Positions 1 through 64,000 of a stretch of DNA of 64,000 nucleotides are shown here, piece by piece. Every line of letters starts with the position of its first letter. Position 1 is the stretch's first letter. The position numbers and the translations under genes were made by a program. The notes beneath the pieces were generated by a model. It did no database searches. It was not told where the DNA came from and was given only the letters and a program-made list of their open reading frames with translations. The stretch covers positions 74,428 through 138,427 of the forward strand of contig JAVBPW010000005.1 in assembly GCA_031549385.1 (NCBI GenBank). Reading direction: 5' to 3'. This DNA comes from Alphaproteobacteria bacterium (GTDB lineage Bacteria; Pseudomonadota; Alphaproteobacteria; Rs-D84; SZUA-605).

Positions 1-2
1 AT

Positions 3-1283
3 GGGCTTAATGTTATTCAAGGTGAAGATATTTTAACTCGATTAGTTCCTTATGGATTGCCTTCTAATTTTACTGATACTGATGCCTTTAAACAATCTTA
101 TCAAGTTCAAATAGATAAAACTGTTGATGAAACTTCTGTTAGCTTTAATGCTATTATTTTAGTTTATTCTGATACTAATAAGTTATCTATGCTAATAAGA
201 AAAAAACTTGTTTCGTATCTTGGTGTGCTTGGTGGAATGAAAGAAGAAGACGGAACTATTGTTTCTGGTGCTGGACCTTGGGATGAAAAAGAATTTAATT
301 GGAATTATTCTTTGCCTGATGATGCTATTATTGTACGTGTTAGGATTTTGAATTTCTTTAATAACTATGTTTCAAGATCAAAAACTGATAGTATTGCATC
401 GTCTAATACTATGCTTGCTGATCTTTATATGGGGTATCATGATATTACTATGATTAATGCTTTTAGTGCTGATAAAGTTGAAACTTTCTCCGTTTCTGGT
501 GTTGGTAGTATGATTGTTAATGGTTTCTTTGGAATTGAAGACGAATCTAATCATTCTTCTGACTTTATAGATAAGTTGGAAGATAAATTGAAAAATGCAA
601 AATTTGAAAATGTTATTGTGGAACAATTTGCAGGGCAACTTGCAAGTACTCAACCAGAAAAAGCTTTAGTTATAGATAGTGAATTGAATGTTGAAAATAT
701 TTTGAAGTTTAATAAAAATGGTCCTGAAATTGATAATACTTTTTCTATTGGAACTATTAGAACTAAAAGTCTTTCTGGAGTTAAACATTTAAATTATGAA
801 GGTAAGAAGGTCGCTGATCAACCTGCTGGGACTAAATCTGTTACTTTTGGAGTTGATCCAGTTTATAATAATGCTTCTGAAAATGTTGTTGTAAATAGAA
901 TGTATATTCTTGGGCTTTATCCTTCTGAAAAAGTATGGCCTGCAAGTATGTCTGTTATTGAAAATGATAGTGTTTATGTTTCTATTTCTAATTTTGATGT
1001 AAATGGTAATACTTCTATTTATTATAATGTATATCTTGAAAACGTTCTTAATCCAAATCCTAATTTGGTTATACAAAATATTAATACAGATTATGTGCAA
1101 TTTGATATTGATCCTGCTAAAAGAGCTTTTGAAAAATATAGAATTGACTTAATTGGAAGTAGTAGTAGGGTTTGGGATGTTAATTTAGGTGGACGTTATA
1201 TTACAGATAGACTTTTAGAAATATCAGGACATTTGGAAACTATATTTAAAAAATATAGAGAAGAATTAGATAAGGGATATTAA
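3..1283 (+). CDS. PilV/shufflon-N-like pilus adhesin paralog (5' truncated by window edge)
   Basis: Frame is open from base 3 (GLNVIQGEDILTRLVPYGLPSNF). Shares the YGL and NTMxADLYxG motifs with the next two ORFs. Confidence 0.55.
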   Translation, partial: GLNVIQGEDILTRLVPYGLPSNFTDTDAFKQSYQVQIDKTVDETSVSFNAIILVYSDTNKLSMLIRKKLVSYLGVLGGMKEEDGTIVSGAGPWDEKEFNWNYSLPDDAIIVRVRILNFFNNYVSRSKTDSIASSNTMLADLYMGYHDITMINAFSADKVETFSVSGVGSMIVNGFFGIEDESNHSSDFIDKLEDKLKNAKFENVIVEQFAGQLASTQPEKALVIDSELNVENILKFNKNGPEIDNTFSIGTIRTKSLSGVKHLNYEGKKVADQPAGTKSVTFGVDPVYNNASENVVVNRMYILGLYPSEKVWPASMSVIENDSVYVSISNFDVNGNTSIYYNVYLENVLNPNPNLVIQNINTDYVQFDIDPAKRAFEKYRIDLIGSSSRVWDVNLGGRYITDRLLEISGHLETIFKKYREELDKGY

Positions 1284-1286
1284 TTT

Positions 1287-2768
1287 ATGAAAATTATGAA
1301 TAAAAGAATTGCAGGTATGAGTATAATGGAAGTGATGATGGCACTTGCTATTATGCTTATGCTTTTACCTTTTGTTTATAAACAAGTTACTAAACAAACT
1401 TATGATGCACAAAATGTGGTTATTGCTAATACTATTAATGATGTTGCAAATGTTTCAGAAAACTATATTAAAGTTAATGAAAAAGGTTGGAAGGGTGATT
1501 ATGAAGAAATGTTAGATGGGTATTATTTACTTACTAAGATGCAAGATTATGGTTTGAAGTTACCTATACCTCTTTATCCTAATTATTTTTATAATATATA
1601 TTTGATGGTTTCAAAAAAGGAAAAAGAAATTAGTACTGATAAAATTGAAACATTTAATCAGGTTCAAGCTTATTTAATATATGAATTAACTTTAGAAATG
1701 GATGATGTTAGAGCCTGGAAAATTGTTTCTTCTATTGGAGAAAAGGCTGGATTTCTTAATGAAGGTTTATTAGAAGGATTCCAAGGGTCTTGGCAGATTT
1801 CAGGTTTTGAATCTCCTGCAAAAAGAGCTATTGTTATTAGACTTTCTTATTTAAATCCTTTTAAAGAAAAGAAAAAACATCTTTATGCTAATGTTATTGG
1901 GGGTTATGTGTCAGAAGATCAACCTGTGGATACTTCTTTTAATACTATGGAAGCTGATTTGTATTTAGGAACTTATGAAAATAAATTTAATATAGACGGT
2001 GTTAGAACAGCTTATTCAAGTATCTTGAAGTTTGATACTATGTATGTTTCAAATTTAGCTTTTGATGAAAATATCTCTGGATTACAATTTTCTGCTAAAA
2101 ATGCAAAATTTGATAATGGACTTCGTGTTGGTAATTTAACTTTAAATAAATTTGAAACTGAAAAGAATATTTATGGGGATATTAATGACATTAATGTTAA
2201 AGAACTTAAGGTGGAACAAATTAGTGTTGGGAACTTTATATTAGAGCGAGGGTTATCTATAGGTTCTTATATACATTCATTCTCTCTTGAATTAGATAAT
2301 GATATGTATGTTTATAGTAATCCACTTAATTATCTTTATTCATGTAACTTTAGAATTAGTAAATCTTTATATTTTAATGCTCAAATGTATATACAACGAT
2401 TAAATATTGTTTCTGCATTAGACCAAGAAAATAAATGTACTGTGCAACGAGATGCAAATGGTAATGTTGTGTTTTTAGATGAAGCAGGGAATCCTATTGA
2501 TGTTACAAGCCAAGAGTATCTTGATAACCCTGTGGATTTATATGCTGTTTGTACTGAACCTGCTGATTCTAGTGATTTAGCAGGCCAGGGGGCTGAAAAA
2601 TTTGCTAAATTTACTTATTTACCAAGTAATCCTATTACAGGACATTCTTCACCTTTAATTGTTGATAAACCTTTTGTTGATGGAAAAGAAGTTTTAAATT
2701 TAAAAACTGATAATCTTTATCTTAAAGATGTTGATGTTAATACTATGTTGAATAATTTATTGAATTGA
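1287..2768 (+). CDS. Type IV prepilin-signal protein, PilV-like adhesin
   Basis: KRIAG|MSIME prepilin cleavage site with E+5 and a hydrophobic helix; NTMEADLYLG motif; beta-rich C-terminus. Confidence 0.65.
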   Translation: MKIMNKRIAGMSIMEVMMALAIMLMLLPFVYKQVTKQTYDAQNVVIANTINDVANVSENYIKVNEKGWKGDYEEMLDGYYLLTKMQDYGLKLPIPLYPNYFYNIYLMVSKKEKEISTDKIETFNQVQAYLIYELTLEMDDVRAWKIVSSIGEKAGFLNEGLLEGFQGSWQISGFESPAKRAIVIRLSYLNPFKEKKKHLYANVIGGYVSEDQPVDTSFNTMEADLYLGTYENKFNIDGVRTAYSSILKFDTMYVSNLAFDENISGLQFSAKNAKFDNGLRVGNLTLNKFETEKNIYGDINDINVKELKVEQISVGNFILERGLSIGSYIHSFSLELDNDMYVYSNPLNYLYSCNFRISKSLYFNAQMYIQRLNIVSALDQENKCTVQRDANGNVVFLDEAGNPIDVTSQEYLDNPVDLYAVCTEPADSSDLAGQGAEKFAKFTYLPSNPITGHSSPLIVDKPFVDGKEVLNLKTDNLYLKDVDVNTMLNNLLN

Positions 2769-2776
2769 GGTTGAAT

Positions 2777-4231
2777 ATGAAAACGTTAAAACGACTTTAT
2801 GGTGGAATGCTTTTAGAAATGCTCTTAATGATCGTTGTTTTGGGTTCTATTTTGCCTTTTATATATCGTCAAAATATTGCTAAGAATGAAAATATTGAAA
2901 ACGCTGCTGTGGCTTCTGATTTAGTTAGAATTAAATTGGCTGTTGAAAATTATATCTCTCTAATAGACCCTCATCAGATGACAGATGGACAGGTTAGAGA
3001 TGTTGATATTCCAACTCTTTATGATTATGGTCTTCCATCTTCTATATCAAGAGTTAATAAATATGACCAACCTTATTATATAAAAATTAAAAAAGTTACT
3101 AATCCTAAGGGAGATAGTTATATTTATGGATTTGCCTATGTGCTTAGAAAAGCTAAGAGTACGGTGTTGAAAAGTTTTGATGTGTTGAAATTTACTGGTC
3201 CTTCTGGTGGAGTGTTGGAAGATGGATTTATTGTAGGAGCAGGCGGTGCTTGGATGGAAAACCCTGTTTCATGGGGAATTCCAGAGTCTTTACATGGAGC
3301 GGTATTTATTAGAATTTCACCAGCTGTTGAAAATCAGATTTATATTGTGCGTAATGGAAATGTGTCTGAAAGGACTATGATGACTGATTTAGTATTACTT
3401 TATAAAGATATTAAAGATGCTAATCTTATTAACGGTTCAGTTTTGAATACTCCAATATTAAAATTCAAAGGTCCTGTTAGTGAAAAAGAATATAATATTG
3501 ATAGTTTGCTTTTAGAAGGTATTTCATCAGATGATATTAATATTAGAGCTTATATAGAAAATATGACTGCAACTAATTTAGTAGTTAATGGGAATATTTA
3601 TCTTAATGGTGCTGGAAATTTTGGTGGGAATACTATTGAAGCTAAAATTTTAGAAAATGTTGGATCTATTAATATTTCTTCTTTAATGGATAATGAAGGT
3701 TTGTGGATTTATGCTGATAAACTTGATTGTATTGAAAGATATAATAGAAGCTATAACAATGGTTTAAAGAGTTATATAACATCAGCTTCAGCTTATTTTT
3801 ATAATAAAAATGTTAAAATAGAAGAACTTAATACATATTTGTTTTCTTACACATTTGATCCTGATAATTCACCATATTCTATGGAATCTATTGATAATAC
3901 AAATGGGAATATGGTTACTATGAGCAATACAAAACTTAGAGATATTACATTATCAAAAATTAATACATGTTTTTCTACTGATACTAATATAAGGTCTCAT
4001 TGTGATATGCCTAATGATGAACAATTCAATAATTTGAAGAGAATGTTGATGTGTTGCCAAAGTTCTATGAACTATGGAGAATGTTATGAAGCAAAGGCTG
4101 GAAATGAAAATTCTATTAAAAATGTTACTTTGGGTGAGATTTTAACTTGTCTTGAAATTCAAAAAGAGTATAATAGTAAGTTGTGTCAGGAGATAAAAAC
4201 AAAAAAAGACCCGATGTACAATTGTAACTAA
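2777..4231 (+). CDS. Type IV prepilin-signal protein, PilV-like adhesin with Cys-rich C-terminus
   Basis: GAGG SD before ATG 2777; KRLYG|GMLLE; YDYGLP, GAGGAW and RTMMTDL motifs. Confidence 0.65.
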   Translation: MKTLKRLYGGMLLEMLLMIVVLGSILPFIYRQNIAKNENIENAAVASDLVRIKLAVENYISLIDPHQMTDGQVRDVDIPTLYDYGLPSSISRVNKYDQPYYIKIKKVTNPKGDSYIYGFAYVLRKAKSTVLKSFDVLKFTGPSGGVLEDGFIVGAGGAWMENPVSWGIPESLHGAVFIRISPAVENQIYIVRNGNVSERTMMTDLVLLYKDIKDANLINGSVLNTPILKFKGPVSEKEYNIDSLLLEGISSDDINIRAYIENMTATNLVVNGNIYLNGAGNFGGNTIEAKILENVGSINISSLMDNEGLWIYADKLDCIERYNRSYNNGLKSYITSASAYFYNKNVKIEELNTYLFSYTFDPDNSPYSMESIDNTNGNMVTMSNTKLRDITLSKINTCFSTDTNIRSHCDMPNDEQFNNLKRMLMCCQSSMNYGECYEAKAGNENSIKNVTLGEILTCLEIQKEYNSKLCQEIKTKKDPMYNCN

Positions 4232-4232
4232 A

Positions 4233-4949
4233 ATGAACCAAATAATTGATAGTGCATTATTGCTGAGAAAGGAAAATTTTTGCGAACATCATTTGTTGGC
4301 ATATTTCTTTTCACAATCTCATGGGCTTGTAAAAGGTATTTTACAATATGGAGCAAATGGAAAAAATTCTGCTGATTTACAAAATTTTAATCTGTTTGAA
4401 ATTCATTGGAAAGGTAAAAATGAGGATTTAGGTAAGTTGAAAGTTGGACTTGCTAGGAGTAATCAATCTAAATTCTTGTTTTGTAAAGAACGTCTTTATA
4501 TTGTTAATCTTATTAATAATCTTTTACTTGATCTTATTTGTGAGCGAGAAAATAATAGTGAAGTTTATTCTTGTACTATTAAATTTTTAGATACTTTATC
4601 TGCAAATAAAAAAGAAAATCTGAAAAATTACTATATTTATGAGGCTAATTTATTGAATCACCTTGGTTTTTCATATGATCTTTCAAGATGTGCTTTGACA
4701 GGTTCATGTTCTGGGCTTTATTATGTATCGCCTAATACTGGGGCAGCATGCACTAAAGAAGCAGGAGATGTTATGAAGGAAAAACTTTTTGTTCTTCCTC
4801 AGTTTTTTGTTGGGCAAGAAGATGACTTGGATCAAGACTTAAAAAATGCCGATAAACTTAATTTTTACTTTCTACAGAAAAATTTTCACACTTTGTCAAG
4901 CGGGTTTTTGAAAAATAGATCTAATCTTTTGAAAACTTTTGGATTGTAA
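4233..4949 (+). CDS. recO: DNA repair protein RecO
   Basis: HGLVKG; YEANLLNHLGFSYDLSRCALTG; YVSPNTG (alphaproteobacterial RecO pattern); lies upstream of parC. Confidence 0.9.
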   Translation: MNQIIDSALLLRKENFCEHHLLAYFFSQSHGLVKGILQYGANGKNSADLQNFNLFEIHWKGKNEDLGKLKVGLARSNQSKFLFCKERLYIVNLINNLLLDLICERENNSEVYSCTIKFLDTLSANKKENLKNYYIYEANLLNHLGFSYDLSRCALTGSCSGLYYVSPNTGAACTKEAGDVMKEKLFVLPQFFVGQEDDLDQDLKNADKLNFYFLQKNFHTLSSGFLKNRSNLLKTFGL

Positions 4950-4997
4950 TTTATTTTTAAATTAGTAAAATGTCCTAGTAAATAATTAGGATAGAAA

Positions 4998-7223
4998 ATG
5001 TCAGAACAAAACAAATTAGATATAAAAGAAGAACAATTATTAGATGCATTATCTAAAAGATATTTAGATTATGCTATTTCGACTATTGTAGATCGTGCTT
5101 TACCTGATGTGCGTGATGGTTTAAAGCCTGTGCACCGAAGACTTTTATATGCTATGAGAGTTCTTAGACTTAATCCTAAAACTGCTTTTAAAAAGTGTGC
5201 CAGAGTTGTTGGTGATGTTATTGGTAAATATCATCCTCATGGGGATGTTGCTGTTTATGAAGCTATGGTACGTTTAGCGCAAAATTTCTCTGTAAGATAT
5301 CCTCTTGTTGATGGACAAGGTAATTTTGGAAATATCGATGGAGATAGTGCTGCTGCTATGCGATATACAGAAGCACGTCTTACTGAAGCTGGCGAAGTTT
5401 TAATGAGAGATTTGGATAAAGATACTGTGGACTTTATCGATAATTATGATGGTTCAGAAGAAGAGCCTGTTGTAATGCCTGCTGCTTTTCCTAATTTGTT
5501 GGCTAATGGTGCTATGGGGATTGCTGTGGGGATGGCGACTAATATTCCTCCACATAATGTAGATGAATTATGTACCGCTCTTACACATTTGATTAAAAAT
5601 CCAGATATGACTGTTGCTAAATTGGTTGATTACGTTAAAGGTCCTGATTTTCCAACTGGTGGAACTGTTATTGATAAAAAAGCTCATATCGTTAATATAT
5701 ATGAAAAAGGAATGGGTGCTTTTACTATTAGAGCTAAATGGGAAAAAGAAGAACTTTCTTATGGAAATTATCAAATTGTTATAACTGAAATTCCTTATGG
5801 AGTTGTTAAATCTAAATTAATTGAAAAAATTGCAGATTTGATGGAGCAAAAAAAACTTCCGTTCATCAATGACATTAGAGATGAATCTGCTGAAGATGTA
5901 AGAATTGTTATTGAACCTAAAAATAGAACTATTGAAGTTGATATTTTAATGGCTCATTTGTTTAAAACTACTGATTTAGAATCTAAGTTTAATATGAATA
6001 TGAATGTTCTTGATGCACAATCTGTTCCTCGTGTTATGAACTTAAAAGAAGTATTAGTTGAATTTTTAGCTCACAGACGTATTGTTTTGACAAGAAAATC
6101 TAATTTCAGATTGAAAAATATTGAAAATAGACTTGAAGTGTTAGATGGGTTCTTAAAGGCTTATCTTAATTTAGATAGAGTTATTGCTATTATCAGGGAG
6201 AATGATGAACCTAAACCACTTCTTATAAAAGAATTTGAATTAACTGATACTCAAGCTGATGCTATACTTGATATGAAGTTGCGTTCTCTTCGTAAATTGG
6301 AAGAAATGGAACTTAAAAATGAACATGCTAAACTTTCTAAAGAAAGAAAAGAACTTTTGGAATTACTTGGTTCTGATTTGAAAATAGATGAAGCATTAAT
6401 TGCTGAATTTGATGAAATCAAAGAAATTATGGGAAAGAAAACTAAGTTTGGAAAAAGAAGAACTCAGTTGCAAGAAGCAGATACAGATATTGTTATCGAT
6501 GAAAATGCTTTTATTGAAAAAGAGCCTATTACAGTTTTACTTTCAAAGCGAAATTGGATAAGGGCAGTTAAAGGCCATCAAGATTTGAATGAAAAATTTC
6601 CTGCTAAAGAAGGTGATGAAAATAAATTTGCTTTCCATGTTATGACTAATGAAAAGATTTTAATTGCTGCTAATAATGGTAAGTTTTATACAATTGGAGC
6701 AGATAAAATTAGTCGAGGTAAGGGATTTGGAGAGCCTATTTCATTATTGATAGATATTGAAGATGGTGTGGAAATTCTTGATGCATTCAAATATGAAGAA
6801 GGTCAAAAATTATTGCTTGTTAATGATAACGGTGTTGGTTTTGTGACTAATACAGATAATGTCTTGGCTGTTACAAAAACAGGGCGTATTGTATTTAACC
6901 TAAACATATCAGAAAAATTAGAAAAAATATTTAAAATTACTGATGGCGATGATAAAGTTGCTATTATTAGTGATGATAGAAAACTTTTAATCTTTAATTT
7001 AGAAGAAATACCAGAACTTTCAAAAGGAAAGGGTGTTATCTTACAAAAATATCGTGAAAATAAAATGTCAGATGTGATTACTTTTAACAGTAAAGAAGGG
7101 TTATACTGGATTACTGGAAGAGGAAAGACTGTGGTTGATAATTATGTACTTTGGGAAAGTAAACGTGCTAACCAAGGGTATTTTGCGATGCCAAATTTTC
7201 CAAAATCCAATAAGTTTATCTAA
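4998..7223 (+). CDS. parC: DNA topoisomerase IV subunit A
   Basis: [29 protein letters not shown]; 741 aa; no GyrA-box; recO-parC synteny. Confidence 0.92.
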
Positions 7224-7330
7224 TTTGCTGCAAGCCAAAAGGATTCAAAATTTTAAGACACATCACGTATTTTAATACACTCAGGTCTAAAATTTTAAAT
7301 ACTTTCGTTTTCACTAAACTATCTAAACTT
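7212..7330 (-). ncRNA. ssrS: Putative short 6S RNA
   Basis: Folds by eye as a rod with a central bubble; immediately downstream of zapA, the usual ssrS position. Confidence 0.5.
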
Positions 7331-7342
7331 GTTTAAAATTTG

Positions 7343-7666
7343 TTATATTTTTAAAGACATGATGTCGATTTTGTCTTTTAAATTTTGAATTTTTTCATTT
7401 AAATTTTCTACTTCCCTTGGGTCGAGTTGTGGAGCAGTTGGTTCTGATGGTTTGATTTGTTCTTTTGCTGCTGTTAGTTCGTCTGATAATACTATTGACA
7501 ACATCACAAGTAACATTTCATGAGTTATATTTCCATGAAAAGCTTGGAAAATTTCAGCTTCTTTTTTAGAAATTAAAGATTGTAATTGCATTAATCTTTC
7601 TTCTTGGCCTTCTTTGCAAGATATTGGATATGTCTTTGAATTTATTTGAAAATTTACTTGTGGCAT
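7343..7666 (-). CDS. zapA: Cell division protein ZapA
   Basis: INSKTYPISCKEGQEERL...LLVMLSIVLSDEL. Confidence 0.88.
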   Translation of the reverse strand: MPQVNFQINSKTYPISCKEGQEERLMQLQSLISKKEAEIFQAFHGNITHEMLLVMLSIVLSDELTAAKEQIKPSEPTAPQLDPREVENLNEKIQNLKDKIDIMSLKI

Positions 7667-7668
7667 GA

Positions 7669-7878
7669 TTAAAATCCTCTTTCTAATTCTTCTATCTTTG
7701 ATAAAAGGGAATTGATTATTATTAATGCTTTAGCTTTGCTTCTTTTGAAGTTTTGAATTTGTTCTTTAATTTCATCATAATCAGATGTGTCTTCTTTTGG
7801 TTTTAAAGAAATTTTTCTTTCAAGTTGTGATAATGAATTTTCAAGAAGTTGTAATGATTGATTTAATTCTTCTAACAT
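7669..7878 (-). CDS. Small coiled-coil protein (DUF4164/ZauP-like)
   Basis: 69-aa coiled coil directly upstream of zapA, as in other Alphaproteobacteria. Confidence 0.6.
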   Translation of the reverse strand: MLEELNQSLQLLENSLSQLERKISLKPKEDTSDYDEIKEQIQNFKRSKAKALIIINSLLSKIEELERGF

Positions 7879-9038
7879 TTTTTATCCCATCCTTTTGTTA
7901 ATAATTCATTATACAAATCTAATGTTTCTTGGCATTTTTCATCCATAGAAAAATATTTTGCACGCTCTTTGCAATTTTTTTGTAGTTTCTCGTATTCCTT
8001 TGCTGGTAAGTTTAACACATAGTCTAATGCTTTTGCAAGACTTTCTGTGTCATCAGGTTTAATTAACCAGCCTGACTTGTTCTCTTGGATTATTTCTCTT
8101 GGTCCACCTATGTTTGTGCAAATACATGGAACGCCTGTTGCAAATGATTCTACTATTGTTCTTCCAAAAGTTTCTTCAGTTGTTGCTGCATTAATAGATA
8201 CATAAGCAAATGGAAATAAATATTCTGGTTGAGATGACATTTGAGAGTTAAAGAAAACTTTGTCTTCAAGTTTTAAATCTTTTACTAATTTTTTTACTTC
8301 ATCATAGTACTCTTGATTTTTTAATTTTCCTACATTGATTATGCAGTAATAATTTCCTTTTAATTTTGCCATTGCTTTTATTATAGTATGTGAACCTTTT
8401 ACTCGTGAAAAACGAGAAGGATTTACTATTACTTTTGCGTCTTTTGGAATTTTGAAATACTGTCTATATTCTTCCAATTTTTTCTTGTCTAAATTTTTAG
8501 AATCGTATTTTTCAAGGTCTACCCAACGGTAAATTACTTTTAAATTACAAGGTTTTACTCCATAATTCTCAGCTATAAAATTTTTTGTATATTTAGACGG
8601 AGTGATTGTTGGAATACTTGTACACATTATTGAGTTATAATACTTTTTAAAGAATCTTAAAATCGAATTTTTAGGTAAATTTCCAGCTCCATGAAATGTT
8701 GTTAAAAATTTTGCATTTGTTCCTTTTGAGGCCCAATAAGATGCCCATGCTGGAGCTCTTGATCTTGCGTGTATTATATCTACATCATAATCTTTGATTA
8801 ATTGTTTTAATTTTCGAGAATTAAGCCACATTTTAATTGGATTTTTTGAACCAACTTGCATTTGAATATGTTTTACACCTGTATTATCAAGTTCATGTAA
8901 CCAAACACCACCATTTGAAATCACTATTGAATTGCAATTATGTTTTGCTAAAAATTTTGAAAGGTCTATTGTGCCACGTTCTACGCCACCTTGATTTAAA
9001 GATGGAAGAACTTGCATGATTGTTAGTTTTTTGTTCAT
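7872..9038 (-). CDS. Glycosyltransferase family 4
   Basis: QVLPSLNQGGVERG, HARSRAPAW, ETFGRTIVES; start reassigned to MNKKL. Confidence 0.9.
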   Translation of the reverse strand: MNKKLTIMQVLPSLNQGGVERGTIDLSKFLAKHNCNSIVISNGGVWLHELDNTGVKHIQMQVGSKNPIKMWLNSRKLKQLIKDYDVDIIHARSRAPAWASYWASKGTNAKFLTTFHGAGNLPKNSILRFFKKYYNSIMCTSIPTITPSKYTKNFIAENYGVKPCNLKVIYRWVDLEKYDSKNLDKKKLEEYRQYFKIPKDAKVIVNPSRFSRVKGSHTIIKAMAKLKGNYYCIINVGKLKNQEYYDEVKKLVKDLKLEDKVFFNSQMSSQPEYLFPFAYVSINAATTEETFGRTIVESFATGVPCICTNIGGPREIIQENKSGWLIKPDDTESLAKALDYVLNLPAKEYEKLQKNCKERAKYFSMDEKCQETLDLYNELLTKGWDKKC

Positions 9039-9039
9039 T

Positions 9040-9948
9040 TTAATTCCCATATGCTTTTGCTTCTTTACCAAATGTACCTTTGAAATATCCAAAAGTTTTT
9101 GCTATTTTACATAATCTTTTATATAAAGTATGTTTTTGAAAAATACTTATTGGTAATAATACTATATAAAATAACATAGCTAAAAGGTTTTGTAAATTTT
9201 TTAATATCACTTTTGAGGGTGTATATTTTTTTGTTTTGATTGCTCTGTTGTTACCTATACGAAAATCGCGTTTTAAAACGTATTTAAGAGTACAGCGTTC
9301 TGCTGGAATTATTTCATAAGCAAGAGCTTTTTGATTGTGCAGAATTAATCCTTTAGCATCATAAACTGATTTGAAAAAATCTGTGTCTTCTCCACCACAA
9401 AAATTAAATCGTGGGTCGAATTTTAAATTGTGTTTTCGTACAAAATCTAGATCGAGAGCGAAGTTTCCACCTGCAGAAGTTTTTAGAGGTCTTTTATCTT
9501 CCTTTTTATCTGATAATTTGAAGAATTTTCCCTTAATTATCCATCTTGGACAATTAGCTGGAAGTATTGATAGTGTTGGACCAGAGGAAACTGTGCAATT
9601 ATTTTTTATTAAAAATTCTAAATGGTTTTTAATCCAATCTTTTTCTACTACTTCATCATCATCAAATGATAGTAAATATTTTGCTTTTAAAAGAGTTGCT
9701 TCTGATAAAATTTTGTTCCTTACATTTACTAGACCAGGAGATGGTTCGCTTACATAATGAATAGTTGTTTTTACATCTCTTTTTAAACTTTCAACTGCAT
9801 CGTATGCTGATTTTTGTGGATCATTGTCGACTATTAAAATTTCTATGTTTAGATTTGATAGTTCTTTATTGTGTGATAACGATTCAACTGCCTTTTGAAC
9901 TCCAAAAGGTCTTTTATATGTTGGAATTGAAATTATTATTTTATCCAT
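9040..9948 (-). CDS. Glycosyltransferase family 2
   Basis: IPTYKRP, IVDND, FDDDE, GGEDTDF. Confidence 0.9.
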   Translation of the reverse strand: MDKIIISIPTYKRPFGVQKAVESLSHNKELSNLNIEILIVDNDPQKSAYDAVESLKRDVKTTIHYVSEPSPGLVNVRNKILSEATLLKAKYLLSFDDDEVVEKDWIKNHLEFLIKNNCTVSSGPTLSILPANCPRWIIKGKFFKLSDKKEDKRPLKTSAGGNFALDLDFVRKHNLKFDPRFNFCGGEDTDFFKSVYDAKGLILHNQKALAYEIIPAERCTLKYVLKRDFRIGNNRAIKTKKYTPSKVILKNLQNLLAMLFYIVLLPISIFQKHTLYKRLCKIAKTFGYFKGTFGKEAKAYGN

Positions 9949-9949
9949 T

Positions 9950-10762
9950 TTACCACCAAAAGCATTTTACCCATAAAGTAGGGCGAATATGTTTATAAAT
10001 CTTCTTAAATCCTTTTGGATATTTACGATCTGTTTTTGGTCCCCATTGACCTATTACAGCTTCTGCCATGCTTGGAAGTCCATGGAATGAAATCATTTGA
10101 AGTCCATCCCAATTTGGAATTGATGGTGTTATAAACCAACGTAAAATTCCAATTGGCATACAATGAAAACGAAATGATGCTACCCAGTTTTCTGGCCAGA
10201 AATTTAATTTTCCATATTTTTCTATTACTTTTGCTGATAGGTATTCTTGAGATGCTGTGTAGTACTTTTCAAATACTGGTTTTGCATTCTTTTCAAAATA
10301 TGTTTTTGCAAATCCTAATGTTCCTACTACCCATGAATATAATGATGCTTGTCCAACTGAACCGTCTTTATGTGCCCAATCTTTAATTATATAAAATTTA
10401 TCTTCTATTGGGTAAGAAAATAATGGATCTAGGTTTCCTATGATTACTGTATCAAGGTCGAAAAAGAAAACACGTTGTCCATTTAATCCACCTAAATTAT
10501 CGTCGCATAATCCTGCTTCTTTTCTGTATGCCCATTTGCAATCTGCCATGTCCATATGCATAACTGGAAGAGGATGAACATTTACATCGCTATCTAATCC
10601 TTCTGATACCTCAGTAAAACAATGAAAGTTTACATTGTAGTTAGTATTCCTTTTTATCATATTTTTTAATTTATTTACATATTCTGGGCCATATAGTGTT
10701 CCCCATTTAATACAAATAACATTTACTTCTTTATCGTTTTTTTTAATTTGATTGTGTGACAT
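9950..10762 (-). CDS. Glycosyltransferase (GT-A fold)
   Basis: ICIKWGTLYGPEYVNKL, FFDLD (DxD), FHGLP. Confidence 0.8.
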   Translation of the reverse strand: MSHNQIKKNDKEVNVICIKWGTLYGPEYVNKLKNMIKRNTNYNVNFHCFTEVSEGLDSDVNVHPLPVMHMDMADCKWAYRKEAGLCDDNLGGLNGQRVFFFDLDTVIIGNLDPLFSYPIEDKFYIIKDWAHKDGSVGQASLYSWVVGTLGFAKTYFEKNAKPVFEKYYTASQEYLSAKVIEKYGKLNFWPENWVASFRFHCMPIGILRWFITPSIPNWDGLQMISFHGLPSMAEAVIGQWGPKTDRKYPKGFKKIYKHIRPTLWVKCFWW

Positions 10763-10763
10763 G

Positions 10764-11660
10764 CTATTTCCCTTTTATTTGTACATATTGAACTTTGTTT
10801 TCTCTGTATCCATCAACTCTTCCATGTGTAAAGATTCCTGTTGGAACTGCTATTTTAAAATGTTGATTACGCCACCAGTCATTGTTTAAAATTATTTCTG
10901 GAACTTGGAACCCATTTAGTGTTCTTGAACTTGGATGTTCATTTATATATTTACAAATTACATTCAAAAAGAAATCTCTTTTCATCATGAATGGTTGTTC
11001 TGAATAGTTTATGCAACATGAGTCAACTATAAATGTGTCGTCTATTTTCTTTATGTATTTTGGAAACAATAGAGCAGGATTGTCTTCAATGAAAACGGAA
11101 CGTCCTAATAACTTTTTTGCTTTTGATGGGCGAATTAATCTTTTGAAAAATTTAAGTGGATTGTATTTTAAATCTTTTTCACATATAGGGTGAGCTTGAG
11201 TTATAAATCTTTTAGATATTTTTTGAACATTATAATATTTTAAATACTTTTTTACATCAGAAAAAGATTCACCAACTTGATAGCGGTGGCGGAGGCGGAC
11301 TATATCAGCTTGTCCTGTTTTTAACAAATTTTCAGCAAAATCAAGTTGTTCTTTTATTTCTTTTTTATCTTGAACATATAATGGACAATCATTTTGAAGT
11401 ATTACTATATAATCTGTGTTTAAACTTTGTGCTATATTTTCTTCTGCTACAAAACATAGATTTCTTTCATCCCCAAATGGTGTGTAACCATATTTTTTTG
11501 CTATTTTATCGTCTTCCTCAGTTCTTTCGTTAAACCATATGATTTTTTCATCAAAAAATGATGTTAATTGTCCTTCTTCGTATGAATTTAGTGTGGAAAT
11601 TAGAGTTTGGTGAGATTTCCAGCTTAAAATGCCTACACCTTTTGTTTTTTTATTTTGCAA
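10764..11660 (-). CDS. Putative glycosyltransferase (TTG start)
   Basis: First gene of the GT operon; GILSW and ILQNDC motifs; GGAGAG SD. Confidence 0.55.
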   Translation of the reverse strand: MQNKKTKGVGILSWKSHQTLISTLNSYEEGQLTSFFDEKIIWFNERTEEDDKIAKKYGYTPFGDERNLCFVAEENIAQSLNTDYIVILQNDCPLYVQDKKEIKEQLDFAENLLKTGQADIVRLRHRYQVGESFSDVKKYLKYYNVQKISKRFITQAHPICEKDLKYNPLKFFKRLIRPSKAKKLLGRSVFIEDNPALLFPKYIKKIDDTFIVDSCCINYSEQPFMMKRDFFLNVICKYINEHPSSRTLNGFQVPEIILNNDWWRNQHFKIAVPTGIFTHGRVDGYRENKVQYVQIKGK

Positions 11661-11745
11661 GCTATCTCTCCTTTTTCTTGAAAATATATAATTCTGAGTA
11701 TAGAATGAATTGGTAAAAAATCAATATAAAAAAGGTTTTTAGATT

Positions 11746-13089
11746 ATGTTTGAAAATTTAACAAAAAAAATTAGTGGTATTTTTAATGTTTTTGCTTCTT
11801 CTACTATTACAGAGGAAGTGTTGGAAAAGGCTTTGAGAGAAATAAAAATTGCTCTTTTGGAAGCTGATACTTCTTTGGAAGTTGTTAAAAGTATTATAGA
11901 TGAGATAAAAGAGAAAACTTTGGGAACTTCTGCAGTTAAGGGAGTGGATAGAGCTGATTACATCATAAAAGTTGTTAATGATGCATTAGTCGAGAAACTG
12001 GGTTCAGAAAATAATGAACTTAATTTGTCTGGAAAACCTGCTGTTATATTGATGGTTGGGTTACAAGGTAGTGGAAAGACTACAACTGCTGGAAAACTGG
12101 CTAATTTTTTGAAAACTAAAAAAGATAAAAAGGTTTTACTTGCTTCAACTGACATTTATAGACCTCAAGCTCGTGAACAATTGTCTATATTGGCTGAGAG
12201 AGCAGGTGTTGAGAGTTTAGAAATCAAAGAAAAAGAAAGTGTTGAAGATATTACTAAGAGGGCTCTAAAATCTGGAAAAGATTATGATTGTTTGATTATT
12301 GATACAGCGGGACGATTGCAAATTGATGATGCTATGATGAAAGAAATAGCAGAAATAAAGAAGATTAGTAAGCCTGATAACGTTGTTTTATGTGTTGATG
12401 CTGTTATGGGACAGGAAAGTGTTAATGTTGCTAAAGCTTTTCATGATGCGCTAAATATTACTGGGATTATTATGACACGCGCAGATGGTGATGCGAGAGG
12501 TGGTGCATTGCTTTCTATGAAAATGGTTTCTGGGGCTAGTATCTTATTCCTTGGAGTTGGAGAAAAGATTTCTGATTTGGAAGTTTTCCACAGAGAACGT
12601 ATGGCGCAAAGAATTCTTGGAATGGGGGATATTGTTTCCCTTGTTGAACAGGCTCAAGAAAAAATGGACAGTCAGGAAGTTGAAAAAGTTTCAAATCGTA
12701 TGATGTCTGGACAATTTGACTTTAATGATATGCTATCTCAATTTAAACAAATGAAAAAAATGGGCAATATTAAAGGAATTTTAAAGTATATTCCTGGAAT
12801 TTCTGGAGTGATGGATAAGATTAATTCTATGGGGCTTGCTGATGATAATACATTTAAGAAACAGGAAGCTATTATATTGTCTATGACTGAGAAGGAAAGG
12901 GCTAACCCAAAGTTGCTTTATTTATCACGTAAAGAAAGGATTGCTAAAGGATCTGGGACTTCACTTAAAGATGTTGATTCTTTGATTAAACAATATGAAA
13001 AAATGCGTGATATGATGAATAAAATGAATTCATTAGGCGGAATTGAAGGTATGCAAAAAATGATGGAAGAAATGCAGAATAAGAAATAA
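11746..13089 (+). CDS. ffh: Signal recognition particle protein
   Basis: GLQGSGKTTT, DTAGRLQ, DGDARGG, RILGMGD, Met-rich M domain. Confidence 0.97.
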   Translation: MFENLTKKISGIFNVFASSTITEEVLEKALREIKIALLEADTSLEVVKSIIDEIKEKTLGTSAVKGVDRADYIIKVVNDALVEKLGSENNELNLSGKPAVILMVGLQGSGKTTTAGKLANFLKTKKDKKVLLASTDIYRPQAREQLSILAERAGVESLEIKEKESVEDITKRALKSGKDYDCLIIDTAGRLQIDDAMMKEIAEIKKISKPDNVVLCVDAVMGQESVNVAKAFHDALNITGIIMTRADGDARGGALLSMKMVSGASILFLGVGEKISDLEVFHRERMAQRILGMGDIVSLVEQAQEKMDSQEVEKVSNRMMSGQFDFNDMLSQFKQMKKMGNIKGILKYIPGISGVMDKINSMGLADDNTFKKQEAIILSMTEKERANPKLLYLSRKERIAKGSGTSLKDVDSLIKQYEKMRDMMNKMNSLGGIEGMQKMMEEMQNKK

Positions 13090-14358
13090 TTATCTTTCTT
13101 TTTCTTGTTGGTTTTCTTTATGCGTTTTGATGTTTTCTAATATATTTAAAAGAACTAAAGCTTTTTGCAATTTTTGTTTTTCTTTCTTTCGTTTTATATA
13201 ATTTGCATTGTTTATTCGATTTCTTTCTTTGAGTGCTTCTGCTTGTTCAGGTGTCATATTTGCTTTTCTTTTATTATAACTTTCTTTTTTGCTTTTGCTA
13301 ACTTTTTCTTTATTGTTTTCACGATAGTTTTTTTCATATTGTAGTCTAGATTCCAAGTTGTCTTGTCTGTATTGTTCTTGATATTCAGCTATTTGTTCAA
13401 AATGATTTTTATAGTATTTTTTGTTTACTTTATCAACTTTACTTTTGTTGTTTTTATAATAATTTACTTTGTAATTATGAGATTCTTCCTTGTGTTGATT
13501 TTCGTATTCTCTTTGTTTCAAAATAAGAGCTTCTCTGTTTTTCTTATAATACTTTTTTCTACGAATTGTTTTTTCTAATTCTTTTATTTCATCTAATATT
13601 TTTATAGATAAATTGATTTTGTACTTATTTTTTAAGTAAATTACTTTCTTTCTTAAAGAAATTATATTTTTATTAATTGTTCTATAATTTTTTTCATATT
13701 GTAACAAAAATTCAAGATTTTCCTGCCTGTATTCTTTTCTGTAAGTAGTCATTTTTTCTGGATTTTCTTGTGCGTATTTTTTTGACCTTTGTGCATAAGC
13801 ATCTTTGTTATTTATGTAATGATTGTGTCTTTTTTCTTTTAAAGCTTCTTTATTATTTTCTCTGTAATTTTTTCCGTGTTCTTTAATTTTTTCTTTTATT
13901 TCTCTGTTTTTCTTTTGAATTCTGCTATTTGTTTGTATTTCTACTTTTTTTTCATCTGTTTCGTAAAGATATGACTTTCTGTTTAATTCTATTTTAGAAC
14001 TTAAATATTTTACTTTGCTTGCAGTTATTGGAATTGGAGATGATGCTGCTATTAATTCACAAAGGTTTTCAGAAAGGAAAACTTTTTCATTTAAAATATC
14101 AAGAAAGGCTTTTTCAGAGAAAATGTTTTCTAAATTTTCAGATTTGAGGAAGTCTGAAATTGATTTTTCTTTAGATGAATCATATAAATACCACTCTGTG
14201 AACAGTTCAGGAAGAGAATTTATTGATTTACGAACACTTTCTTTTGAAATATAAATACTATTAAAACCACTTGTAAATTCTTGATAAACTGAATCATTTG
14301 AAGAAGTAGTTTCTTCAAATATATCTAATATTTCAGTGTCTAAATTATCATAAGGCAT
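13090..14358 (-). CDS. Hypothetical protein with ~15-aa Y-x-x-x-N-x-E basic repeats
   Basis: Long ORF with repeated YRENNKE/YRQENLE/YYKKNRE units. Confidence 0.7.
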   Translation of the reverse strand: MPYDNLDTEILDIFEETTSSNDSVYQEFTSGFNSIYISKESVRKSINSLPELFTEWYLYDSSKEKSISDFLKSENLENIFSEKAFLDILNEKVFLSENLCELIAASSPIPITASKVKYLSSKIELNRKSYLYETDEKKVEIQTNSRIQKKNREIKEKIKEHGKNYRENNKEALKEKRHNHYINNKDAYAQRSKKYAQENPEKMTTYRKEYRQENLEFLLQYEKNYRTINKNIISLRKKVIYLKNKYKINLSIKILDEIKELEKTIRRKKYYKKNREALILKQREYENQHKEESHNYKVNYYKNNKSKVDKVNKKYYKNHFEQIAEYQEQYRQDNLESRLQYEKNYRENNKEKVSKSKKESYNKRKANMTPEQAEALKERNRINNANYIKRKKEKQKLQKALVLLNILENIKTHKENQQEKER

Positions 14359-14490
14359 TAAAATTCCTTTATATTTTATATAAAAGATAATAAATATTAA
14401 TTATTTGTCAAGTTTTATTTGATTGATTATAGAAAATGGTGTGTTAATAATTGATTTAACAAATAAAAATCAAATTTAATAAATACTTAT

Positions 14491-15243
14491 ATGAAAAATG
14501 TTATAATTGTTGGATTTGGCAGCATGGGAAAAATGATTGCCAAGAATATCTATGAGTCTGAAGATTTTAAACTCATTGATATTGTTGATCCGGAAAAAAT
14601 TGAGCAAACCATTTATGGGCTGAAAGTGAAAGAAAGTATTCATGATACAGATTATGATAAAGCAAATTTGGTTATTGATGCTAGTTTACCCAAATGTGTG
14701 TTTGAAAATTGTTTACAGTCTATTGGACTTGGGCTTGAAGTTTTGGTTGTTGCCACTGGTTTGAGTAAAGAACAAGTTGATGAATTGGGAAAATCAAAAA
14801 GAATATTTATTTCATCAAATTATTCGATTGGAATGAATATGTTGTTCAAATCGGTTCGTCAATTAGCCCCGTTATATGCTTATGTGGAAATTATGGAGAC
14901 TCATGCAGATACAAAAGCTGAAGTGCCTTCTGGGACGGCTATTACAACATCTCGAATATTGGTAGAAGCAAACCCTGAACTAGCCAACAGAGTTTATAAA
15001 GGTGTTGAATTATATCCTGGTTCTCTTGGGGCAAATGTCAATGGTATTCGTGTTTGTGCTCGTCGGGTTCCTCCCGGGTATCCTACCGTGCAAACTGTGA
15101 AGTTTTATTCAACAAGCGGTGAAACGTTTGAGTTGCATCATGAGGTTTTGGGGCGGGAGTCTTATTGGGATGGTATTAAAATTGCTGCTGAACATTTGCT
15201 CGAAAATGGGGGGTTTTACAGGAGCCTTGAAGAAATCCTGTAA
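14491..15243 (+). CDS. dapB: Divergent 4-hydroxy-tetrahydrodipicolinate reductase-like protein
   Basis: GFGSMG Rossmann motif, SSNYSIG, ETHADTKAEVPSGTA. Confidence 0.75.
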   Translation: MKNVIIVGFGSMGKMIAKNIYESEDFKLIDIVDPEKIEQTIYGLKVKESIHDTDYDKANLVIDASLPKCVFENCLQSIGLGLEVLVVATGLSKEQVDELGKSKRIFISSNYSIGMNMLFKSVRQLAPLYAYVEIMETHADTKAEVPSGTAITTSRILVEANPELANRVYKGVELYPGSLGANVNGIRVCARRVPPGYPTVQTVKFYSTSGETFELHHEVLGRESYWDGIKIAAEHLLENGGFYRSLEEIL

Positions 15244-15261
15244 CTTGTTACGCTATAAATT

Positions 15262-15285
15262 AAGGCCTCTTTCGAGGCCTTTTTT
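15262..15285. terminator. Intrinsic terminator between convergent genes
   Basis: AAGGCCTC-TTTC-GAGGCCTT followed by a T run. Confidence 0.8.
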
Positions 15286-16510
15286 AATCATATAAATTTT
15301 GAGTTGAGGAAGATTGTTTGTTTAAATCTTTTCCACGAAGTTTTGCTCTTTTATTTATTTCTATTTGAACCTTTGCTTGAATAGATTCAATTATTTCTGG
15401 TTTGTTAGCAAAACGTGTATTCATTTGATTTGTTTCTCTTACGCATTGTGTTTGTATAATATTGTCTATTTCTGATTGGAAAGAACAATTGCTCCAATTT
15501 AAATCACAGATTTCTGCTACACATGTTACTATTTTATCTGTGTATTCTTTAATGTCTGCATCTTCCATATCGTCTGATAATTTTTGAACGGTTCTTAAAG
15601 TTGCTGAGAAATTACCGTTTACACTTGTTAGTAAATCTTGAAATGCTAATTCAAAGTTTTCTTTTCCACATTTTTGACCTATTTCAGCAAAAACACGAGT
15701 TTTACGGTCTTGGAAATTTTTTTGAACTTCTTTTTTACATGTGTCTTCTGAATTTACACTTGTGCATTTAATACAATTCTTATAATCAAATCCACTGCAT
15801 TCACGAACATAGAATTCTTTTAATTTGTTTGAACATGTTAGAATATTATATGATCCGCCAATTGCTAAATCTTTGTATGATTTTTTCATTTTTTTAGCTT
15901 GCATATTGTCATATGCTATTGTTTCTTCTTCTTTATTTAAGTGGTCTAAATAATCATTACATGTATCGTTGATTCTTGATTTATAGCTTTCTAAAATCTT
16001 TGTTGCATTTGTGCTTGAACATGATTTTGCTATTTTCTCACATGCATTTTTTGCTTTTGTGTATAATGATGTACCTTTTTCAAGAAAATCACCAGTTTTT
16101 CCAGCTGTGTTTATTGTTATAGCACTGTATGTCATTTCAAATTCTTCATCATCATCACCCCAAGCTCCTGCTTGTTTTAATGTAGCTTTTTGAGTTTTTA
16201 ATTTTGGAATGTCTGTATTTATTATTTTTTCTGTTTCTTCTTGCATTTTTAATAGTTTGCTTCTTTTTGGCATGATTGTATTTTCAAAGTATGAAGCACA
16301 GATACAACGTCCTGTTTTAGAGTTATTACAAATTTCATCCATACAATCTGTAACTTTTTCTAAACAGAGGGCGTCTTGTTGGATATCAAGTGAAACACTA
16401 TCAAAAGCATTTTGAATTTTTGCTTTTTTTGCTTCTATATCAACTAAATCATCAGCTGCAAATGAATAAGAGCTCGCAATTAATGTCAATAATAATAGAA
16501 TTTTCTTCAT
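15284..16510 (-). CDS. Secreted Cys-rich hypothetical protein
   Basis: Sec signal (SYSFA); many C-x3-C / CxC pairs. Confidence 0.8.
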   Translation of the reverse strand: MKKILLLLTLIASSYSFAADDLVDIEAKKAKIQNAFDSVSLDIQQDALCLEKVTDCMDEICNNSKTGRCICASYFENTIMPKRSKLLKMQEETEKIINTDIPKLKTQKATLKQAGAWGDDDEEFEMTYSAITINTAGKTGDFLEKGTSLYTKAKNACEKIAKSCSSTNATKILESYKSRINDTCNDYLDHLNKEEETIAYDNMQAKKMKKSYKDLAIGGSYNILTCSNKLKEFYVRECSGFDYKNCIKCTSVNSEDTCKKEVQKNFQDRKTRVFAEIGQKCGKENFELAFQDLLTSVNGNFSATLRTVQKLSDDMEDADIKEYTDKIVTCVAEICDLNWSNCSFQSEIDNIIQTQCVRETNQMNTRFANKPEIIESIQAKVQIEINKRAKLRGKDLNKQSSSTQNLYD

Positions 16511-16651
16511 GTTTCCTTCCTCACTTTGCTTAGTATATCACAAAATTGATTTAAAAAAAAGTGTTTTTTGTTTGAGATTTGTTTTTTTATATCTATATAA
16601 GTTATATAGTTTAGAGTATAATTAATGTGTAGTAAAAAAAGGAGTAATGTT

Positions 16652-16969
16652 ATGTCTATATTTAATATTTCAGGGTCTTTTGATTTAGGGTCTTTAGCAG
16701 AATTAACAAAAATGGAGGTTGAACAACATCTTTTTAAATATGGTGAAAAAAAACCAGAAAAAGTAACGGTGGTTTATAAAAAAGAACATAAAGGTGACTT
16801 TTCTTGCCATATGTTAATTAGATCTATGAATAAAGAATTTATTGCAGAAGAAATTGCAGTTGATCCGAAAGTAGCTTTGGGACATGCATTGGAAAATATG
16901 GAAAAACAACTTAGACGTCATCATGACAAGATTTATAATCGTAAAGAAATAAAACGTGAAGTTGTTTAA
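16652..16969 (+). CDS. hpf: Ribosome hibernation factor (HPF/RaiA)
   Basis: AGGAG SD; DPKVALGHALENMEKQLRRHHDKI. Confidence 0.75.
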   Translation: MSIFNISGSFDLGSLAELTKMEVEQHLFKYGEKKPEKVTVVYKKEHKGDFSCHMLIRSMNKEFIAEEIAVDPKVALGHALENMEKQLRRHHDKIYNRKEIKREVV

Positions 16970-16981
16970 AACAATTAAGAA

Positions 16982-17010
16982 AAAAATAGGCTTGATAAAA
17001 GCCTATTTTT
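16982..17010 (+). terminator. Intrinsic terminator
   Basis: AAAAATAGGCTT...AAGCCTATTTTT. Confidence 0.7.
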
Positions 17011-17046
17011 CTTTATAATAAGTATTATCAGAGAAAAGGAAGTCAT

Positions 17047-17898
17047 ATGAATCAACAAACATTTAAAGAAGCTTTTCAAATTGAAGGTATTGGACTACAT
17101 TCAGGAAAACCTGTGGTTTTAAAATTTAAACCAGCAGATTTTGATTTTGGAATTAAATTCAAAAGAATTGATTTGAAAGATCAACCTTTGATTCCTGCAC
17201 TTTATTCTTCTGTTATTAATACTAAAATGTCTACTTTAGTTGGAACTTCTGCTGAAAATAGTGTTTCTACTATTGAACATCTTATGGCTGCTCTTTGGGC
17301 CTATGGGGTGGATAATTGTGAAATAGAAATAGAATCTGTGGAAATTCCTATTATGGATGGTGGATCTTCTGCTTTTATTGAAGAATTTAAAAAAATTGGT
17401 CTTGTTGATCAAGGAGTGGCTCGAAAATATCTTAAAATCAAAAAAGAAGTTTCTTTTTCTGATGAACGTGCAACTGTTAAGTTTTTACCTTTGAAAGAAG
17501 GTTTCGAAATTAAAACTTATATTAATTTTGAACGTAAGATGGTTGGAGAACAACAATTTGAATCTAAAATTGATGGCAGAATTTTCGAAAAAGAAGTTGG
17601 TCCTGCTCGTACTCATGGACATGTCGATGATCATGAAAAGTTGAAATCTATGGGGCTTGCTAAAGGGGCTAGCTTGGATAATTTACTTGTTTATGATGAT
17701 GAATCTATTCTTTCAACTGAAAAATTACGCTTTGTTAATGAAGTTGTAAGACATACTACACTTGATGCTATTGGTGATTTGTATACATCAGGTTATTTTA
17801 TAATTGGCAGATATGAAACTTCAAAAGGTGGGCACTATTATAATAATATGGTGCTTAGAAAACTTTTCGAAGATCCGTCAAATTATGAAATAGTTTAA
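17047..17898 (+). CDS. lpxC: UDP-3-O-acyl-GlcNAc deacetylase
   Basis: GIGLHSG, TIEHLMAAL, EIPIMDG, RHTTLDAIGD, GGH. Confidence 0.93.
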   Translation: MNQQTFKEAFQIEGIGLHSGKPVVLKFKPADFDFGIKFKRIDLKDQPLIPALYSSVINTKMSTLVGTSAENSVSTIEHLMAALWAYGVDNCEIEIESVEIPIMDGGSSAFIEEFKKIGLVDQGVARKYLKIKKEVSFSDERATVKFLPLKEGFEIKTYINFERKMVGEQQFESKIDGRIFEKEVGPARTHGHVDDHEKLKSMGLAKGASLDNLLVYDDESILSTEKLRFVNEVVRHTTLDAIGDLYTSGYFIIGRYETSKGGHYYNNMVLRKLFEDPSNYEIV

Positions 17899-18002
17899 TA
17901 AATTTCAAATTATTTTAACTTTTCGCTTTTATTAGACCTAATTTTGTGATATTATTAACTCACGAATATATTTTTAGGGCCTTTTTAGGGGAGGGGTTCA
18001 AG

Positions 18003-18632
18003 TTGACAGTATTTAAAAAATACTTTGTTGTATTATCTGCATTACTGCTTAGTGCTTGCGAGCCTGAGCCGGTTATGTCTTATGAAGACTTTCTTGCTAA
18101 TTATCCTGAAGCTAAAAAATTTGAAATTGATGCTACACCTGAAGCTAAAATAGAATCGGTGAGCAGAAAAGAAACAATTACATACACAGAAGATAGAGAA
18201 GAAATTAAAAATATTGAAACAAAGTATGTAGAAGAAGATAAAGGGGAAACCAAAGAAGTTGATATAAAACAAGTGGAAGTTAAAAAACTGCCAGAACCTA
18301 AACCAGATTATGCAGGTTTTCATTTTGAAGGGTTGGTTTTTCCGCATAACTCAAGGTTAGATCCAGAAAGTACTAAGATTTATAACAAAGAATCAAAAAC
18401 CTTGTGGTTTGGGCATATAAGAGCATATAGTCCTTTTAATTTAAAAGATGCTTTTGCTTTTTATGTGAATGCTATGCCAAGAAATGGCTGGGCTATGAAA
18501 ACATATATGCTTGATAAAACTAAAGGAAATTTGGTTTTTGAAAAAGAAAACCGTCTTGTTCAGATTAATTTAGAATCTGGCGGTGATAAGAGTTCTTATT
18601 TAAATATAATAGTTTCTATTTTAAAGGAGTAG
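18003..18632 (+). CDS. Lipoprotein of unknown function (one copy of a repeated domain)
   Basis: TTG start after GGGGAGGGG; lipobox LLSAC; FYVNAMPRNGW motif. Confidence 0.75.
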   Translation: MTVFKKYFVVLSALLLSACEPEPVMSYEDFLANYPEAKKFEIDATPEAKIESVSRKETITYTEDREEIKNIETKYVEEDKGETKEVDIKQVEVKKLPEPKPDYAGFHFEGLVFPHNSRLDPESTKIYNKESKTLWFGHIRAYSPFNLKDAFAFYVNAMPRNGWAMKTYMLDKTKGNLVFEKENRLVQINLESGGDKSSYLNIIVSILKE

Positions 18633-18645
18633 AGAAGGGGGAAGT

Positions 18646-19677
18646 ATGAGACAACAAGTAATGAGAAGAAATATGGTAAAAGAGTTAATTCAAGATTCTG
18701 CGGTGTTTGCGGTAGTATTCTTAATGTTGATGGGAATGTATGATACATTAGTTCCTAAAAAATTAAAGAAAGCTGAGCCTGTGGTTGAAATGGTTGCTAA
18801 AAATATTGGTAGTGGAAGGGGAAGGGTTGCTGAACAGCCTAAAGCTAGGGTGGTTTCACAAGATAAGGCTGCTGTGGCTAAATCAGAACCTGTGGTTGTT
18901 TCTTATATTGCACAAGGGTCAAAGGAAGTTATGAAACCTGTTGATACTTCTGCTATTAAAAACCCACCTGTGCTTGTTAGTGAAATGGATCCAAATGCAT
19001 ACTTCAGAGATGTTGTGTTTCCTGGAGAATCTGCTGTAGATATGTCTTCTACAAATGTTTATAAAGATCCAACAACTGGTGATAATTTTGGAGTTTTAAC
19101 TGTTAATGCTCCTTATGCTATTACTGGATTGTTTGAATATTATATAAATCAAATGCCTGCAAATGGTTGGGAAATGGCTTCATACCAAGTTAATGAAAGT
19201 GAAAAAGGTGAAATACACTTTATTAATCACACAAGAAAACTTGATATGGTTATGGAAGATAATGGTGCTGAAGGGACTATTATAAGAGCTCATGTTACTC
19301 CAAAAGTTGAAGATGGAAGTTCTGCAAAAGGTCTTTTACCAGTGCTTGTTCGTGATACAGATCCAAATGCTTACTTTAAAGATGTTTTGTTTGCTAATGG
19401 TACTGTTGTTGATATGGCTAAAACACAAGTTTATAAAGACTTAAAAACTGGAGAAACATTCGGAAATATGACAGTGAAAATACCTTATGCTATTCGTGGT
19501 GTGTTTGAATTCTACTTAAATAAAATGCACATGTTTGGATGGGATTTGGATACTTACAGTGTAGAAGATGAAAAAGGTGAAATACACTATAAAGCTGGAA
19601 GCCGTAGACTTGATATAGTAATGGAAGATGCTGGATCTGAAGGTACTGTTATGAAAGTTAGCGTAAGCATACAATAA
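18646..19677 (+). CDS. Membrane-anchored protein with two copies of the same domain
   Basis: N-terminal TM helix; two DPNAYF(R/K)DV...GW repeats. Confidence 0.8.
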   Translation: MRQQVMRRNMVKELIQDSAVFAVVFLMLMGMYDTLVPKKLKKAEPVVEMVAKNIGSGRGRVAEQPKARVVSQDKAAVAKSEPVVVSYIAQGSKEVMKPVDTSAIKNPPVLVSEMDPNAYFRDVVFPGESAVDMSSTNVYKDPTTGDNFGVLTVNAPYAITGLFEYYINQMPANGWEMASYQVNESEKGEIHFINHTRKLDMVMEDNGAEGTIIRAHVTPKVEDGSSAKGLLPVLVRDTDPNAYFKDVLFANGTVVDMAKTQVYKDLKTGETFGNMTVKIPYAIRGVFEFYLNKMHMFGWDLDTYSVEDEKGEIHYKAGSRRLDIVMEDAGSEGTVMKVSVSIQ

Positions 19678-19700
19678 CTTGAACTTGGGAGGGGGAAGTT

Positions 19701-20687
19701 ATGGAATTACATAATGTAAATAATGGCGGAGGCCAAAGTAATAATAACCAATCAGGAGTGGGACAAAGTGTCCCTCCTTCTGGTGGAAAGAAAAAAATTA
19801 TAATACAATTGTTTTATATTTTAATGATTGTGTTTGTAATAGCTTTGTTTTGGATTTATGCGACAAAAGATATTGGACTATCAAATTTAGATTTTGTTAA
19901 AAATACTAAGAATTTTTTCACAAAAAAATCTGGTGATACATCTTTGCCTATGAAAGGAAAAGAAGGTGGAGATAAGAAAGTAGCAAAAGCCGAAAATTGT
20001 GATAAGACTGATAGAAAAGAAAAAGAGAAAGTTCGTGTTGCAATTTTAGTTGGTAAAAATGTAGATGAGTTTTTTGTTACTACTATGATGTGTAGTGGAA
20101 ATAATATATTTAAACTTCATGAAGGTAAAACTGAATGGTATGGTGATGTTGCTATAGTTGATGCAGACAAAATGTCTTATAACATAGATACAGAAAAGGT
20201 AATAGATTTATATTTTTCATGCTTAGATGGATTTGTCGATCAATTTCCAAATGGGATGAAGGGAGAAATACTTTATATGGTAGCTGGTGATAGTGTTTTA
20301 GGTATAATGCCAGAAAAAGGATTGGCGTTTGACTTTGAAACTATTAAACCTACTGTGCGTGGACGTGAAGTTATGGTTAAGAATTTTAGTATAATCTATA
20401 AAGATAATGGCGAAGTTTTATATAGCCCAAAAGATATACAAATTGAACCTGTTAATAATTTTCAAGCTCCTGTTTATCAACCACCAATTCAACCTGAACC
20501 AGTAGTTGTTAATGATATGCCTTATTTTGAAGCAAATCAAAGTACTGATTATGTGGTAGATTCACAAGAAGAATTTGATGACCAAGGTCAAGATGAGTAT
20601 TATGATGAAGCTCAAGGTGAGTTTGATGATGGTGGAGATGAATATGATGATTATCCAGAAGAAGAATTAGACGAAGGTCAATATTAG
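19701..20687 (+). CDS. Single-TM hypothetical protein with acidic D/E/Y tail
   Basis: Strong SD; TM helix; low-complexity DEYYDE C-terminus. Confidence 0.75.
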   Translation: MELHNVNNGGGQSNNNQSGVGQSVPPSGGKKKIIIQLFYILMIVFVIALFWIYATKDIGLSNLDFVKNTKNFFTKKSGDTSLPMKGKEGGDKKVAKAENCDKTDRKEKEKVRVAILVGKNVDEFFVTTMMCSGNNIFKLHEGKTEWYGDVAIVDADKMSYNIDTEKVIDLYFSCLDGFVDQFPNGMKGEILYMVAGDSVLGIMPEKGLAFDFETIKPTVRGREVMVKNFSIIYKDNGEVLYSPKDIQIEPVNNFQAPVYQPPIQPEPVVVNDMPYFEANQSTDYVVDSQEEFDDQGQDEYYDEAQGEFDDGGDEYDDYPEEELDEGQY

Positions 20688-20714
20688 TTTTCTTTATAAA
20701 AGAGAAAAGGGAGA

Positions 20715-20948
20715 TTAAAATCTCCCTTTTTTTGTTTTTGTATTATTTGTTATTGTATCTACAATTATTTTTGCAATAATTGCAGAAATTCCAACATATA
20801 AAAATACTGGAATTATAGTTGAAATTGTTTTTGATAGTTCTGTTTCCTGAAATTTAGGTAAAAGATTTATTACATAAATTGCAAATAATACAGTTACAAT
20901 ACTCCATACAAATAAACAAGAAAGTGTACTAACTACTTTGGTTTTCAT
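20715..20948 (-). CDS. Small two-TM hypothetical protein
   Basis: Two hydrophobic stretches; stands alone in an intergenic gap. Confidence 0.55.
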   Translation of the reverse strand: MKTKVVSTLSCLFVWSIVTVLFAIYVINLLPKFQETELSKTISTIIPVFLYVGISAIIAKIIVDTITNNTKTKKGRF

Positions 20949-21089
20949 TTTTTAATTTTAATTTATTATTATCTGTACTTTTAATATAGTGAATAAAGCT
21001 TTATTTGTCAAGTGTTTAATATAAAATATATTGTAATAAAAAATGGCTCATATTGAGCCATTTAGTGTTTTTATTACTGTTTTTAGAAA

Positions 21090-23741
21090 TTATTTCTTGT
21101 TTCTTATTACAGCTTGAGCTGCGGCTAGCCTCGCAACTGGAACTCTGTATGGTGAACATGATACAAAATCCATTCCACATTTATGGAAGAAATTTATTGA
21201 TTCTGGATCACCACCGTGTTCTCCACATACTCCAATATGAATATTGTGACCTTTAGTTTGACGGCCTAATTTAACGCCTGTTTCAACTAATTTTCCTACA
21301 CCTTGTTCATCAATAGATGCAAATGGGTCTGCTACATAAATGCCTTTTGTACGGTATTCGTCCAAAATAGTGCCTGTATCGTCACGGCTCATTCCTAATG
21401 TTGTTTGTGTTAAGTCGTTTGTTCCAAAGCCAAAAAAATCTGCACTTTGTGCTATTTCATCTGCTAATAATGCTGCACGTGGAAGTTCAATCATGCTTCC
21501 TACTTTATATTCGATTTTCATGCCTTTTTCTTCGAATATCTTTTGTGCTGTTGTATCGATTACTTCTTTACATAGGTCTAATTCTTTTTTTGAACCTACT
21601 AATGGAACTTCGATTTCTGGAAGAACTTTTTTGCCTTCATTTGTTACTTCAATTGCAGCTTCAAGAATAGCACGTGTTTGCATTGCACATATTTCTGGAT
21701 ATGTAATTGCTAGACGGCAACCACGATGTCCTAACATTGGGTTTGATTCATGGAGAGCGTCTGAACGTTCTTTAACTTTTTCATAAGTTGTGCCTATGTA
21801 TTTTGCTAATTCCCTCATTTCTGCTTCTGTATGAGGTAAAAATTCATGTAATGGTGGGTCAAGTAAACGTACTGTTACTGGAAGTCCATCCATGATAGAA
21901 AACAAATCTTTGAAGTCTTGTTTTTGATATGGTAATAATTTTGCTAATGCGATTTGTCTGCCTTCTAAATTATCAGCCAAAATCATTTCACGCATATCTG
22001 AAATACGAGATGGATCAAAGAACATGTGTTCTGTACGAGCTAAACCAATACCTTGTGCTCCAAATTCTCTTGCTTGTTGAGCATCTTTTGGAGTTTCTGC
22101 GTTTGTTCTGATTTCAAGAGTTTTAACTTCATCTACCCATGACATTAATTTTCCAAAATCTCCTGTCATTTCTACTGATACTGTTGGAATTTGTCCTTGT
22201 ATGATTTGACCTTTTGCACCATCAAGAGAGAGCCAATCACCTTCTTTGATTGTTGAACCTGTTACAGTTGAAAATATCTTTTTTTCATTATCGATTTTAA
22301 TATCTGAAGAACCTGATACGCATGGAAGTCCCATACCACGAGCAACTACGGCTGCATGTGATGTCATTCCACCACGTGCTGTTACTATACCTTGTGCAGC
22401 ATGCATTCCACCGATATCTTCTGGAGATGTTTCAATACGAACTAAGATAACTTTTTCACCTTTTGCTGCCCAAGATTCTGCGTCTTCTGCTGAGAATACT
22501 GCACGGCCTACGGCTGCGCCTGGAGATGCTGGAAGACCTGATGCAATTACTTTCTTTTCTGCTTTTGGGTCTAACATTGGGTGTAATAATTGGTCAAGTT
22601 GGTCTGCACCCACTTTCATGATTGCTTCTTCTTTATTTAATAAACCTTCTTCAACCATTTCTACTGCTATACGAACTGCAGCTGCTGCTGTTCTTTTTCC
22701 ATTACGTGTTTGTAACATCCAAAGTTTTTTATGTTCGATTGTGAATTCCATATCCTGCATGTCTTTGTAATGATTTTCTAATTTCTCACGAACGTCTACT
22801 AATTCTTTGTAAACTTCTGGCATTGCTTCTTCTAATGATAATCTGCCTGAACAATCTTTTGCCATAGGTTGTGGAGTTCTGATACCTGCTACTACGTCTT
22901 CACCTTGTGCGTTAATCAAATATTCACCATAGAATTTGTTTTCACCTGTTGCTGGGTCTCTTGAAAAACATACTCCAGTTGCACAATCTTGCCCAGCGTT
23001 TCCAAATACCATAGCTTGTACGTTTACAGCTGTACCCCAATCACCTGGAATGTTGTTCAATTTTCTGTAAGTAATAGCTTTTTTTACCATCCATGAATTA
23101 AATACAGCGCCAATTCCTAACATTAATTGTTCCCATGGATCTTGTGGAAATTCTTTGCCTATTTGTTTGCCTATTTCTTTATATTGAGATACAAGAGATT
23201 TTAAATCTTCCGCAGTTAATTCTGTGTCTTGTTTGTAACCTTTTTCTTCTTTCATCTTTTCAAGAGCGTGTTCGAAAAGATTGATGTCTGCTTCAAGTAC
23301 TACGTCTGAGAACATCATGATAAAACGACGGTAAGAATCATAGGCAAATCTTTCATCATTTGATGATTGTGCTAATGCTTTTACTGTTTCATCATTTAAG
23401 CCTAAATTAAGAACTGTATTCATCATTCCTGGCATTGATACTCTTGCACCTGAACGAACTGAAAATAGTAGGGGATTGTTCATATCGCCAAACTTTCTGC
23501 CCATAATGCTTTCTACATAAGCTACACCTGCTTTTACTTGATCTGTCAAATCGCTTGGGTATTGTTTGTTATTTGCATAATAATGTACGCAAACTTCTGT
23601 TGTTACTGTGAATCCAGGAGGTACTGGAAGACCTACTTTATTCATTTCTGCTAGGTTGGCACCTTTACCACCTAGGAGGTTTTTCATAGAAGCGTCGCCT
23701 TCGGCTGCTCCATTACCAAATGTATAAACCCATTTACTCAT
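21090..23741 (-). CDS. ppdK: Pyruvate, phosphate dikinase
   Basis: LLGGKGANLAEM, SVRSGA, GGMTSHAAVVARG, GTNDLTQ, GVCGEHGG; start MSKWVY after GGGAG. Confidence 0.98.
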   Translation of the reverse strand: MSKWVYTFGNGAAEGDASMKNLLGGKGANLAEMNKVGLPVPPGFTVTTEVCVHYYANNKQYPSDLTDQVKAGVAYVESIMGRKFGDMNNPLLFSVRSGARVSMPGMMNTVLNLGLNDETVKALAQSSNDERFAYDSYRRFIMMFSDVVLEADINLFEHALEKMKEEKGYKQDTELTAEDLKSLVSQYKEIGKQIGKEFPQDPWEQLMLGIGAVFNSWMVKKAITYRKLNNIPGDWGTAVNVQAMVFGNAGQDCATGVCFSRDPATGENKFYGEYLINAQGEDVVAGIRTPQPMAKDCSGRLSLEEAMPEVYKELVDVREKLENHYKDMQDMEFTIEHKKLWMLQTRNGKRTAAAAVRIAVEMVEEGLLNKEEAIMKVGADQLDQLLHPMLDPKAEKKVIASGLPASPGAAVGRAVFSAEDAESWAAKGEKVILVRIETSPEDIGGMHAAQGIVTARGGMTSHAAVVARGMGLPCVSGSSDIKIDNEKKIFSTVTGSTIKEGDWLSLDGAKGQIIQGQIPTVSVEMTGDFGKLMSWVDEVKTLEIRTNAETPKDAQQAREFGAQGIGLARTEHMFFDPSRISDMREMILADNLEGRQIALAKLLPYQKQDFKDLFSIMDGLPVTVRLLDPPLHEFLPHTEAEMRELAKYIGTTYEKVKERSDALHESNPMLGHRGCRLAITYPEICAMQTRAILEAAIEVTNEGKKVLPEIEVPLVGSKKELDLCKEVIDTTAQKIFEEKGMKIEYKVGSMIELPRAALLADEIAQSADFFGFGTNDLTQTTLGMSRDDTGTILDEYRTKGIYVADPFASIDEQGVGKLVETGVKLGRQTKGHNIHIGVCGEHGGDPESINFFHKCGMDFVSCSPYRVPVARLAAAQAVIRNKK

Positions 23742-23821
23742 TTTAATTTCACTCCCTTTTAAGTTAAAAACAGCAATTACTTTAAAGGAATTGAGAAGGG
23801 ATTTCAAGGGGAAATTAGCTT

Positions 23822-24706
23822 TTATTTAATAATTTTAACTTCTTTTAAAGTGTAATGGAATTCTTCCACGTGTCTTTGAATATCGTTTAAATCTTTATAA
23901 TTGCAATATCCTCCAGTTATTAAAACTCTTAAATCCTTATAAAGATTTATAGTGTTTTTTGCAAAATCAACATATTTAATAAGTTCATTCATAAGGTTTG
24001 TAAAATAAAAATATGGATTTGATTCTTGTTCGCTTGTTTCTGTAATATATTCGTCGTAATCACCATAATCACTAAAACCCTGCTCATGTGTCACAACAAC
24101 TTCTGGTTTATCAACTACTACATTTAATCCATATAATCCAGTTCTCAATAAACTATAATGTATTTCATCTATAATATGATTGCTAGAAAATCCATAGGAT
24201 TGTTTTAATTTAGATATAATATCTTCCCATTTTTGCTTTTCTAATTTATACTGTTTAAGATCATTTTCATGTTTTTGTAAATCTTCCTTATTATATTGAT
24301 AATTATATTCATACTTTTTTGGTTCTTTTGGAGCTGGATTTCTATCTTCCCATATATCCAATGCAATGACTTTTATCTCTTCATCCGATAAAGAATCTAA
24401 TACATTCGCAAATCGTAAAAAATTCGGTGCTGATAGTTGTTTATTATTACCCAATCCTTGAACTAATCGACAAATAAGACGAAAATTATTTTTTGCTGTC
24501 CCTTCAGAGATAGCTCGCCAAAGTCTGTGTGCAATTCCTATGGTGTCGTCTGTATTTATATTATCAAAAATACCATCTCTAACTTCCATCAAGTAAATTG
24601 ATTGTGCTTCTTTTATCCTTTTTTCACGCCAAGTAGATATAAGAACGTCAGCAGTTCCACCATACGGGACAATAGAAGTTATTAAATCAATAGCATTTAT
24701 ACACAT
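23822..24706 (-). CDS. Hypothetical protein, possibly Abi-alpha/DUF4393-like
   Basis: IVPYGG N-terminus and FANVLDSLSDEEIKVI helix pattern; adjacent to the island end. Confidence 0.45.
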   Translation of the reverse strand: MCINAIDLITSIVPYGGTADVLISTWREKRIKEAQSIYLMEVRDGIFDNINTDDTIGIAHRLWRAISEGTAKNNFRLICRLVQGLGNNKQLSAPNFLRFANVLDSLSDEEIKVIALDIWEDRNPAPKEPKKYEYNYQYNKEDLQKHENDLKQYKLEKQKWEDIISKLKQSYGFSSNHIIDEIHYSLLRTGLYGLNVVVDKPEVVVTHEQGFSDYGDYDEYITETSEQESNPYFYFTNLMNELIKYVDFAKNTINLYKDLRVLITGGYCNYKDLNDIQRHVEEFHYTLKEVKIIK

Positions 24707-24831
24707 TTTTTATTTCTATGTTTTTTATTTTATTATAAAGTGTAAATAATTATTTTTCAATCTTTATCCAAAATTTTCTCAAAAAGAGTCCGAAGAGAAC
24801 TCTATATAATTTATGAATTTAAAATTCAGAT

Positions 24832-24858
24832 AAAAAATCGTCCTTAAGGACGTTTTTT
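24832..24858. terminator. Terminator following the tRNA 3' fragment
   Basis: A6-T-CGTCCTTAAGGACG-T6 palindrome. Confidence 0.7.
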
Positions 24859-24859
24859 A

Positions 24860-24877
24860 TGGTGCCGGCACACGGAC
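24860..24877 (-). repeat. 18-bp copy of the tRNA-Thr 3' end
   Basis: TGGTGCCGGCACACGGAC, identical to 25021-25038 and 38310-38327. Confidence 0.9.
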
Positions 24878-25020
24878 GTCCTCGGTTTTTAAGAACCTGC
24901 GGGCTCCTCATACGAATTGAAAATTCTACTCGTCGGGCAAACCTGCCTAATAAGTACTTCGGGGTGAAAATTCATGTTTGATGAAACAATAAAAAAAGCA
25001 AAATAAAGTTGCTTTTATTA

Positions 25021-25066
25021 TGGTGCCGGCACACGGACTCGAACCGCGGACCTGATGATTACAAAT
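25021..25066 (-). repeat. att site: 46-bp duplicate of the tRNA-Thr 3' half
   Basis: Exact match to 38310-38355; identity ends at the anticodon loop. Confidence 0.95.
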
Positions 25067-25170
25067 GGCGACCCCGCCATAATCCATAAAAACTCACAAC
25101 AAATAATAATAGCAAAAACAAATATTTACAATATTAGTGTTTTTATATGGTTTTGGGAATTGTTATGTTT

Positions 25171-25202
25171 TTTGCCCCAAACTGTCCCAAATTTGCCCCA
25201 AA
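25171..25202 (+). repeat. Putative integrase arm-binding repeats (left)
   Basis: TTTGCCCCAA-ACTGTCCCAA-ATTTGCCCCAAA; 25181-25202 is identical to 38220-38241. Confidence 0.7.
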
Positions 25203-25204
25203 AT

Positions 25205-25720
25205 TTATGATATACCCAACTGTTGAATAACTGGTTTGTAGTAATTTTGTTTCTCAGTTTCAAAAATATCACACACTATATTAGTCTTTTGTTTCCTTTG
25301 GGCTTCTAACTTCAAATTTCTAATTTTTTCTAAATCTTCATATAAAGAATTATATTTACCCGTAGGCAATTGCGCAATTGCTTTAAATTTATCTTTTGAG
25401 TGGTAAGTAATAACATCATTTATATTCAAAAAATCAGGTTTTGAAATATCTATGTAAGATGTTTTAGTTAAATATTTTTTAGTATCTATATTATTTTCCC
25501 ATTCATGATTTTCTACAACTATTGAAGATAGTTTTATAACACTATTGGTTTTTGTCAGCACAAAAAATATCAATACTTCATCCAATAAGATATGTTTGGA
25601 AAAAAATAATTTATATTTATCTTTTTCTTTTTTTGTATACATATCAACCGAAGACAGGTGAAAATACACTGTATTAATTTTAATAAAATATTGAAGAAAT
25701 AAATCTGGCGTAAACATCAA
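25205..25720 (-). CDS. Putative toxin partner of the Panacea antitoxin
   Basis: Overlaps the stop of the upstream Panacea-like gene; no firm family assignment. Confidence 0.55.
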   Translation of the reverse strand: MMFTPDLFLQYFIKINTVYFHLSSVDMYTKKEKDKYKLFFSKHILLDEVLIFFVLTKTNSVIKLSSIVVENHEWENNIDTKKYLTKTSYIDISKPDFLNINDVITYHSKDKFKAIAQLPTGKYNSLYEDLEKIRNLKLEAQRKQKTNIVCDIFETEKQNYYKPVIQQLGIS

Positions 25721-26184
25721 ACTAATGACAAATCCAATTTAACACCTATATTCTCAGTTCCACCTAATGTCGCATTTAAAGCTCTCATAGGTGCTGTTGT
25801 ATAAGTCAATTCAGTTAAATTTTTTGGACCATAGCCATGTAAACTATCCAGAACTTCTTTAACTATTTCAGATTCTTCTTTTGAAAAAACAGTAGAATCA
25901 TCTAACGCATCATTCAAAGCGTATAAAACAATCTCATCACCTCTTGGGCCAAATTCTGTATATGTTGAGATATTACCATTTTTCTGCATTTCTTTCAAAT
26001 CAATATAAACTCTTTCATCAAAAGGACCATAGTTATATCTTATATATTCAAAATTAGAAATTTTATTTTTTAATCTCCTTGTAGCAACTAAATCTATCAT
26101 ATAACAAAGCTTTATTATACTTGTTATTGTTTTATCTCCATCTTTTAATATAGCAGAAATAAGACATTCATGTTTTTTGCACAT
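25717..26184 (-). CDS. Panacea (SocA/DUF4065) antitoxin
   Basis: IIKLCYMID...YNYGPF...LTELTY pattern. Confidence 0.8.
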   Translation of the reverse strand: MCKKHECLISAILKDGDKTITSIIKLCYMIDLVATRRLKNKISNFEYIRYNYGPFDERVYIDLKEMQKNGNISTYTEFGPRGDEIVLYALNDALDDSTVFSKEESEIVKEVLDSLHGYGPKNLTELTYTTAPMRALNATLGGTENIGVKLDLSLV

Positions 26185-26397
26185 AACTTTCTCCTTGATG
26201 CTGATTATATCATATTTTCACTCTCATGTAAATAGATTCAACCGACAATTGTATTTTTAATGATAATATTTAACTTTGCAATAGGAAATTATTGCAATAA
26301 AAAAAGGTTACAGAAATCCCCATAACCAAAAAACATTATACTATAAAAATTATAAAAAGTCAAGTAAATAATTGTCTTTGACATACTTTTGCATATT

Positions 26398-26874
26398 TTA
26401 TTTTGTACTTATATAAACATCTCTAATAAAAGGTAATCTTGTTGAATATCTCTTTATACAATAGAAAGTTAAATACACAGATTTTTTTGATTTTAATAAA
26501 AATAGGATTTTGTTCATAAGAATATTAGGTAATGTTATAAATCCATCTATATTATGCTTTTGGCCATAAAAACCACCTAGGACATAGTCATTTCTTTTAT
26601 CTCTTTCCTTTTCATATTCTTCAAAACTTATAAATCTTCCCTTATCATCATCAAAATATGTGTGTTTATCTCTATCAGACATAAATTCAGCTCTTATATA
26701 GATTTTGAATATATCTCCTATTGAAAAGCTTTTTGTTTTAAAATCATTCTCTATAAGTTCGGCCTTTAATTCAATTCTTTCAGATATACAATCAACCCCT
26801 TCTTTCTCATACTTATTATAATCTATAGTATAATCAAAATTCCTCACAAGAAAAGTTAATTCGAAATTATTCAT
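26398..26874 (-). CDS. Hypothetical protein, paralog of 31775-32185
   Basis: Starts 3 bp after the res stop; LGGF and PFIRDVY motifs shared with the paralog. Confidence 0.7.
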   Translation of the reverse strand: MNNFELTFLVRNFDYTIDYNKYEKEGVDCISERIELKAELIENDFKTKSFSIGDIFKIYIRAEFMSDRDKHTYFDDDKGRFISFEEYEKERDKRNDYVLGGFYGQKHNIDGFITLPNILMNKILFLLKSKKSVYLTFYCIKRYSTRLPFIRDVYISTK

Positions 26875-26877
26875 CGT

Positions 26878-29640
26878 CTACTGAAAGCACTCTTTAAAAT
26901 CTTTTTCAAATCTATTTTCTTCTTTAGAATTATAGAAAGGTATTCCTATTATTTCATATAACTGCTCTCCAAATTCAAAAGTAATAGGCTTATTTTCAAC
27001 AAACCTCTCTTTTATTGACTTAAGCATATTATTCTTCCAATCATCTTTTAATTCAATATGAGCACCTTTAGGTTCTATCAAAACTTGATATTTTACAGTC
27101 TTTTTATTCTTATCTCTCAAGAATAATAAGAAGTCAGGACAAAATCCTTCACCATCGTCAAAATTATAGATTTTATAAACTTCTTCGTTTCTAACTAAAT
27201 AAATATCTGAATAACCTTTTTCTTTAAGATAACTATAAATTTTATGATCAAAAAATTTAACAAAGGCTATTTCTTCACTAGTTCCATGTAAAGAATTATA
27301 AGGGAACCATTCTTTACCTTCTACTAAGTCTTTATTATCCTTTATTCTATTATCGTCTTTTTTGATTTTTAAGGTTTTATTCGTAAATAAACCTTTTAAA
27401 AGCTCTTTTTCTTTGAAATATTCTGTCCCTTGATATAATGTAGTATATCTATCAAGTTTCTTTTCTATATCATTTAAAAGGTACCTTAAAGCTCTAAAAA
27501 TTTCAGTTTGTATGTTTTTAAATACCTTTACGCTATCAACTTCATTTTCAATAAAAAAGTCTTCACCATTTCTAATAGATTTATCATAAGCTTTAACAGC
27601 TAACAAATCAGAATTATCTCCAAAAAAACTAATATCTAAAGTATCAAGATAGTTTTTCACAAATTCCTTTGTTGATTTAATCCTAGGAAATTTTTGTTTT
27701 AAGTTATGAAAATCGTAGAAATTATTATAAAGCATAGCATTTAGCTTCAAATTCATAGACAGGTCGCTTAATTTTATATCAATAAGGCTAGTTGATAATG
27801 CTTCTCTATCAATTTCTCTTTTATCTAGCATAACTTCATCAAAAATAACACCTGAAGGTATTTTATATTCAAAATTTCTTTTATTTTCACCATAAGGCAA
27901 TCTATCCCAAAGATTAAATCGATCATATCTCTTTTTGATCTTTTTGTTTGATAGAACAATTTCTTTTCTCCAAAAATCTGTAACTGCTATCTGAGTTTTA
28001 ATTGAAATTTCTTTTTCTTCATAATCATTAGGAGAATCTTCCCAGCCTTGATTTATAAGTTCTTCATGCAAACTAGCAATAAATGAAGAATTATAAACAG
28101 AATGATAATAAAGTTCTTCAAGTATCCTTAATTCATCAGTATCTTTAGGCTTATCAAATTTTCTTCTATATTTATCTAAATTAGAATAAACAACTTCTTC
28201 ATCATTATCATCTTTAACTACAAAAGGACAATATCGTGCTCCACGACCAATAAGCTGAGCTTCCGATACAGTTTGTTTCTTAGTAACATCTTTTGTCTTA
28301 GTTAAATGAATTTCTTCGTCGTAAAGCCTTACAATATCAAAAAGATTAAGAACATCCCAACCTTCATTAAGCTTATTAACAGCAAAAATAACTCTTATCT
28401 GATTATTATCATCTTCAAGAGAATTAAGTAATTCTTCTTGATTTCTAACTTCTTCAAGTTCCTTTTGAGATTCAGATTCATTAACATTTAATTGTTTAGT
28501 TCTTCCAAAGTTCCATTTAAGAATGTCTATTAAATATCTATAATTATCTTTTTTTTCTTTAAAATAATTAAAAGCATCTTTTAATCTTACACTATCGGAT
28601 TTCAATACTTCTCTTTCAATTTCTTTAATATCATCAGCAGACAAATTATAAAGGAGTTCATTAAACATATCCTGATTTGCAAAACTTTCCTTAATAGACC
28701 TGTTAGACTTAAATAATATAACAGGTTTTATATCTAATTGATTTCTCATAGCAATTTCTTGTTTATATTGGTTAAAAACAATAGCCTGAATTATAAGATT
28801 TTTCTTTTCCACATCTGATTGTAAAACTAATATTTCTTTTGAAAATCCATCATTTCTAAATTCTTTAATATCATATTTGTAAATAACTTTGTCTTTATAT
28901 TTTTTATAAATTGCAGCATTATCAAATTCAAAAGTAGCAGATAATTCAAAGAACATATTTTCACTATTTGCTTTTAAAATATCATTGATAGTATTTTCCC
29001 AATTTTTAGTATTCCATAAGTCTTGTTCTGATTTTTGTTTAGTATTTACATTAAAATGATGAGCTTCATCTCCTATAATAACCGTTTTATAATTTTTAAA
29101 ATCTTCAAAAGTTATTTGATTTTCACCTACATTCTGCATTTTTGAATGGAGGCCATTGATAGTAGTAAAGCAAATATTTATATCTTCTTCTGAAGATTTT
29201 TCAAAATTTTCTACTTCTTTTACATATACTTTTTTATTATTTATTACTATATCTGTATTAAAAAGATATTTCCTTGAAGACTTATCTAAAAAATTATCTC
29301 TTGTTTTTTCAATAATTTGACGGGCTGTAGAAAAGAATAAGAAATTTCTAAATCCTCTTTCATACATATAAAGTATAATTCCAGCCATTATCAGAGTCTT
29401 ACCAGAACCAGTCGCCATATTAAAAGCCAAATGATTGCTCTTTTCAGGAAACAAAAGACCATCCTCATCTTTTTCCATATAATAAACAAGTCTTTTTAAT
29501 GCTTCATTTTGATAAGCTCTTATTTCAAAATCTTGTTTTAAATTCTTTTTAACAGATAGGGGCAATTCAACCTTAGAAACAATATGTTCCCTTTCCTTGA
29601 AGGCATTATCTATTTTAAAAATAAGTTCTTGTTTAGCCAT
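26878..29640 (-). CDS. res: Type III restriction endonuclease Res subunit
   Basis: MATGSGKT, DEAHH, SAT, LNEGWDVLN, QLIGRGAR; C-terminal PDF...EPKG nuclease motif. Confidence 0.92.
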   Translation of the reverse strand: MAKQELIFKIDNAFKEREHIVSKVELPLSVKKNLKQDFEIRAYQNEALKRLVYYMEKDEDGLLFPEKSNHLAFNMATGSGKTLIMAGIILYMYERGFRNFLFFSTARQIIEKTRDNFLDKSSRKYLFNTDIVINNKKVYVKEVENFEKSSEEDINICFTTINGLHSKMQNVGENQITFEDFKNYKTVIIGDEAHHFNVNTKQKSEQDLWNTKNWENTINDILKANSENMFFELSATFEFDNAAIYKKYKDKVIYKYDIKEFRNDGFSKEILVLQSDVEKKNLIIQAIVFNQYKQEIAMRNQLDIKPVILFKSNRSIKESFANQDMFNELLYNLSADDIKEIEREVLKSDSVRLKDAFNYFKEKKDNYRYLIDILKWNFGRTKQLNVNESESQKELEEVRNQEELLNSLEDDNNQIRVIFAVNKLNEGWDVLNLFDIVRLYDEEIHLTKTKDVTKKQTVSEAQLIGRGARYCPFVVKDDNDEEVVYSNLDKYRRKFDKPKDTDELRILEELYYHSVYNSSFIASLHEELINQGWEDSPNDYEEKEISIKTQIAVTDFWRKEIVLSNKKIKKRYDRFNLWDRLPYGENKRNFEYKIPSGVIFDEVMLDKREIDREALSTSLIDIKLSDLSMNLKLNAMLYNNFYDFHNLKQKFPRIKSTKEFVKNYLDTLDISFFGDNSDLLAVKAYDKSIRNGEDFFIENEVDSVKVFKNIQTEIFRALRYLLNDIEKKLDRYTTLYQGTEYFKEKELLKGLFTNKTLKIKKDDNRIKDNKDLVEGKEWFPYNSLHGTSEEIAFVKFFDHKIYSYLKEKGYSDIYLVRNEEVYKIYNFDDGEGFCPDFLLFLRDKNKKTVKYQVLIEPKGAHIELKDDWKNNMLKSIKERFVENKPITFEFGEQLYEIIGIPFYNSKEENRFEKDFKECFQ

Positions 29641-31493
29641 TATTTAATCCCATAAAAATCTTTATTTAACTTTATATCTTTATCAGACAATTCAAATTCC
29701 TTATCTTCAAGTTGAGATATAACTTGATAAAGCATATTCATATTTAAATATCTTAAAAGTAAATCTTGCAAATCTTCAAAAGGAAGATTTTTCAAATCTC
29801 CTTTATTTCTTTCAGTTTCAACTATGTTTACATCATAATTTAAGAAAGCATTATTTTTCATATCTTCATAAATTTTTAATAAATCTTCCTTACTTTTACA
29901 TTCCTGCAACATATCAATGTAAAGCTGATTAATTTTATTCATTTCCATATAAACAAAATCTCCACCACTTTGCCAATTAACAGATTTAGAAATTCCACCT
30001 TGCTCACCATCAAGAACCTTTTCTAATCGTTTTTTAGTAACAGTTTCAATATAATCCATTTGCTCCACACCAATCCATTGTCTTTTCATTTTATGGGCTA
30101 CCGATAACGTTGTTCCAGAACCAACATGAAAATCTAAAACTATATCATTATCATTAGTAGACATTTGAATTATATTTTGAAGTAATTTTTCAGGTTTAGG
30201 AAAAGAAAATACTCTTTCTCCAAATAAACCTTGTATATCTCTAGCTCCTATCTGATTACTTCCATATTCAAGTCCCCATAGATCTGAAGGTATTTGCCCA
30301 TCATTTAATTTTTCATCTAAATAAATTTTCCCATAAGGCTGTCCATTTTCTCCTCCAGCCCAATATAATTTACCATTCTTTCTTAATTCACTAAAATCTT
30401 CTTCTTTTACCATCCAAGGACCAGACAATAAACCTCCTCCTGGAGTTGAAATTTTATAAGAGTATCTACCTTTGACTTTATCTAATAAAATATTTCTTCT
30501 AAAAAAACCTTTCTCATCAGAATAACGATATTCATTTTTTGCCTTATCTGATAAAGGTAATTTTGAAAAATTATAACTTTTTTCATTTTTTGCAAAGATT
30601 GTAATATATTCCTTTACTCGTGCTATTTTTCCAATATTAGATTGGTTGTCTGTTCTTCTCCAAACAATATTTATTATGAAGTTTTCCCTTCCAAAAATCT
30701 CATCCATTAAAATTTTTAAATAAGCCTGCTCATTATCATCACATTGAACAAAAATAGTACCATCATCCCTTAATAATTCTTTTGCTACTTCCAATCTATT
30801 TTTCATAAACGTAAGCCACGTAGAATGATTAAAATTATCATTATATTTAAAACCATCATTTCCTGTATTGTATGGAGGATCTATATAAATAAGCTTTACC
30901 TTTCCTCTAAACTCTTTTTTCAAAGAATGTAAGGCTAGAAGATTATTTCCCTTAATTAACAAATTATCAGTTATAGTTCCTTCAGAGTTTCGATTAAAGC
31001 TTTTTAATTCCTCTTCTTTTCCTTCTCCAAAAATTCTTTTGAAATTAGTAAAGACCTTAGCTTCTTCTAATTTTGTAATTTCATCTCTAGCAAGAGTTAT
31101 ATTAAAGAAAATTTCCTTTTTTTTGTTTTCTTCATTACTTTGACCACCTTCCAGTATACAATCCTTATAAGGCCAAACTAAAACAACCTCTTTATCAAGA
31201 CATTCTTTAATATTAAAGCCTATTTTATTTTTGAATTTAGTATATGAGTTATCCAAAAAGTTTTTATCTTTCAAGTAATCCATAAAGAAGTCTTGTTTGA
31301 AAATTTTTACATTATCTGCTAAATCAACAAAAAATTCTTTATTAAATTCTTTATCCTTTAAAAGTCCATTTATTAAATCTTTATCATAAGAATAGGCATC
31401 TTTAATAACCCTATCCTTTAACAGCTTCCCTTCAGTAGATTTATATTTTTCAAAAGACATTAAAAAGTTAACTAACTTTTCATTAAAACTCAT
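29640..31493 (-). CDS. mod: Type III R-M N6-adenine methyltransferase Mod subunit
   Basis: IYIDPPYNTG, PKPEKLL, DFHVGSGTT; TAATG coupling to res; start MSFNEK after AGGAAGG. Confidence 0.92.
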   Translation of the reverse strand: MSFNEKLVNFLMSFEKYKSTEGKLLKDRVIKDAYSYDKDLINGLLKDKEFNKEFFVDLADNVKIFKQDFFMDYLKDKNFLDNSYTKFKNKIGFNIKECLDKEVVLVWPYKDCILEGGQSNEENKKKEIFFNITLARDEITKLEEAKVFTNFKRIFGEGKEEELKSFNRNSEGTITDNLLIKGNNLLALHSLKKEFRGKVKLIYIDPPYNTGNDGFKYNDNFNHSTWLTFMKNRLEVAKELLRDDGTIFVQCDDNEQAYLKILMDEIFGRENFIINIVWRRTDNQSNIGKIARVKEYITIFAKNEKSYNFSKLPLSDKAKNEYRYSDEKGFFRRNILLDKVKGRYSYKISTPGGGLLSGPWMVKEEDFSELRKNGKLYWAGGENGQPYGKIYLDEKLNDGQIPSDLWGLEYGSNQIGARDIQGLFGERVFSFPKPEKLLQNIIQMSTNDNDIVLDFHVGSGTTLSVAHKMKRQWIGVEQMDYIETVTKKRLEKVLDGEQGGISKSVNWQSGGDFVYMEMNKINQLYIDMLQECKSKEDLLKIYEDMKNNAFLNYDVNIVETERNKGDLKNLPFEDLQDLLLRYLNMNMLYQVISQLEDKEFELSDKDIKLNKDFYGIK

Positions 31494-31542
31494 AGTATTC
31501 CTTCCTTTTCTAAAATTAAAAATGTCGCTATTTTTAAGTAGC

Positions 31543-31616
31543 GACTGGAAGTTGATAACTACATTAGGGTAGCCCATCATATTTGCATAGATGCTTATTT
31601 TGACAGCCTTCCAGTC
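31543..31616 (-). ncRNA. C4/CI-like antisense RNA
   Basis: 9-bp closing stem GACUGGAAG/CUUCCAGUC; GCAA-tetraloop hairpin; GCUAC-CCUAAU-GUAGU hairpin; UAUCAA bulge. Confidence 0.6.
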
Positions 31617-31651
31617 ATAATAGACCAGAGGCATACAAATTTCGTTTTGTA

Positions 31652-31740
31652 CAAAAAACGCCTAATGGGGAGTTATCACGCTCCAATGCAAGAACTCCTT
31701 GCATCAAGAAAAGAGTAAAATAATTTGAATTATAAGTCAA
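31652..31740 (-). promoter_or_regulatory. Sigma70 promoter plus a1/b1-like target leader of the C4-like RNA
   Basis: TTGACT-17-TACTCT; GGAG-CGTGATAA-CTCC hairpin, then CATTAGG, then a U tract. Confidence 0.55.
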
Positions 31741-31774
31741 TCGTTTAGTTATTTGAGATAAAATACCTAAACTA

Positions 31775-32185
31775 TCAATTCAATTTTAATCTATAATATA
31801 CCTCTCTAATTGTCGGAAATTTATTACTTTCACTTATACAATGAAATACTAGATAAGGTTTCTTCTCTGAAGATAATAGCAAAAGCAAATTTTCAAGAAA
31901 TTCCTTAGAAATACTAACCATACAATCGACTATTCTTTGAGTTACACAAAATCCACCCAGCGAGTTTATATCATTCCCATTTACACTGTTTCCTACAAAT
32001 AAATTAATGTTATACAAACAACCTATATTTAACCTTTTATTCTTATAACTACTATTTATCAAATTACATTGTAGGTTTAAAGTTTCAGAACTTCTTCCTT
32101 TTCCCAAGCTTTTTATGTAATCACAACAAACATCCCAATTTTCAATCTTAAAAATCATTTCATGGTACTGAATTTTATTTCTCAT
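31775..32185 (-). CDS. Hypothetical protein, paralog of 26398-26874
   Basis: GGAGGG SD; LGGF and PTIREVY motifs. Confidence 0.7.
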   Translation of the reverse strand: MRNKIQYHEMIFKIENWDVCCDYIKSLGKGRSSETLNLQCNLINSSYKNKRLNIGCLYNINLFVGNSVNGNDINSLGGFCVTQRIVDCMVSISKEFLENLLLLLSSEKKPYLVFHCISESNKFPTIREVYYRLKLN

Positions 32186-32783
32186 CTTTCCCTCCATTAT
32201 ATTTTAAATTTTCATCATATAAAAAGCCTTTTTCAGTATACCAATACGAGGTTTCCTCTCTATTATTACCATAACCATATTTAGGAGCTAACATATTATG
32301 CTTTTCCAACCATATTTCTTTTGAAACTTCAGATATCTTAATCTTTTCGTTTATTCCTAACCACTTCATAATCTTTTCATTGAAATGCTTAATTCTAAGC
32401 TCTTGTCTTTTCAATTTATGTATTAACTCAACTTTCCATTTCTTAGCTGCTTCCAATTTATTATTAAGACTTATAAGCTTTTTTTTATTTTTACTAATTT
32501 CTTCAGTACTTTCTTTCTCTATTTCCAAATCTTCTATCCTTTTCTCACAAGAAGTTAATTTTTCACAAAGTTTTAGCTCTGTCATTTGCAACCTATAAAG
32601 TTTTCCTGAATAATGCTCTATCAATTCTTCTATAGATACTTGAGAAATACTTGCTTCACATTCTTTTCCTTGAATCTTTTCTGCTTCCTGATCCAGCCAC
32701 TCCTCCTTTGATTTACATTCGATTTCAGCTTTATCTTGAAGTTTATTTCTATAAAGTTCTTCTTCTGTGGGTTTAAATGCCAT
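32175..32783 (-). CDS. Coiled-coil hypothetical protein (island)
   Basis: GGGAG SD; heptad-rich; overlaps the next gene. Confidence 0.7.
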   Translation of the reverse strand: MAFKPTEEELYRNKLQDKAEIECKSKEEWLDQEAEKIQGKECEASISQVSIEELIEHYSGKLYRLQMTELKLCEKLTSCEKRIEDLEIEKESTEEISKNKKKLISLNNKLEAAKKWKVELIHKLKRQELRIKHFNEKIMKWLGINEKIKISEVSKEIWLEKHNMLAPKYGYGNNREETSYWYTEKGFLYDENLKYNGGKDEK

Positions 32784-32928
32784 TTCTCCCTCCTTCACGT
32801 ATGCCTGTCTGTTGATTTGTAAATATTAAATATTTAAAGTAATTTTTGATTTTGTTAAATTTTAAGATAAATCTTATATAACAAGGGACATTCTGGCTTT
32901 CTAGCCATATTTTATAATTAAAATTCAT
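32773..32928 (-). CDS. Small hypothetical protein (island)
   Basis: AGGAG SD before ATG 32928; fills the operon gap. Confidence 0.4.
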   Translation of the reverse strand: MNFNYKIWLESQNVPCYIRFILKFNKIKNYFKYLIFTNQQTGIREGGRNGI

Positions 32929-32941
32929 GATTATCTCCTGA

Positions 32942-33151
32942 TTATATATTTGCTTTATCAACCCAGCGAAAAAAAGCTTCTACATCTATAAAAATTTTCT
33001 TTCCAATTCGTTTAATCGCTTTTAATTCTCGCAATCCATTAAATTGTTCTTTAAATATATAACTTCTCATCCCACCCATAGTAAAAGCTGGAAAGGTTTC
33101 TATAAACTGATTTACAGTCATTAAATTTGGTAAATTATTGTTTTCTGTCAT
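32942..33151 (-). CDS. Excisionase-like small DNA-binding protein
   Basis: LMTVNQF...RIGKKIFIDVEAFFRWV wing motif; downstream of the integrase. Confidence 0.7.
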   Translation of the reverse strand: MTENNNLPNLMTVNQFIETFPAFTMGGMRSYIFKEQFNGLRELKAIKRIGKKIFIDVEAFFRWVDKANI

Positions 33152-33239
33152 AATTTTTACTCCATTTATTAGTTATCAAGCAGATTCGTTATCTGTTAAT
33201 TACGATTATGGAATAAAAATATTTTTTAATCTTTGGGAT

Positions 33240-33914
33240 TTAAGCTATATGTTTTTGCTGGGTTTTAGCCCAAAGTTTTCTCTTTTTAACTCTATCGCTA
33301 AATCCAATGGTTATATTATGTCCATTTTTTAAATTAGGACATTCTTTATTTATAATATTTACTATATCCTCTCCAAATTTTACAAATTTACTCTTATGAA
33401 TACCTTCAATATTACCAGCAGTTGGATCTTTTCCTGTTGCTTGCTTATAAATATCCATAAGCTGTCCTGCAAATTGCTTTTCATTTGCATTATAACTAAG
33501 AGGGGAATCTTTTGTTCTATGATTAGAAATTTCCTTTTCAATTTCTTCTATGGCTACATTTATAGCCAATCTACATTCTTCAGATCCTTTTATTAAACTA
33601 AAGGCACTAACATCGACATTGTCTCCCCACATTCCTTTAGCTTCATTTAAAATCCTACTAAAGTGAAATACTAAATAATGATGGATATCTGGGGAATTTA
33701 ATAAATCTAATAATTCATCATTGCTTTTCTTAATTTTTTTAAGTTTCTTTAAACAATTTCTTTTAGAAAAATTCTCTTTATAATAATCAATAATAAAAAA
33801 ACCAATATCACTGTTTAATTCATGGTTTATTTTATTAATATCTACTTCTTTTTGAATTTCCAAAAAATCTCTTATATCAAGGTTAAATTGAGGAATTGTA
33901 TATAACCCAACCAT
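33240..33914 (-). CDS. Hypothetical protein downstream of the integrase
   Basis: Starts 3 bp after the int stop. Confidence 0.7.
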   Translation of the reverse strand: MVGLYTIPQFNLDIRDFLEIQKEVDINKINHELNSDIGFFIIDYYKENFSKRNCLKKLKKIKKSNDELLDLLNSPDIHHYLVFHFSRILNEAKGMWGDNVDVSAFSLIKGSEECRLAINVAIEEIEKEISNHRTKDSPLSYNANEKQFAGQLMDIYKQATGKDPTAGNIEGIHKSKFVKFGEDIVNIINKECPNLKNGHNITIGFSDRVKKRKLWAKTQQKHIA

Positions 33915-33917
33915 CTT

Positions 33918-34976
33918 TTATTCTCCAAATATCTTTTTATTCATTTTTTCTACTACTGATTGCTTATGCTTGTCTGATAAATGAGCATATCGCTTAACCA
34001 TAGCCAAGGTTTTATGCCCCAATATATCTGCTATTTCACCCAGCGATGCACTGTTCATTATTAAATAGCTTGCTGCTGTATGCCTTAAATCATGAAATCT
34101 GAAATCATCCAACTTAGCGTTTTCAACCGCTTTCTCCCAACTTCTCTTAATATCAAAAGGAGCTAATCCATTCTTGCTAGGAAATACATAAGGTGAATTT
34201 TTTCTTTTTTCATAAAGCTCTTGCAAAACCTTCAAGGCTGAACTTACCAATGGAATACTTCTTCGTTCTCCATTTTTAGTATCTTGTAAAATAGCTCGCC
34301 TTTCTTCAAAATCCACATTATCCCAAGTAAGCGATAAAACTTCCATCTTGCGAGCCCCGGTAGACAACGCCACCACAACCACAGGATATAAATAAGGATT
34401 TTCTGCTTTCTGAGCCTCTTCTAATAAAGCCTTTCGTTCCTCATCAGATAAATATCGAACTCGTCCTCTGGGCTCTGACAATTTACTAACTTTTGCCATA
34501 GGATTAACTTCTATCCATTCCAAATCCTTAAAAGTATAAGTCATAACTGAACTTAAGGCTGCCAGATAACGATTAAGAGTAGCTGGTCCCTTAGCATGTT
34601 TATCTTTATGCTTAACTTCCGCTATCTTATTCCTACCTTCGTTTATAATAGCAGGAGTTATTTGAGATAAAGTATAATCGCCTATAAACTTTTTCCATAA
34701 TTCCAAATAAACTTTATAAAACCTTTCAAGCTTAGGTCGTTCAGGCAACTTATTTTCCATATATTTATCGATAGCTTCTGCCAAAGTATGCTGTTTGGCC
34801 TTCAAATGAGAAAAGTATTTGTCTTCTCTTATCATATTTTCAGTTTTTGCAGCCCAACTCTTAGCATCTGTCAATTTAGAAAATGTTTGAGAAATATCAG
34901 GAGCTCCAACCATTCGGATACGAACTCTATACTGACTATCTCCATTTATCCCTTTTCTTTTTTCAATACTCGCCAT
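33918..34976 (-). CDS. int: Tyrosine integrase
   Basis: Catalytic set TGAR, TKNG, FHDLRH, LGHK, RYAH; N-terminal arm-binding-like domain. Confidence 0.95.
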   Translation of the reverse strand: MASIEKRKGINGDSQYRVRIRMVGAPDISQTFSKLTDAKSWAAKTENMIREDKYFSHLKAKQHTLAEAIDKYMENKLPERPKLERFYKVYLELWKKFIGDYTLSQITPAIINEGRNKIAEVKHKDKHAKGPATLNRYLAALSSVMTYTFKDLEWIEVNPMAKVSKLSEPRGRVRYLSDEERKALLEEAQKAENPYLYPVVVVALSTGARKMEVLSLTWDNVDFEERRAILQDTKNGERRSIPLVSSALKVLQELYEKRKNSPYVFPSKNGLAPFDIKRSWEKAVENAKLDDFRFHDLRHTAASYLIMNSASLGEIADILGHKTLAMVKRYAHLSDKHKQSVVEKMNKKIFGE

Positions 34977-35773
34977 TATTCAATAATCCCAGTTTGTTTT
35001 AAAGCAGCATTCCAATTATTCATCTCGTCATTTATTGGTAGATTTAAATAATCCGGGCTTCCACCAGTTGTTATCAGTCTCATAGTTTTAAAAGCCTCTA
35101 ATGTCATTTCTGTAAAATCAACCACATCTATATTTTTAACATCATAACTTCTAATTTCTATATTATGAGCAATAGCCTTATTTCGCATTATTTTTATTTT
35201 TTTCCAAATCTCTTCTTTATTATCCTTATTTAAAATAAAATTTAAGTTTCTAAAATAAACATTCCTAGACATTCCCCAAAAAGGAAGCTTCTTAATAAAA
35301 TAAGATCCCAAACCATCAATATATATCTTTTTTTTCCATTTGTTATTAGATCTATCCCTTTTAAATTTTCTAAAAATATTTGGAATAGAATTTACATCTT
35401 TGCTATTTTCTTCCCAAATTTTACATAAAATAACAGAAATATTTTGCATCATAGAACCATAAATATAATTCAAAACAAAAACGTGTTCTGAAGTTTTATT
35501 TGCATCCATAAACGAACTATATATTCTTAAAAGAGTTGAAACATTATAAATATCTCGCTCTATTTGATTTAACATAATTCTAATAGATTCTAAGCCTTTT
35601 TTTTGTTTTAAATTTAATGAATTATCTAACCTTATATTAGATAACCAACGAATACGTTGCTCTTTAAACCTTTCTGTATAAAAGCTTATTTCATCTTTAC
35701 TTAAATCATTACTATTTATGTAAATTTTAAATTGTTTATAAGTCCAATCCATTGAAAATGATATCGACTTCAT
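34976..35773 (-). CDS. HEPN-domain protein (AbiU2-like)
   Basis: RNKAIAH HEPN-type motif; ILCKIWE...NSI helix; TAATG overlap with int. Confidence 0.65.
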   Translation of the reverse strand: MKSISFSMDWTYKQFKIYINSNDLSKDEISFYTERFKEQRIRWLSNIRLDNSLNLKQKKGLESIRIMLNQIERDIYNVSTLLRIYSSFMDANKTSEHVFVLNYIYGSMMQNISVILCKIWEENSKDVNSIPNIFRKFKRDRSNNKWKKKIYIDGLGSYFIKKLPFWGMSRNVYFRNLNFILNKDNKEEIWKKIKIMRNKAIAHNIEIRSYDVKNIDVVDFTEMTLEAFKTMRLITTGGSPDYLNLPINDEMNNWNAALKQTGIIE

Positions 35774-35903
35774 TTTTTACATTCCTTATATTTATTTTAT
35801 ATATAATAACCTACAACACAAAATAACAAATAGCAACAATAATCATAAGGCCAAATATGATAAGTCTCATAAAATACAGCGCTTTTATGATATAATTCTT
35901 ATT

Positions 35904-35924
35904 TTTGGGGCAATTTGGGACAGT
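35904..35924 (-). repeat. Inverted internal copy of the arm-like repeat
   Basis: Reverse complement ACTGTCCCAAATTGCCCCAAA, a 1-nt deletion relative to the terminal copies. Confidence 0.8.
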
Positions 35925-37043
35925 TTATTTCAAAATCTTCTTAATTAGAGGACTGTGTATTTTATAAGAATTGATACTTTCTTTAATCTGTTCTAATATC
36001 AATTGGGCAGATACTAATGATAAGCCTATATTTTTAGCCACAGCAAGCATATCAACTTCAGTTATATTCTTACCTTTTCCATTTACCATAGTAGCACGTT
36101 CTCCAAAATTTAAGCTCTTTGAATAAACTAAATCATAGGCAGGTGATAATTGCCATTTATTGTCTTTATATAAGAATGCAAAGTTTTTAGAATGATCGTC
36201 TTCATTACCAGCCAACACATTAAAACACATCAAGCGATACATTTTTTCTACTTCACGCATATCTTTAGTCAAATCAAAGGTCAATCTCATCAACTCATTA
36301 TAATCCAATATAGGCGTTCTATGAGAAGAATTTAAAAGCCCCGCAACAGAAATCATAAAAACTTTTTTACCATCAACTCTATCAAATCGTTTCGTAGCAA
36401 AATACTTATCTTCAATTAAATTTATATCACTCATTTCAATCATACAATCATGAGCCATTTGCGAATATTTAAATTCTATTTCACCAATATTTTTGGGATC
36501 ATTTGATGCTGGAAATTTAACTATCCAATCTTCACCATTGATAGGTACTAAAACTTTAGGTCTAGCACCACCAGAAGAACCACCAGCGGTTACTAATTCT
36601 TCTAACTTACCACTTTGTTCTTCATTTAAAATCTTTTCAGCTTCACGAGCCAACACATCAAAACTATCTGAAATCTCTTTATTCGTTAAAGGCTCTGATG
36701 GTATATATTCCAAAGCACCAGCCCCAGTATTACCAACAATAGCTAATCTGTCTATAATTGACACACTCGCTGGATCAATTCCTTGTTTTTTTAAAAGTCT
36801 ATCCGTAAGCAATCGTCCCCAACCATCAGGCAAAGAGTCATTAAACACTCCAAAATTTCCATCAAATGGATATTGCGGAGCTATAAAAACCTTCTTTTCC
36901 AAAGGCAATTGATATGGAGATATAGAAAATCCATTCACTAACCATTCAGGCGAATATTGAAAAGCACAGAGACCATCTTTGGTTAAAGCTAACTCTCCAA
37001 CCTTACGTCCATCATAAATAACAGATACAAACTTATTTTTCAT
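35925..37043 (-). CDS. hipA: HipA-family serine/threonine kinase toxin
   Basis: DSLPDGWG, SSGGARPK, GNEDDHSKNF, LSPAYDL. Confidence 0.92.
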   Translation of the reverse strand: MKNKFVSVIYDGRKVGELALTKDGLCAFQYSPEWLVNGFSISPYQLPLEKKVFIAPQYPFDGNFGVFNDSLPDGWGRLLTDRLLKKQGIDPASVSIIDRLAIVGNTGAGALEYIPSEPLTNKEISDSFDVLAREAEKILNEEQSGKLEELVTAGGSSGGARPKVLVPINGEDWIVKFPASNDPKNIGEIEFKYSQMAHDCMIEMSDINLIEDKYFATKRFDRVDGKKVFMISVAGLLNSSHRTPILDYNELMRLTFDLTKDMREVEKMYRLMCFNVLAGNEDDHSKNFAFLYKDNKWQLSPAYDLVYSKSLNFGERATMVNGKGKNITEVDMLAVAKNIGLSLVSAQLILEQIKESINSYKIHSPLIKKILK

Positions 37044-37293
37044 TTATCACCTCTTCAATAGATTGATAATTCTTGCGTTTGAATAATTGATTAAAGTCAT
37101 CTTCATAACCTAAAACAGAGGCTATTTTTAATAAAGAGCTTAGTGAAATTTCACCAATATTTTCAAATCTTCTGATACTGCCAAAACTAACACCGGATCT
37201 GTTAGCAAGTTCCATTTGTGAAATCTTCGCCATCTTTCTAGCTTCCTTAACCCTTTCAACCAAATTTTGCTTAATTGCTAATATATTATACAT
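37033..37293 (-). CDS. XRE-family HTH antitoxin (HipB-like)
   Basis: SQMELANRSGVSFGSIRRFE; overlaps the hipA start. Confidence 0.85.
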   Translation of the reverse strand: MYNILAIKQNLVERVKEARKMAKISQMELANRSGVSFGSIRRFENIGEISLSSLLKIASVLGYEDDFNQLFKRKNYQSIEEVINEK

Positions 37294-37333
37294 TTTACCT
37301 CTTTTTATTATTCAATTGTTAATATATTATACA
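37279..37333. promoter_or_regulatory. Twin putative operators
   Basis: TAATATATTATACA at 37279 and 37320, each containing the palindrome TAATATATTA. Confidence 0.5.
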
Positions 37334-37382
37334 AAAACTATATGATAAAGTAAAGTACTATTTAATACACGAAGGAGCAGGT

Positions 37383-38129
37383 TTACAATCTACTTAACCC
37401 CGTTTTCAAATCATAGTGCTTTTCATATATGTAGGTTAAAAAGGCAATAGCTTTATCTGTTATTACAATTTTACCTTGCTTGTCTTTAAGTATAAGATTC
37501 ATATCTATCATATACGAAACCCATTTATTATAATTAACATCAATTTGCCATTTTCGTTCATTTTTTTCTTTGTTGAAAAATGAATGCATCTTATAAGCAG
37601 TAGAAGTTTTATTTTTTTCTGACATTAAAAAATCTAAGAATGCTATCTGGCTTCCAAATATAGAATAATAAATTTGTTCAAATTCTGTAGACATTCTAAA
37701 AATAGCGTCATCTCTAATCAAAATATCTACTTCATGAAAAGGGTTTTGTTTTAATTGTTTCTTTACATCTAATATAACCTTTTCAAGGTATTTTTTATAA
37801 TTATTTTCTGGATATGGGGGCAAATTAATCCTTTTACGATTTCTTTTTGAAGGAGCATATTCTGTTTCATTTAGTTCCCCAGGAAGAGAATCTGTTATAT
37901 GCGGTCTTTGTTCTAAAGGCTCCGCAGTTATCTTTCCATCTTTGTATCCAAATTTTGTTTTGCATAAAATTGAAATTAAAGTTTTTCGCAAACAAATAAA
38001 AACAACCAATGCAACAACAGGCCAGCTTGTTAGAAGCGGAATTGCCACTCCTTTAATAAAATAATCCAATCCTTTTCCTAACTCTACAATAACGATACAG
38101 GTTTCTTCCATATTCATTCCTTTTTTCAA
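37383..38129 (-). CDS. TM-anchored hypothetical protein with possible C-terminal winged helix
   Basis: SWPVVALVVF TM; FEQIYYSIFGSQI; ITDKAIAFL. Confidence 0.7.
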   Translation of the reverse strand: MKKGMNMEETCIVIVELGKGLDYFIKGVAIPLLTSWPVVALVVFICLRKTLISILCKTKFGYKDGKITAEPLEQRPHITDSLPGELNETEYAPSKRNRKRINLPPYPENNYKKYLEKVILDVKKQLKQNPFHEVDILIRDDAIFRMSTEFEQIYYSIFGSQIAFLDFLMSEKNKTSTAYKMHSFFNKEKNERKWQIDVNYNKWVSYMIDMNLILKDKQGKIVITDKAIAFLTYIYEKHYDLKTGLSRL

Positions 38130-38210
38130 TTACAACTAGAATTTACAACATACATAAAAGAAAAGCAAGGTTCATAATTAATTATACAGAGTTGTCCCAT
38201 ACTGTATTTT

Positions 38211-38241
38211 TTTACCCACACTGTCCCAAATTTGCCCCAAA
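38211..38241 (+). repeat. Putative integrase arm-binding repeats (right)
   Basis: TTTACCCACA-CTGTCCCAAA-TTTGCCCCAAA. Confidence 0.7.
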
Positions 38242-38309
38242 TGATAAAGTCGCACATACAAACAAAAAATCCAAAAGTTCTTAAACTTCTGGATTTTCAA
38301 TGTTTTTAG

Positions 38310-38385
<76 letters not shown>

Positions 38386-38483
38386 TTGAATTTTTTAATA
38401 TCAAGGATTATAACTAAATATCTTTAAATTTGCAAGTACTTTTTTAATATACTTAAATCAAATTTTAAGGTATAATCTTATGT

Positions 38484-39140
38484 ATGATGAAAGATGAGGT
38501 TATTTTATTAAAAGTACAGAAAATCTTGGATATTATGCATAATCCAGAGACTGGTTTTATAAATAGAAATTTAGATATTGAGAGGTTGGCTAATAATAGA
38601 GAAGAAAGACCAATAGATACTAAATTTTCATTAACAGGAAAAGAAATATTTAAAAATCAATTAGGCAAAGCTGTTGGATGTACTGGAGTTGCTAAGGTTT
38701 TTTTACATCTTGTTGATAAGAATACTCTTGATGTTATAGGTGTTGTTACTACAGCTTTAGAAGCTTATAGTAAAGGTGTGGGTAATAGTGGTCATGTTAT
38801 TGTTGCTGTTAAGTTAAATGATAAAAAATACCATATGTTTGATCCAGGAAAGAAAAATTTAAAATTGTTTGGAACTACTCCTAAGATTGGAAAAGTTATT
38901 TATCATGAGCTTTTACTAAGAATAAAAGAAAAACCATATGTGATAACTGCAATTACTAAAGATTTGGAACAAATTAAATCATTTGAAAATATTAAGAATA
39001 TTTCTCTTAGTGGCAATGTAAATAGTGATAAATTGCTTTTTAATAAGAAAAAGTTAGAAACTAAAAATCTTTTAAATAAAACCAAAAATTTATTTAAAAA
39101 GAAAATTAATCTTTTTTCAAGAAATAAAGAAAGAGAATAA
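38484..39140 (+). CDS. Transglutaminase/papain-like protein
   Basis: GCTGVAK...GHVIVAV...MFDPG, a Cys-His-Asp pattern. Confidence 0.6.
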   Translation: MMKDEVILLKVQKILDIMHNPETGFINRNLDIERLANNREERPIDTKFSLTGKEIFKNQLGKAVGCTGVAKVFLHLVDKNTLDVIGVVTTALEAYSKGVGNSGHVIVAVKLNDKKYHMFDPGKKNLKLFGTTPKIGKVIYHELLLRIKEKPYVITAITKDLEQIKSFENIKNISLSGNVNSDKLLFNKKKLETKNLLNKTKNLFKKKINLFSRNKERE

Positions 39141-39165
39141 AAAAAAGGCCTAATTGGCCTTTTTT
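39141..39165. terminator. Bidirectional terminator
   Basis: A6-GGCC-TAATT-GGCC-T6. Confidence 0.75.
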
Positions 39166-39415
39166 ATAAAAAGAAACTGTCTTCAGGGGTGATATGTTCT
39201 TTGTAGAATAACCATTTCCCATTTAATGCCAACCCGCGAAGCTTTTTTCCACCTGCATAAGTGTCCATTGTTACTTTATCACCTTCTTTCGGAGTGACAC
39301 CTTTTAAGTCTTCTTTATCCATTGTAACAGATGAACCATCTTCGAAATATACTTCAAAAAATCGATCTAACTGAAACTTTTTTTCAACTTTTTTAATTGT
39401 ATCGGTATAGGCCAT
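39164..39415 (-). CDS. Small hypothetical protein
   Basis: 83 aa; own terminator and A-rich leader. Confidence 0.65.
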   Translation of the reverse strand: MAYTDTIKKVEKKFQLDRFFEVYFEDGSSVTMDKEDLKGVTPKEGDKVTMDTYAGGKKLRGLALNGKWLFYKEHITPEDSFFL

Positions 39416-39484
39416 AATATTGATTTTAAGTTTATTTTATTATTGATTAGATTCAATATAGGATATAAATTTTGATTTGTCATT

Positions 39485-39510
39485 AAAAAAGCTACCATAA
39501 GGTAGCTTTT
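39485..39510 (-). terminator. recA terminator
   Basis: A6-GCTACC-ATAA-GGTAGC-T4. Confidence 0.75.
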
Positions 39511-39512
39511 AG

Positions 39513-40583
39513 TTATTCGTTTTCTCCTTGGTCGCCATCTGGAGAGGTTAGTTTTTCATTTAAAGTGTTTGATTTTTCCATTACTTTTGCTTTAATGTCA
39601 GCAGCAATTTCTGGATTGTCTTTTAAATATTGTTTTGCAGCTTCTTTTCCTTGGCCAATTCTTTCTGAATTGTATGAATACCAAGCACCTGCTTTTTCTA
39701 CGATATCTAATTTTACTCCAAGATCAAGAATTTCAGCTGTTTGAGAAATTCCTTCACCATAAATTATTTCGAAATCTACTACTTTGAAAGGTGGAGCCAT
39801 TTTGTTTTTTACTACTTTAACTTTTGTTTCATTTCCAATTACTTCTTCACGATCTTTGATTGCGCCAGTTCTTCTGATGTCTAATCTTACAGAAGCGTAG
39901 AACTTTAATGCGTTTCCACCAGTTGTTGTTTCTGGAGATCCAAACATTACTCCGATTTTCATTCTGATTTGGTTAATGAAAATTATTATACAGCCAGTTT
40001 TTGCAACTGATGCTGTTAGTTTTCTTAAAGCTTGTGACATTAATCTTGCTTGTTTTCCTACATGATGGTCTCCCATTTCACCTTCAAGTTCATCACGTGG
40101 GGTGAGGGCGGCTACTGAGTCAATTACTACTATATCAACTGCACCTGATCTTACTAATGTGTCTGCAATTTCTAATGCTTGTTCACCTGAGTCTGGTTGA
40201 GAGATTACTAAATCTTTTACATTTACTCCTAATTTTTGTGCATAAACAATATCAAGAGCGTGTTCTGCGTCAATAAATCCAGCATATCCACCTGCTTTTT
40301 GTGCTTCCGCTACACAGTGTAGAGCTAATGTTGTTTTTCCTGATGATTCTGGTCCATAGATTTCTACAATTCTTCCTTTTGGTAAACCGCCAATTCCTAA
40401 GGCTATATCAAGTCCCAATGAACCTGTTGAGATTGCTGGACATTTCTCGATTTTATCCAAATCACCAAATTTCATGATAGAGCCTTTACCAAATGATTTT
40501 TCAATTTGGGCTAGGGCTGCTTCAAGTGCTTTGTTTGATGCTTTTGATTCTGGAGCTTGTTCTTTTACTTTTTCTTTTGCCAT
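39513..40583 (-). CDS. recA: Recombinase A
   Basis: [38 protein letters not shown]; start MAKEK after GAGG. Confidence 0.99.
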
Positions 40584-40686
40584 GTTGTACTTCCTCTTTT
40601 TTATAATAGTGTTGATTTTAGCATTTCTAAAATAAAAAGCAAACAAAAAAAACCGCCCAAAAGGGCGGCGGTTAGTTTAGATACTA

Positions 40687-40878
40687 CTAATTGTAAAATT
40701 GTTTTTCGTTTACAGGGTTTTCGTTATACATAATGCATAAATAAAGAATTGTGTATAAAAAAAGCCATAGTTTAGTATATGGGAGTTCAAGGAATAATAT
40801 TCCCCAGGTTCCTAAGACATAAATAATAATGTCTAAATTTCGGATGAAATTTTTCATCCCCTGATTAATGGTTTTCAT
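40687..40878 (-). CDS. Small membrane protein
   Basis: Two short hydrophobic segments; shared leader motif. Confidence 0.45.
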   Translation of the reverse strand: MKTINQGMKNFIRNLDIIIYVLGTWGILFLELPYTKLWLFLYTILYLCIMYNENPVNEKQFYN

Positions 40879-40912
40879 ATATAATTTTTAAGTTTAATTA
40901 TTAAAAAAATCT

Positions 40913-41308
40913 TTATAGCTTTTCAAGCTTGTAATTCATATCTGATTTAATTTCATTACCTTCTTGGTCTAGTTTTTCTAATGTTCTTCTGTTTACTATT
41001 TTATAAAATACATCCTCGTTTTTATCATAACCTAGTTGAATTATTTTTCCATCTTCTGATGGTGTCCATTTTCCAACTTCTGTAAATATTTCATCTGATT
41101 TACCTATGTATTGAGTTTCTAAGAAATATGTGAAGTCTTGTCTCACTGTTAATTTTGTTCTTATACCTTCACAATCTGCACATGGAAGTACTCCTGCATA
41201 AATGCCTACTGGTGATGTTTTTGAATCTTTGATGAAAATTAAATATAGTGAGAATGCTAATAGGATTACTATTATTACATTTAATACTTTTTTTACTTTT
41301 GGTGACAT
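40913..41308 (-). CDS. NlpE N-terminal-domain (CutF-like) protein
   Basis: GIYAGVLPCADCEGIRTKL...KLDQEG. Confidence 0.85.
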   Translation of the reverse strand: MSPKVKKVLNVIIVILLAFSLYLIFIKDSKTSPVGIYAGVLPCADCEGIRTKLTVRQDFTYFLETQYIGKSDEIFTEVGKWTPSEDGKIIQLGYDKNEDVFYKIVNRRTLEKLDQEGNEIKSDMNYKLEKL

Positions 41309-41400
41309 GGTATCTCTCCTTTACTTTTTAAAAGTATAAAATATAAAATTTTGTTTTTCAAATAAAAAAAACCGCATAATGCGGTTTTAGAAAAAGATTT

Positions 41401-42021
41401 TTAACATTTTCCATTTACTTTACTTCTGCGAACTTCAATGTCATTTGGTAACCCTTCGTATTTTGGACAATGTGTTATTTGAATATCAGTGAATGCGAAA
41501 TTTGTTTTTTCAAATCCAGTGAAATTCGAACATTTCTTTACAAATACAAATGGTGCATGAAAGCCTTCCGGAAATCTTGTGAAGTTGCTACAGTTAATAA
41601 TATAAATTTTATTTACAGTATCTCTTCTTTTGCATTGGAAATAGCTTTGTCCAAGAACAAATCCTTTTGTAAATCCTACAAAAGATTGATCGTTTTTAAT
41701 TTTTACATATTCATCATTTTTGGCTATTTTGATTTTATAGTAATCAAAACATCCGTTGTGTTCAAATATATAAAAACTTCCAAGTATTGGAGAGTTCCAT
41801 TCTTGATTTGCTAAAACCTTTACCATCACGGTAAGAGGGAAGTTGGCTTTTATTACAAAAAAACAAATTATAGCTACAAATGCTGTTGCTATTGTGCCAA
41901 CTAATGGATTACGTTGAATTGTTAGAATGGCTAAATAAGCAACAACAAATGTTGTAGCGGAAAAGAAAATTATGGCGAATATTTGCCATCCATCAGGTCG
42001 TAAAACTTTGTACTTTTTCAT
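41401..42021 (-). CDS. Two-TM hypothetical protein
   Basis: Start reassigned to MKKYKV; two TM helices. Confidence 0.65.
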   Translation of the reverse strand: MKKYKVLRPDGWQIFAIIFFSATTFVVAYLAILTIQRNPLVGTIATAFVAIICFFVIKANFPLTVMVKVLANQEWNSPILGSFYIFEHNGCFDYYKIKIAKNDEYVKIKNDQSFVGFTKGFVLGQSYFQCKRRDTVNKIYIINCSNFTRFPEGFHAPFVFVKKCSNFTGFEKTNFAFTDIQITHCPKYEGLPNDIEVRRSKVNGKC

Positions 42022-42175
42022 TGTCGATTTTTTTAAGTTTGATTTATTAGAATTTATAAGAAATATAGTTGTGAAATTTTCTTTTGTCAAGCTAAACAAG
42101 TAACTTGACATGTTTAAATCTGATTGATATAGTGCATTGGCAAAATTGGGAATTATAAAACAAAAGGAATAAAAG

Positions 42176-42742
42176 ATGAATCCATGGCATGATATTGAAA
42201 ATTTTAAAGATGTACCTGAAACTGTTAAGGCTATTATAGAAATACCTAAAGAATCTAAGGTGAAATACGAACTTGATAAAGAAACTGGGTTGTTAAAACT
42301 TGATAGAGTTTTATATTCTGCTGTGCATTATCCTGCTAATTATGGGTTTATTCCTCAAACTTATTGTGATGATAAAGATCCTCTTGATATTTTAGTTCTT
42401 GGGGCAGAGCCTGCTATACCTCTTTGTATTATTAGAGCTAAACCTATTGGAGTTATGAAAATGGTTGATGGTGGGGAAACAGATGATAAAATTATAGCCG
42501 TAAATGTTGGGGATCCTGGATTTAATCACTATTCTCATATTGATCAACTTCCACCACATACACTTATTAATTTACAAAGATTTTTTAAGGACTACAAAAA
42601 ATTAGAAGAAAAAGATGTGAAAATCGAAATGCTTCTTGGTCCTGTGGATGCTAAACGAATTATTATTGAAGCTATGCAACTTTACCAAAAAGAAAAAGAA
42701 AATTTGATAAAGCCTTGTTGCTGTAAAGGTGAAAAGAGCTAA
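42176..42742 (+). CDS. ppa: Inorganic pyrophosphatase (family I)
   Basis: KYELDK, LDRVL, YPANYGFIP, DKDPLD, DDKIIAV. Confidence 0.96.
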   Translation: MNPWHDIENFKDVPETVKAIIEIPKESKVKYELDKETGLLKLDRVLYSAVHYPANYGFIPQTYCDDKDPLDILVLGAEPAIPLCIIRAKPIGVMKMVDGGETDDKIIAVNVGDPGFNHYSHIDQLPPHTLINLQRFFKDYKKLEEKDVKIEMLLGPVDAKRIIIEAMQLYQKEKENLIKPCCCKGEKS

Positions 42743-42837
42743 GAAATTAGCTCTTTTTTATTGCAATTTGTAATAAGTATGGTAGAAATGTTGGTATAAA
42801 CTTAAAAATCAAAATTAAAATCTAAATTTTATTATAT

Positions 42838-43329
42838 ATGAATACAAAAATGTTTCTAGCAACATCTGAAAAACCTTTAAGAGAATGGTTATCATCTTTT
42901 TTTGATGTGAGAACTGCTTATCTTAATGATGAACTTATTGGTTCTATGGTTGATTATAGTGAATTAACCGAAGATTTGGTTATTGGTGTGGCTAAACGGA
43001 TAGAAAAAGAATTTGCTACCAGTTTTGGAAACTATTCAAACCGAGTACTTATCAAAAAAGATGGTGAAGACGAAGAGGGAGTTATTTCAACTGTTACTGT
43101 TGAGTTGAAAAGTAAGGATATTGTATTTCCTACAAACTATCCTCAATTCTTTACATTTGATAAAGATGGAAAGACATATGCGTTTTTTGAACAGGGAAAT
43201 TATAATCCTAATTATTTGCGTAATGGTGATCCTGGCTTTGAAGTTTGGTTTGATCAAGTTATGAACTTTATCAAATGTAACAAAGCCCGAATGTTCATTG
43301 GGGAATATTATAAACGTATTTATCTGTAA
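42838..43329 (+). CDS. Hypothetical protein
   Basis: 163-aa ORF with its own promoter-like region and terminator. Confidence 0.7.
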   Translation: MNTKMFLATSEKPLREWLSSFFDVRTAYLNDELIGSMVDYSELTEDLVIGVAKRIEKEFATSFGNYSNRVLIKKDGEDEEGVISTVTVELKSKDIVFPTNYPQFFTFDKDGKTYAFFEQGNYNPNYLRNGDPGFEVWFDQVMNFIKCNKARMFIGEYYKRIYL

Positions 43330-43405
43330 ATTTATTGCCTTTCATTTTATGAAAGGCTTTTTTTATTGAAAACTTTTAAATTATCAATTATGTTATTGAA
43401 TGTCT

Positions 43406-43493
43406 GGAAGGGTCGCATAGTGGTCTAGTGCACTCGCTTGGAAAGCGAGCAGGTGTTACAGCCTCGGAAGTTCGAATCTTCTCCCTTCCGCCA
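43406..43493 (+). tRNA. tRNA-Ser(GGA)
   Basis: CTCGC-TTGGAAA-GCGAG anticodon arm, long variable arm, CCA end. Confidence 0.96.
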
Positions 43494-43553
43494 TATTTTT
43501 TGAAAAAGATGTTGATTTTTGACTTTGATAATGATATTTTATTACAAGTCTTT

Positions 43554-43630
43554 GGGTTTGTAGCTCAGTTGGTTAGAGCAGGCCGCTCATAACGGTCTGG
43601 TCGCAGGTTCGAGTCCTGCCAAACCCACCA
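43554..43630 (+). tRNA. tRNA with CAT anticodon, probably Ile2 (lysidine)
   Basis: GGGTTTGTAGCTCAG...CTCATAA...CAAACCCACCA; paired G1-C72, so not an initiator. Confidence 0.9.
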
Positions 43631-43648
43631 ATGTTTTTGTGAGGAAAC

Positions 43649-44251
43649 ATGTCTGTTATAATAAATTTCAAAATTTGTGATAATGCTAAAGAATGTGGGA
43701 GGATTGAAGTTTGTCCTGTTAATGCTATTTATTGGAATGAAGAAAAAGAAATAATTGAAACTAATAATGATAAATGTGTAAATTGTTCTAAATGTATTAA
43801 TGCCTGTCCTGTTGGGGCAATTAAAGTTGCTAAAAATCAAAAAGAATTTGAAGAAATTAAAAGAAAAATAGATGAAGATACAAGAAAACCTTCTGAACTT
43901 TTCGTTGATAGATATGGTGCAGTTCCTATTTTTAAAAAAATATTAAAAGATAAAAGTGAAATAAAAGATTTTTTAGTAAATCAAGAAGGTTTGGTAATTA
44001 TGGAATTGTTTGATGATAGTTCTATCAATTGTTTATTGAAATCTATACCTGTTAATGAATTATTTAAAAATGAAATTTTAAGTTATATAAAAATTGAAAC
44101 TGATGATAATTTATTATCGGAATATGAGATTGAGGAATTACCAGCATTAACTGTTTTTAAAGATGGAAATTTTATTGGTAAAATAGAAGGTTATTTTGAC
44201 GAAACTCAAAAGGAAGAATTAATAAATAAAATCCAAAAAATTATTTATTAG
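43649..44251 (+). CDS. 4Fe-4S dicluster plus thioredoxin-like protein
   Basis: CDNAKEC...CP and CVNCSKCINACP; C-terminal LPALTVFKDG. Confidence 0.8.
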   Translation: MSVIINFKICDNAKECGRIEVCPVNAIYWNEEKEIIETNNDKCVNCSKCINACPVGAIKVAKNQKEFEEIKRKIDEDTRKPSELFVDRYGAVPIFKKILKDKSEIKDFLVNQEGLVIMELFDDSSINCLLKSIPVNELFKNEILSYIKIETDDNLLSEYEIEELPALTVFKDGNFIGKIEGYFDETQKEELINKIQKIIY

Positions 44252-44930
44252 CTTTCCATCGTGTTGAAGCGTGGGAGTCGTTGCAAAATGGTTTGTTTTC
44301 TGAATGTCCACAACGACACAGTGTTTGACGATTGCGAACTTCATAACTTTTGCCTTCCGCTGATTCTACTCTTATTCCTCCACGTATCCACAATGGGCCG
44401 CTGATTTTTAAATGTGGATCTTCAAGTGTACAGATCTCTTGAGGGAGTTTTTCTTCCAATACATTACCTTCTTTATCTAAGATAATTAAACGGCCAGCAG
44501 GGCACTTGCATGTTTGTCTTATTGCTTCTTCATCACTTTTTTTATCACCCATTTGAACTAGATTCCAAATTCTTCCATTAGCATCACAAAACCTTGCAAA
44601 TGCACAATAATCCTAATTGTCTAATAATGTTAGATTTGGTCCTTCGATGGATTCTGCATTATTTGCTATTGGAGAAAAGCTTGCTGTTTCTGTTCCATCA
44701 AAATTTTTTGCTACATGTGCTCCATCACAAAATGGAGGAGTTTTAGAATGACCACAACGACATAATGCTACTGGGTCTGATTTTATTTCAAATGTTTGAC
44801 CATCACCATATTTAACTGATATTCCATCTTCATCTGTTAGTATTATTTTTTCTGATAAATTTTTTACTCCAAATACTAAATATGGACCATCTTTCATTAC
44901 TTTTATATATGGTTGTTTTGTTTCTGACAT
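44241..44930 (-). pseudogene. CDGSH iron-sulfur protein interrupted by an in-frame TAG
   Basis: The two ORFs are one frame: LLDN*DYCAFARFCD...MGDKK; CRCGHS motifs in both halves. Confidence 0.8.
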
Positions 44931-45038
44931 TTTTTATTCCTCACCTTTGATATAGTTTTATCATTTTATGATTTCAATATCAAGAAAGAAAAAAGCTACC
45001 AGAATGGTAGCTTTTCTCCTTCGTACATTTCTTTAAGC

Positions 45039-45353
45039 CTATTTTGCAGTTGTTGTGCCTGTTGACTTTGATGCTTTTGCTATTGTGATTGCAGCCATAA
45101 CTATTTGTGTCATTTCATCACTTGATTCTGTTGCTTTGTCAGCTAATCTTGCTTTGCATGTTTCTGTGATTTGTTTTGCCATTGTTTTTGTTGGTAATGC
45201 TGATGTTGTTGGATTTAACATCATTACTAATGCTTGTTCTTTTGCACATGATTGGAAATCATTTTTTGCGTTTGTTGCTGATGTTTTTGCATCTTGAATA
45301 GAACATGCTGTTAATGCTAATGCAGATAATACTGCTACTGATAATGTTTTCAT
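45039..45353 (-). CDS. Small lipoprotein
   Basis: Lipobox LTAC; AGGAG SD. Confidence 0.8.
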   Translation of the reverse strand: MKTLSVAVLSALALTACSIQDAKTSATNAKNDFQSCAKEQALVMMLNPTTSALPTKTMAKQITETCKARLADKATESSDEMTQIVMAAITIAKASKSTGTTTAK

Positions 45354-45489
45354 TTTATTTTCTCCTTTTTGTTTTCATAAGATTTTAGAAAAACATTATT
45401 AAAATGTCAACTTAAAAAAATAGCTTGTTTTTTATTCTTCAAATAACTATAATGTCCTTGGTTAACCTCATAATATAAGGAGAAAAATT

Positions 45490-45927
45490 ATGAAAAAAAT
45501 TATGGCTATAACAGCATGTGCACTATGTGTAACTTCATTTGCTCACGCTGACAACGTAGGTTGCGGATTAGGATCAGTTCTTTTCAGCGGACAAAAGGGT
45601 TTAGCTTTTGATCTTGGTGCATCTTTTACTAATGGAATCTTTTCTAACCAAGCTTTTGGTATGACAACAGGATCTTTTGGATGTAAAAAAGACGTAAGAA
45701 TCGAAAGACGTGTTCTTTTTGCATACATGATGGAAAATTATGAACAATTTGCTATGGAAGCTGCAACAGGAAATGATGGCGAAGCTATGAAAGGTGCTGC
45801 TAAATTAGTTAACATGGATTCAAAAGAATTAGCAAAATTAACACATGATAATTTTGATAAAATCTTTGGTCATGGAAATGACGTTTCTGAAGTTACAGAA
45901 AATATTTATGACTTAATTGAAGCTTAA
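45490..45927 (+). CDS. DUF3015-family secreted protein
   Basis: GCGLGS...TNG...NQAFGMTTGSFGC. Confidence 0.85.
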   Translation: MKKIMAITACALCVTSFAHADNVGCGLGSVLFSGQKGLAFDLGASFTNGIFSNQAFGMTTGSFGCKKDVRIERRVLFAYMMENYEQFAMEAATGNDGEAMKGAAKLVNMDSKELAKLTHDNFDKIFGHGNDVSEVTENIYDLIEA

Positions 45928-46039
45928 TTAATAAAGTTTTGAAAATATATAACCCTCGAAAGAGGGTTTTTGTTTTTTTAATAGATTTTATTTAAATAAA
46001 AAACCGCCAAGATGGCAGTTTTGAAACTCTGTATTAAAA

Positions 46040-46348
46040 TTAGTTTCCTGTTACTACTGTGCAGCTTTTTGCATATAATCCTAATACACCAAAGTTGTCT
46101 AAGCTAACAGATGATACGTTTGTGATTTTAGCATCTTTTTTAGCTGCTTCAACTGATGCGTCACCCATTACAACTAGGCCTAAGAAATTTTCTGCGCAAG
46201 CTGTTCCTGTTTTAGATGCACCTGAATTAGATGTTGCCATTACTGGAGCTTTAGTTTGTGTAACTAATCCGCCCATTCCTGCTGGTTGTGATGTGTATGC
46301 GCAAGCGCCTAATAATGCTACTGTTGATAATATTGTTAATTTTTTCAT
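46040..46348 (-). CDS. TRL-like lipoprotein
   Basis: Lipobox LGAC; SKTGTAC...LGLVVMGDASVEAA...CTVVTG. Confidence 0.85.
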   Translation of the reverse strand: MKKLTILSTVALLGACAYTSQPAGMGGLVTQTKAPVMATSNSGASKTGTACAENFLGLVVMGDASVEAAKKDAKITNVSSVSLDNFGVLGLYAKSCTVVTGN

Positions 46349-46453
46349 GTAAATCTCCTTTAAAGTTTAACGGGCTGAATTTTACTAGAATTATTTACTA
46401 TAGTCAACGGTTTTTTATTGCTTTATTCTTTTATTATTGTTATTTTACTTGGA

Positions 46454-48397
46454 ATGAGGAAAATATTTGTATTTGTTTTAGCTATGTTTTTTGTAATTCC
46501 TGCTTTTGCAAGTCAGGAAGCTGTTGATAATTTAATACAAAAAATAGAAGATCAAAAACTTTATGAAGATCCTTATTGGGCAGTTTTACTTCATTATAAA
46601 AAACTTAATTTTGGAACTTATAAAAGTACTATTGCAGATAAGACTTTCTTTTTATCAAAAGATGGAAAGTATGATTTAAAGGCTGAAATGATTGCTACTG
46701 TTAAATCTTTTTTTGGTCCTGAAGTTAAAGAAGAAGAGGTCGAGCGAAAGTTTAAACATAATTATTCATCTAAATATATTAAACAACATGGGCAATGTGC
46801 TTATCCTGCTCGTTTTAAATGGTTAGATTCAAAATTAAATATTTCAAAATATGTAAAAAAACAAAAATGTCCTGCTTTTAAAAAATGGTTTGATGATATG
46901 GATGGTAAGTCTGCGACTGTTGTTTTTGCGTCTAGTTATATAAATAATCCTGCTTCTATGTTTGGGCATACTTTTTTGAGAATCGATAAAGATACTAATA
47001 ATGTTTATAATTCTCCTACTATTAATTATGCTGCTATTACTTCTGAAAAGCCTACTGCACTTGGTTTTGCTCTTAATGGAATATTTGGGGGTTATCCTGG
47101 AATTTACACATTCAATCCTTATTATGAAAAGATTAAAAACTATGGAGTTACTGAAAATAGAGATTTGGTTGAATATAATTTAAACTATAATAGTGAAGAA
47201 ATTGATTTTTTACTTAAGCATATGTGGGAATTGTCTTATACTTATTCAGATTATTATTTCTTTAATCATAATTGCTCTTCTGTGTTAATAGACCTTGTTG
47301 ATGTTGGAAGAGGAAGTGTTGATTTAAATGATGATTTTGGATATTTTATATTGCCTATTAATACTTTGAAAAGTGCAGTGAGGCATGATATTGTTAAAGA
47401 TATTAATTTTAGACCTTCTACTCAAAATAAAATTAAAAATAGATATAAACAGCTTACATCTGACGAAAGAAGAGCTGCTCATGCTTTGAATTTTAAGAAA
47501 TTAGATTTAGTTGATGCTGCTGAGTATAATAAATTATCTGATCAATCTAAAGCTAATGTTTTGGACATTGTTTACGATATGCAACAATATATGTTAGTTA
47601 CTAAAAGAATTGATATTCATTCTATGCGATTTAATTCATTTGTTATTTTAAAAGAAAAAAAAGATTTAGGTATTAATTCTAACTTTGATGATAGTGCTTT
47701 ATTTGAAAGAATCGATTATGGACATAATATTAATACTTTATCATTAGAAGCTGGTTATTCTGATATAAGAGATTCATATGTGTCTTTTTCTCTTATGCCT
47801 TTATATCATCAATTGATGGATGATGATTATGGATTTGTAAAATTTTCTGAAATAAAAGTATTGGAAGCAAAGATAACTTATTTGTTAGAACAACAAAAAT
47901 TCTATCTTGATAAATTTACTTTTTTTAGTCTTGCTTCTCTTGTAAGTAATGAAGCTTTTTTCAGATCTTGGTCTTGGAAATTAGGTTTAGATTATGAAAA
48001 ATTTGAAGACTTTAAAAGATGGAATATTAATAAAGATGTATTTAATGCAACTGGAAGTTTTGGTAAAAGTTACAATACTTTAGGTCAAAATCTTTATCTG
48101 TTACTTAATGGTGGTGTGATGTTTGGTTTTAATCAAGAACTATTTGAACAAGATGTGCTTGGTAAGCTTGGAATTAATATTGGTTCTGCTTATAAATATA
48201 AAAAAATAAAGAATATTTTTGATTTGAAATTTGACACTTATTCTGACCCTGCTTATAACAATTATTCTGTATCAAATTCGTTTGGTTATAATTGGAATAA
48301 AAATAATAGAATTCAATTAAATTTAAAATTTCAAGGACTTTATAATATAGGTAAAGTTAATCGCGAAATTAGTATTTCTTATTTAGCTCATTTTTAA
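46454..48397 (+). CDS. DUF4105-domain protein with C-terminal beta-barrel
   Basis: YPARFKWL, PASMFGHTFLRID, YYFFNHNCS; terminal Phe. Confidence 0.85.
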   Translation: MRKIFVFVLAMFFVIPAFASQEAVDNLIQKIEDQKLYEDPYWAVLLHYKKLNFGTYKSTIADKTFFLSKDGKYDLKAEMIATVKSFFGPEVKEEEVERKFKHNYSSKYIKQHGQCAYPARFKWLDSKLNISKYVKKQKCPAFKKWFDDMDGKSATVVFASSYINNPASMFGHTFLRIDKDTNNVYNSPTINYAAITSEKPTALGFALNGIFGGYPGIYTFNPYYEKIKNYGVTENRDLVEYNLNYNSEEIDFLLKHMWELSYTYSDYYFFNHNCSSVLIDLVDVGRGSVDLNDDFGYFILPINTLKSAVRHDIVKDINFRPSTQNKIKNRYKQLTSDERRAAHALNFKKLDLVDAAEYNKLSDQSKANVLDIVYDMQQYMLVTKRIDIHSMRFNSFVILKEKKDLGINSNFDDSALFERIDYGHNINTLSLEAGYSDIRDSYVSFSLMPLYHQLMDDDYGFVKFSEIKVLEAKITYLLEQQKFYLDKFTFFSLASLVSNEAFFRSWSWKLGLDYEKFEDFKRWNINKDVFNATGSFGKSYNTLGQNLYLLLNGGVMFGFNQELFEQDVLGKLGINIGSAYKYKKIKNIFDLKFDTYSDPAYNNYSVSNSFGYNWNKNNRIQLNLKFQGLYNIGKVNREISISYLAHF

Positions 48398-49375
48398 AAA
48401 ATCTATTAATGATTTCATGTCACTTGGAAGAGGTGACTTATAAGACATTAATTTATGTGTTATTGGATGAGAAAATTTTAATGTTGTTGCGTGAAGCATT
48501 TGTCTTTTAACTTCTGATAATACTTCTTTTACATTTTCATCTTTTATTGTTGATAAATATTTTTCATCTTTCCCATATGTTTTATCGCCTATTATAGGGT
48601 TGTTTTGAGATGCAAGATGTAATCTTATTTGATGTGTTCTCCCAGTTTCTAATGTACAGAGTATTTGAGAAATTTTACCATTTAAAAATGTTTTTTTTGT
48701 TTCATAGTTTGTTATTGCTTCTTTGCCTTTTTCACCAAAAGTTAACATCATCTTTTGACGATTGAATTTTGAACGCATTATTTTGTTTTCTATGCGACCT
48801 TCTAATTGATTAGGCATTCCCCAGCTTAATGCTGTGTATTGTCTGAAAATAGAGTGCTTAGAAAACTGTTTTGATAGGCTTGCGTAAGCCTTGTCTGTTA
48901 AGGCTGCTACCATTACTCCAGAAGTATCTTTATCAAGACGATGAACTATTCCAGGTCTTGTTGCGCCACCTAAAACTGATAGTTTGCCTTTTGTAATGTA
49001 TAAAAGAGCGTTTACTATTGTTTTATCTGGATTTCCTGCACCTATGTGCATAGATATCCCTGCAGGTTTTTCAAAAACGATTATATCGTTATCTTGATAA
49101 TATACGTGAAGAGGGATGTTTTGAGCTTCTATTTTAGCTTGTTGTTCTTGGATGATAGTTATTTGAACTTCGTCATTTTCTGATAGTTTTGTAGATGATT
49201 TTATGACTGTTTTATTATTTAAAAGAGTTAATCCTTCTTTGATTGCTTCTTGGATTTTAACTCTGGAAATGTCTTTTAAATTATCTTGAAGAAATTTATC
49301 TAATCTGACTTTGCTTTCAAGAGATTCTACTTTGAAATTATATGTTTTTTGGAATTGGTCTGTCATTGCACTCAT
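48383..49375 (-). CDS. rluD: RluA-family pseudouridine synthase (RluD-like)
   Basis: S4 domain RLDKFL; HRLDKDTSG; LETGRTHQIR. Confidence 0.9.
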   Translation of the reverse strand: MSAMTDQFQKTYNFKVESLESKVRLDKFLQDNLKDISRVKIQEAIKEGLTLLNNKTVIKSSTKLSENDEVQITIIQEQQAKIEAQNIPLHVYYQDNDIIVFEKPAGISMHIGAGNPDKTIVNALLYITKGKLSVLGGATRPGIVHRLDKDTSGVMVAALTDKAYASLSKQFSKHSIFRQYTALSWGMPNQLEGRIENKIMRSKFNRQKMMLTFGEKGKEAITNYETKKTFLNGKISQILCTLETGRTHQIRLHLASQNNPIIGDKTYGKDEKYLSTIKDENVKEVLSEVKRQMLHATTLKFSHPITHKLMSYKSPLPSDMKSLIDFLKMS

Positions 49376-49787
49376 CTATTAATATTTCAAAGTTTAATTC
49401 GGATTTGTTGTCGTTTTGAACTCTTACTGGGCAATCTATTATACCTTCTGCTAATGCTGATGAAGAAAAATTAGATGGACGGTTTGAATCTTCTATCTTA
49501 TATGCAAATGTTAGAGTTTCTGGACGATATACGCATTTTACTTTTAAATTTGTTGTTGAATTTTTCATTACTGTATATCTTGGATTGCTTGTTGAAGCAC
49601 CTGCACCTGCTATGCAAGGAAAGGAATCAAGTGAATAAATATAAAACTTTGATTCTGATGTTGTTGTTACTTTTACATTATATGTTCTGTAACTCATTCC
49701 TGTTACTGATGGCCAATCTACAATTGGTTCTGCAAATGCTGCTGTAGGTATTAAGGCTGATGATAATAGGTATAATAATTTCTTCAT
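49338..49787 (-). CDS. Secreted hypothetical protein
   Basis: Signal peptide ending AAFA; within an operon. Confidence 0.7.
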   Translation of the reverse strand: MKKLLYLLSSALIPTAAFAEPIVDWPSVTGMSYRTYNVKVTTTSESKFYIYSLDSFPCIAGAGASTSNPRYTVMKNSTTNLKVKCVYRPETLTFAYKIEDSNRPSNFSSSALAEGIIDCPVRVQNDNKSELNFEILIDECNDRPIPKNI

Positions 49788-50539
49788 TTTTGATCCTTTG
49801 CTTCAAATATTACCTTAACTTTCTTTATGTTAGTATCTTCATAGGGAAAAGTAAATGAAAAATCTACAGATGAAAGTGGGCCTATTATTTTTTTGTCTAC
49901 CTCAACTGTTTTTATTGATAGAGTTTCATCCTTTTCATTCATAAACCATATTTCAATTTTTGGAATAGGGTAAATATCATCAGTTTTGTTTACTATTTGT
50001 CCTATTGCTTTGATTTGAGGTTGACTTTCTTGTAAACTGATTTCTGTTTTTGTTAGGGCTATTGAAACATTTTGTTCTTCAACTTTAGGGCTGAATATTT
50101 TGTTTGCTATAATAAACGAAATTATAGCATAAAGGATTAGAAATCCTATGATTATAAATATCATTTTATATTTTTTAAAAAAATCTTTTAATGATACTTT
50201 GGGTTTTTCTAGTTCTTTTGTTATTAATTCATCTATTTTAAATGATGTTTTTTCTTCTTGTTCTTGCTCAGCAAAGATCTCATCTTTTAAGTCAAATTCT
50301 GTATCTGGTTCTTTGATAAATGGTTCTTCTAGTTCAGCTGATACTTTATCAAAATTTAGTTTTAAATCATTTTCTATATCAATAGATATTTGTCTTTGTG
50401 GTTCTTGAAAAAAACTTGTTTCGTCTATATTCCAAAGAGTATCACAACTGCAACATTTAACTTTCTTACCAAGAAGCTCTTCCTTGGTTTTATCCTTCAT
50501 TATAAATTTTGTTTTACATTTAGGACAACGAATTATCAT
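49784..50539 (-). CDS. MJ0042 zinc-ribbon / DUF3426-like membrane protein
   Basis: CPKC...KVKCCSC, TM helix, Ig-like C-terminus. Confidence 0.8.
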   Translation of the reverse strand: MIIRCPKCKTKFIMKDKTKEELLGKKVKCCSCDTLWNIDETSFFQEPQRQISIDIENDLKLNFDKVSAELEEPFIKEPDTEFDLKDEIFAEQEQEEKTSFKIDELITKELEKPKVSLKDFFKKYKMIFIIIGFLILYAIISFIIANKIFSPKVEEQNVSIALTKTEISLQESQPQIKAIGQIVNKTDDIYPIPKIEIWFMNEKDETLSIKTVEVDKKIIGPLSSVDFSFTFPYEDTNIKKVKVIFEAKDQK

Positions 50540-50548
50540 TTATTCACC

Positions 50549-52597
50549 TTAAAAAACCTGTTTTAAAATTAAATAAATTTGAGCTAAATCTGTTTGCATA
50601 TATGTTACTGTTAAAACATCTTTATGCTCACTTTGTTTTGCGGATTTTAATACTTCATCAAATGATTTTACAAAAGTTACTATATAATCTTTCAAAGTTT
50701 CATTCTTTAATACCATGGCTTTGATTTTGTCCACTTTTTCTGGTGTAAGAATTTTTGCTAAGTACTTAACAAATATGTCTTTTTGACCATCGTAGTATTT
50801 AGTCCAAATTTCTTCTTTTATTGACGGAGTTAGAAGACGAGCTATATCAACAGATACAGTTTGAAGGTTTTCTAATATTACTCCTGCTTTTTGTGAGAAT
50901 AGGTTGGTTGTTATATTTGATTCAGTTTCTTTGAATTCTTTAATCTTGTTTTGTGCAGCAACTGTTGCTTTTTCTAAGTTGCCTATTTTATCAGTGATTA
51001 AATTTTCAATTTCACTTCCTGTTTTAAGTAATTCTGATGTTTTTTGACCTAAGTCAAGAATTGATGCTTTTGATTCATTTGCAAGAGCTTGTAGGCTTTT
51101 GTGTGCTGTTAAAGTTGTTTGTGTGAATGTTTGGCTTTCTTGTTTTAACTTTTGAGAACCGTCATACAATTCGTTAATAGATGCTTCTGACATGTCTTGT
51201 AAGTTCATTACAACATCTTTTGTGCTTTCAATTGTATTGTTTAAGTTTTCAAATAGGTTTGCAAGATTGTTGATTGCTATTTGAATGTCATCACGTAATG
51301 TTATTACAGAATCTTGAGATTGTTTTGTAATAGCTGGTATCTTTGATATGTTTTGTGCCATGTATTCGATAAATGGTTTTAAGTTTTCTTTTACTTTTAA
51401 CATTTCATTTAAAAGAACTTGAGCTTTTTCAATAGAATTTGATATTGATGATGAAATGTTTACAGAGTCATTTTGTACATGAACTAATATTTCTTTTGAT
51501 TTTGTGTATGTATCTTCAACTGTTTTTGATACAGAGTTGCCTATGTGATTTATTTCTGAATTTACTTCATTAGAGAATTTCAATAGTTCCCCAGTTGCTG
51601 ATCCAATTTGACCTTTTACGTTTTCTACTTGCTTATAGAAATCATTAATATATGAAGTTAGCTTTGAAGTTTGTTTTTCAAGTGAATTTTCAGCAATTGT
51701 TATATATGTTCCAGCATGAGAACTTGCTTGTGCAAGGTTTTGGATTTGTTCTTCTAGGATTTCTTTGAATTCTACTGCTGACTCTCTTGCTTTTTGTGAT
51801 TTCTCAATTAAGAGCTCGTTTTCTTCTGCTACTAATTTATCTAGTGCTGATGTTTCTTCCAATACTTTATGTGAAGTGTTTATTAATTTATTGCAATTTG
51901 TTTCAAATAGTACATTAGCATTAGCATTTGTTGTTACTAAATCTTCTATCTTATTTATAATCATTACACTTTGTGTTTTTGAATTTTCTATGATAGTTTC
52001 TAAACGGAAACTTGCTTCGTTGATTTGATCAACCGTTGTTTTAGCTAAGTTTACTATTTGAGCTGTTTCATCTTCAAATGATGAATTCTTTATTATTGAA
52101 GCTGTTTCATTTAAATTAGATAGTTTTTTATCTAAATTAACTACAAGTTCTGCAATATTTTGTGTTATGTAGTTAGATTTTGTTGCAAGGTCTTGCATTG
52201 TTTTATCTAATGATACACCAATGTTTTGTGTTTTTGTTGTAAGTAATTCAAATGATGAAATGAATTCTTTTTGCTTCTTTGTTAATAGTTCTTCTTCTTT
52301 TGCTATTAATGTATTTAAAACTGATGCAAATCTTTTTCCTTCTATATTGTCAGGATCTTCACTTATAATAGAAAAAAATCTGCTTAGATTGTTTACTTGT
52401 TTGAATACATTAAAATATGAAACCATAAGTACATATAATGCCCATAAAAGAACAATAGGTGATAACTTTAATGCAAAATTTGATATGTCAAAAAAAGGTG
52501 CTGCGAAATTTTCATTATTTATTAAATATATTGTATAACCAATGGTTAATGCTACGAAAATAAACAAAATTATTAGTTTTGAAATGTTCCTCTTCAT
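50549..52597 (-). CDS. TipN-like polar coiled-coil protein
   Basis: Two TM helices, long coiled coil, C-terminal DIARLL...W..Y..G...F...YI..F pattern. Confidence 0.65.
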   Translation of the reverse strand: MKRNISKLIILFIFVALTIGYTIYLINNENFAAPFFDISNFALKLSPIVLLWALYVLMVSYFNVFKQVNNLSRFFSIISEDPDNIEGKRFASVLNTLIAKEEELLTKKQKEFISSFELLTTKTQNIGVSLDKTMQDLATKSNYITQNIAELVVNLDKKLSNLNETASIIKNSSFEDETAQIVNLAKTTVDQINEASFRLETIIENSKTQSVMIINKIEDLVTTNANANVLFETNCNKLINTSHKVLEETSALDKLVAEENELLIEKSQKARESAVEFKEILEEQIQNLAQASSHAGTYITIAENSLEKQTSKLTSYINDFYKQVENVKGQIGSATGELLKFSNEVNSEINHIGNSVSKTVEDTYTKSKEILVHVQNDSVNISSSISNSIEKAQVLLNEMLKVKENLKPFIEYMAQNISKIPAITKQSQDSVITLRDDIQIAINNLANLFENLNNTIESTKDVVMNLQDMSEASINELYDGSQKLKQESQTFTQTTLTAHKSLQALANESKASILDLGQKTSELLKTGSEIENLITDKIGNLEKATVAAQNKIKEFKETESNITTNLFSQKAGVILENLQTVSVDIARLLTPSIKEEIWTKYYDGQKDIFVKYLAKILTPEKVDKIKAMVLKNETLKDYIVTFVKSFDEVLKSAKQSEHKDVLTVTYMQTDLAQIYLILKQVF

Positions 52598-52731
52598 GTT
52601 CCCTGAATCCTTTTTCTCTTTTAATAGCTATATGTATAAAACAAAATACTTGATATGTAAAGATTTTTTAAATTTTTATTTGTAAATTTTTTTTATATTC
52701 TTATAATTTGTTTCTTAAGGAGATAGTACTA

Positions 52732-53358
52732 ATGAAAAAAATTGTATTTTTTGCTTTTTTTGTTCTTATGGCTTGTTCTTTTGCACCTAAGCAATTGGAT
52801 CAATCTATGTGGGATTCATCTTTAAATGGTGCTACATTTAAAGCTATGGATACTGAAGGAAAAATGACTAAGAAAAACCTTTTAAGACAAAATGGTTATT
52901 TGCCGTTGTCTCCTGAGGAAGCTAATGTTTATGTAAGAAATCAAGAAAAGATGTATGCACAAGCTTTGGAGCCGGCTGGAATTATAGTTCAAAGAGCTGG
53001 GCCTGATCTTATATTGGTGGTTTTTGATGAAATAGCTTTTATTGATAATAGATTTATTTTTAAAGATGGTTTTTATAAACAACTTGATTTCATTATAAAA
53101 TCTTTAAAAGAATTTAATAGAAGCTATGTTGGTGTAATAGGATACACAGATGCTTTTGGAGAGGCTGCAGATAATCAAAGATTGTCTGTGCTTAAAGCAA
53201 AAAGTATTGCTTCATATTTGGCTAATAATGGGATTATACCTTATAGAATTTTTGTTGATGGAAAAGGGGAGAATTATCCAATCGCAGACAATAACTCTGT
53301 TCGAGGAAGAAGCTTGAATAAGAGAGTTGAAATAAGAATATCTCCTATATTTGAATAG
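52732..53358 (+). CDS. OmpA-family lipoprotein
   Basis: Lipobox LMAC; GYTDAFG...NQRLS...NKRVEI. Confidence 0.88.
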   Translation: MKKIVFFAFFVLMACSFAPKQLDQSMWDSSLNGATFKAMDTEGKMTKKNLLRQNGYLPLSPEEANVYVRNQEKMYAQALEPAGIIVQRAGPDLILVVFDEIAFIDNRFIFKDGFYKQLDFIIKSLKEFNRSYVGVIGYTDAFGEAADNQRLSVLKAKSIASYLANNGIIPYRIFVDGKGENYPIADNNSVRGRSLNKRVEIRISPIFE

Positions 53359-53371
53359 AGGAAGGAATTTG

Positions 53372-53761
53372 ATGAAAAATATTAAAAAACTTTTAATTGT
53401 TTTTTTACTTTCAGGATGCTTTGGTTTCCAAAAGGGTGATATTAGTAATGCTGATGTTTTCCATTGGGAAAATGATAAAGTAACCATTGGACAATTCGTT
53501 GTTGATCATAAACAATGTCTTGGTGTTTATGGAGCTCCTGCTCAACAAAGTTCTTGGCAAAAAATGCTTTTACCTTTTAAACCTTATACTGTGCCACAAT
53601 GGGATAGTATTTGGGCTACGTTTGAAAATCGTGACACCCAAGAAACTGGTCAGAGAATTGCTTATTCTGTGCCTTCTAATTCTGGATATGCTTCTCCTTC
53701 AAGTTACAGAAAATGTATGATGAAGAGAGATTACTATTTAGTGGAATACTCAAATGAATAA
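53372..53761 (+). CDS. Putative lipoprotein
   Basis: Lipobox LSGC. Confidence 0.7.
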   Translation: MKNIKKLLIVFLLSGCFGFQKGDISNADVFHWENDKVTIGQFVVDHKQCLGVYGAPAQQSSWQKMLLPFKPYTVPQWDSIWATFENRDTQETGQRIAYSVPSNSGYASPSSYRKCMMKRDYYLVEYSNE

Positions 53762-54842
53762 TAGAATTTTATTAACCTATTTTAAAAAGAATAATTCTTC
53801 TTTTTTGGAATTTTTTATTGATTATTGTCTTTATCTTCAAAAGCAAGGTAAGGAAGTTTTTGTTATTACTGATAATGAAATTTTAATTAAACCTTTGAAG
53901 AGATTAAAGATAGATGTAACTTTAATTAAATTACATAAAGCTTTCAAGTTATTCGGTTTTTTTTATGACTTATGTAAATTTTCAAAGTTTTTAAAAGTTA
54001 ATAAAATTAAGAAAGTTCATGCATTTGATGAAGTTGTTTTTAAATATATTTCTTATTTACGTTTCAATAAAAAGCTAAAGTTTTTTGTAACTTATCAGGG
54101 GCAAAATAAATTAGATTTTAATCATAAATATATTACTAAATTTTTTGTTTATTCAGATGTTTTGAAAGAAAAATTACTAACTTTAAAAGTTAATGAAAAA
54201 AAAGTTGTTTTACTTGAGCCTTCAATTAATACTGATAAGTTTAATCTTAAGGCAGTTACAGATGAAAGATTTAGAATATTGTCACTTGCTTGGAATACTG
54301 ATGATAATACTCCTATATTCTTGAGTGTTATGGAAAAATATGGGGAATTTTATCAAAAATTAATGAAATCTGTTACAGAGTTGAAAAAAACTAAAAAAGA
54401 ATTTAAAGTATTTATATTAGTTAAAGATCCTGATTTTTTTAATAAAATAGAAGATGAAAAAAAGAATTTAAATAACTTAAGACTTTCTGATTATATAGGT
54501 TTTGTTTTTAATGATATTGATACTGATTGCGTATTTAAAATTGCTAATTGTTTTATTAATGAAAATAGAGTTATTTATTTTTCTTTTTATAATATGATTG
54601 CTCATGCTTTTGGAAGGTTTGTTATTACTTCTAATAAGGGAGAAGGGGTTAATATTATAGATCAAGATATTACCGGTAAATTCTTTAATATGGATGATTA
54701 TAGTTCTCTTACATCTCAAATGCTTTGGTTCTTGGATAAGAGTAAAAGTGAACGTAATAAAATACAAGATAATATAATAAAAACATTCAAACCTGCTAAG
54801 TTGGATGTGTGTTATAAAAAGATGATGGATGAATATAAATAA
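53754..54842 (+). CDS. Divergent GT4-like glycosyltransferase
   Basis: GT-B layout collinear with 7872-9038, but catalytic motifs eroded. Confidence 0.6.
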   Translation: MNNRILLTYFKKNNSSFLEFFIDYCLYLQKQGKEVFVITDNEILIKPLKRLKIDVTLIKLHKAFKLFGFFYDLCKFSKFLKVNKIKKVHAFDEVVFKYISYLRFNKKLKFFVTYQGQNKLDFNHKYITKFFVYSDVLKEKLLTLKVNEKKVVLLEPSINTDKFNLKAVTDERFRILSLAWNTDDNTPIFLSVMEKYGEFYQKLMKSVTELKKTKKEFKVFILVKDPDFFNKIEDEKKNLNNLRLSDYIGFVFNDIDTDCVFKIANCFINENRVIYFSFYNMIAHAFGRFVITSNKGEGVNIIDQDITGKFFNMDDYSSLTSQMLWFLDKSKSERNKIQDNIIKTFKPAKLDVCYKKMMDEYK

Positions 54843-55273
54843 TGAAAATATTTATTACTTTATTTTTGATTTTTTGTTCTTCTTTTAGTTATGGAGCTAA
54901 AGAGAAAATCAATTTTCCTTTTGTTGCACTTCGATATATTATAGATGGTGATACTTTTAATGCTGAAGTTGAAATGTATGAAGAAATTCTTGTTAGAATA
55001 AATTTAAGAATTCTTGGAATTGATGCTCCAGAAATGGCAGGAGAGTGTGAAGAGGAAATACAAACTGCTCAACTTGCTAAAGAAAAATTAGAAGAAATAT
55101 TAAAAAGTGGGTCTGTAGTTTCTATTAAGAATGTTAAAAAAGATAAATATCCAGGAAGAATTCTGGCTGATGTATATGTTGATGACGAATCTGTGGCTAA
55201 AAAGATGTTGGAAACAGGTTTAGTTAGAAAGTATTATGGGAAAAAACGCCAATCTTGGTGTCATAAAGATTAA
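54842..55273 (+). CDS. Thermonuclease (SNase-like), exported
   Basis: IDGDT, RILGIDAPE, DKYPGRILA. Confidence 0.9.
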   Translation: MKIFITLFLIFCSSFSYGAKEKINFPFVALRYIIDGDTFNAEVEMYEEILVRINLRILGIDAPEMAGECEEEIQTAQLAKEKLEEILKSGSVVSIKNVKKDKYPGRILADVYVDDESVAKKMLETGLVRKYYGKKRQSWCHKD

Positions 55274-55325
55274 TACTACGGTTTGCAAATAACATTTTCA
55301 ACTAATATTATTAACTTTTTGGAAT

Positions 55326-55354
55326 AAAAAAGAGGGAGATTCCCCTCTTTTTTT
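55326..55354. terminator. Bidirectional terminator
   Basis: A6-GAGGG...CCCTC-T7. Confidence 0.75.
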
Positions 55355-55366
55355 ATCAAATTTGAA

Positions 55367-56056
55367 TTATGCAAAGATTATTTTTACAAATTCATCTACT
55401 TTTAATGAAGCGCCGCCTACAAGAACTCCTTCAGATACTCCTAAGATTTCTGTCGCGTTTGAAGATGTTACTGATCCACCATAAAGACATGCTTTGAAAC
55501 CTTGTGAATGTACAAATTCTGTGATTTCTGCTATTTCTTTTATTGTTGGAATTTTACCTGTTCCAATTGACCAACATGGTTCGTATGCTATTACTACATC
55601 CATGCCTGATACAAAGTCTAATTGTTTTTTAAGATCGTTGATGTATTCGCCTTTTTCACGAGATTCTAAATTTTCACCAATACATACAATCGGTGTTATT
55701 CCATGTTCTAAACATAATGTTGTTTTTTCTTTTACTTGTTCGTCTGTTTCATTGTAGATATTTCTTCTTTCTGAATGGCCTATAAGGCAGTATTTGCAAT
55801 TTAAGTCAGCTAGTTGCATTGGAGATACTTCACCTGTGTATGCTCCTTTTACGTGATCTGCACAATTTTGTGCACCTATTTTAAGGTTTGATCCTGCTGT
55901 TGCTTCAATTAATTCGTTAATTAATAGAAAATTTGGAAATAAAATAACGTTTTTATCTTGTATTTCTTCGTTTATTGCAAGAAGACCATCTGTTAAGAAT
56001 GTTGCTTCTTGTTTTGTTAAATTCATTTTCCAGTTTCCTGCGATTATTTTTTTCAT
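55367..56056 (-). CDS. tpiA: Triosephosphate isomerase
   Basis: AGNWKMN, GHSERR, AYEPCWSIGTG, YGGSV, LVGGASL. Confidence 0.97.
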   Translation of the reverse strand: MKKIIAGNWKMNLTKQEATFLTDGLLAINEEIQDKNVILFPNFLLINELIEATAGSNLKIGAQNCADHVKGAYTGEVSPMQLADLNCKYCLIGHSERRNIYNETDEQVKEKTTLCLEHGITPIVCIGENLESREKGEYINDLKKQLDFVSGMDVVIAYEPCWSIGTGKIPTIKEIAEITEFVHSQGFKACLYGGSVTSSNATEILGVSEGVLVGGASLKVDEFVKIIFA

Positions 56057-56202
56057 TTTTTCCTCTTTGTTATTTTTTAAAAGAACCTTTATTATAGTCT
56101 ATTTTTAATAAATGAAAAGCATTTTTTAATATTATTGTTGAATAAGATTGTAAATTATGGTAAAATACCTGGAATTATCTGAATGTTAGGGAAGCATGAT
56201 AT

Positions 56203-57960
56203 ATGATAAAAGATTTTAATTTATGGAAATTTATAATTTCCTATCTTAAGCCATTTAAGATTAGGATATATTTTATTGTTTTGCTTTCAATATTAATGGG
56301 AACTCTTGAAGGATTTGTGTATCCTAAGGTATCTCAATATATAGTTGCTACATTGGAAAACAGTTTTAAGACTAATTTAGAATTATCTTTGTTTATAATT
56401 TTATTCATAATTGCTTTTCGTCCTGTTGTTGGAATGTTGCAAACACCTTTTGATGCATTAGTTTCATATTTGAAGGAAAAATTGATAGTAGATACTAATG
56501 TTAATTTAAGATACGATCTTTTTAGCTATGTAGTTAGACATTCTCATGAATACTATAAAACAAGACTGTCTGGTGCAGTTGCTGATAAAATTGAGAAATC
56601 AATTCAATTTATGACTAGAATAATAGATTTCTTAATAGGATATTTTCCTGAAAGAGTATTTGCTATAATTATGGGAGCTGTTGCTCTTGCTACTGTTAGT
56701 TTTAAACTTATTGTAGTTATAGTATTTGCTTCATGTTTTATTTCTTTTTTTGGATATGTTTATAATAAAAAGTATAGAGAATTATTTAAAGATGTAAATG
56801 AAAAGTCTGTTAAACTTAATGCTGAAATAGTTGATGCATTAGGTAATATTGCAACGGTTAGACAAACTGGACAGGTTGAAGCTGAAGAAGGTTTTTTAAG
56901 TAAAAACTTAGATGGTTTTAAAAAAGCTAGTATTATTGTTTTGAAAAAATCATTTAAATTTGAACTTTTGATAAAATATGCATGGGATATAGCTTATTTA
57001 TTTACTATTGGTGTTGCAGTGTTTATGGCTTATGAAAGTAAAAATGTAAGTGATTATGTTCTTGCTTTTACAGTTGGTGAAAATATGATGCATCATATGA
57101 GATTTTTGGTAAAAGAATTTCAACTCTTTCATAAAACTTCTATAGAATTAAAATCTATATTATCTGATTTGTTAGTGCCACATGATGTTGTTGATGATGT
57201 TGGAGCCTTTGATTTAAAAGTTAGTAAAAGTAAAATTGAATTTATAAATGTTTCCTTTGCTCATAAAGATGGAAAGCATAATATTTTAAATAAGTTTAAT
57301 TTGGTTATACAAGAGGGACAAAAGGTTGCTTTAGTTGGAGAATCTGGTTCTGGAAAGACTACGTTGGCTAATTTAATTGGAAGAGCTTACGATCCTCAAA
57401 CTGGAAAAATAGAGATTGATGGGCAAGATATAAAACGTGTAAAATTAGATAGCTTACATCATGGAGTTGCTTTTATTCCCCAAGACCCTCAAATGTTTAG
57501 AAGAACTGTTAGGGAAAATATTTCTTATGGTTCTAAGAAATCTTCTTTGTCTGATATTGTTAAATCTGCTAAACAAGCTCAAATACATGATTTCATTATG
57601 ACATTACCTTATAAATATGATACGTTAATTGGTGAGAGAGGTATTAATCTTTCTGGTGGACAACGTCAAAGAATTGCTATTGCTCGTGCGTTTTTACAAA
57701 AAACCAAGATACTAATTCTTGATGAAGCTACATCTGCTTTGGATATGCAAACTGAAAAACTTATTAGAAATTCTATGGGGCAGATTTTTAAAGGAAAAAC
57801 TGTTGTTATGATTACTCATCGTTTGGCGTCTGCTCAAAAAATGGATAGAATTATTTCTTTGAAAAATGGTAAGATTGCTGAAGATGGTACTCACTCTTTA
57901 CTATTACGTAGAAAAGGTGTTTATTCTAAACTTTTAAAAGCTGAAAAAAGTAGAGATTAA
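56203..57960 (+). CDS. ABC exporter, fused TMD-ATPase (MsbA-like)
   Basis: GESGSGKT, LSGGQRQR, ILDEATSALD. Confidence 0.92.
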   Translation: MIKDFNLWKFIISYLKPFKIRIYFIVLLSILMGTLEGFVYPKVSQYIVATLENSFKTNLELSLFIILFIIAFRPVVGMLQTPFDALVSYLKEKLIVDTNVNLRYDLFSYVVRHSHEYYKTRLSGAVADKIEKSIQFMTRIIDFLIGYFPERVFAIIMGAVALATVSFKLIVVIVFASCFISFFGYVYNKKYRELFKDVNEKSVKLNAEIVDALGNIATVRQTGQVEAEEGFLSKNLDGFKKASIIVLKKSFKFELLIKYAWDIAYLFTIGVAVFMAYESKNVSDYVLAFTVGENMMHHMRFLVKEFQLFHKTSIELKSILSDLLVPHDVVDDVGAFDLKVSKSKIEFINVSFAHKDGKHNILNKFNLVIQEGQKVALVGESGSGKTTLANLIGRAYDPQTGKIEIDGQDIKRVKLDSLHHGVAFIPQDPQMFRRTVRENISYGSKKSSLSDIVKSAKQAQIHDFIMTLPYKYDTLIGERGINLSGGQRQRIAIARAFLQKTKILILDEATSALDMQTEKLIRNSMGQIFKGKTVVMITHRLASAQKMDRIISLKNGKIAEDGTHSLLLRRKGVYSKLLKAEKSRD

Positions 57961-58055
57961 ATATCTATAAATTTCTTAATTTTTCTCTTGATTGCAGGCA
58001 AAATATTTGCTAAGTTTCGTAATATTAAAGAAAATTACACAGGGAGATACGTTAT

Positions 58056-59492
58056 ATGTTAGATAAATTTAGAGGTTTTGCAGATACTTTAGCTGCTAAA
58101 ATTTTAATGGGATTAATTGCTCTTAGCTTTTTGTCTTGGGGTATTACAGGGTACTTATTCAATGGTGGTGGTAATCCAGTAGTGGCTAAGTTCGGAAATA
58201 CAGATATTAAATTAGCTGTTTTTAATAATGAATATCATCGTCAAGTTTTACAAATTGAACAAATGGTTGGTAATGGATTTAGAATCCCTGATGATATGAA
58301 AGAATCTTTGGTTTATCAAATACTAGATAATATGCAATATCGTATCTTAATGGATCAAAATGCTGAAAATCTTGGGTTTGTTATGACTACTGATGCTATT
58401 TTTGAAGTTATTCAACAACAAGATGAATTTAAAGATGAAAAGGGTGTTTTTTCTTATGATAAATACTATGCTATAATGTCTTATAATAATATTTCTGAAA
58501 AGAATTTCCATTCTGAAATTTCTAAACAAAATGGAAGATTTTTAATTGGTTCTTTATTGAAATCATCTGTTGCTATTCCAGCTTTATATGTTGATTTTAT
58601 TTATGATTTTAATAATCAATCACGTGAAATTAAATATATTAGCGTTGATTTTAATTCTGTAAAAGTACCACCTGTTTCTACAGAAACTTTAAATGTTACT
58701 TATGAACAAAATAAACAAATGTTTGTTACTCCAGAATATAAAAAAATTGAATATATTCAAATATTACCAGAACATGTAAAAGGAAAATTCAGTGCTGAAG
58801 CTTTACTTAAAAAAGCAGAAGAAGTTGAAAATGAAGTTGTTGGTGGAATGGGATTTACTGAAATTGCTAAAAACCAAAGTGTTGAATATGGAAAATTGCC
58901 TTTTTTAACAGTTGGAATGTATGATGAAGCTGGTAAAGAATATTCTGATAAAGTAATTAATAAAGATTTAATGAAAGTTGTGTATGAAATATCAGAAGGT
59001 CAAGAAACTCAATTGATTGCTCATAAAAATGGATATATAATTATGTTTGTATCTTCTGTTAAGCCTGCTGCATTTCTACCTTTAGAAAAGGTTAAAGATA
59101 AAATTGAAAAAATAGCTTTAGAAAATGAAAAAAATAAGCTTGCTTATGTTGAAGCTAATGAAATGTTAAAAAATGCTAAAGAAGGAAATTTAAAAGCTGC
59201 TTCATCTATGAATATAAAGAGAACAGATAAAAATGTTGATGAGCAATTATTATCAAAAGTTTTTTCTGGAAAAGAAGGAGATTGGATAGTTGCTAAAAAT
59301 AAAAATTCTTACATGGTTGCCCAAATTGGTAAAACTAAAACAGGTGCTAAAGATAACGCAGAATTACAAAAAGTTGCAAATTTGTTGAAAGAACAATTGC
59401 CTGATTTAGTGATGCAAGATTATATGAACTATTTGAAGAAAACTTATGGTTCAAAGGTTTATATTAATAGAATCCTTGATTCAATTAATTAA
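58056..59492 (+). CDS. PpiD/SurA-N-domain chaperone
   Basis: MLDKFR...IALSFLSWGI N-terminus typical of PpiD. Confidence 0.8.
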   Translation: MLDKFRGFADTLAAKILMGLIALSFLSWGITGYLFNGGGNPVVAKFGNTDIKLAVFNNEYHRQVLQIEQMVGNGFRIPDDMKESLVYQILDNMQYRILMDQNAENLGFVMTTDAIFEVIQQQDEFKDEKGVFSYDKYYAIMSYNNISEKNFHSEISKQNGRFLIGSLLKSSVAIPALYVDFIYDFNNQSREIKYISVDFNSVKVPPVSTETLNVTYEQNKQMFVTPEYKKIEYIQILPEHVKGKFSAEALLKKAEEVENEVVGGMGFTEIAKNQSVEYGKLPFLTVGMYDEAGKEYSDKVINKDLMKVVYEISEGQETQLIAHKNGYIIMFVSSVKPAAFLPLEKVKDKIEKIALENEKNKLAYVEANEMLKNAKEGNLKAASSMNIKRTDKNVDEQLLSKVFSGKEGDWIVAKNKNSYMVAQIGKTKTGAKDNAELQKVANLLKEQLPDLVMQDYMNYLKKTYGSKVYINRILDSIN

Positions 59493-59507
59493 AATGGAGG
59501 TGGATAA

Positions 59508-59783
59508 ATGAAAAAAACTATAACTAAAATTGAAATTGCTAAACATTTAAGCGAAACAATTGGGTTATCTCTTCTTGATTCAAAGAGAATTGTTAATGAT
59601 GTTTTTGATAAAGTAAAAGAAGGTATACTTTCTGAAGATTCTGTGAAGATTGCTGATTTTGGTACTTTCACAGTTAGAAAGAAAAAAGAAAGAATTGGAA
59701 GAAATCCTAAGACTGGAGTAACAGCGGTGATTTCATCAAGAAAAGTTGTTTCATTTAAACCATCAGATAAATTGAAAAAATAA
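59508..59783 (+). CDS. ihfA: Integration host factor alpha
   Basis: VKIADFGTF...RIGRNPKTG...RKVVSFKPS; ihfA-merR synteny. Confidence 0.85.
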   Translation: MKKTITKIEIAKHLSETIGLSLLDSKRIVNDVFDKVKEGILSEDSVKIADFGTFTVRKKKERIGRNPKTGVTAVISSRKVVSFKPSDKLKK

Positions 59784-60178
59784 TGGAAGAAAAACTATTT
59801 AAATCTATTACAGAAGTATCAACTGAGCTAGATTTGCCTGCTCATGTGCTTCGATTTTGGGAAGATCAATTCTCAGAAATTCGTCCAGTTAGACGTCAAG
59901 GTGGACGCAGATATTATCATGAAAAAGATGTAGAGTCTTTAAGAAAAATTAAAGATATGCTATATCGTCAGGGATATACTATTAAAGGAGCTAAGAAAAT
60001 GTTACGTGCTCCTATATCAAATGCTAATCAGAAAGAAATCAAAGAATTTAAAAAGGTTGTTGTTAAACCTGTTAATGAAAATCCTGAAAATTTAGTCGAA
60101 CTTGTTAAATTAAAAAATTTTATCAAGTCATTAAAATTTGATCTTAAAAATCTTAAGGATATTTTAAGTCAAAATTAA
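59783..60178 (+). CDS. MerR-family regulator
   Basis: HVLRFWEDQF...GGRRYY...GYTIKGA. Confidence 0.9.
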   Translation: MEEKLFKSITEVSTELDLPAHVLRFWEDQFSEIRPVRRQGGRRYYHEKDVESLRKIKDMLYRQGYTIKGAKKMLRAPISNANQKEIKEFKKVVVKPVNENPENLVELVKLKNFIKSLKFDLKNLKDILSQN

Positions 60179-60189
60179 GAGGAAATATT

Positions 60190-61284
60190 ATGAGAAGATT
60201 TATACCTGGATTAATTATATTAATATTAGTCACTATTTGGCTTGCCTTTATTGAAGGAAAACCTATTAAACAAGGAGATAAACCATTTGTTAAAATCGGT
60301 GTTATACTTCCTTTAACAGGTAACTATGCTGAGTTAGCAGAAAATGCTAAAGCTGCTATTGAATTAGCTTTGAACGATTATATACCTAAAAACATTAATG
60401 TGGAAATTTTGTATGAAGATGATGGATATAATGCTGCAAAGGTTGCAACTGCTGCTAATAAGTTAATTAATGTAGATAAGGTTAATGCTATTGTTTCTTG
60501 GTCTGCTATGGCTGGAAATATTGTTGCACCTATTGCAGAACGTAATAGAATAATCCACTTTGGAATTAGTAATGATGTAAATATTGTTAAAGGATTATTT
60601 AATTTTACTCATTTTACATCCTCAGAAGCTCAAGTTGAAAAATTAATGCAGTTGGTAAAGAAAAATAATGTAAAAAGTATGAATCTTCTTGTTGGAAATC
60701 AAAATGGAATTCATCAGACTGCTGATTTATTAGAAAAAGAATTAAAAAAGAAAAAGATTAAAGTTTATAGATTTAACTATAACAATGAAATTCGTAATTT
60801 TAATATGTTGGTTAGTGCTGCTAAGAAGAAAAACGCTGGAATGTGGTATGTTGTTGGAGTTTTACCAAGTTTAGATATTTTAATAAAAACTATTAAAGAT
60901 AAGGGAGTTGATGCTAAATTGACTTCTATTACATCTTTTAGCTTTAGTAATGAAAAATCTTTATTAAAAGATGTTGTTTTTGTTGATACTTATGATGGAG
61001 ATCCTGAATTGTTATCAAGAATTTATGAGAAAACTAGATCAAACAACTATTTTTCACTTGGATTTGTTTATGATTCTATTGGAATTTTAGTTAAAACCTA
61101 TGATCAGCTCTATGAAAAGGAAAAAGTTATAATTCCTGATAATGTTGCTAATAAAATATTGGATATAAAGGATTATAATGGATCAGTTGGAAAGTTGATA
61201 GTTGATAGTGAAGGAATTTTTCAATCAGAAGCTGTGTTTAAAACTATAAATAATGAAGGTCAAATTGAAGTAATTGGAGAATAA
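60190..61284 (+). CDS. LivJ-like ABC substrate-binding protein
   Basis: VKIGVILPLTG...EDD...ANKLINVDKV. Confidence 0.85.
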   Translation: MRRFIPGLIILILVTIWLAFIEGKPIKQGDKPFVKIGVILPLTGNYAELAENAKAAIELALNDYIPKNINVEILYEDDGYNAAKVATAANKLINVDKVNAIVSWSAMAGNIVAPIAERNRIIHFGISNDVNIVKGLFNFTHFTSSEAQVEKLMQLVKKNNVKSMNLLVGNQNGIHQTADLLEKELKKKKIKVYRFNYNNEIRNFNMLVSAAKKKNAGMWYVVGVLPSLDILIKTIKDKGVDAKLTSITSFSFSNEKSLLKDVVFVDTYDGDPELLSRIYEKTRSNNYFSLGFVYDSIGILVKTYDQLYEKEKVIIPDNVANKILDIKDYNGSVGKLIVDSEGIFQSEAVFKTINNEGQIEVIGE

Positions 61285-61379
61285 TTTCCTAAAATCAATA
61301 ATTTAAGTGGCTATAAAAAACCACTTTTTTTTGTTTAAAAAATATGATATAATACTGTTTAAGGGAAAGGAGAACGAAT

Positions 61380-64000
61380 ATGAAATTCAATAGATTTTTA
61401 CTATCTATAGTTGGAGCTATAGGATTATTATCAACAGGAGCAAATGCAGATTTTGATTTTGGTGGTTATGTGCCAACATTAACTAAATTATATGGACAGA
61501 GTCAGTCAACAATAAATAGTAGATATACTTTATCATTTACAGAAGTTGCAAATAAAACAGCTTCAACCGTTAATTCATATAAGTTTGATGGAACCAATTG
61601 GGTTCCAGTTTATTATGAATATACAACTGGAACAAATGATGCAAAAAATGGAACAGATTTATCAAGAATAAACACAGATCAAACTGGGGCAAATCTAACA
61701 GGGTATTTTAGTAATTTAAGTAAAATTGCAGTAAATCACTTAGATATAGGTGGAGCTATTTATAATGGTCAAGGATTAATAATAGGGAATATTATAGGAG
61801 ATTTTTTAGATAATTCTTCAACTACATCATCTTCTGCTACATATACAGGTGGCGGAGCAATTGCAAATTGGTACGGGACTATAGGAAATATAAAAGGAGA
61901 TTTTATTAATAACTATACATCATCTACAGGAGCTGCATCTGTTCCTTATGGAGGTGCTATTTATAATAATAGAGGAAATATAGGAGATATTACTGGAAAT
62001 TTTATTGGTAATTGGGCATTAAGTACTGCTTCTAGTGGTAATAAAGTTTTAGGTGGTGCAATTTATAATGAAACTTCAAGTACAATAGGAAATATTATAG
62101 GTAGTTTTATTGGAAATCATCTTTCAGCTCATGCTGTTGGTGGTGGTGCAATTCAAAATGCGGGAACTATACAAAATATAACAGGGGATTTTACTGGTAA
62201 TTATATTTCTTCCCAAGTTTTTTTAGAAACATTTGGGGGAGCTATTTCTAATGGGGGTAATATAGGTAATATAATTGGAAATTTTTTAGGAAATTATAAT
62301 TCTGGAGGATATGGGGGAGCTATTTATAATAGTAGTACTGTCCAAAATATAACAGGAAATTTTATTGGTAACTATATTTTTGAAAATATTTCTTATACAC
62401 TCTCTCGTTCTGTAGGAGGAGCTTTTTCTAATGGACCTTCTTCTAATGTTGGAACAATAAAAGGAGATTTTATTAATAATTATATATATGCTTCCGGAGC
62501 AGCATTAGGTGGTGGAATTTATAATGATGGTACTTTAGGTGCGATAACAGGTGATTTTATAAATAACTATACAAAGACAGTGTCTACAAATAAATTTGCA
62601 CTAGGTGGAGCTATTTATACATCAAAAAGTATGATAATTTCTGCAGATACAAGAGATATTGAATTTTCAGGGAATTATACTCAAGATGTAACAAGAGGTA
62701 ATATTGAAAATGCTATATTTGTAAACACTAAATATTCATCACCAACAATTACATTTGAGACAAAAAATAATCATAAAATAGTATTTAATGATCAAATTGA
62801 AGGCGGTGGATATGATGATTTTTGGTTTGAAAGTTATTCTATAGATTATAGTAAGAAGTATGATATAGATTTAAAAGGAGATTTATCTGGAGAGGTTATA
62901 TTTAATAATGATATAATAAACTCAGAAAAAATTACTTTAAATGGTTCTAATATAACTATTGGTAGTTCTGCAACAATATCAACTAATAGTGGATTATATA
63001 TTTCTGCGAGTAATACAGGCGGAAGAATATTAAATAATGGAATGGTAAATAGTAATAGTACTTTTATAAATAATTTAAGCACTAATAAAATTAATTATCA
63101 AGGAAATGGAAGTTTTACTGGAACACTTTATTCTGCTGCTGGATTTGAATTTTCTAATATGACAACTGAAAATTCAAAATTAAATCAATTTAATGCAGCG
63201 ACAGGTTCTGGTGGAGTTAAATATTCAAATAAAGGTGGTAATACTCAATTGAACTTGAGTTATACAAATATTGATTTAAATACTGTAAAAATTATATCAA
63301 ATATGGGAGATTTAACATTAGGTGATTCTACATATGGAAATATTAAACTTAACTTAACAGTAAATAATTCAGGAATAATAAATGGAACATATTTCTTAGC
63401 ATCTTCCAATACTCAAGTTATAGGTGATTATGTTACTTTATATAACAATGGGACTTTATTAGATATGTCTAACTATGTTTTAAGATATGAAAACTCAAAT
63501 AAAGAACTTTGGTTAGATGTACAAGATTTAGGTGGGCCAATTACCCCCCCAACACCAAGTGGGGATGTGAATAAGATGAATTCTTCTTCTATGGCTTCTT
63601 CAGGTCTTGCAGGGTCTCGAAGAGTAGGTAGAGTTATCTTCGAAAATAAAATGGGTGATTTAATGTCTAATAATTTGAAAAGAGATCTTAAATTAGCTTA
63701 TGCACAAAATGATAGAAACATTATGTATGATGCTTATCTTAAAGATAATTACAAAAATAAAAAGAATGGTTTTTGGTTACAATATTATAATGGATCTGAA
63801 GAATATTCAGCTCAAGGTAATGTTGCTAAATTCAACAACGATTATCAAGGTGCTGTTATAGGTTATGACAGACAAGTTGGGAGAATGGTACTCGGTGTTG
63901 CATTATCATACTCTGGAGATAAAGGTAAATCTACAGACTATAAATCATCAACAAAAACAATGGGTGGAAATCTTTATGGTGGATACTCATATGGAAAATG
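61380..64000 (+). CDS. Pmp-like autotransporter (3' truncated, absent from the ORF track)
   Basis: AAGGAG SD; signal MKFNRF...ANA; repeated GGAI...FxxN; barrel begins near GFWLQ...IGYDR; open to the window end. Confidence 0.88.
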   Translation, partial: MKFNRFLLSIVGAIGLLSTGANADFDFGGYVPTLTKLYGQSQSTINSRYTLSFTEVANKTASTVNSYKFDGTNWVPVYYEYTTGTNDAKNGTDLSRINTDQTGANLTGYFSNLSKIAVNHLDIGGAIYNGQGLIIGNIIGDFLDNSSTTSSSATYTGGGAIANWYGTIGNIKGDFINNYTSSTGAASVPYGGAIYNNRGNIGDITGNFIGNWALSTASSGNKVLGGAIYNETSSTIGNIIGSFIGNHLSAHAVGGGAIQNAGTIQNITGDFTGNYISSQVFLETFGGAISNGGNIGNIIGNFLGNYNSGGYGGAIYNSSTVQNITGNFIGNYIFENISYTLSRSVGGAFSNGPSSNVGTIKGDFINNYIYASGAALGGGIYNDGTLGAITGDFINNYTKTVSTNKFALGGAIYTSKSMIISADTRDIEFSGNYTQDVTRGNIENAIFVNTKYSSPTITFETKNNHKIVFNDQIEGGGYDDFWFESYSIDYSKKYDIDLKGDLSGEVIFNNDIINSEKITLNGSNITIGSSATISTNSGLYISASNTGGRILNNGMVNSNSTFINNLSTNKINYQGNGSFTGTLYSAAGFEFSNMTTENSKLNQFNAATGSGGVKYSNKGGNTQLNLSYTNIDLNTVKIISNMGDLTLGDSTYGNIKLNLTVNNSGIINGTYFLASSNTQVIGDYVTLYNNGTLLDMSNYVLRYENSNKELWLDVQDLGGPITPPTPSGDVNKMNSSSMASSGLAGSRRVGRVIFENKMGDLMSNNLKRDLKLAYAQNDRNIMYDAYLKDNYKNKKNGFWLQYYNGSEEYSAQGNVAKFNNDYQGAVIGYDRQVGRMVLGVALSYSGDKGKSTDYKSSTKTMGGNLYGGYSYGK

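Follow-up and report, generated by a model that had tools for sequence, protein, structure and literature searches.

Antisense RNAs of the C4 type are familiar as immunity devices, present in single copy in phages, prophages, and integron cassettes. In phage P4, the CI RNA, processed from a leader, pairs with nascent transcripts from its own promoter and brings about premature termination, and a further class, sRNA-Xcc1, occurs in integron cassettes, prophages, and islands of Proteobacteria. In phage P1, according to the annotation and the Rfam alignments, a hairpin of 4 bp presents site a1 in its 8-nt loop, single-stranded b1 follows 3 nt later, and C4 carries b' (CACUAAC) in a 12-nt loop and a' (CUGUCAA) in a 7-nt joining strand. 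The P1 record labels the a1 and b1 sites "putative."

As to sRNA-Xcc1, it was detected by Northern blot as an 88-nt RNA (PMC2996969), it is found upstream of an accompanied gene, symE being one example (10.1101/2025.06.18.660453), and tandem arrays are possible (PMC12189769). For IsrK, PMC4825925 describes pairing in cis with the downstream RNA, resulting in an inactive form, and a short form of IsrK that targets the read-through isoform in trans. Here, we compare with these systems the leader of a type III mod-res operon from an alphaproteobacterium, located in a window of 64,000 nt (the whole stretch of DNA that was analyzed; contig JAVBPW010000005.1, positions 74,428 to 138,427).

The leader of the mod-res operon

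Direct reading of the minus strand places both pairs of complementary boxes, the hairpins, the 74-nt unit, the terminator, and the SD where the original prediction, made from this DNA alone, had put them. The features are as follows.

31740-31735 and 31717-31712, minus strand: promoter-like TTGACT and TACTCT with a 17-nt spacer (direct reading)
31685..31705, minus strand: H1, a variable 5' hairpin (GAUGCAAG...CUUGCAUU), in the MFE fold
31669..31684, minus strand: H2, a 4-bp hairpin GGAG-CGUGAUAA-CUCC with an 8-nt loop; 98% paired, both sides changed in 4/4 pairs
31678-31671, minus strand: box a (UGAUAACU), across the H2 loop and 3' arm; complement of a'
31661..31667, minus strand: box b, CAUUAGG, single-stranded, 1 nt 3' of H2; exact complement of 31568-31562
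31660-31643, minus strand: H3, hairpin CGUUUU/AAAACG; covaries in window-type copies (by eye)
31639-31633, minus strand: UUUGUAU, able to pair with the H3 loop and 3' arm; covarying in window-type copies (by eye), modest in the energy test
31623..31632, minus strand: 5' strand of P0 (GCCUCUGGUC), a mimic of the closing stem's 3' strand, pairing with 31616-31606 in the MFE fold
31543..31616, minus strand: C4/sRNA-Xcc1-like unit of 74 nt, closed by GACUGGAAG/CUUCCAGUC (folding and covariation)
31616-31608 with 31551-31543, minus strand: P1, closing stem of the unit
31606-31602 with 31578-31574, minus strand: P2, helix of the unit
31594-31585, minus strand: P3, helix of the unit
31572-31559, minus strand: P4, hairpin of the unit, with b' in its loop
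31568-31562, minus strand: b', CCUAAUG, in the P4 loop; exact complement of box b at 31667-31661
31560-31553, minus strand: a', AGUUAUCA, in strand J4/1; exact complement of box a at 31678-31671
31512..31545, minus strand: intrinsic terminator GUCGCUA/UAGCGAC (hairpin 31545-31524) and a U-rich run (terminator scan)
31505-31500 and 31493-31491, minus strand: SD GGAAGG, 7 nt before the ATG start of mod (direct reading)
29640..31493, minus strand: type III mod, 617 aa from ATG 31493 (Pfam N6_N4_Mtase 7e-51, TypeIII_RM_meth 2.7e-16)
26878..29640, minus strand: type III res, 920 aa (Pfam ResIII 6.8e-28)

The operon is part of an integrase-bearing island adjoining a tRNA. The predicted promoter is present, but it is not listed by the promoter scan, because the -10 hexamer matches only three of the six consensus bases. 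In many relatives, hexamers resembling TTGACA and TATAAT are seen by eye at the position of this promoter (uncounted). A hairpin of different sequence occupies the position of H1 in locus L002 and in further loci, again as judged by eye. The GCAA-tetraloop hairpin originally drawn within the unit gives way, in the fold of the family, to P2 (CUGUC/GAUGG), which, on covariation, encloses a conserved internal loop (AAAAUAAG / AAAUAU) and a small P3. After the closing stem the unit continues with GCU, as opposed to RCC in sister copies. The terminator is the sole terminator-like site in 31200-32300 (shuffle expectation 0.1). P1 ends with the 3 nt at which the terminator begins, an overlap of only 3 nt, and the SD contains the complement of CUUCC in the 3' strand of P1. 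No RNA run was found for 29600-33000, and two metatranscriptome runs (X2, X3) leave 31200-32000 uncovered, a region covered by a DNA run (X1), possibly the source; this speaks neither for nor against expression.

Predicted folding energies are -21.6 kcal/mol for the unit (z = -2.96) and -64.9 kcal/mol for the whole leader (z = -4.45), whose MFE fold contains the P0 helix and the cis pairing of the boxes. When the 220-nt leader was shuffled 5000 times by mononucleotide, an exact nested bipartite complement of 8 + 7 nt arose twice, and the box pairs are not a chance match. An in-frame ATG at 31634 opens an ORF of 664 aa, and a coding N-terminal extension of Mod could be read from it, with the complementarity arising by chance. 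We consider such a reading exceedingly improbable, as the covariation is of the RNA type and an SD is positioned 7 nt before ATG 31493, in addition to the shuffling result. The 47 codons in question belong to the leader and not to Mod, because the same RNA precedes unrelated genes, and the 664-aa Mod ORF is an annotation trap.

Relationship to described RNA families

The Rfam models for C4 (RF01695; cut-off 45 bits) and c4-a1b1 (RF03163; 46.7 bits), which share clan CL00128, and for sRNA-Xcc1 (RF02221; 53 bits) were compared with the window and with related genomes. RF01695 finds no match in the window at the gathering score, none on 31400-31850 at E<=10, and none in the window's own genome at E<=10, and only two weak matches, of 17.8 and 19.9 bits, in five genomes of the order; as a positive control, phage P1 c4 scores 68.8 bits. 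RF03163 is likewise unmatched in the window and in its own genome. In one genome of the order (G126) it gives 11 weak matches of 13-24 bits, four of them preceding RF02221-like matches on the same strand by 55-125 nt, weak matches being common in control genomes as well (10/14). The isrK model (RF01394) has no match in the window.

It is RF02221 that provides a connection. The window copy is unmatched, but a second copy in the same genome (L060), of the same architecture, scores 37.4 bits, and each of the five genomes searched contains matches (54 in total, 24.5-46.4 bits), all below the 53-bit cut-off. In a sample of the phylum, RF02221 scores above the cut-off in 24 of 151 genomes. Judged by these scores, kinship with C4 would be only transitive, leading from window-type copies to the sister copies recognized by our covariance model R1, and from these to sRNA-Xcc1 at 24-46 bits. 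As the Rfam models miss the window copy, homology with C4 is argued from this chain of links and from the shared architecture, and convergence on the C4 design could account for the likeness instead of homology. Of the original match to C4, then, the two-box layout of phage P1 C4 (H2 loop, box b, P4 loop, J4/1) stands, while a match to the C4 and c4-a1b1 models is found neither in the window nor in its own genome.

A large family of leaders

The mod-res leader belongs to a large family of structured RNAs resembling phage C4 that has gone without annotation. Model R1 recognizes three copies in the window's own genome and approximately 770 matches across 127 of 151 genomes of the same order. In a BLAST-type search of relatives, L010 was the one clear homologue, alongside a few short matches; L003-L008 and L013-L017, loci that are weak chance matches, were left out. 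The copies are chromosomal, and a single genome, of about 1 Mb, may hold at least 17 of them by R1, or 27 by RF02221 at sub-threshold scores. The literature found on RF32 riboswitches, alphaproteobacterial structured RNAs, and CAG-495 RNAs does not describe this family, and the main text of PMC8040213 does not mention Alphaproteobacteria.

In 71 of 73 leaders, an ORF of at least 45 codons starts between -5 and +98 nt past the match. The downstream genes are heterogeneous, without a metabolic theme, and mostly encode exported proteins, pilins, glycosyltransferases, or methyltransferases. The same leader stands ahead of at least 70 other genes examined, exported proteins predominating, and DNA methyltransferases represent only two of the 52 downstream proteins examined; a D12 DNA methyltransferase is encoded behind a leader other than that of mod-res. 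The device is a general one in the gut Alphaproteobacteria of this order and not specific to R-M systems, and the proposal that it had been co-opted for the control of R-M expression has to be abandoned.

The leaders also occur as tandem copies, each unit of an array with its own promoter and a strong terminator. One example is locus L082, whose tandem copies have an identical framework, with differences confined to a, b, H3, L4, and J4/1. Among window-type copies, the junction nucleotides (AAAAUAAG and AAUAU) are invariant in 42 of 42. Integron attC sites were considered as an identity for these elements and rejected, the copies being scattered, equipped with their own promoters, and marked by a pseudoknotted covariation of the RNA type, unlike a DNA hairpin.

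Covariation of the boxes and helices

The original prediction called for a survey of homologous mod leaders for covarying boxes; both pairs covary strongly across 73 leaders. Duplexes between box b and L4 average -8.30 kcal/mol for cognate versus -2.55 kcal/mol for non-cognate combinations, and those between the H2 loop and J4/1 average -6.29 versus -2.41 kcal/mol, while the crossed controls give no cognate advantage. In alignment A3, which was fitted to the nested structure (a fitting that leaves the box pairs and P0 unaffected), 97.1% of the cells in nested helices are paired and 23 of 29 pairs have changed on both sides, values reached by none of 500 shuffles. H3 was left out of the model and tested by duplex energies, because the MAFFT alignment A2 is ragged around it (H3 as first drawn is 55% paired). 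Duplexes of the H3 loop and 3' arm with the downstream strand amount to -4.51 versus -2.36 kcal/mol, a modest difference found mainly in window-type copies.

The overlap between P1 and the terminator can be followed at alignment columns 225/226, which pair with their 5' partners in P1 (CG 47/UA 23; AU 29/GC 27) and, alternatively, with 3' partners in the terminator (GC 27/AU 22; UA 31/CG 27). The P0 strand, in turn, covaries with the type of P1, same-type duplexes reaching -13.9 and -11.3 kcal/mol versus -8.9 and -5.4 kcal/mol for cross-type ones. The SD follows the P1 type as well: GGAAG is present before 22 of 43 genes behind window-type leaders versus one of 24 behind leaders of the other type (background, 26 of 677 ORFs, from crude ORF calls in one genome, the window's own), and all three copies in the own genome have an SD matching their own P1 type. 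A host factor reading the sequence of the P1 stem was also considered and set aside, as the own genome carries both P1 types.

Read as predicted pairings, a:a', b:b', P0, P1, P2, P3, P4, and the terminator are all shown by covariation, which also shows P1 to be incompatible, in the predicted structures, with both P0 and the full terminator. What emerges from the comparison of leaders is a set of mutually exclusive predicted helices, an intrinsic terminator among them, each backed by covariation, which is the hallmark of an attenuator.

Such a structure might also be expected of a metabolite or ion riboswitch, in which the box pairings would be tertiary contacts of an aptamer, and P0, P1, and the terminator the expression platform. 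The invariant junction nucleotides of the window-type copies, the three long-range contacts, the three-helix junction, the succession of anti-antiterminator, antiterminator, and terminator, and the tandem arrangement, known for some riboswitches, are all consistent with such a reading. We nevertheless find it very unlikely: the downstream genes lack a metabolic theme, the unit resembles a known class of antisense RNAs, no Rfam riboswitch family is matched, and the recent tandem duplicates differ only in their pairing boxes, which is unexpected for neutral tertiary contacts.

Search for downstream targets

In the C4 type of control, a second pair of sites, a2 and b2, would be sought at the downstream gene. 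When b' and a' were paired with the 120 nt downstream of 72 leaders, cognate combinations averaged -9.76 kcal/mol and non-cognate ones -9.20 kcal/mol, giving no sign of a2/b2, whereas the same test on 14 bona fide sRNA-Xcc1 loci was positive (-19.3 versus -15.4 kcal/mol). No second exact a-b site was found in the own genome, nor in genome G063 for two of its units, and a relaxed search of the own genome (30.5% G+C), with up to 2 + 1 mismatches, returned dozens of chance matches, none of them convincing. The absence of a2/b2, admitted as a caveat from the start, is a feature of the whole family.

These data bear on the proposal of a trans-acting RNA, processed to about 75 nt, that, in the manner of phage P1 C4 and P4 CI, would allow a burst of mod-res expression in a naive cell and then silence the operon, as a recruitment specific to R-M. 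Its appeal is in the C4-type topology of the boxes, in the island location of the operon, in the D12 DNA methyltransferase gene behind another leader, and in the RCC that follows the closing stem of sister copies, as it does in C4 and sRNA-Xcc1; the tandem copies of L082 add to it, since RNAs able to meet in trans would be expected to carry orthogonal addresses. With neither a2/b2 nor a second a-b site, with a pool of downstream genes dominated by exported proteins, and with chromosomal copies in such numbers per genome, this proposal appears unlikely, and the timer dedicated to R-M, as first put forward, finds no support.

Proposed mechanism

The reading that we prefer, and hold to be reasonably probable, is of the mod-res leader as a self-contained RNA switch, composed of a divergent C4/sRNA-Xcc1 module and the a1/b1 partner located 5' of it. 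Starting from the promoter at about 31740, transcription would produce, in order, H1, H2 with box a, box b, H3, the P0 strand, the 74-nt module, the terminator, and the SD, and the P4 loop (b') and the joining strand (a') of the module would pair with boxes b and a. By default, the boxes would capture the module loops in cis and P0 would hold the 5' strand of P1, so that the terminator could form and the SD could be masked, leaving mod-res off or at a low level. Closure of the module through P1 would deprive the terminator of 3-4 of its 7-8 pairs and free the SD, and read-through into mod-res would be the predicted consequence. Candidate triggers include a free module copy acting in trans on a/b, a protein, a ligand, and the kinetics of folding; the first of these would resemble the action of phage P1 C4, P4 CI, and IsrK. 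On this model, the type III R-M operon of the mobile island is probably subject to a terminator under RNA control.

In folding that ignores pseudoknots, the terminator state is the lower one in 73 of 73 leaders, by 11.9 kcal/mol on average; the long-range helices are part of it in every one of them, and P0 in 69 of 73. In silico blocking of boxes a/b, with pseudoknots again ignored, still leaves it favored in 63 of 73 leaders (mean 4.4 kcal/mol), with P1 forming in 10 of 73. Since blocking still leaves the terminator favored, box blocking alone predicts no read-through, and the on state needs a further input. A simple rule by which the switch would be off with free boxes and on with occupied ones was considered, and the nested energy models do not support it, given this frequency of P1.

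The preference for the terminator at equilibrium also suits the notion of a stand-alone, terminator-capped sRNA gene with targets elsewhere, from which mod-res would merely receive read-through. Every copy, tandem units included, has its own promoter and strong terminator, and sRNA-Xcc1 was indeed seen as a discrete RNA on Northern blots (PMC2996969). We give this notion very little probability. A separate promoter for mod, which would have spoken against the original prediction as well, was not called by the promoter scan between the unit and the ATG, where there is no room for one, and the close spacing of an ORF in 71 of 73 cases, the covariation of the SD with P1 type, the covariation at the P1/terminator overlap, and the failure to find another bipartite target in the own genome, or for two units in G063, likewise argue against it.

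The self-contained switch could be extended further, into a system of orthogonal, self-addressed antisense switches, each leader possessing a private a/b address, with terminated or processed copies acting in trans, as feedback, on nascent leaders that share the address, resulting in heritable on and off states with no change in DNA. This extension is speculative and, we think, unlikely. If true, it would amount to RNA-based phase variation of contingency genes, such as those for pilins, Opa-like outer-membrane proteins, LPS/glycan transferases, and type III mod (a "phasevarion"), and it would reveal the role of the a1/b1 sites of phage P1, long unexplained.

Comparison with known systems

By sequence and by structure model, sRNA-Xcc1 is the closest relative. 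Copy L060 is sRNA-Xcc1-like in its 9-bp closing stem, its first hairpin with an AAUA / AAUAA internal loop, its second hairpin, its joining strand, and RCC; the window unit has the same architecture (P1, P2 with the internal loop, P3, P4, J4/1), but GCU in place of RCC. The 14 bona fide sRNA-Xcc1 loci also bear upstream a/b boxes. By eye, a terminator-like hairpin separates b1 from the unit in these loci, which lack the P0/P1/terminator wiring, and in four of them (L096, L102, L103, L104) a2 and b2 flank the SD, sites that are absent in the window family.

The resemblance to phage P1 extends to both of its modules. As in C4, there is a stem with two hairpins, b' in the loop of the second hairpin, and a' before the 3' side of the stem, and the module measures 74 nt versus 77 nt in phage P1 (record annotation and paper title); as in c4-a1b1, there is a hairpin H1, an H2 of 4 bp with an 8-nt loop, and a single-stranded box b. 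The order of elements in immI (promoter, hairpin, a-hairpin, b, a further hairpin, and a long-stem module) is also that of the window. The differences are in the wiring: the family lacks a2/b2 at the RBS of the downstream gene, has added the P0 mimic strand, pairs its SD with the closing stem, and has its terminator 3' of the module, overlapping the closing stem, whereas phage P1 has a terminator-like hairpin between b1 and c4. Unlike those of phage P1, the copies are chromosomal, multiple, and not found before antirepressor genes.

IsrK of Gifsy-1 (RF01394) may be regarded as the best-studied case of the cis/trans logic proposed here. The isrK model aligns to the a1b1 hairpins of phage P1 and the next hairpin, at 35.1 bits, and IsrK therefore corresponds to the 5' module. 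IsrK is a single-copy RNA of a Salmonella prophage, while the window family is multi-copy, and it regulates how a small ORF, coupled to an antirepressor-like gene, is translated, while the window family has a terminator after the C4-like unit. P4 CI would likewise represent an RNA-controlled terminator in its own leader, as proposed for mod-res. Like riboswitches, T-boxes, and trp attenuators, the mod-res leader has three mutually exclusive predicted helices that would decide on read-through, and a maskable SD; in contrast to these classical attenuators, it has no known aptamer, leader peptide, tRNA-binding feature, or Rfam match, its sensor domain being an antisense-RNA module with decoy-like sites.

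In conclusion, the leader family is a variant, not previously described, of the C4/sRNA-Xcc1 kind. It is the C4-type design rewired, with the a2/b2 target lost and the closing stem turned into a putative antiterminator and partner of the SD, and multiplied into general leaders for surface and accessory genes throughout a whole order of uncultured gut Alphaproteobacteria. Annotation pipelines that depend on Rfam cut-offs will miss all of these copies. Because only the a1/b1-type sites have been kept, the family offers a clean system for the contact between a1b1 and C4.

The mod-res leader and its genomic context

As read from the sequence, all of the elements that the original prediction had placed in the leader of the type III mod-res genes, on the minus strand, are present at its coordinates, the terminator being supported by terminator calling as well:

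31740-31712, minus strand: promoter-like TTGACT-17-TACTCT
31684-31669, minus strand: hairpin GGAG-CGUGAUAA-CUCC
31667-31661, minus strand: upstream box CAUUAGG
31616-31543, minus strand: 74-nt unit closed by GACUGGAAG/CUUCCAGUC
31568-31562, minus strand: CCUAAUG, exact complement of an upstream box
31560-31553, minus strand: AGUUAUCA, exact complement of an upstream box
31545-31524, minus strand: terminator GUCGCUA/UAGCGAC plus U run
minus strand: SD GGAAGG, followed by the mod ATG at 31493

The claimed complementarity of CCUAAUG and AGUUAUCA to the upstream boxes is exact, and 2 of 5000 shuffles produced a nested exact 8+7 complement. The unit has a folding z of -2.96 and the 228-nt leader, with its boxes paired in cis, one of -4.45. 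Besides the listed terminator, none is called in 31200-32300 (0.1 expected from shuffles). The promoter claim stands in part: the hexamers are there, at 31740-31712, but they are absent from the promoter-scan list because TACTCT agrees at only 3 of 6 positions. A separate promoter for mod, which would have spoken against leader control, was also sought, and the scan called none on the minus strand between the unit and the ATG. Read from an ATG further upstream in the same frame, at 31634, the mod ORF lengthens to 664 aa, through the structured leader (31491-31634, minus strand), and gene-calling software favouring the longest reading frame would misplace the Mod start by 47 codons.

The leader is flanked by the mod and res genes, and the island carrying them (23822-38385), a defence-island context, also encodes the following:

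25717-26184: SocA/Panacea antitoxin-like ORF with a 171-aa partner
33918-34976: integrase
34976-35773: AbiU2-type HEPN protein
35925-37043: HipA, its start overlapped by a small ORF
38313-38385: tRNA

Two small ORFs around mod-res, 31775-32197 (140 aa, just upstream of the leader promoter) and 26398-26874 (158 aa, directly after res), both on the minus strand, are paralogous (27% identity, E = 8e-15). The 158-aa product matched no Pfam family, and the 140-aa product matched TPR_CCP1_N only, weakly and under the cut-off; the pair may represent a third component of the R-M system or of the island. Two more tRNA genes lie at 43406-43490 and 43554-43627 (plus strand), of which the former has a long variable arm.

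A large family of leaders

The mod-res leader belongs to a large family. A BLAST search of its source genome recovered a second copy (L002), which precedes an RgpF-like gene and has 82% identity across the unit and terminator; by eye, both of its boxes are altered, with compensating changes. Additional copies were obtained from relatives, and a conserved-core pattern picked out 40 stretches in genome_contigs, almost all of which carry titles of uncultured Alphaproteobacteria MAGs of gut or rumen origin. A hand-drawn structure was checked on a first alignment of 42 distinct sequences (the exact duplicate L052 left out), and then a covariance model, R1, was built, which matches three copies in the source genome and, at E<=0.001, 127 of 151 genomes from the order. 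With up to 17 candidates scored in each genome, there were about 770 copies among the matches listed, at least 17 each in several genomes, and some in tandem. The other two copies in the source genome, L060 (G000:C7:166467-166631) and L002 (C7:171591-171762), are 5 kb apart and differ in the type of stem P1, the closing stem of the unit; one precedes a lipoprotein-like gene and the other the RgpF-like gene, and the interval contains an integrase gene as well as a tRNA-like 3' end that has a terminator of its own. No description of the alphaproteobacterial leader was found in the literature searched, supplementary tables aside.

The varied genes behind these leaders bear on the proposal that the RNA was recruited for R-M control. 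For 71 of 73 leaders an ORF of 45 or more codons begins -5 to +98 nt past the match (automatic, uncurated calls), and by crude tests 53 of these 71 ORFs have signal-peptide-like N-termini, 14 a pilin-like GRSxxE motif, and 55 one or the other. Of the 51 ORFs scanned against Pfam (a set that excludes near-duplicates, ORFs that were cut or very short, and the mod of the window), 17 were assigned a family: outer-membrane beta-barrel (3), PEGA (2), PilS/Bundlin pilins (2), RHS (2), and one each of glycosyltransferase, RgpF, D12 DNA methyltransferase, BamE-like, BspA LRR, PLD nuclease, HTH and Ephrin_rec_like, the last a weak match. Among the 52 downstream proteins examined, 2 are R-M methyltransferases. 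The leader is therefore generic, and the idea of recruitment to R-M control is not upheld.

Covariation of competing pairings

Conservation was scored on 73 matches (alignment A3) from an R1 run over 66 loci, omitting near-duplicates (L020, L021, L035, L044, L047, L052), repeat retrievals (L001, L009, L058, L059, L061, L063, L064) and weak BLAST loci (L003-L008, L013-L017). In this alignment, itself fitted to the nested structure being scored, pairing reaches 97.1% over the upstream hairpin H2, stem P1, the inner helices P2, P3 and P4, and the terminator (33-55% in slid controls), with both-side changes in 23 of 29 pairs, and none of 500 shuffles attained any of five measures. An unfitted MAFFT alignment agrees for H2, stem P1, P3, P4 and the terminator.

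The remaining pairings are outside the model and so were tested separately. As the survey of homologous leaders for covarying boxes was meant to reveal, cognate duplexes are far stronger than non-cognate ones for both pairs in the 73 leaders: -6.29 versus -2.41 kcal/mol for the H2 loop with J4/1, the joining strand, and -8.30 versus -2.55 kcal/mol for box b with L4, the P4 loop, where fewer than 5% of non-cognate partners pair equally well in 89% of leaders. With the partners swapped as a control (H2 loop with L4, box b with J4/1), cognate pairs have no advantage. P0 is a strand just upstream of stem P1 that mimics the 3' strand of this stem and pairs with its 5' strand. P0 covaries with the stem P1 type (CUGGAAG or UUGGAG), same-type pairings having energies of -13.9 and -11.3 kcal/mol versus -8.9 and -5.4 for cross-type ones. 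The loop of H3, another upstream hairpin, can pair with the strand after it, with modest support (-4.51 against -2.36 kcal/mol; data from 71 of 73 leaders).

Stem P1 shares its last 3-4 nt with the terminator stem, and the overlap columns covary with both alternative partners. With its strands so shared, stem P1 excludes P0 and the complete terminator, and the wiring is that of an anti-antiterminator, antiterminator and terminator. The SD agrees with the leader's own stem P1 type in all three copies of the source genome. GGAAG, the complement of CUUCC in the stem P1 3' strand, is found upstream of 22 of 43 genes after window-type leaders, 1 of 24 after the other type, and 26 of 677 source-genome ORFs (crude ORF calls).

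A probable default of termination

Pairings and mutual exclusions being observed, the remainder of the mechanism we infer. In pseudoknot-free folding the terminator state is lower in energy than that with stem P1 in all 73 leaders, the mean gap being 11.9 kcal/mol, and it includes P0 in 69 and the a:a'/b:b' helices (boxes a and b with their complements in the unit) in 73. With boxes a and b made unavailable the gap falls to 4.4 kcal/mol, and stem P1 is favoured in 10 of 73. These energies suggest that termination is probably the default state, that box contacts in cis would reinforce it, and that read-through would require some further input.

One locus (L082 1481-2203, minus strand) has three tandem 241-nt units of promoter, leader and terminator before a single 97-aa ORF. 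Each unit has its own promoter; the framework is identical, and all differences are confined to a, b, H3, L4 and J4/1. The pattern suggests selection for private addresses, as would be expected if such RNAs can encounter one another in trans or inside a single read-through transcript.

Relation to C4, sRNA-Xcc1 and isrK

C4 RNA is processed by RNase P. The likeness to C4 that had been predicted was not recovered by Rfam models: the scan gave no match near the window leader at gathering scores or at E<=10, for C4 (RF01695) and c4-a1b1 (RF03163) included, and the C4 model found no match in the source genome. Among the loci scanned (eleven others), the third source-genome copy, L060, matches sRNA-Xcc1 (RF02221) at 37.4 bits, where the cut-off is 53 bits (E = 0.0043 in 44 kb, 2.2e-5 locally), aligning to the whole model with the same architecture. 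Over five genomes of the order this model gave 54 matches (24.5-46.4 bits, none above the cut-off), at least 5 of them overlapping R1 matches, while controls had matches in 2 of 14 genomes at E<=1.

sRNA-Xcc1 is an 88-nt RNA detected on a Northern blot (PMC2996969), is found upstream of symE in integron cassettes (10.1101/2025.06.18.660453), and in Xylella is in tandem and adjoins C4 and isrK matches (PMC12189769). Fourteen bona fide loci, taken from a sample of the phylum with matches over the cut-off in 24 of its 151 genomes, have the upstream a/b boxes. In four (L096, L102, L103, L104), by eye, the SD is immediately preceded by a2 and separated from the ATG by b2, and a2 and b2 each match the upstream boxes and the loops of the unit. 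Energies over the 14 loci agree (cognate vs non-cognate: downstream, -19.3 vs -15.4; upstream, -30.2 vs -22.6 kcal/mol). We did not find this C4-type a2/SD/b2 arrangement stated in the portions of the sRNA-Xcc1 literature consulted. In contrast, the alphaproteobacterial family has no downstream partner by the same kind of energy test (-9.76 vs -9.20 kcal/mol; 72 leaders), and neither the source genome nor, for two units, G063 contains another exact a-b site, so that the original caveat on missing a2/b2 copies extends to the family.

The isrK, c4-a1b1 and sRNA-Xcc1 families of Rfam look related, yet they are ungrouped. The isrK model scores 35.1 bits on the a1b1 hairpins of phage P1 plus the next hairpin (L091 1381-1475, phage P1 48217-48311), overlapping c4-a1b1 (clan CL00128); no clan is shown for isrK itself, nor for sRNA-Xcc1, though its loci have the full a1/b1-unit-a2/b2 layout. 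In another genome (G126), 4 of 11 weak c4-a1b1 matches sit just upstream of RF02221-like matches. IsrK itself pairs in cis, which leads to an inactive fold, and its short RNA form acts in trans (PMC4825925).

A further comparison is with phage P1, whose record annotates a1, b1, c4, a2, b2 and icd. According to the Rfam alignments and the sequence, a1 lies within the 8-nt loop of a 4-bp hairpin and b1 3 nt further on, b' falls within the second hairpin's loop, and a' in the strand that joins this hairpin to the 3' half of the closing stem. All four box positions in a1/b1 plus C4 are the same as in the alphaproteobacterial leader.
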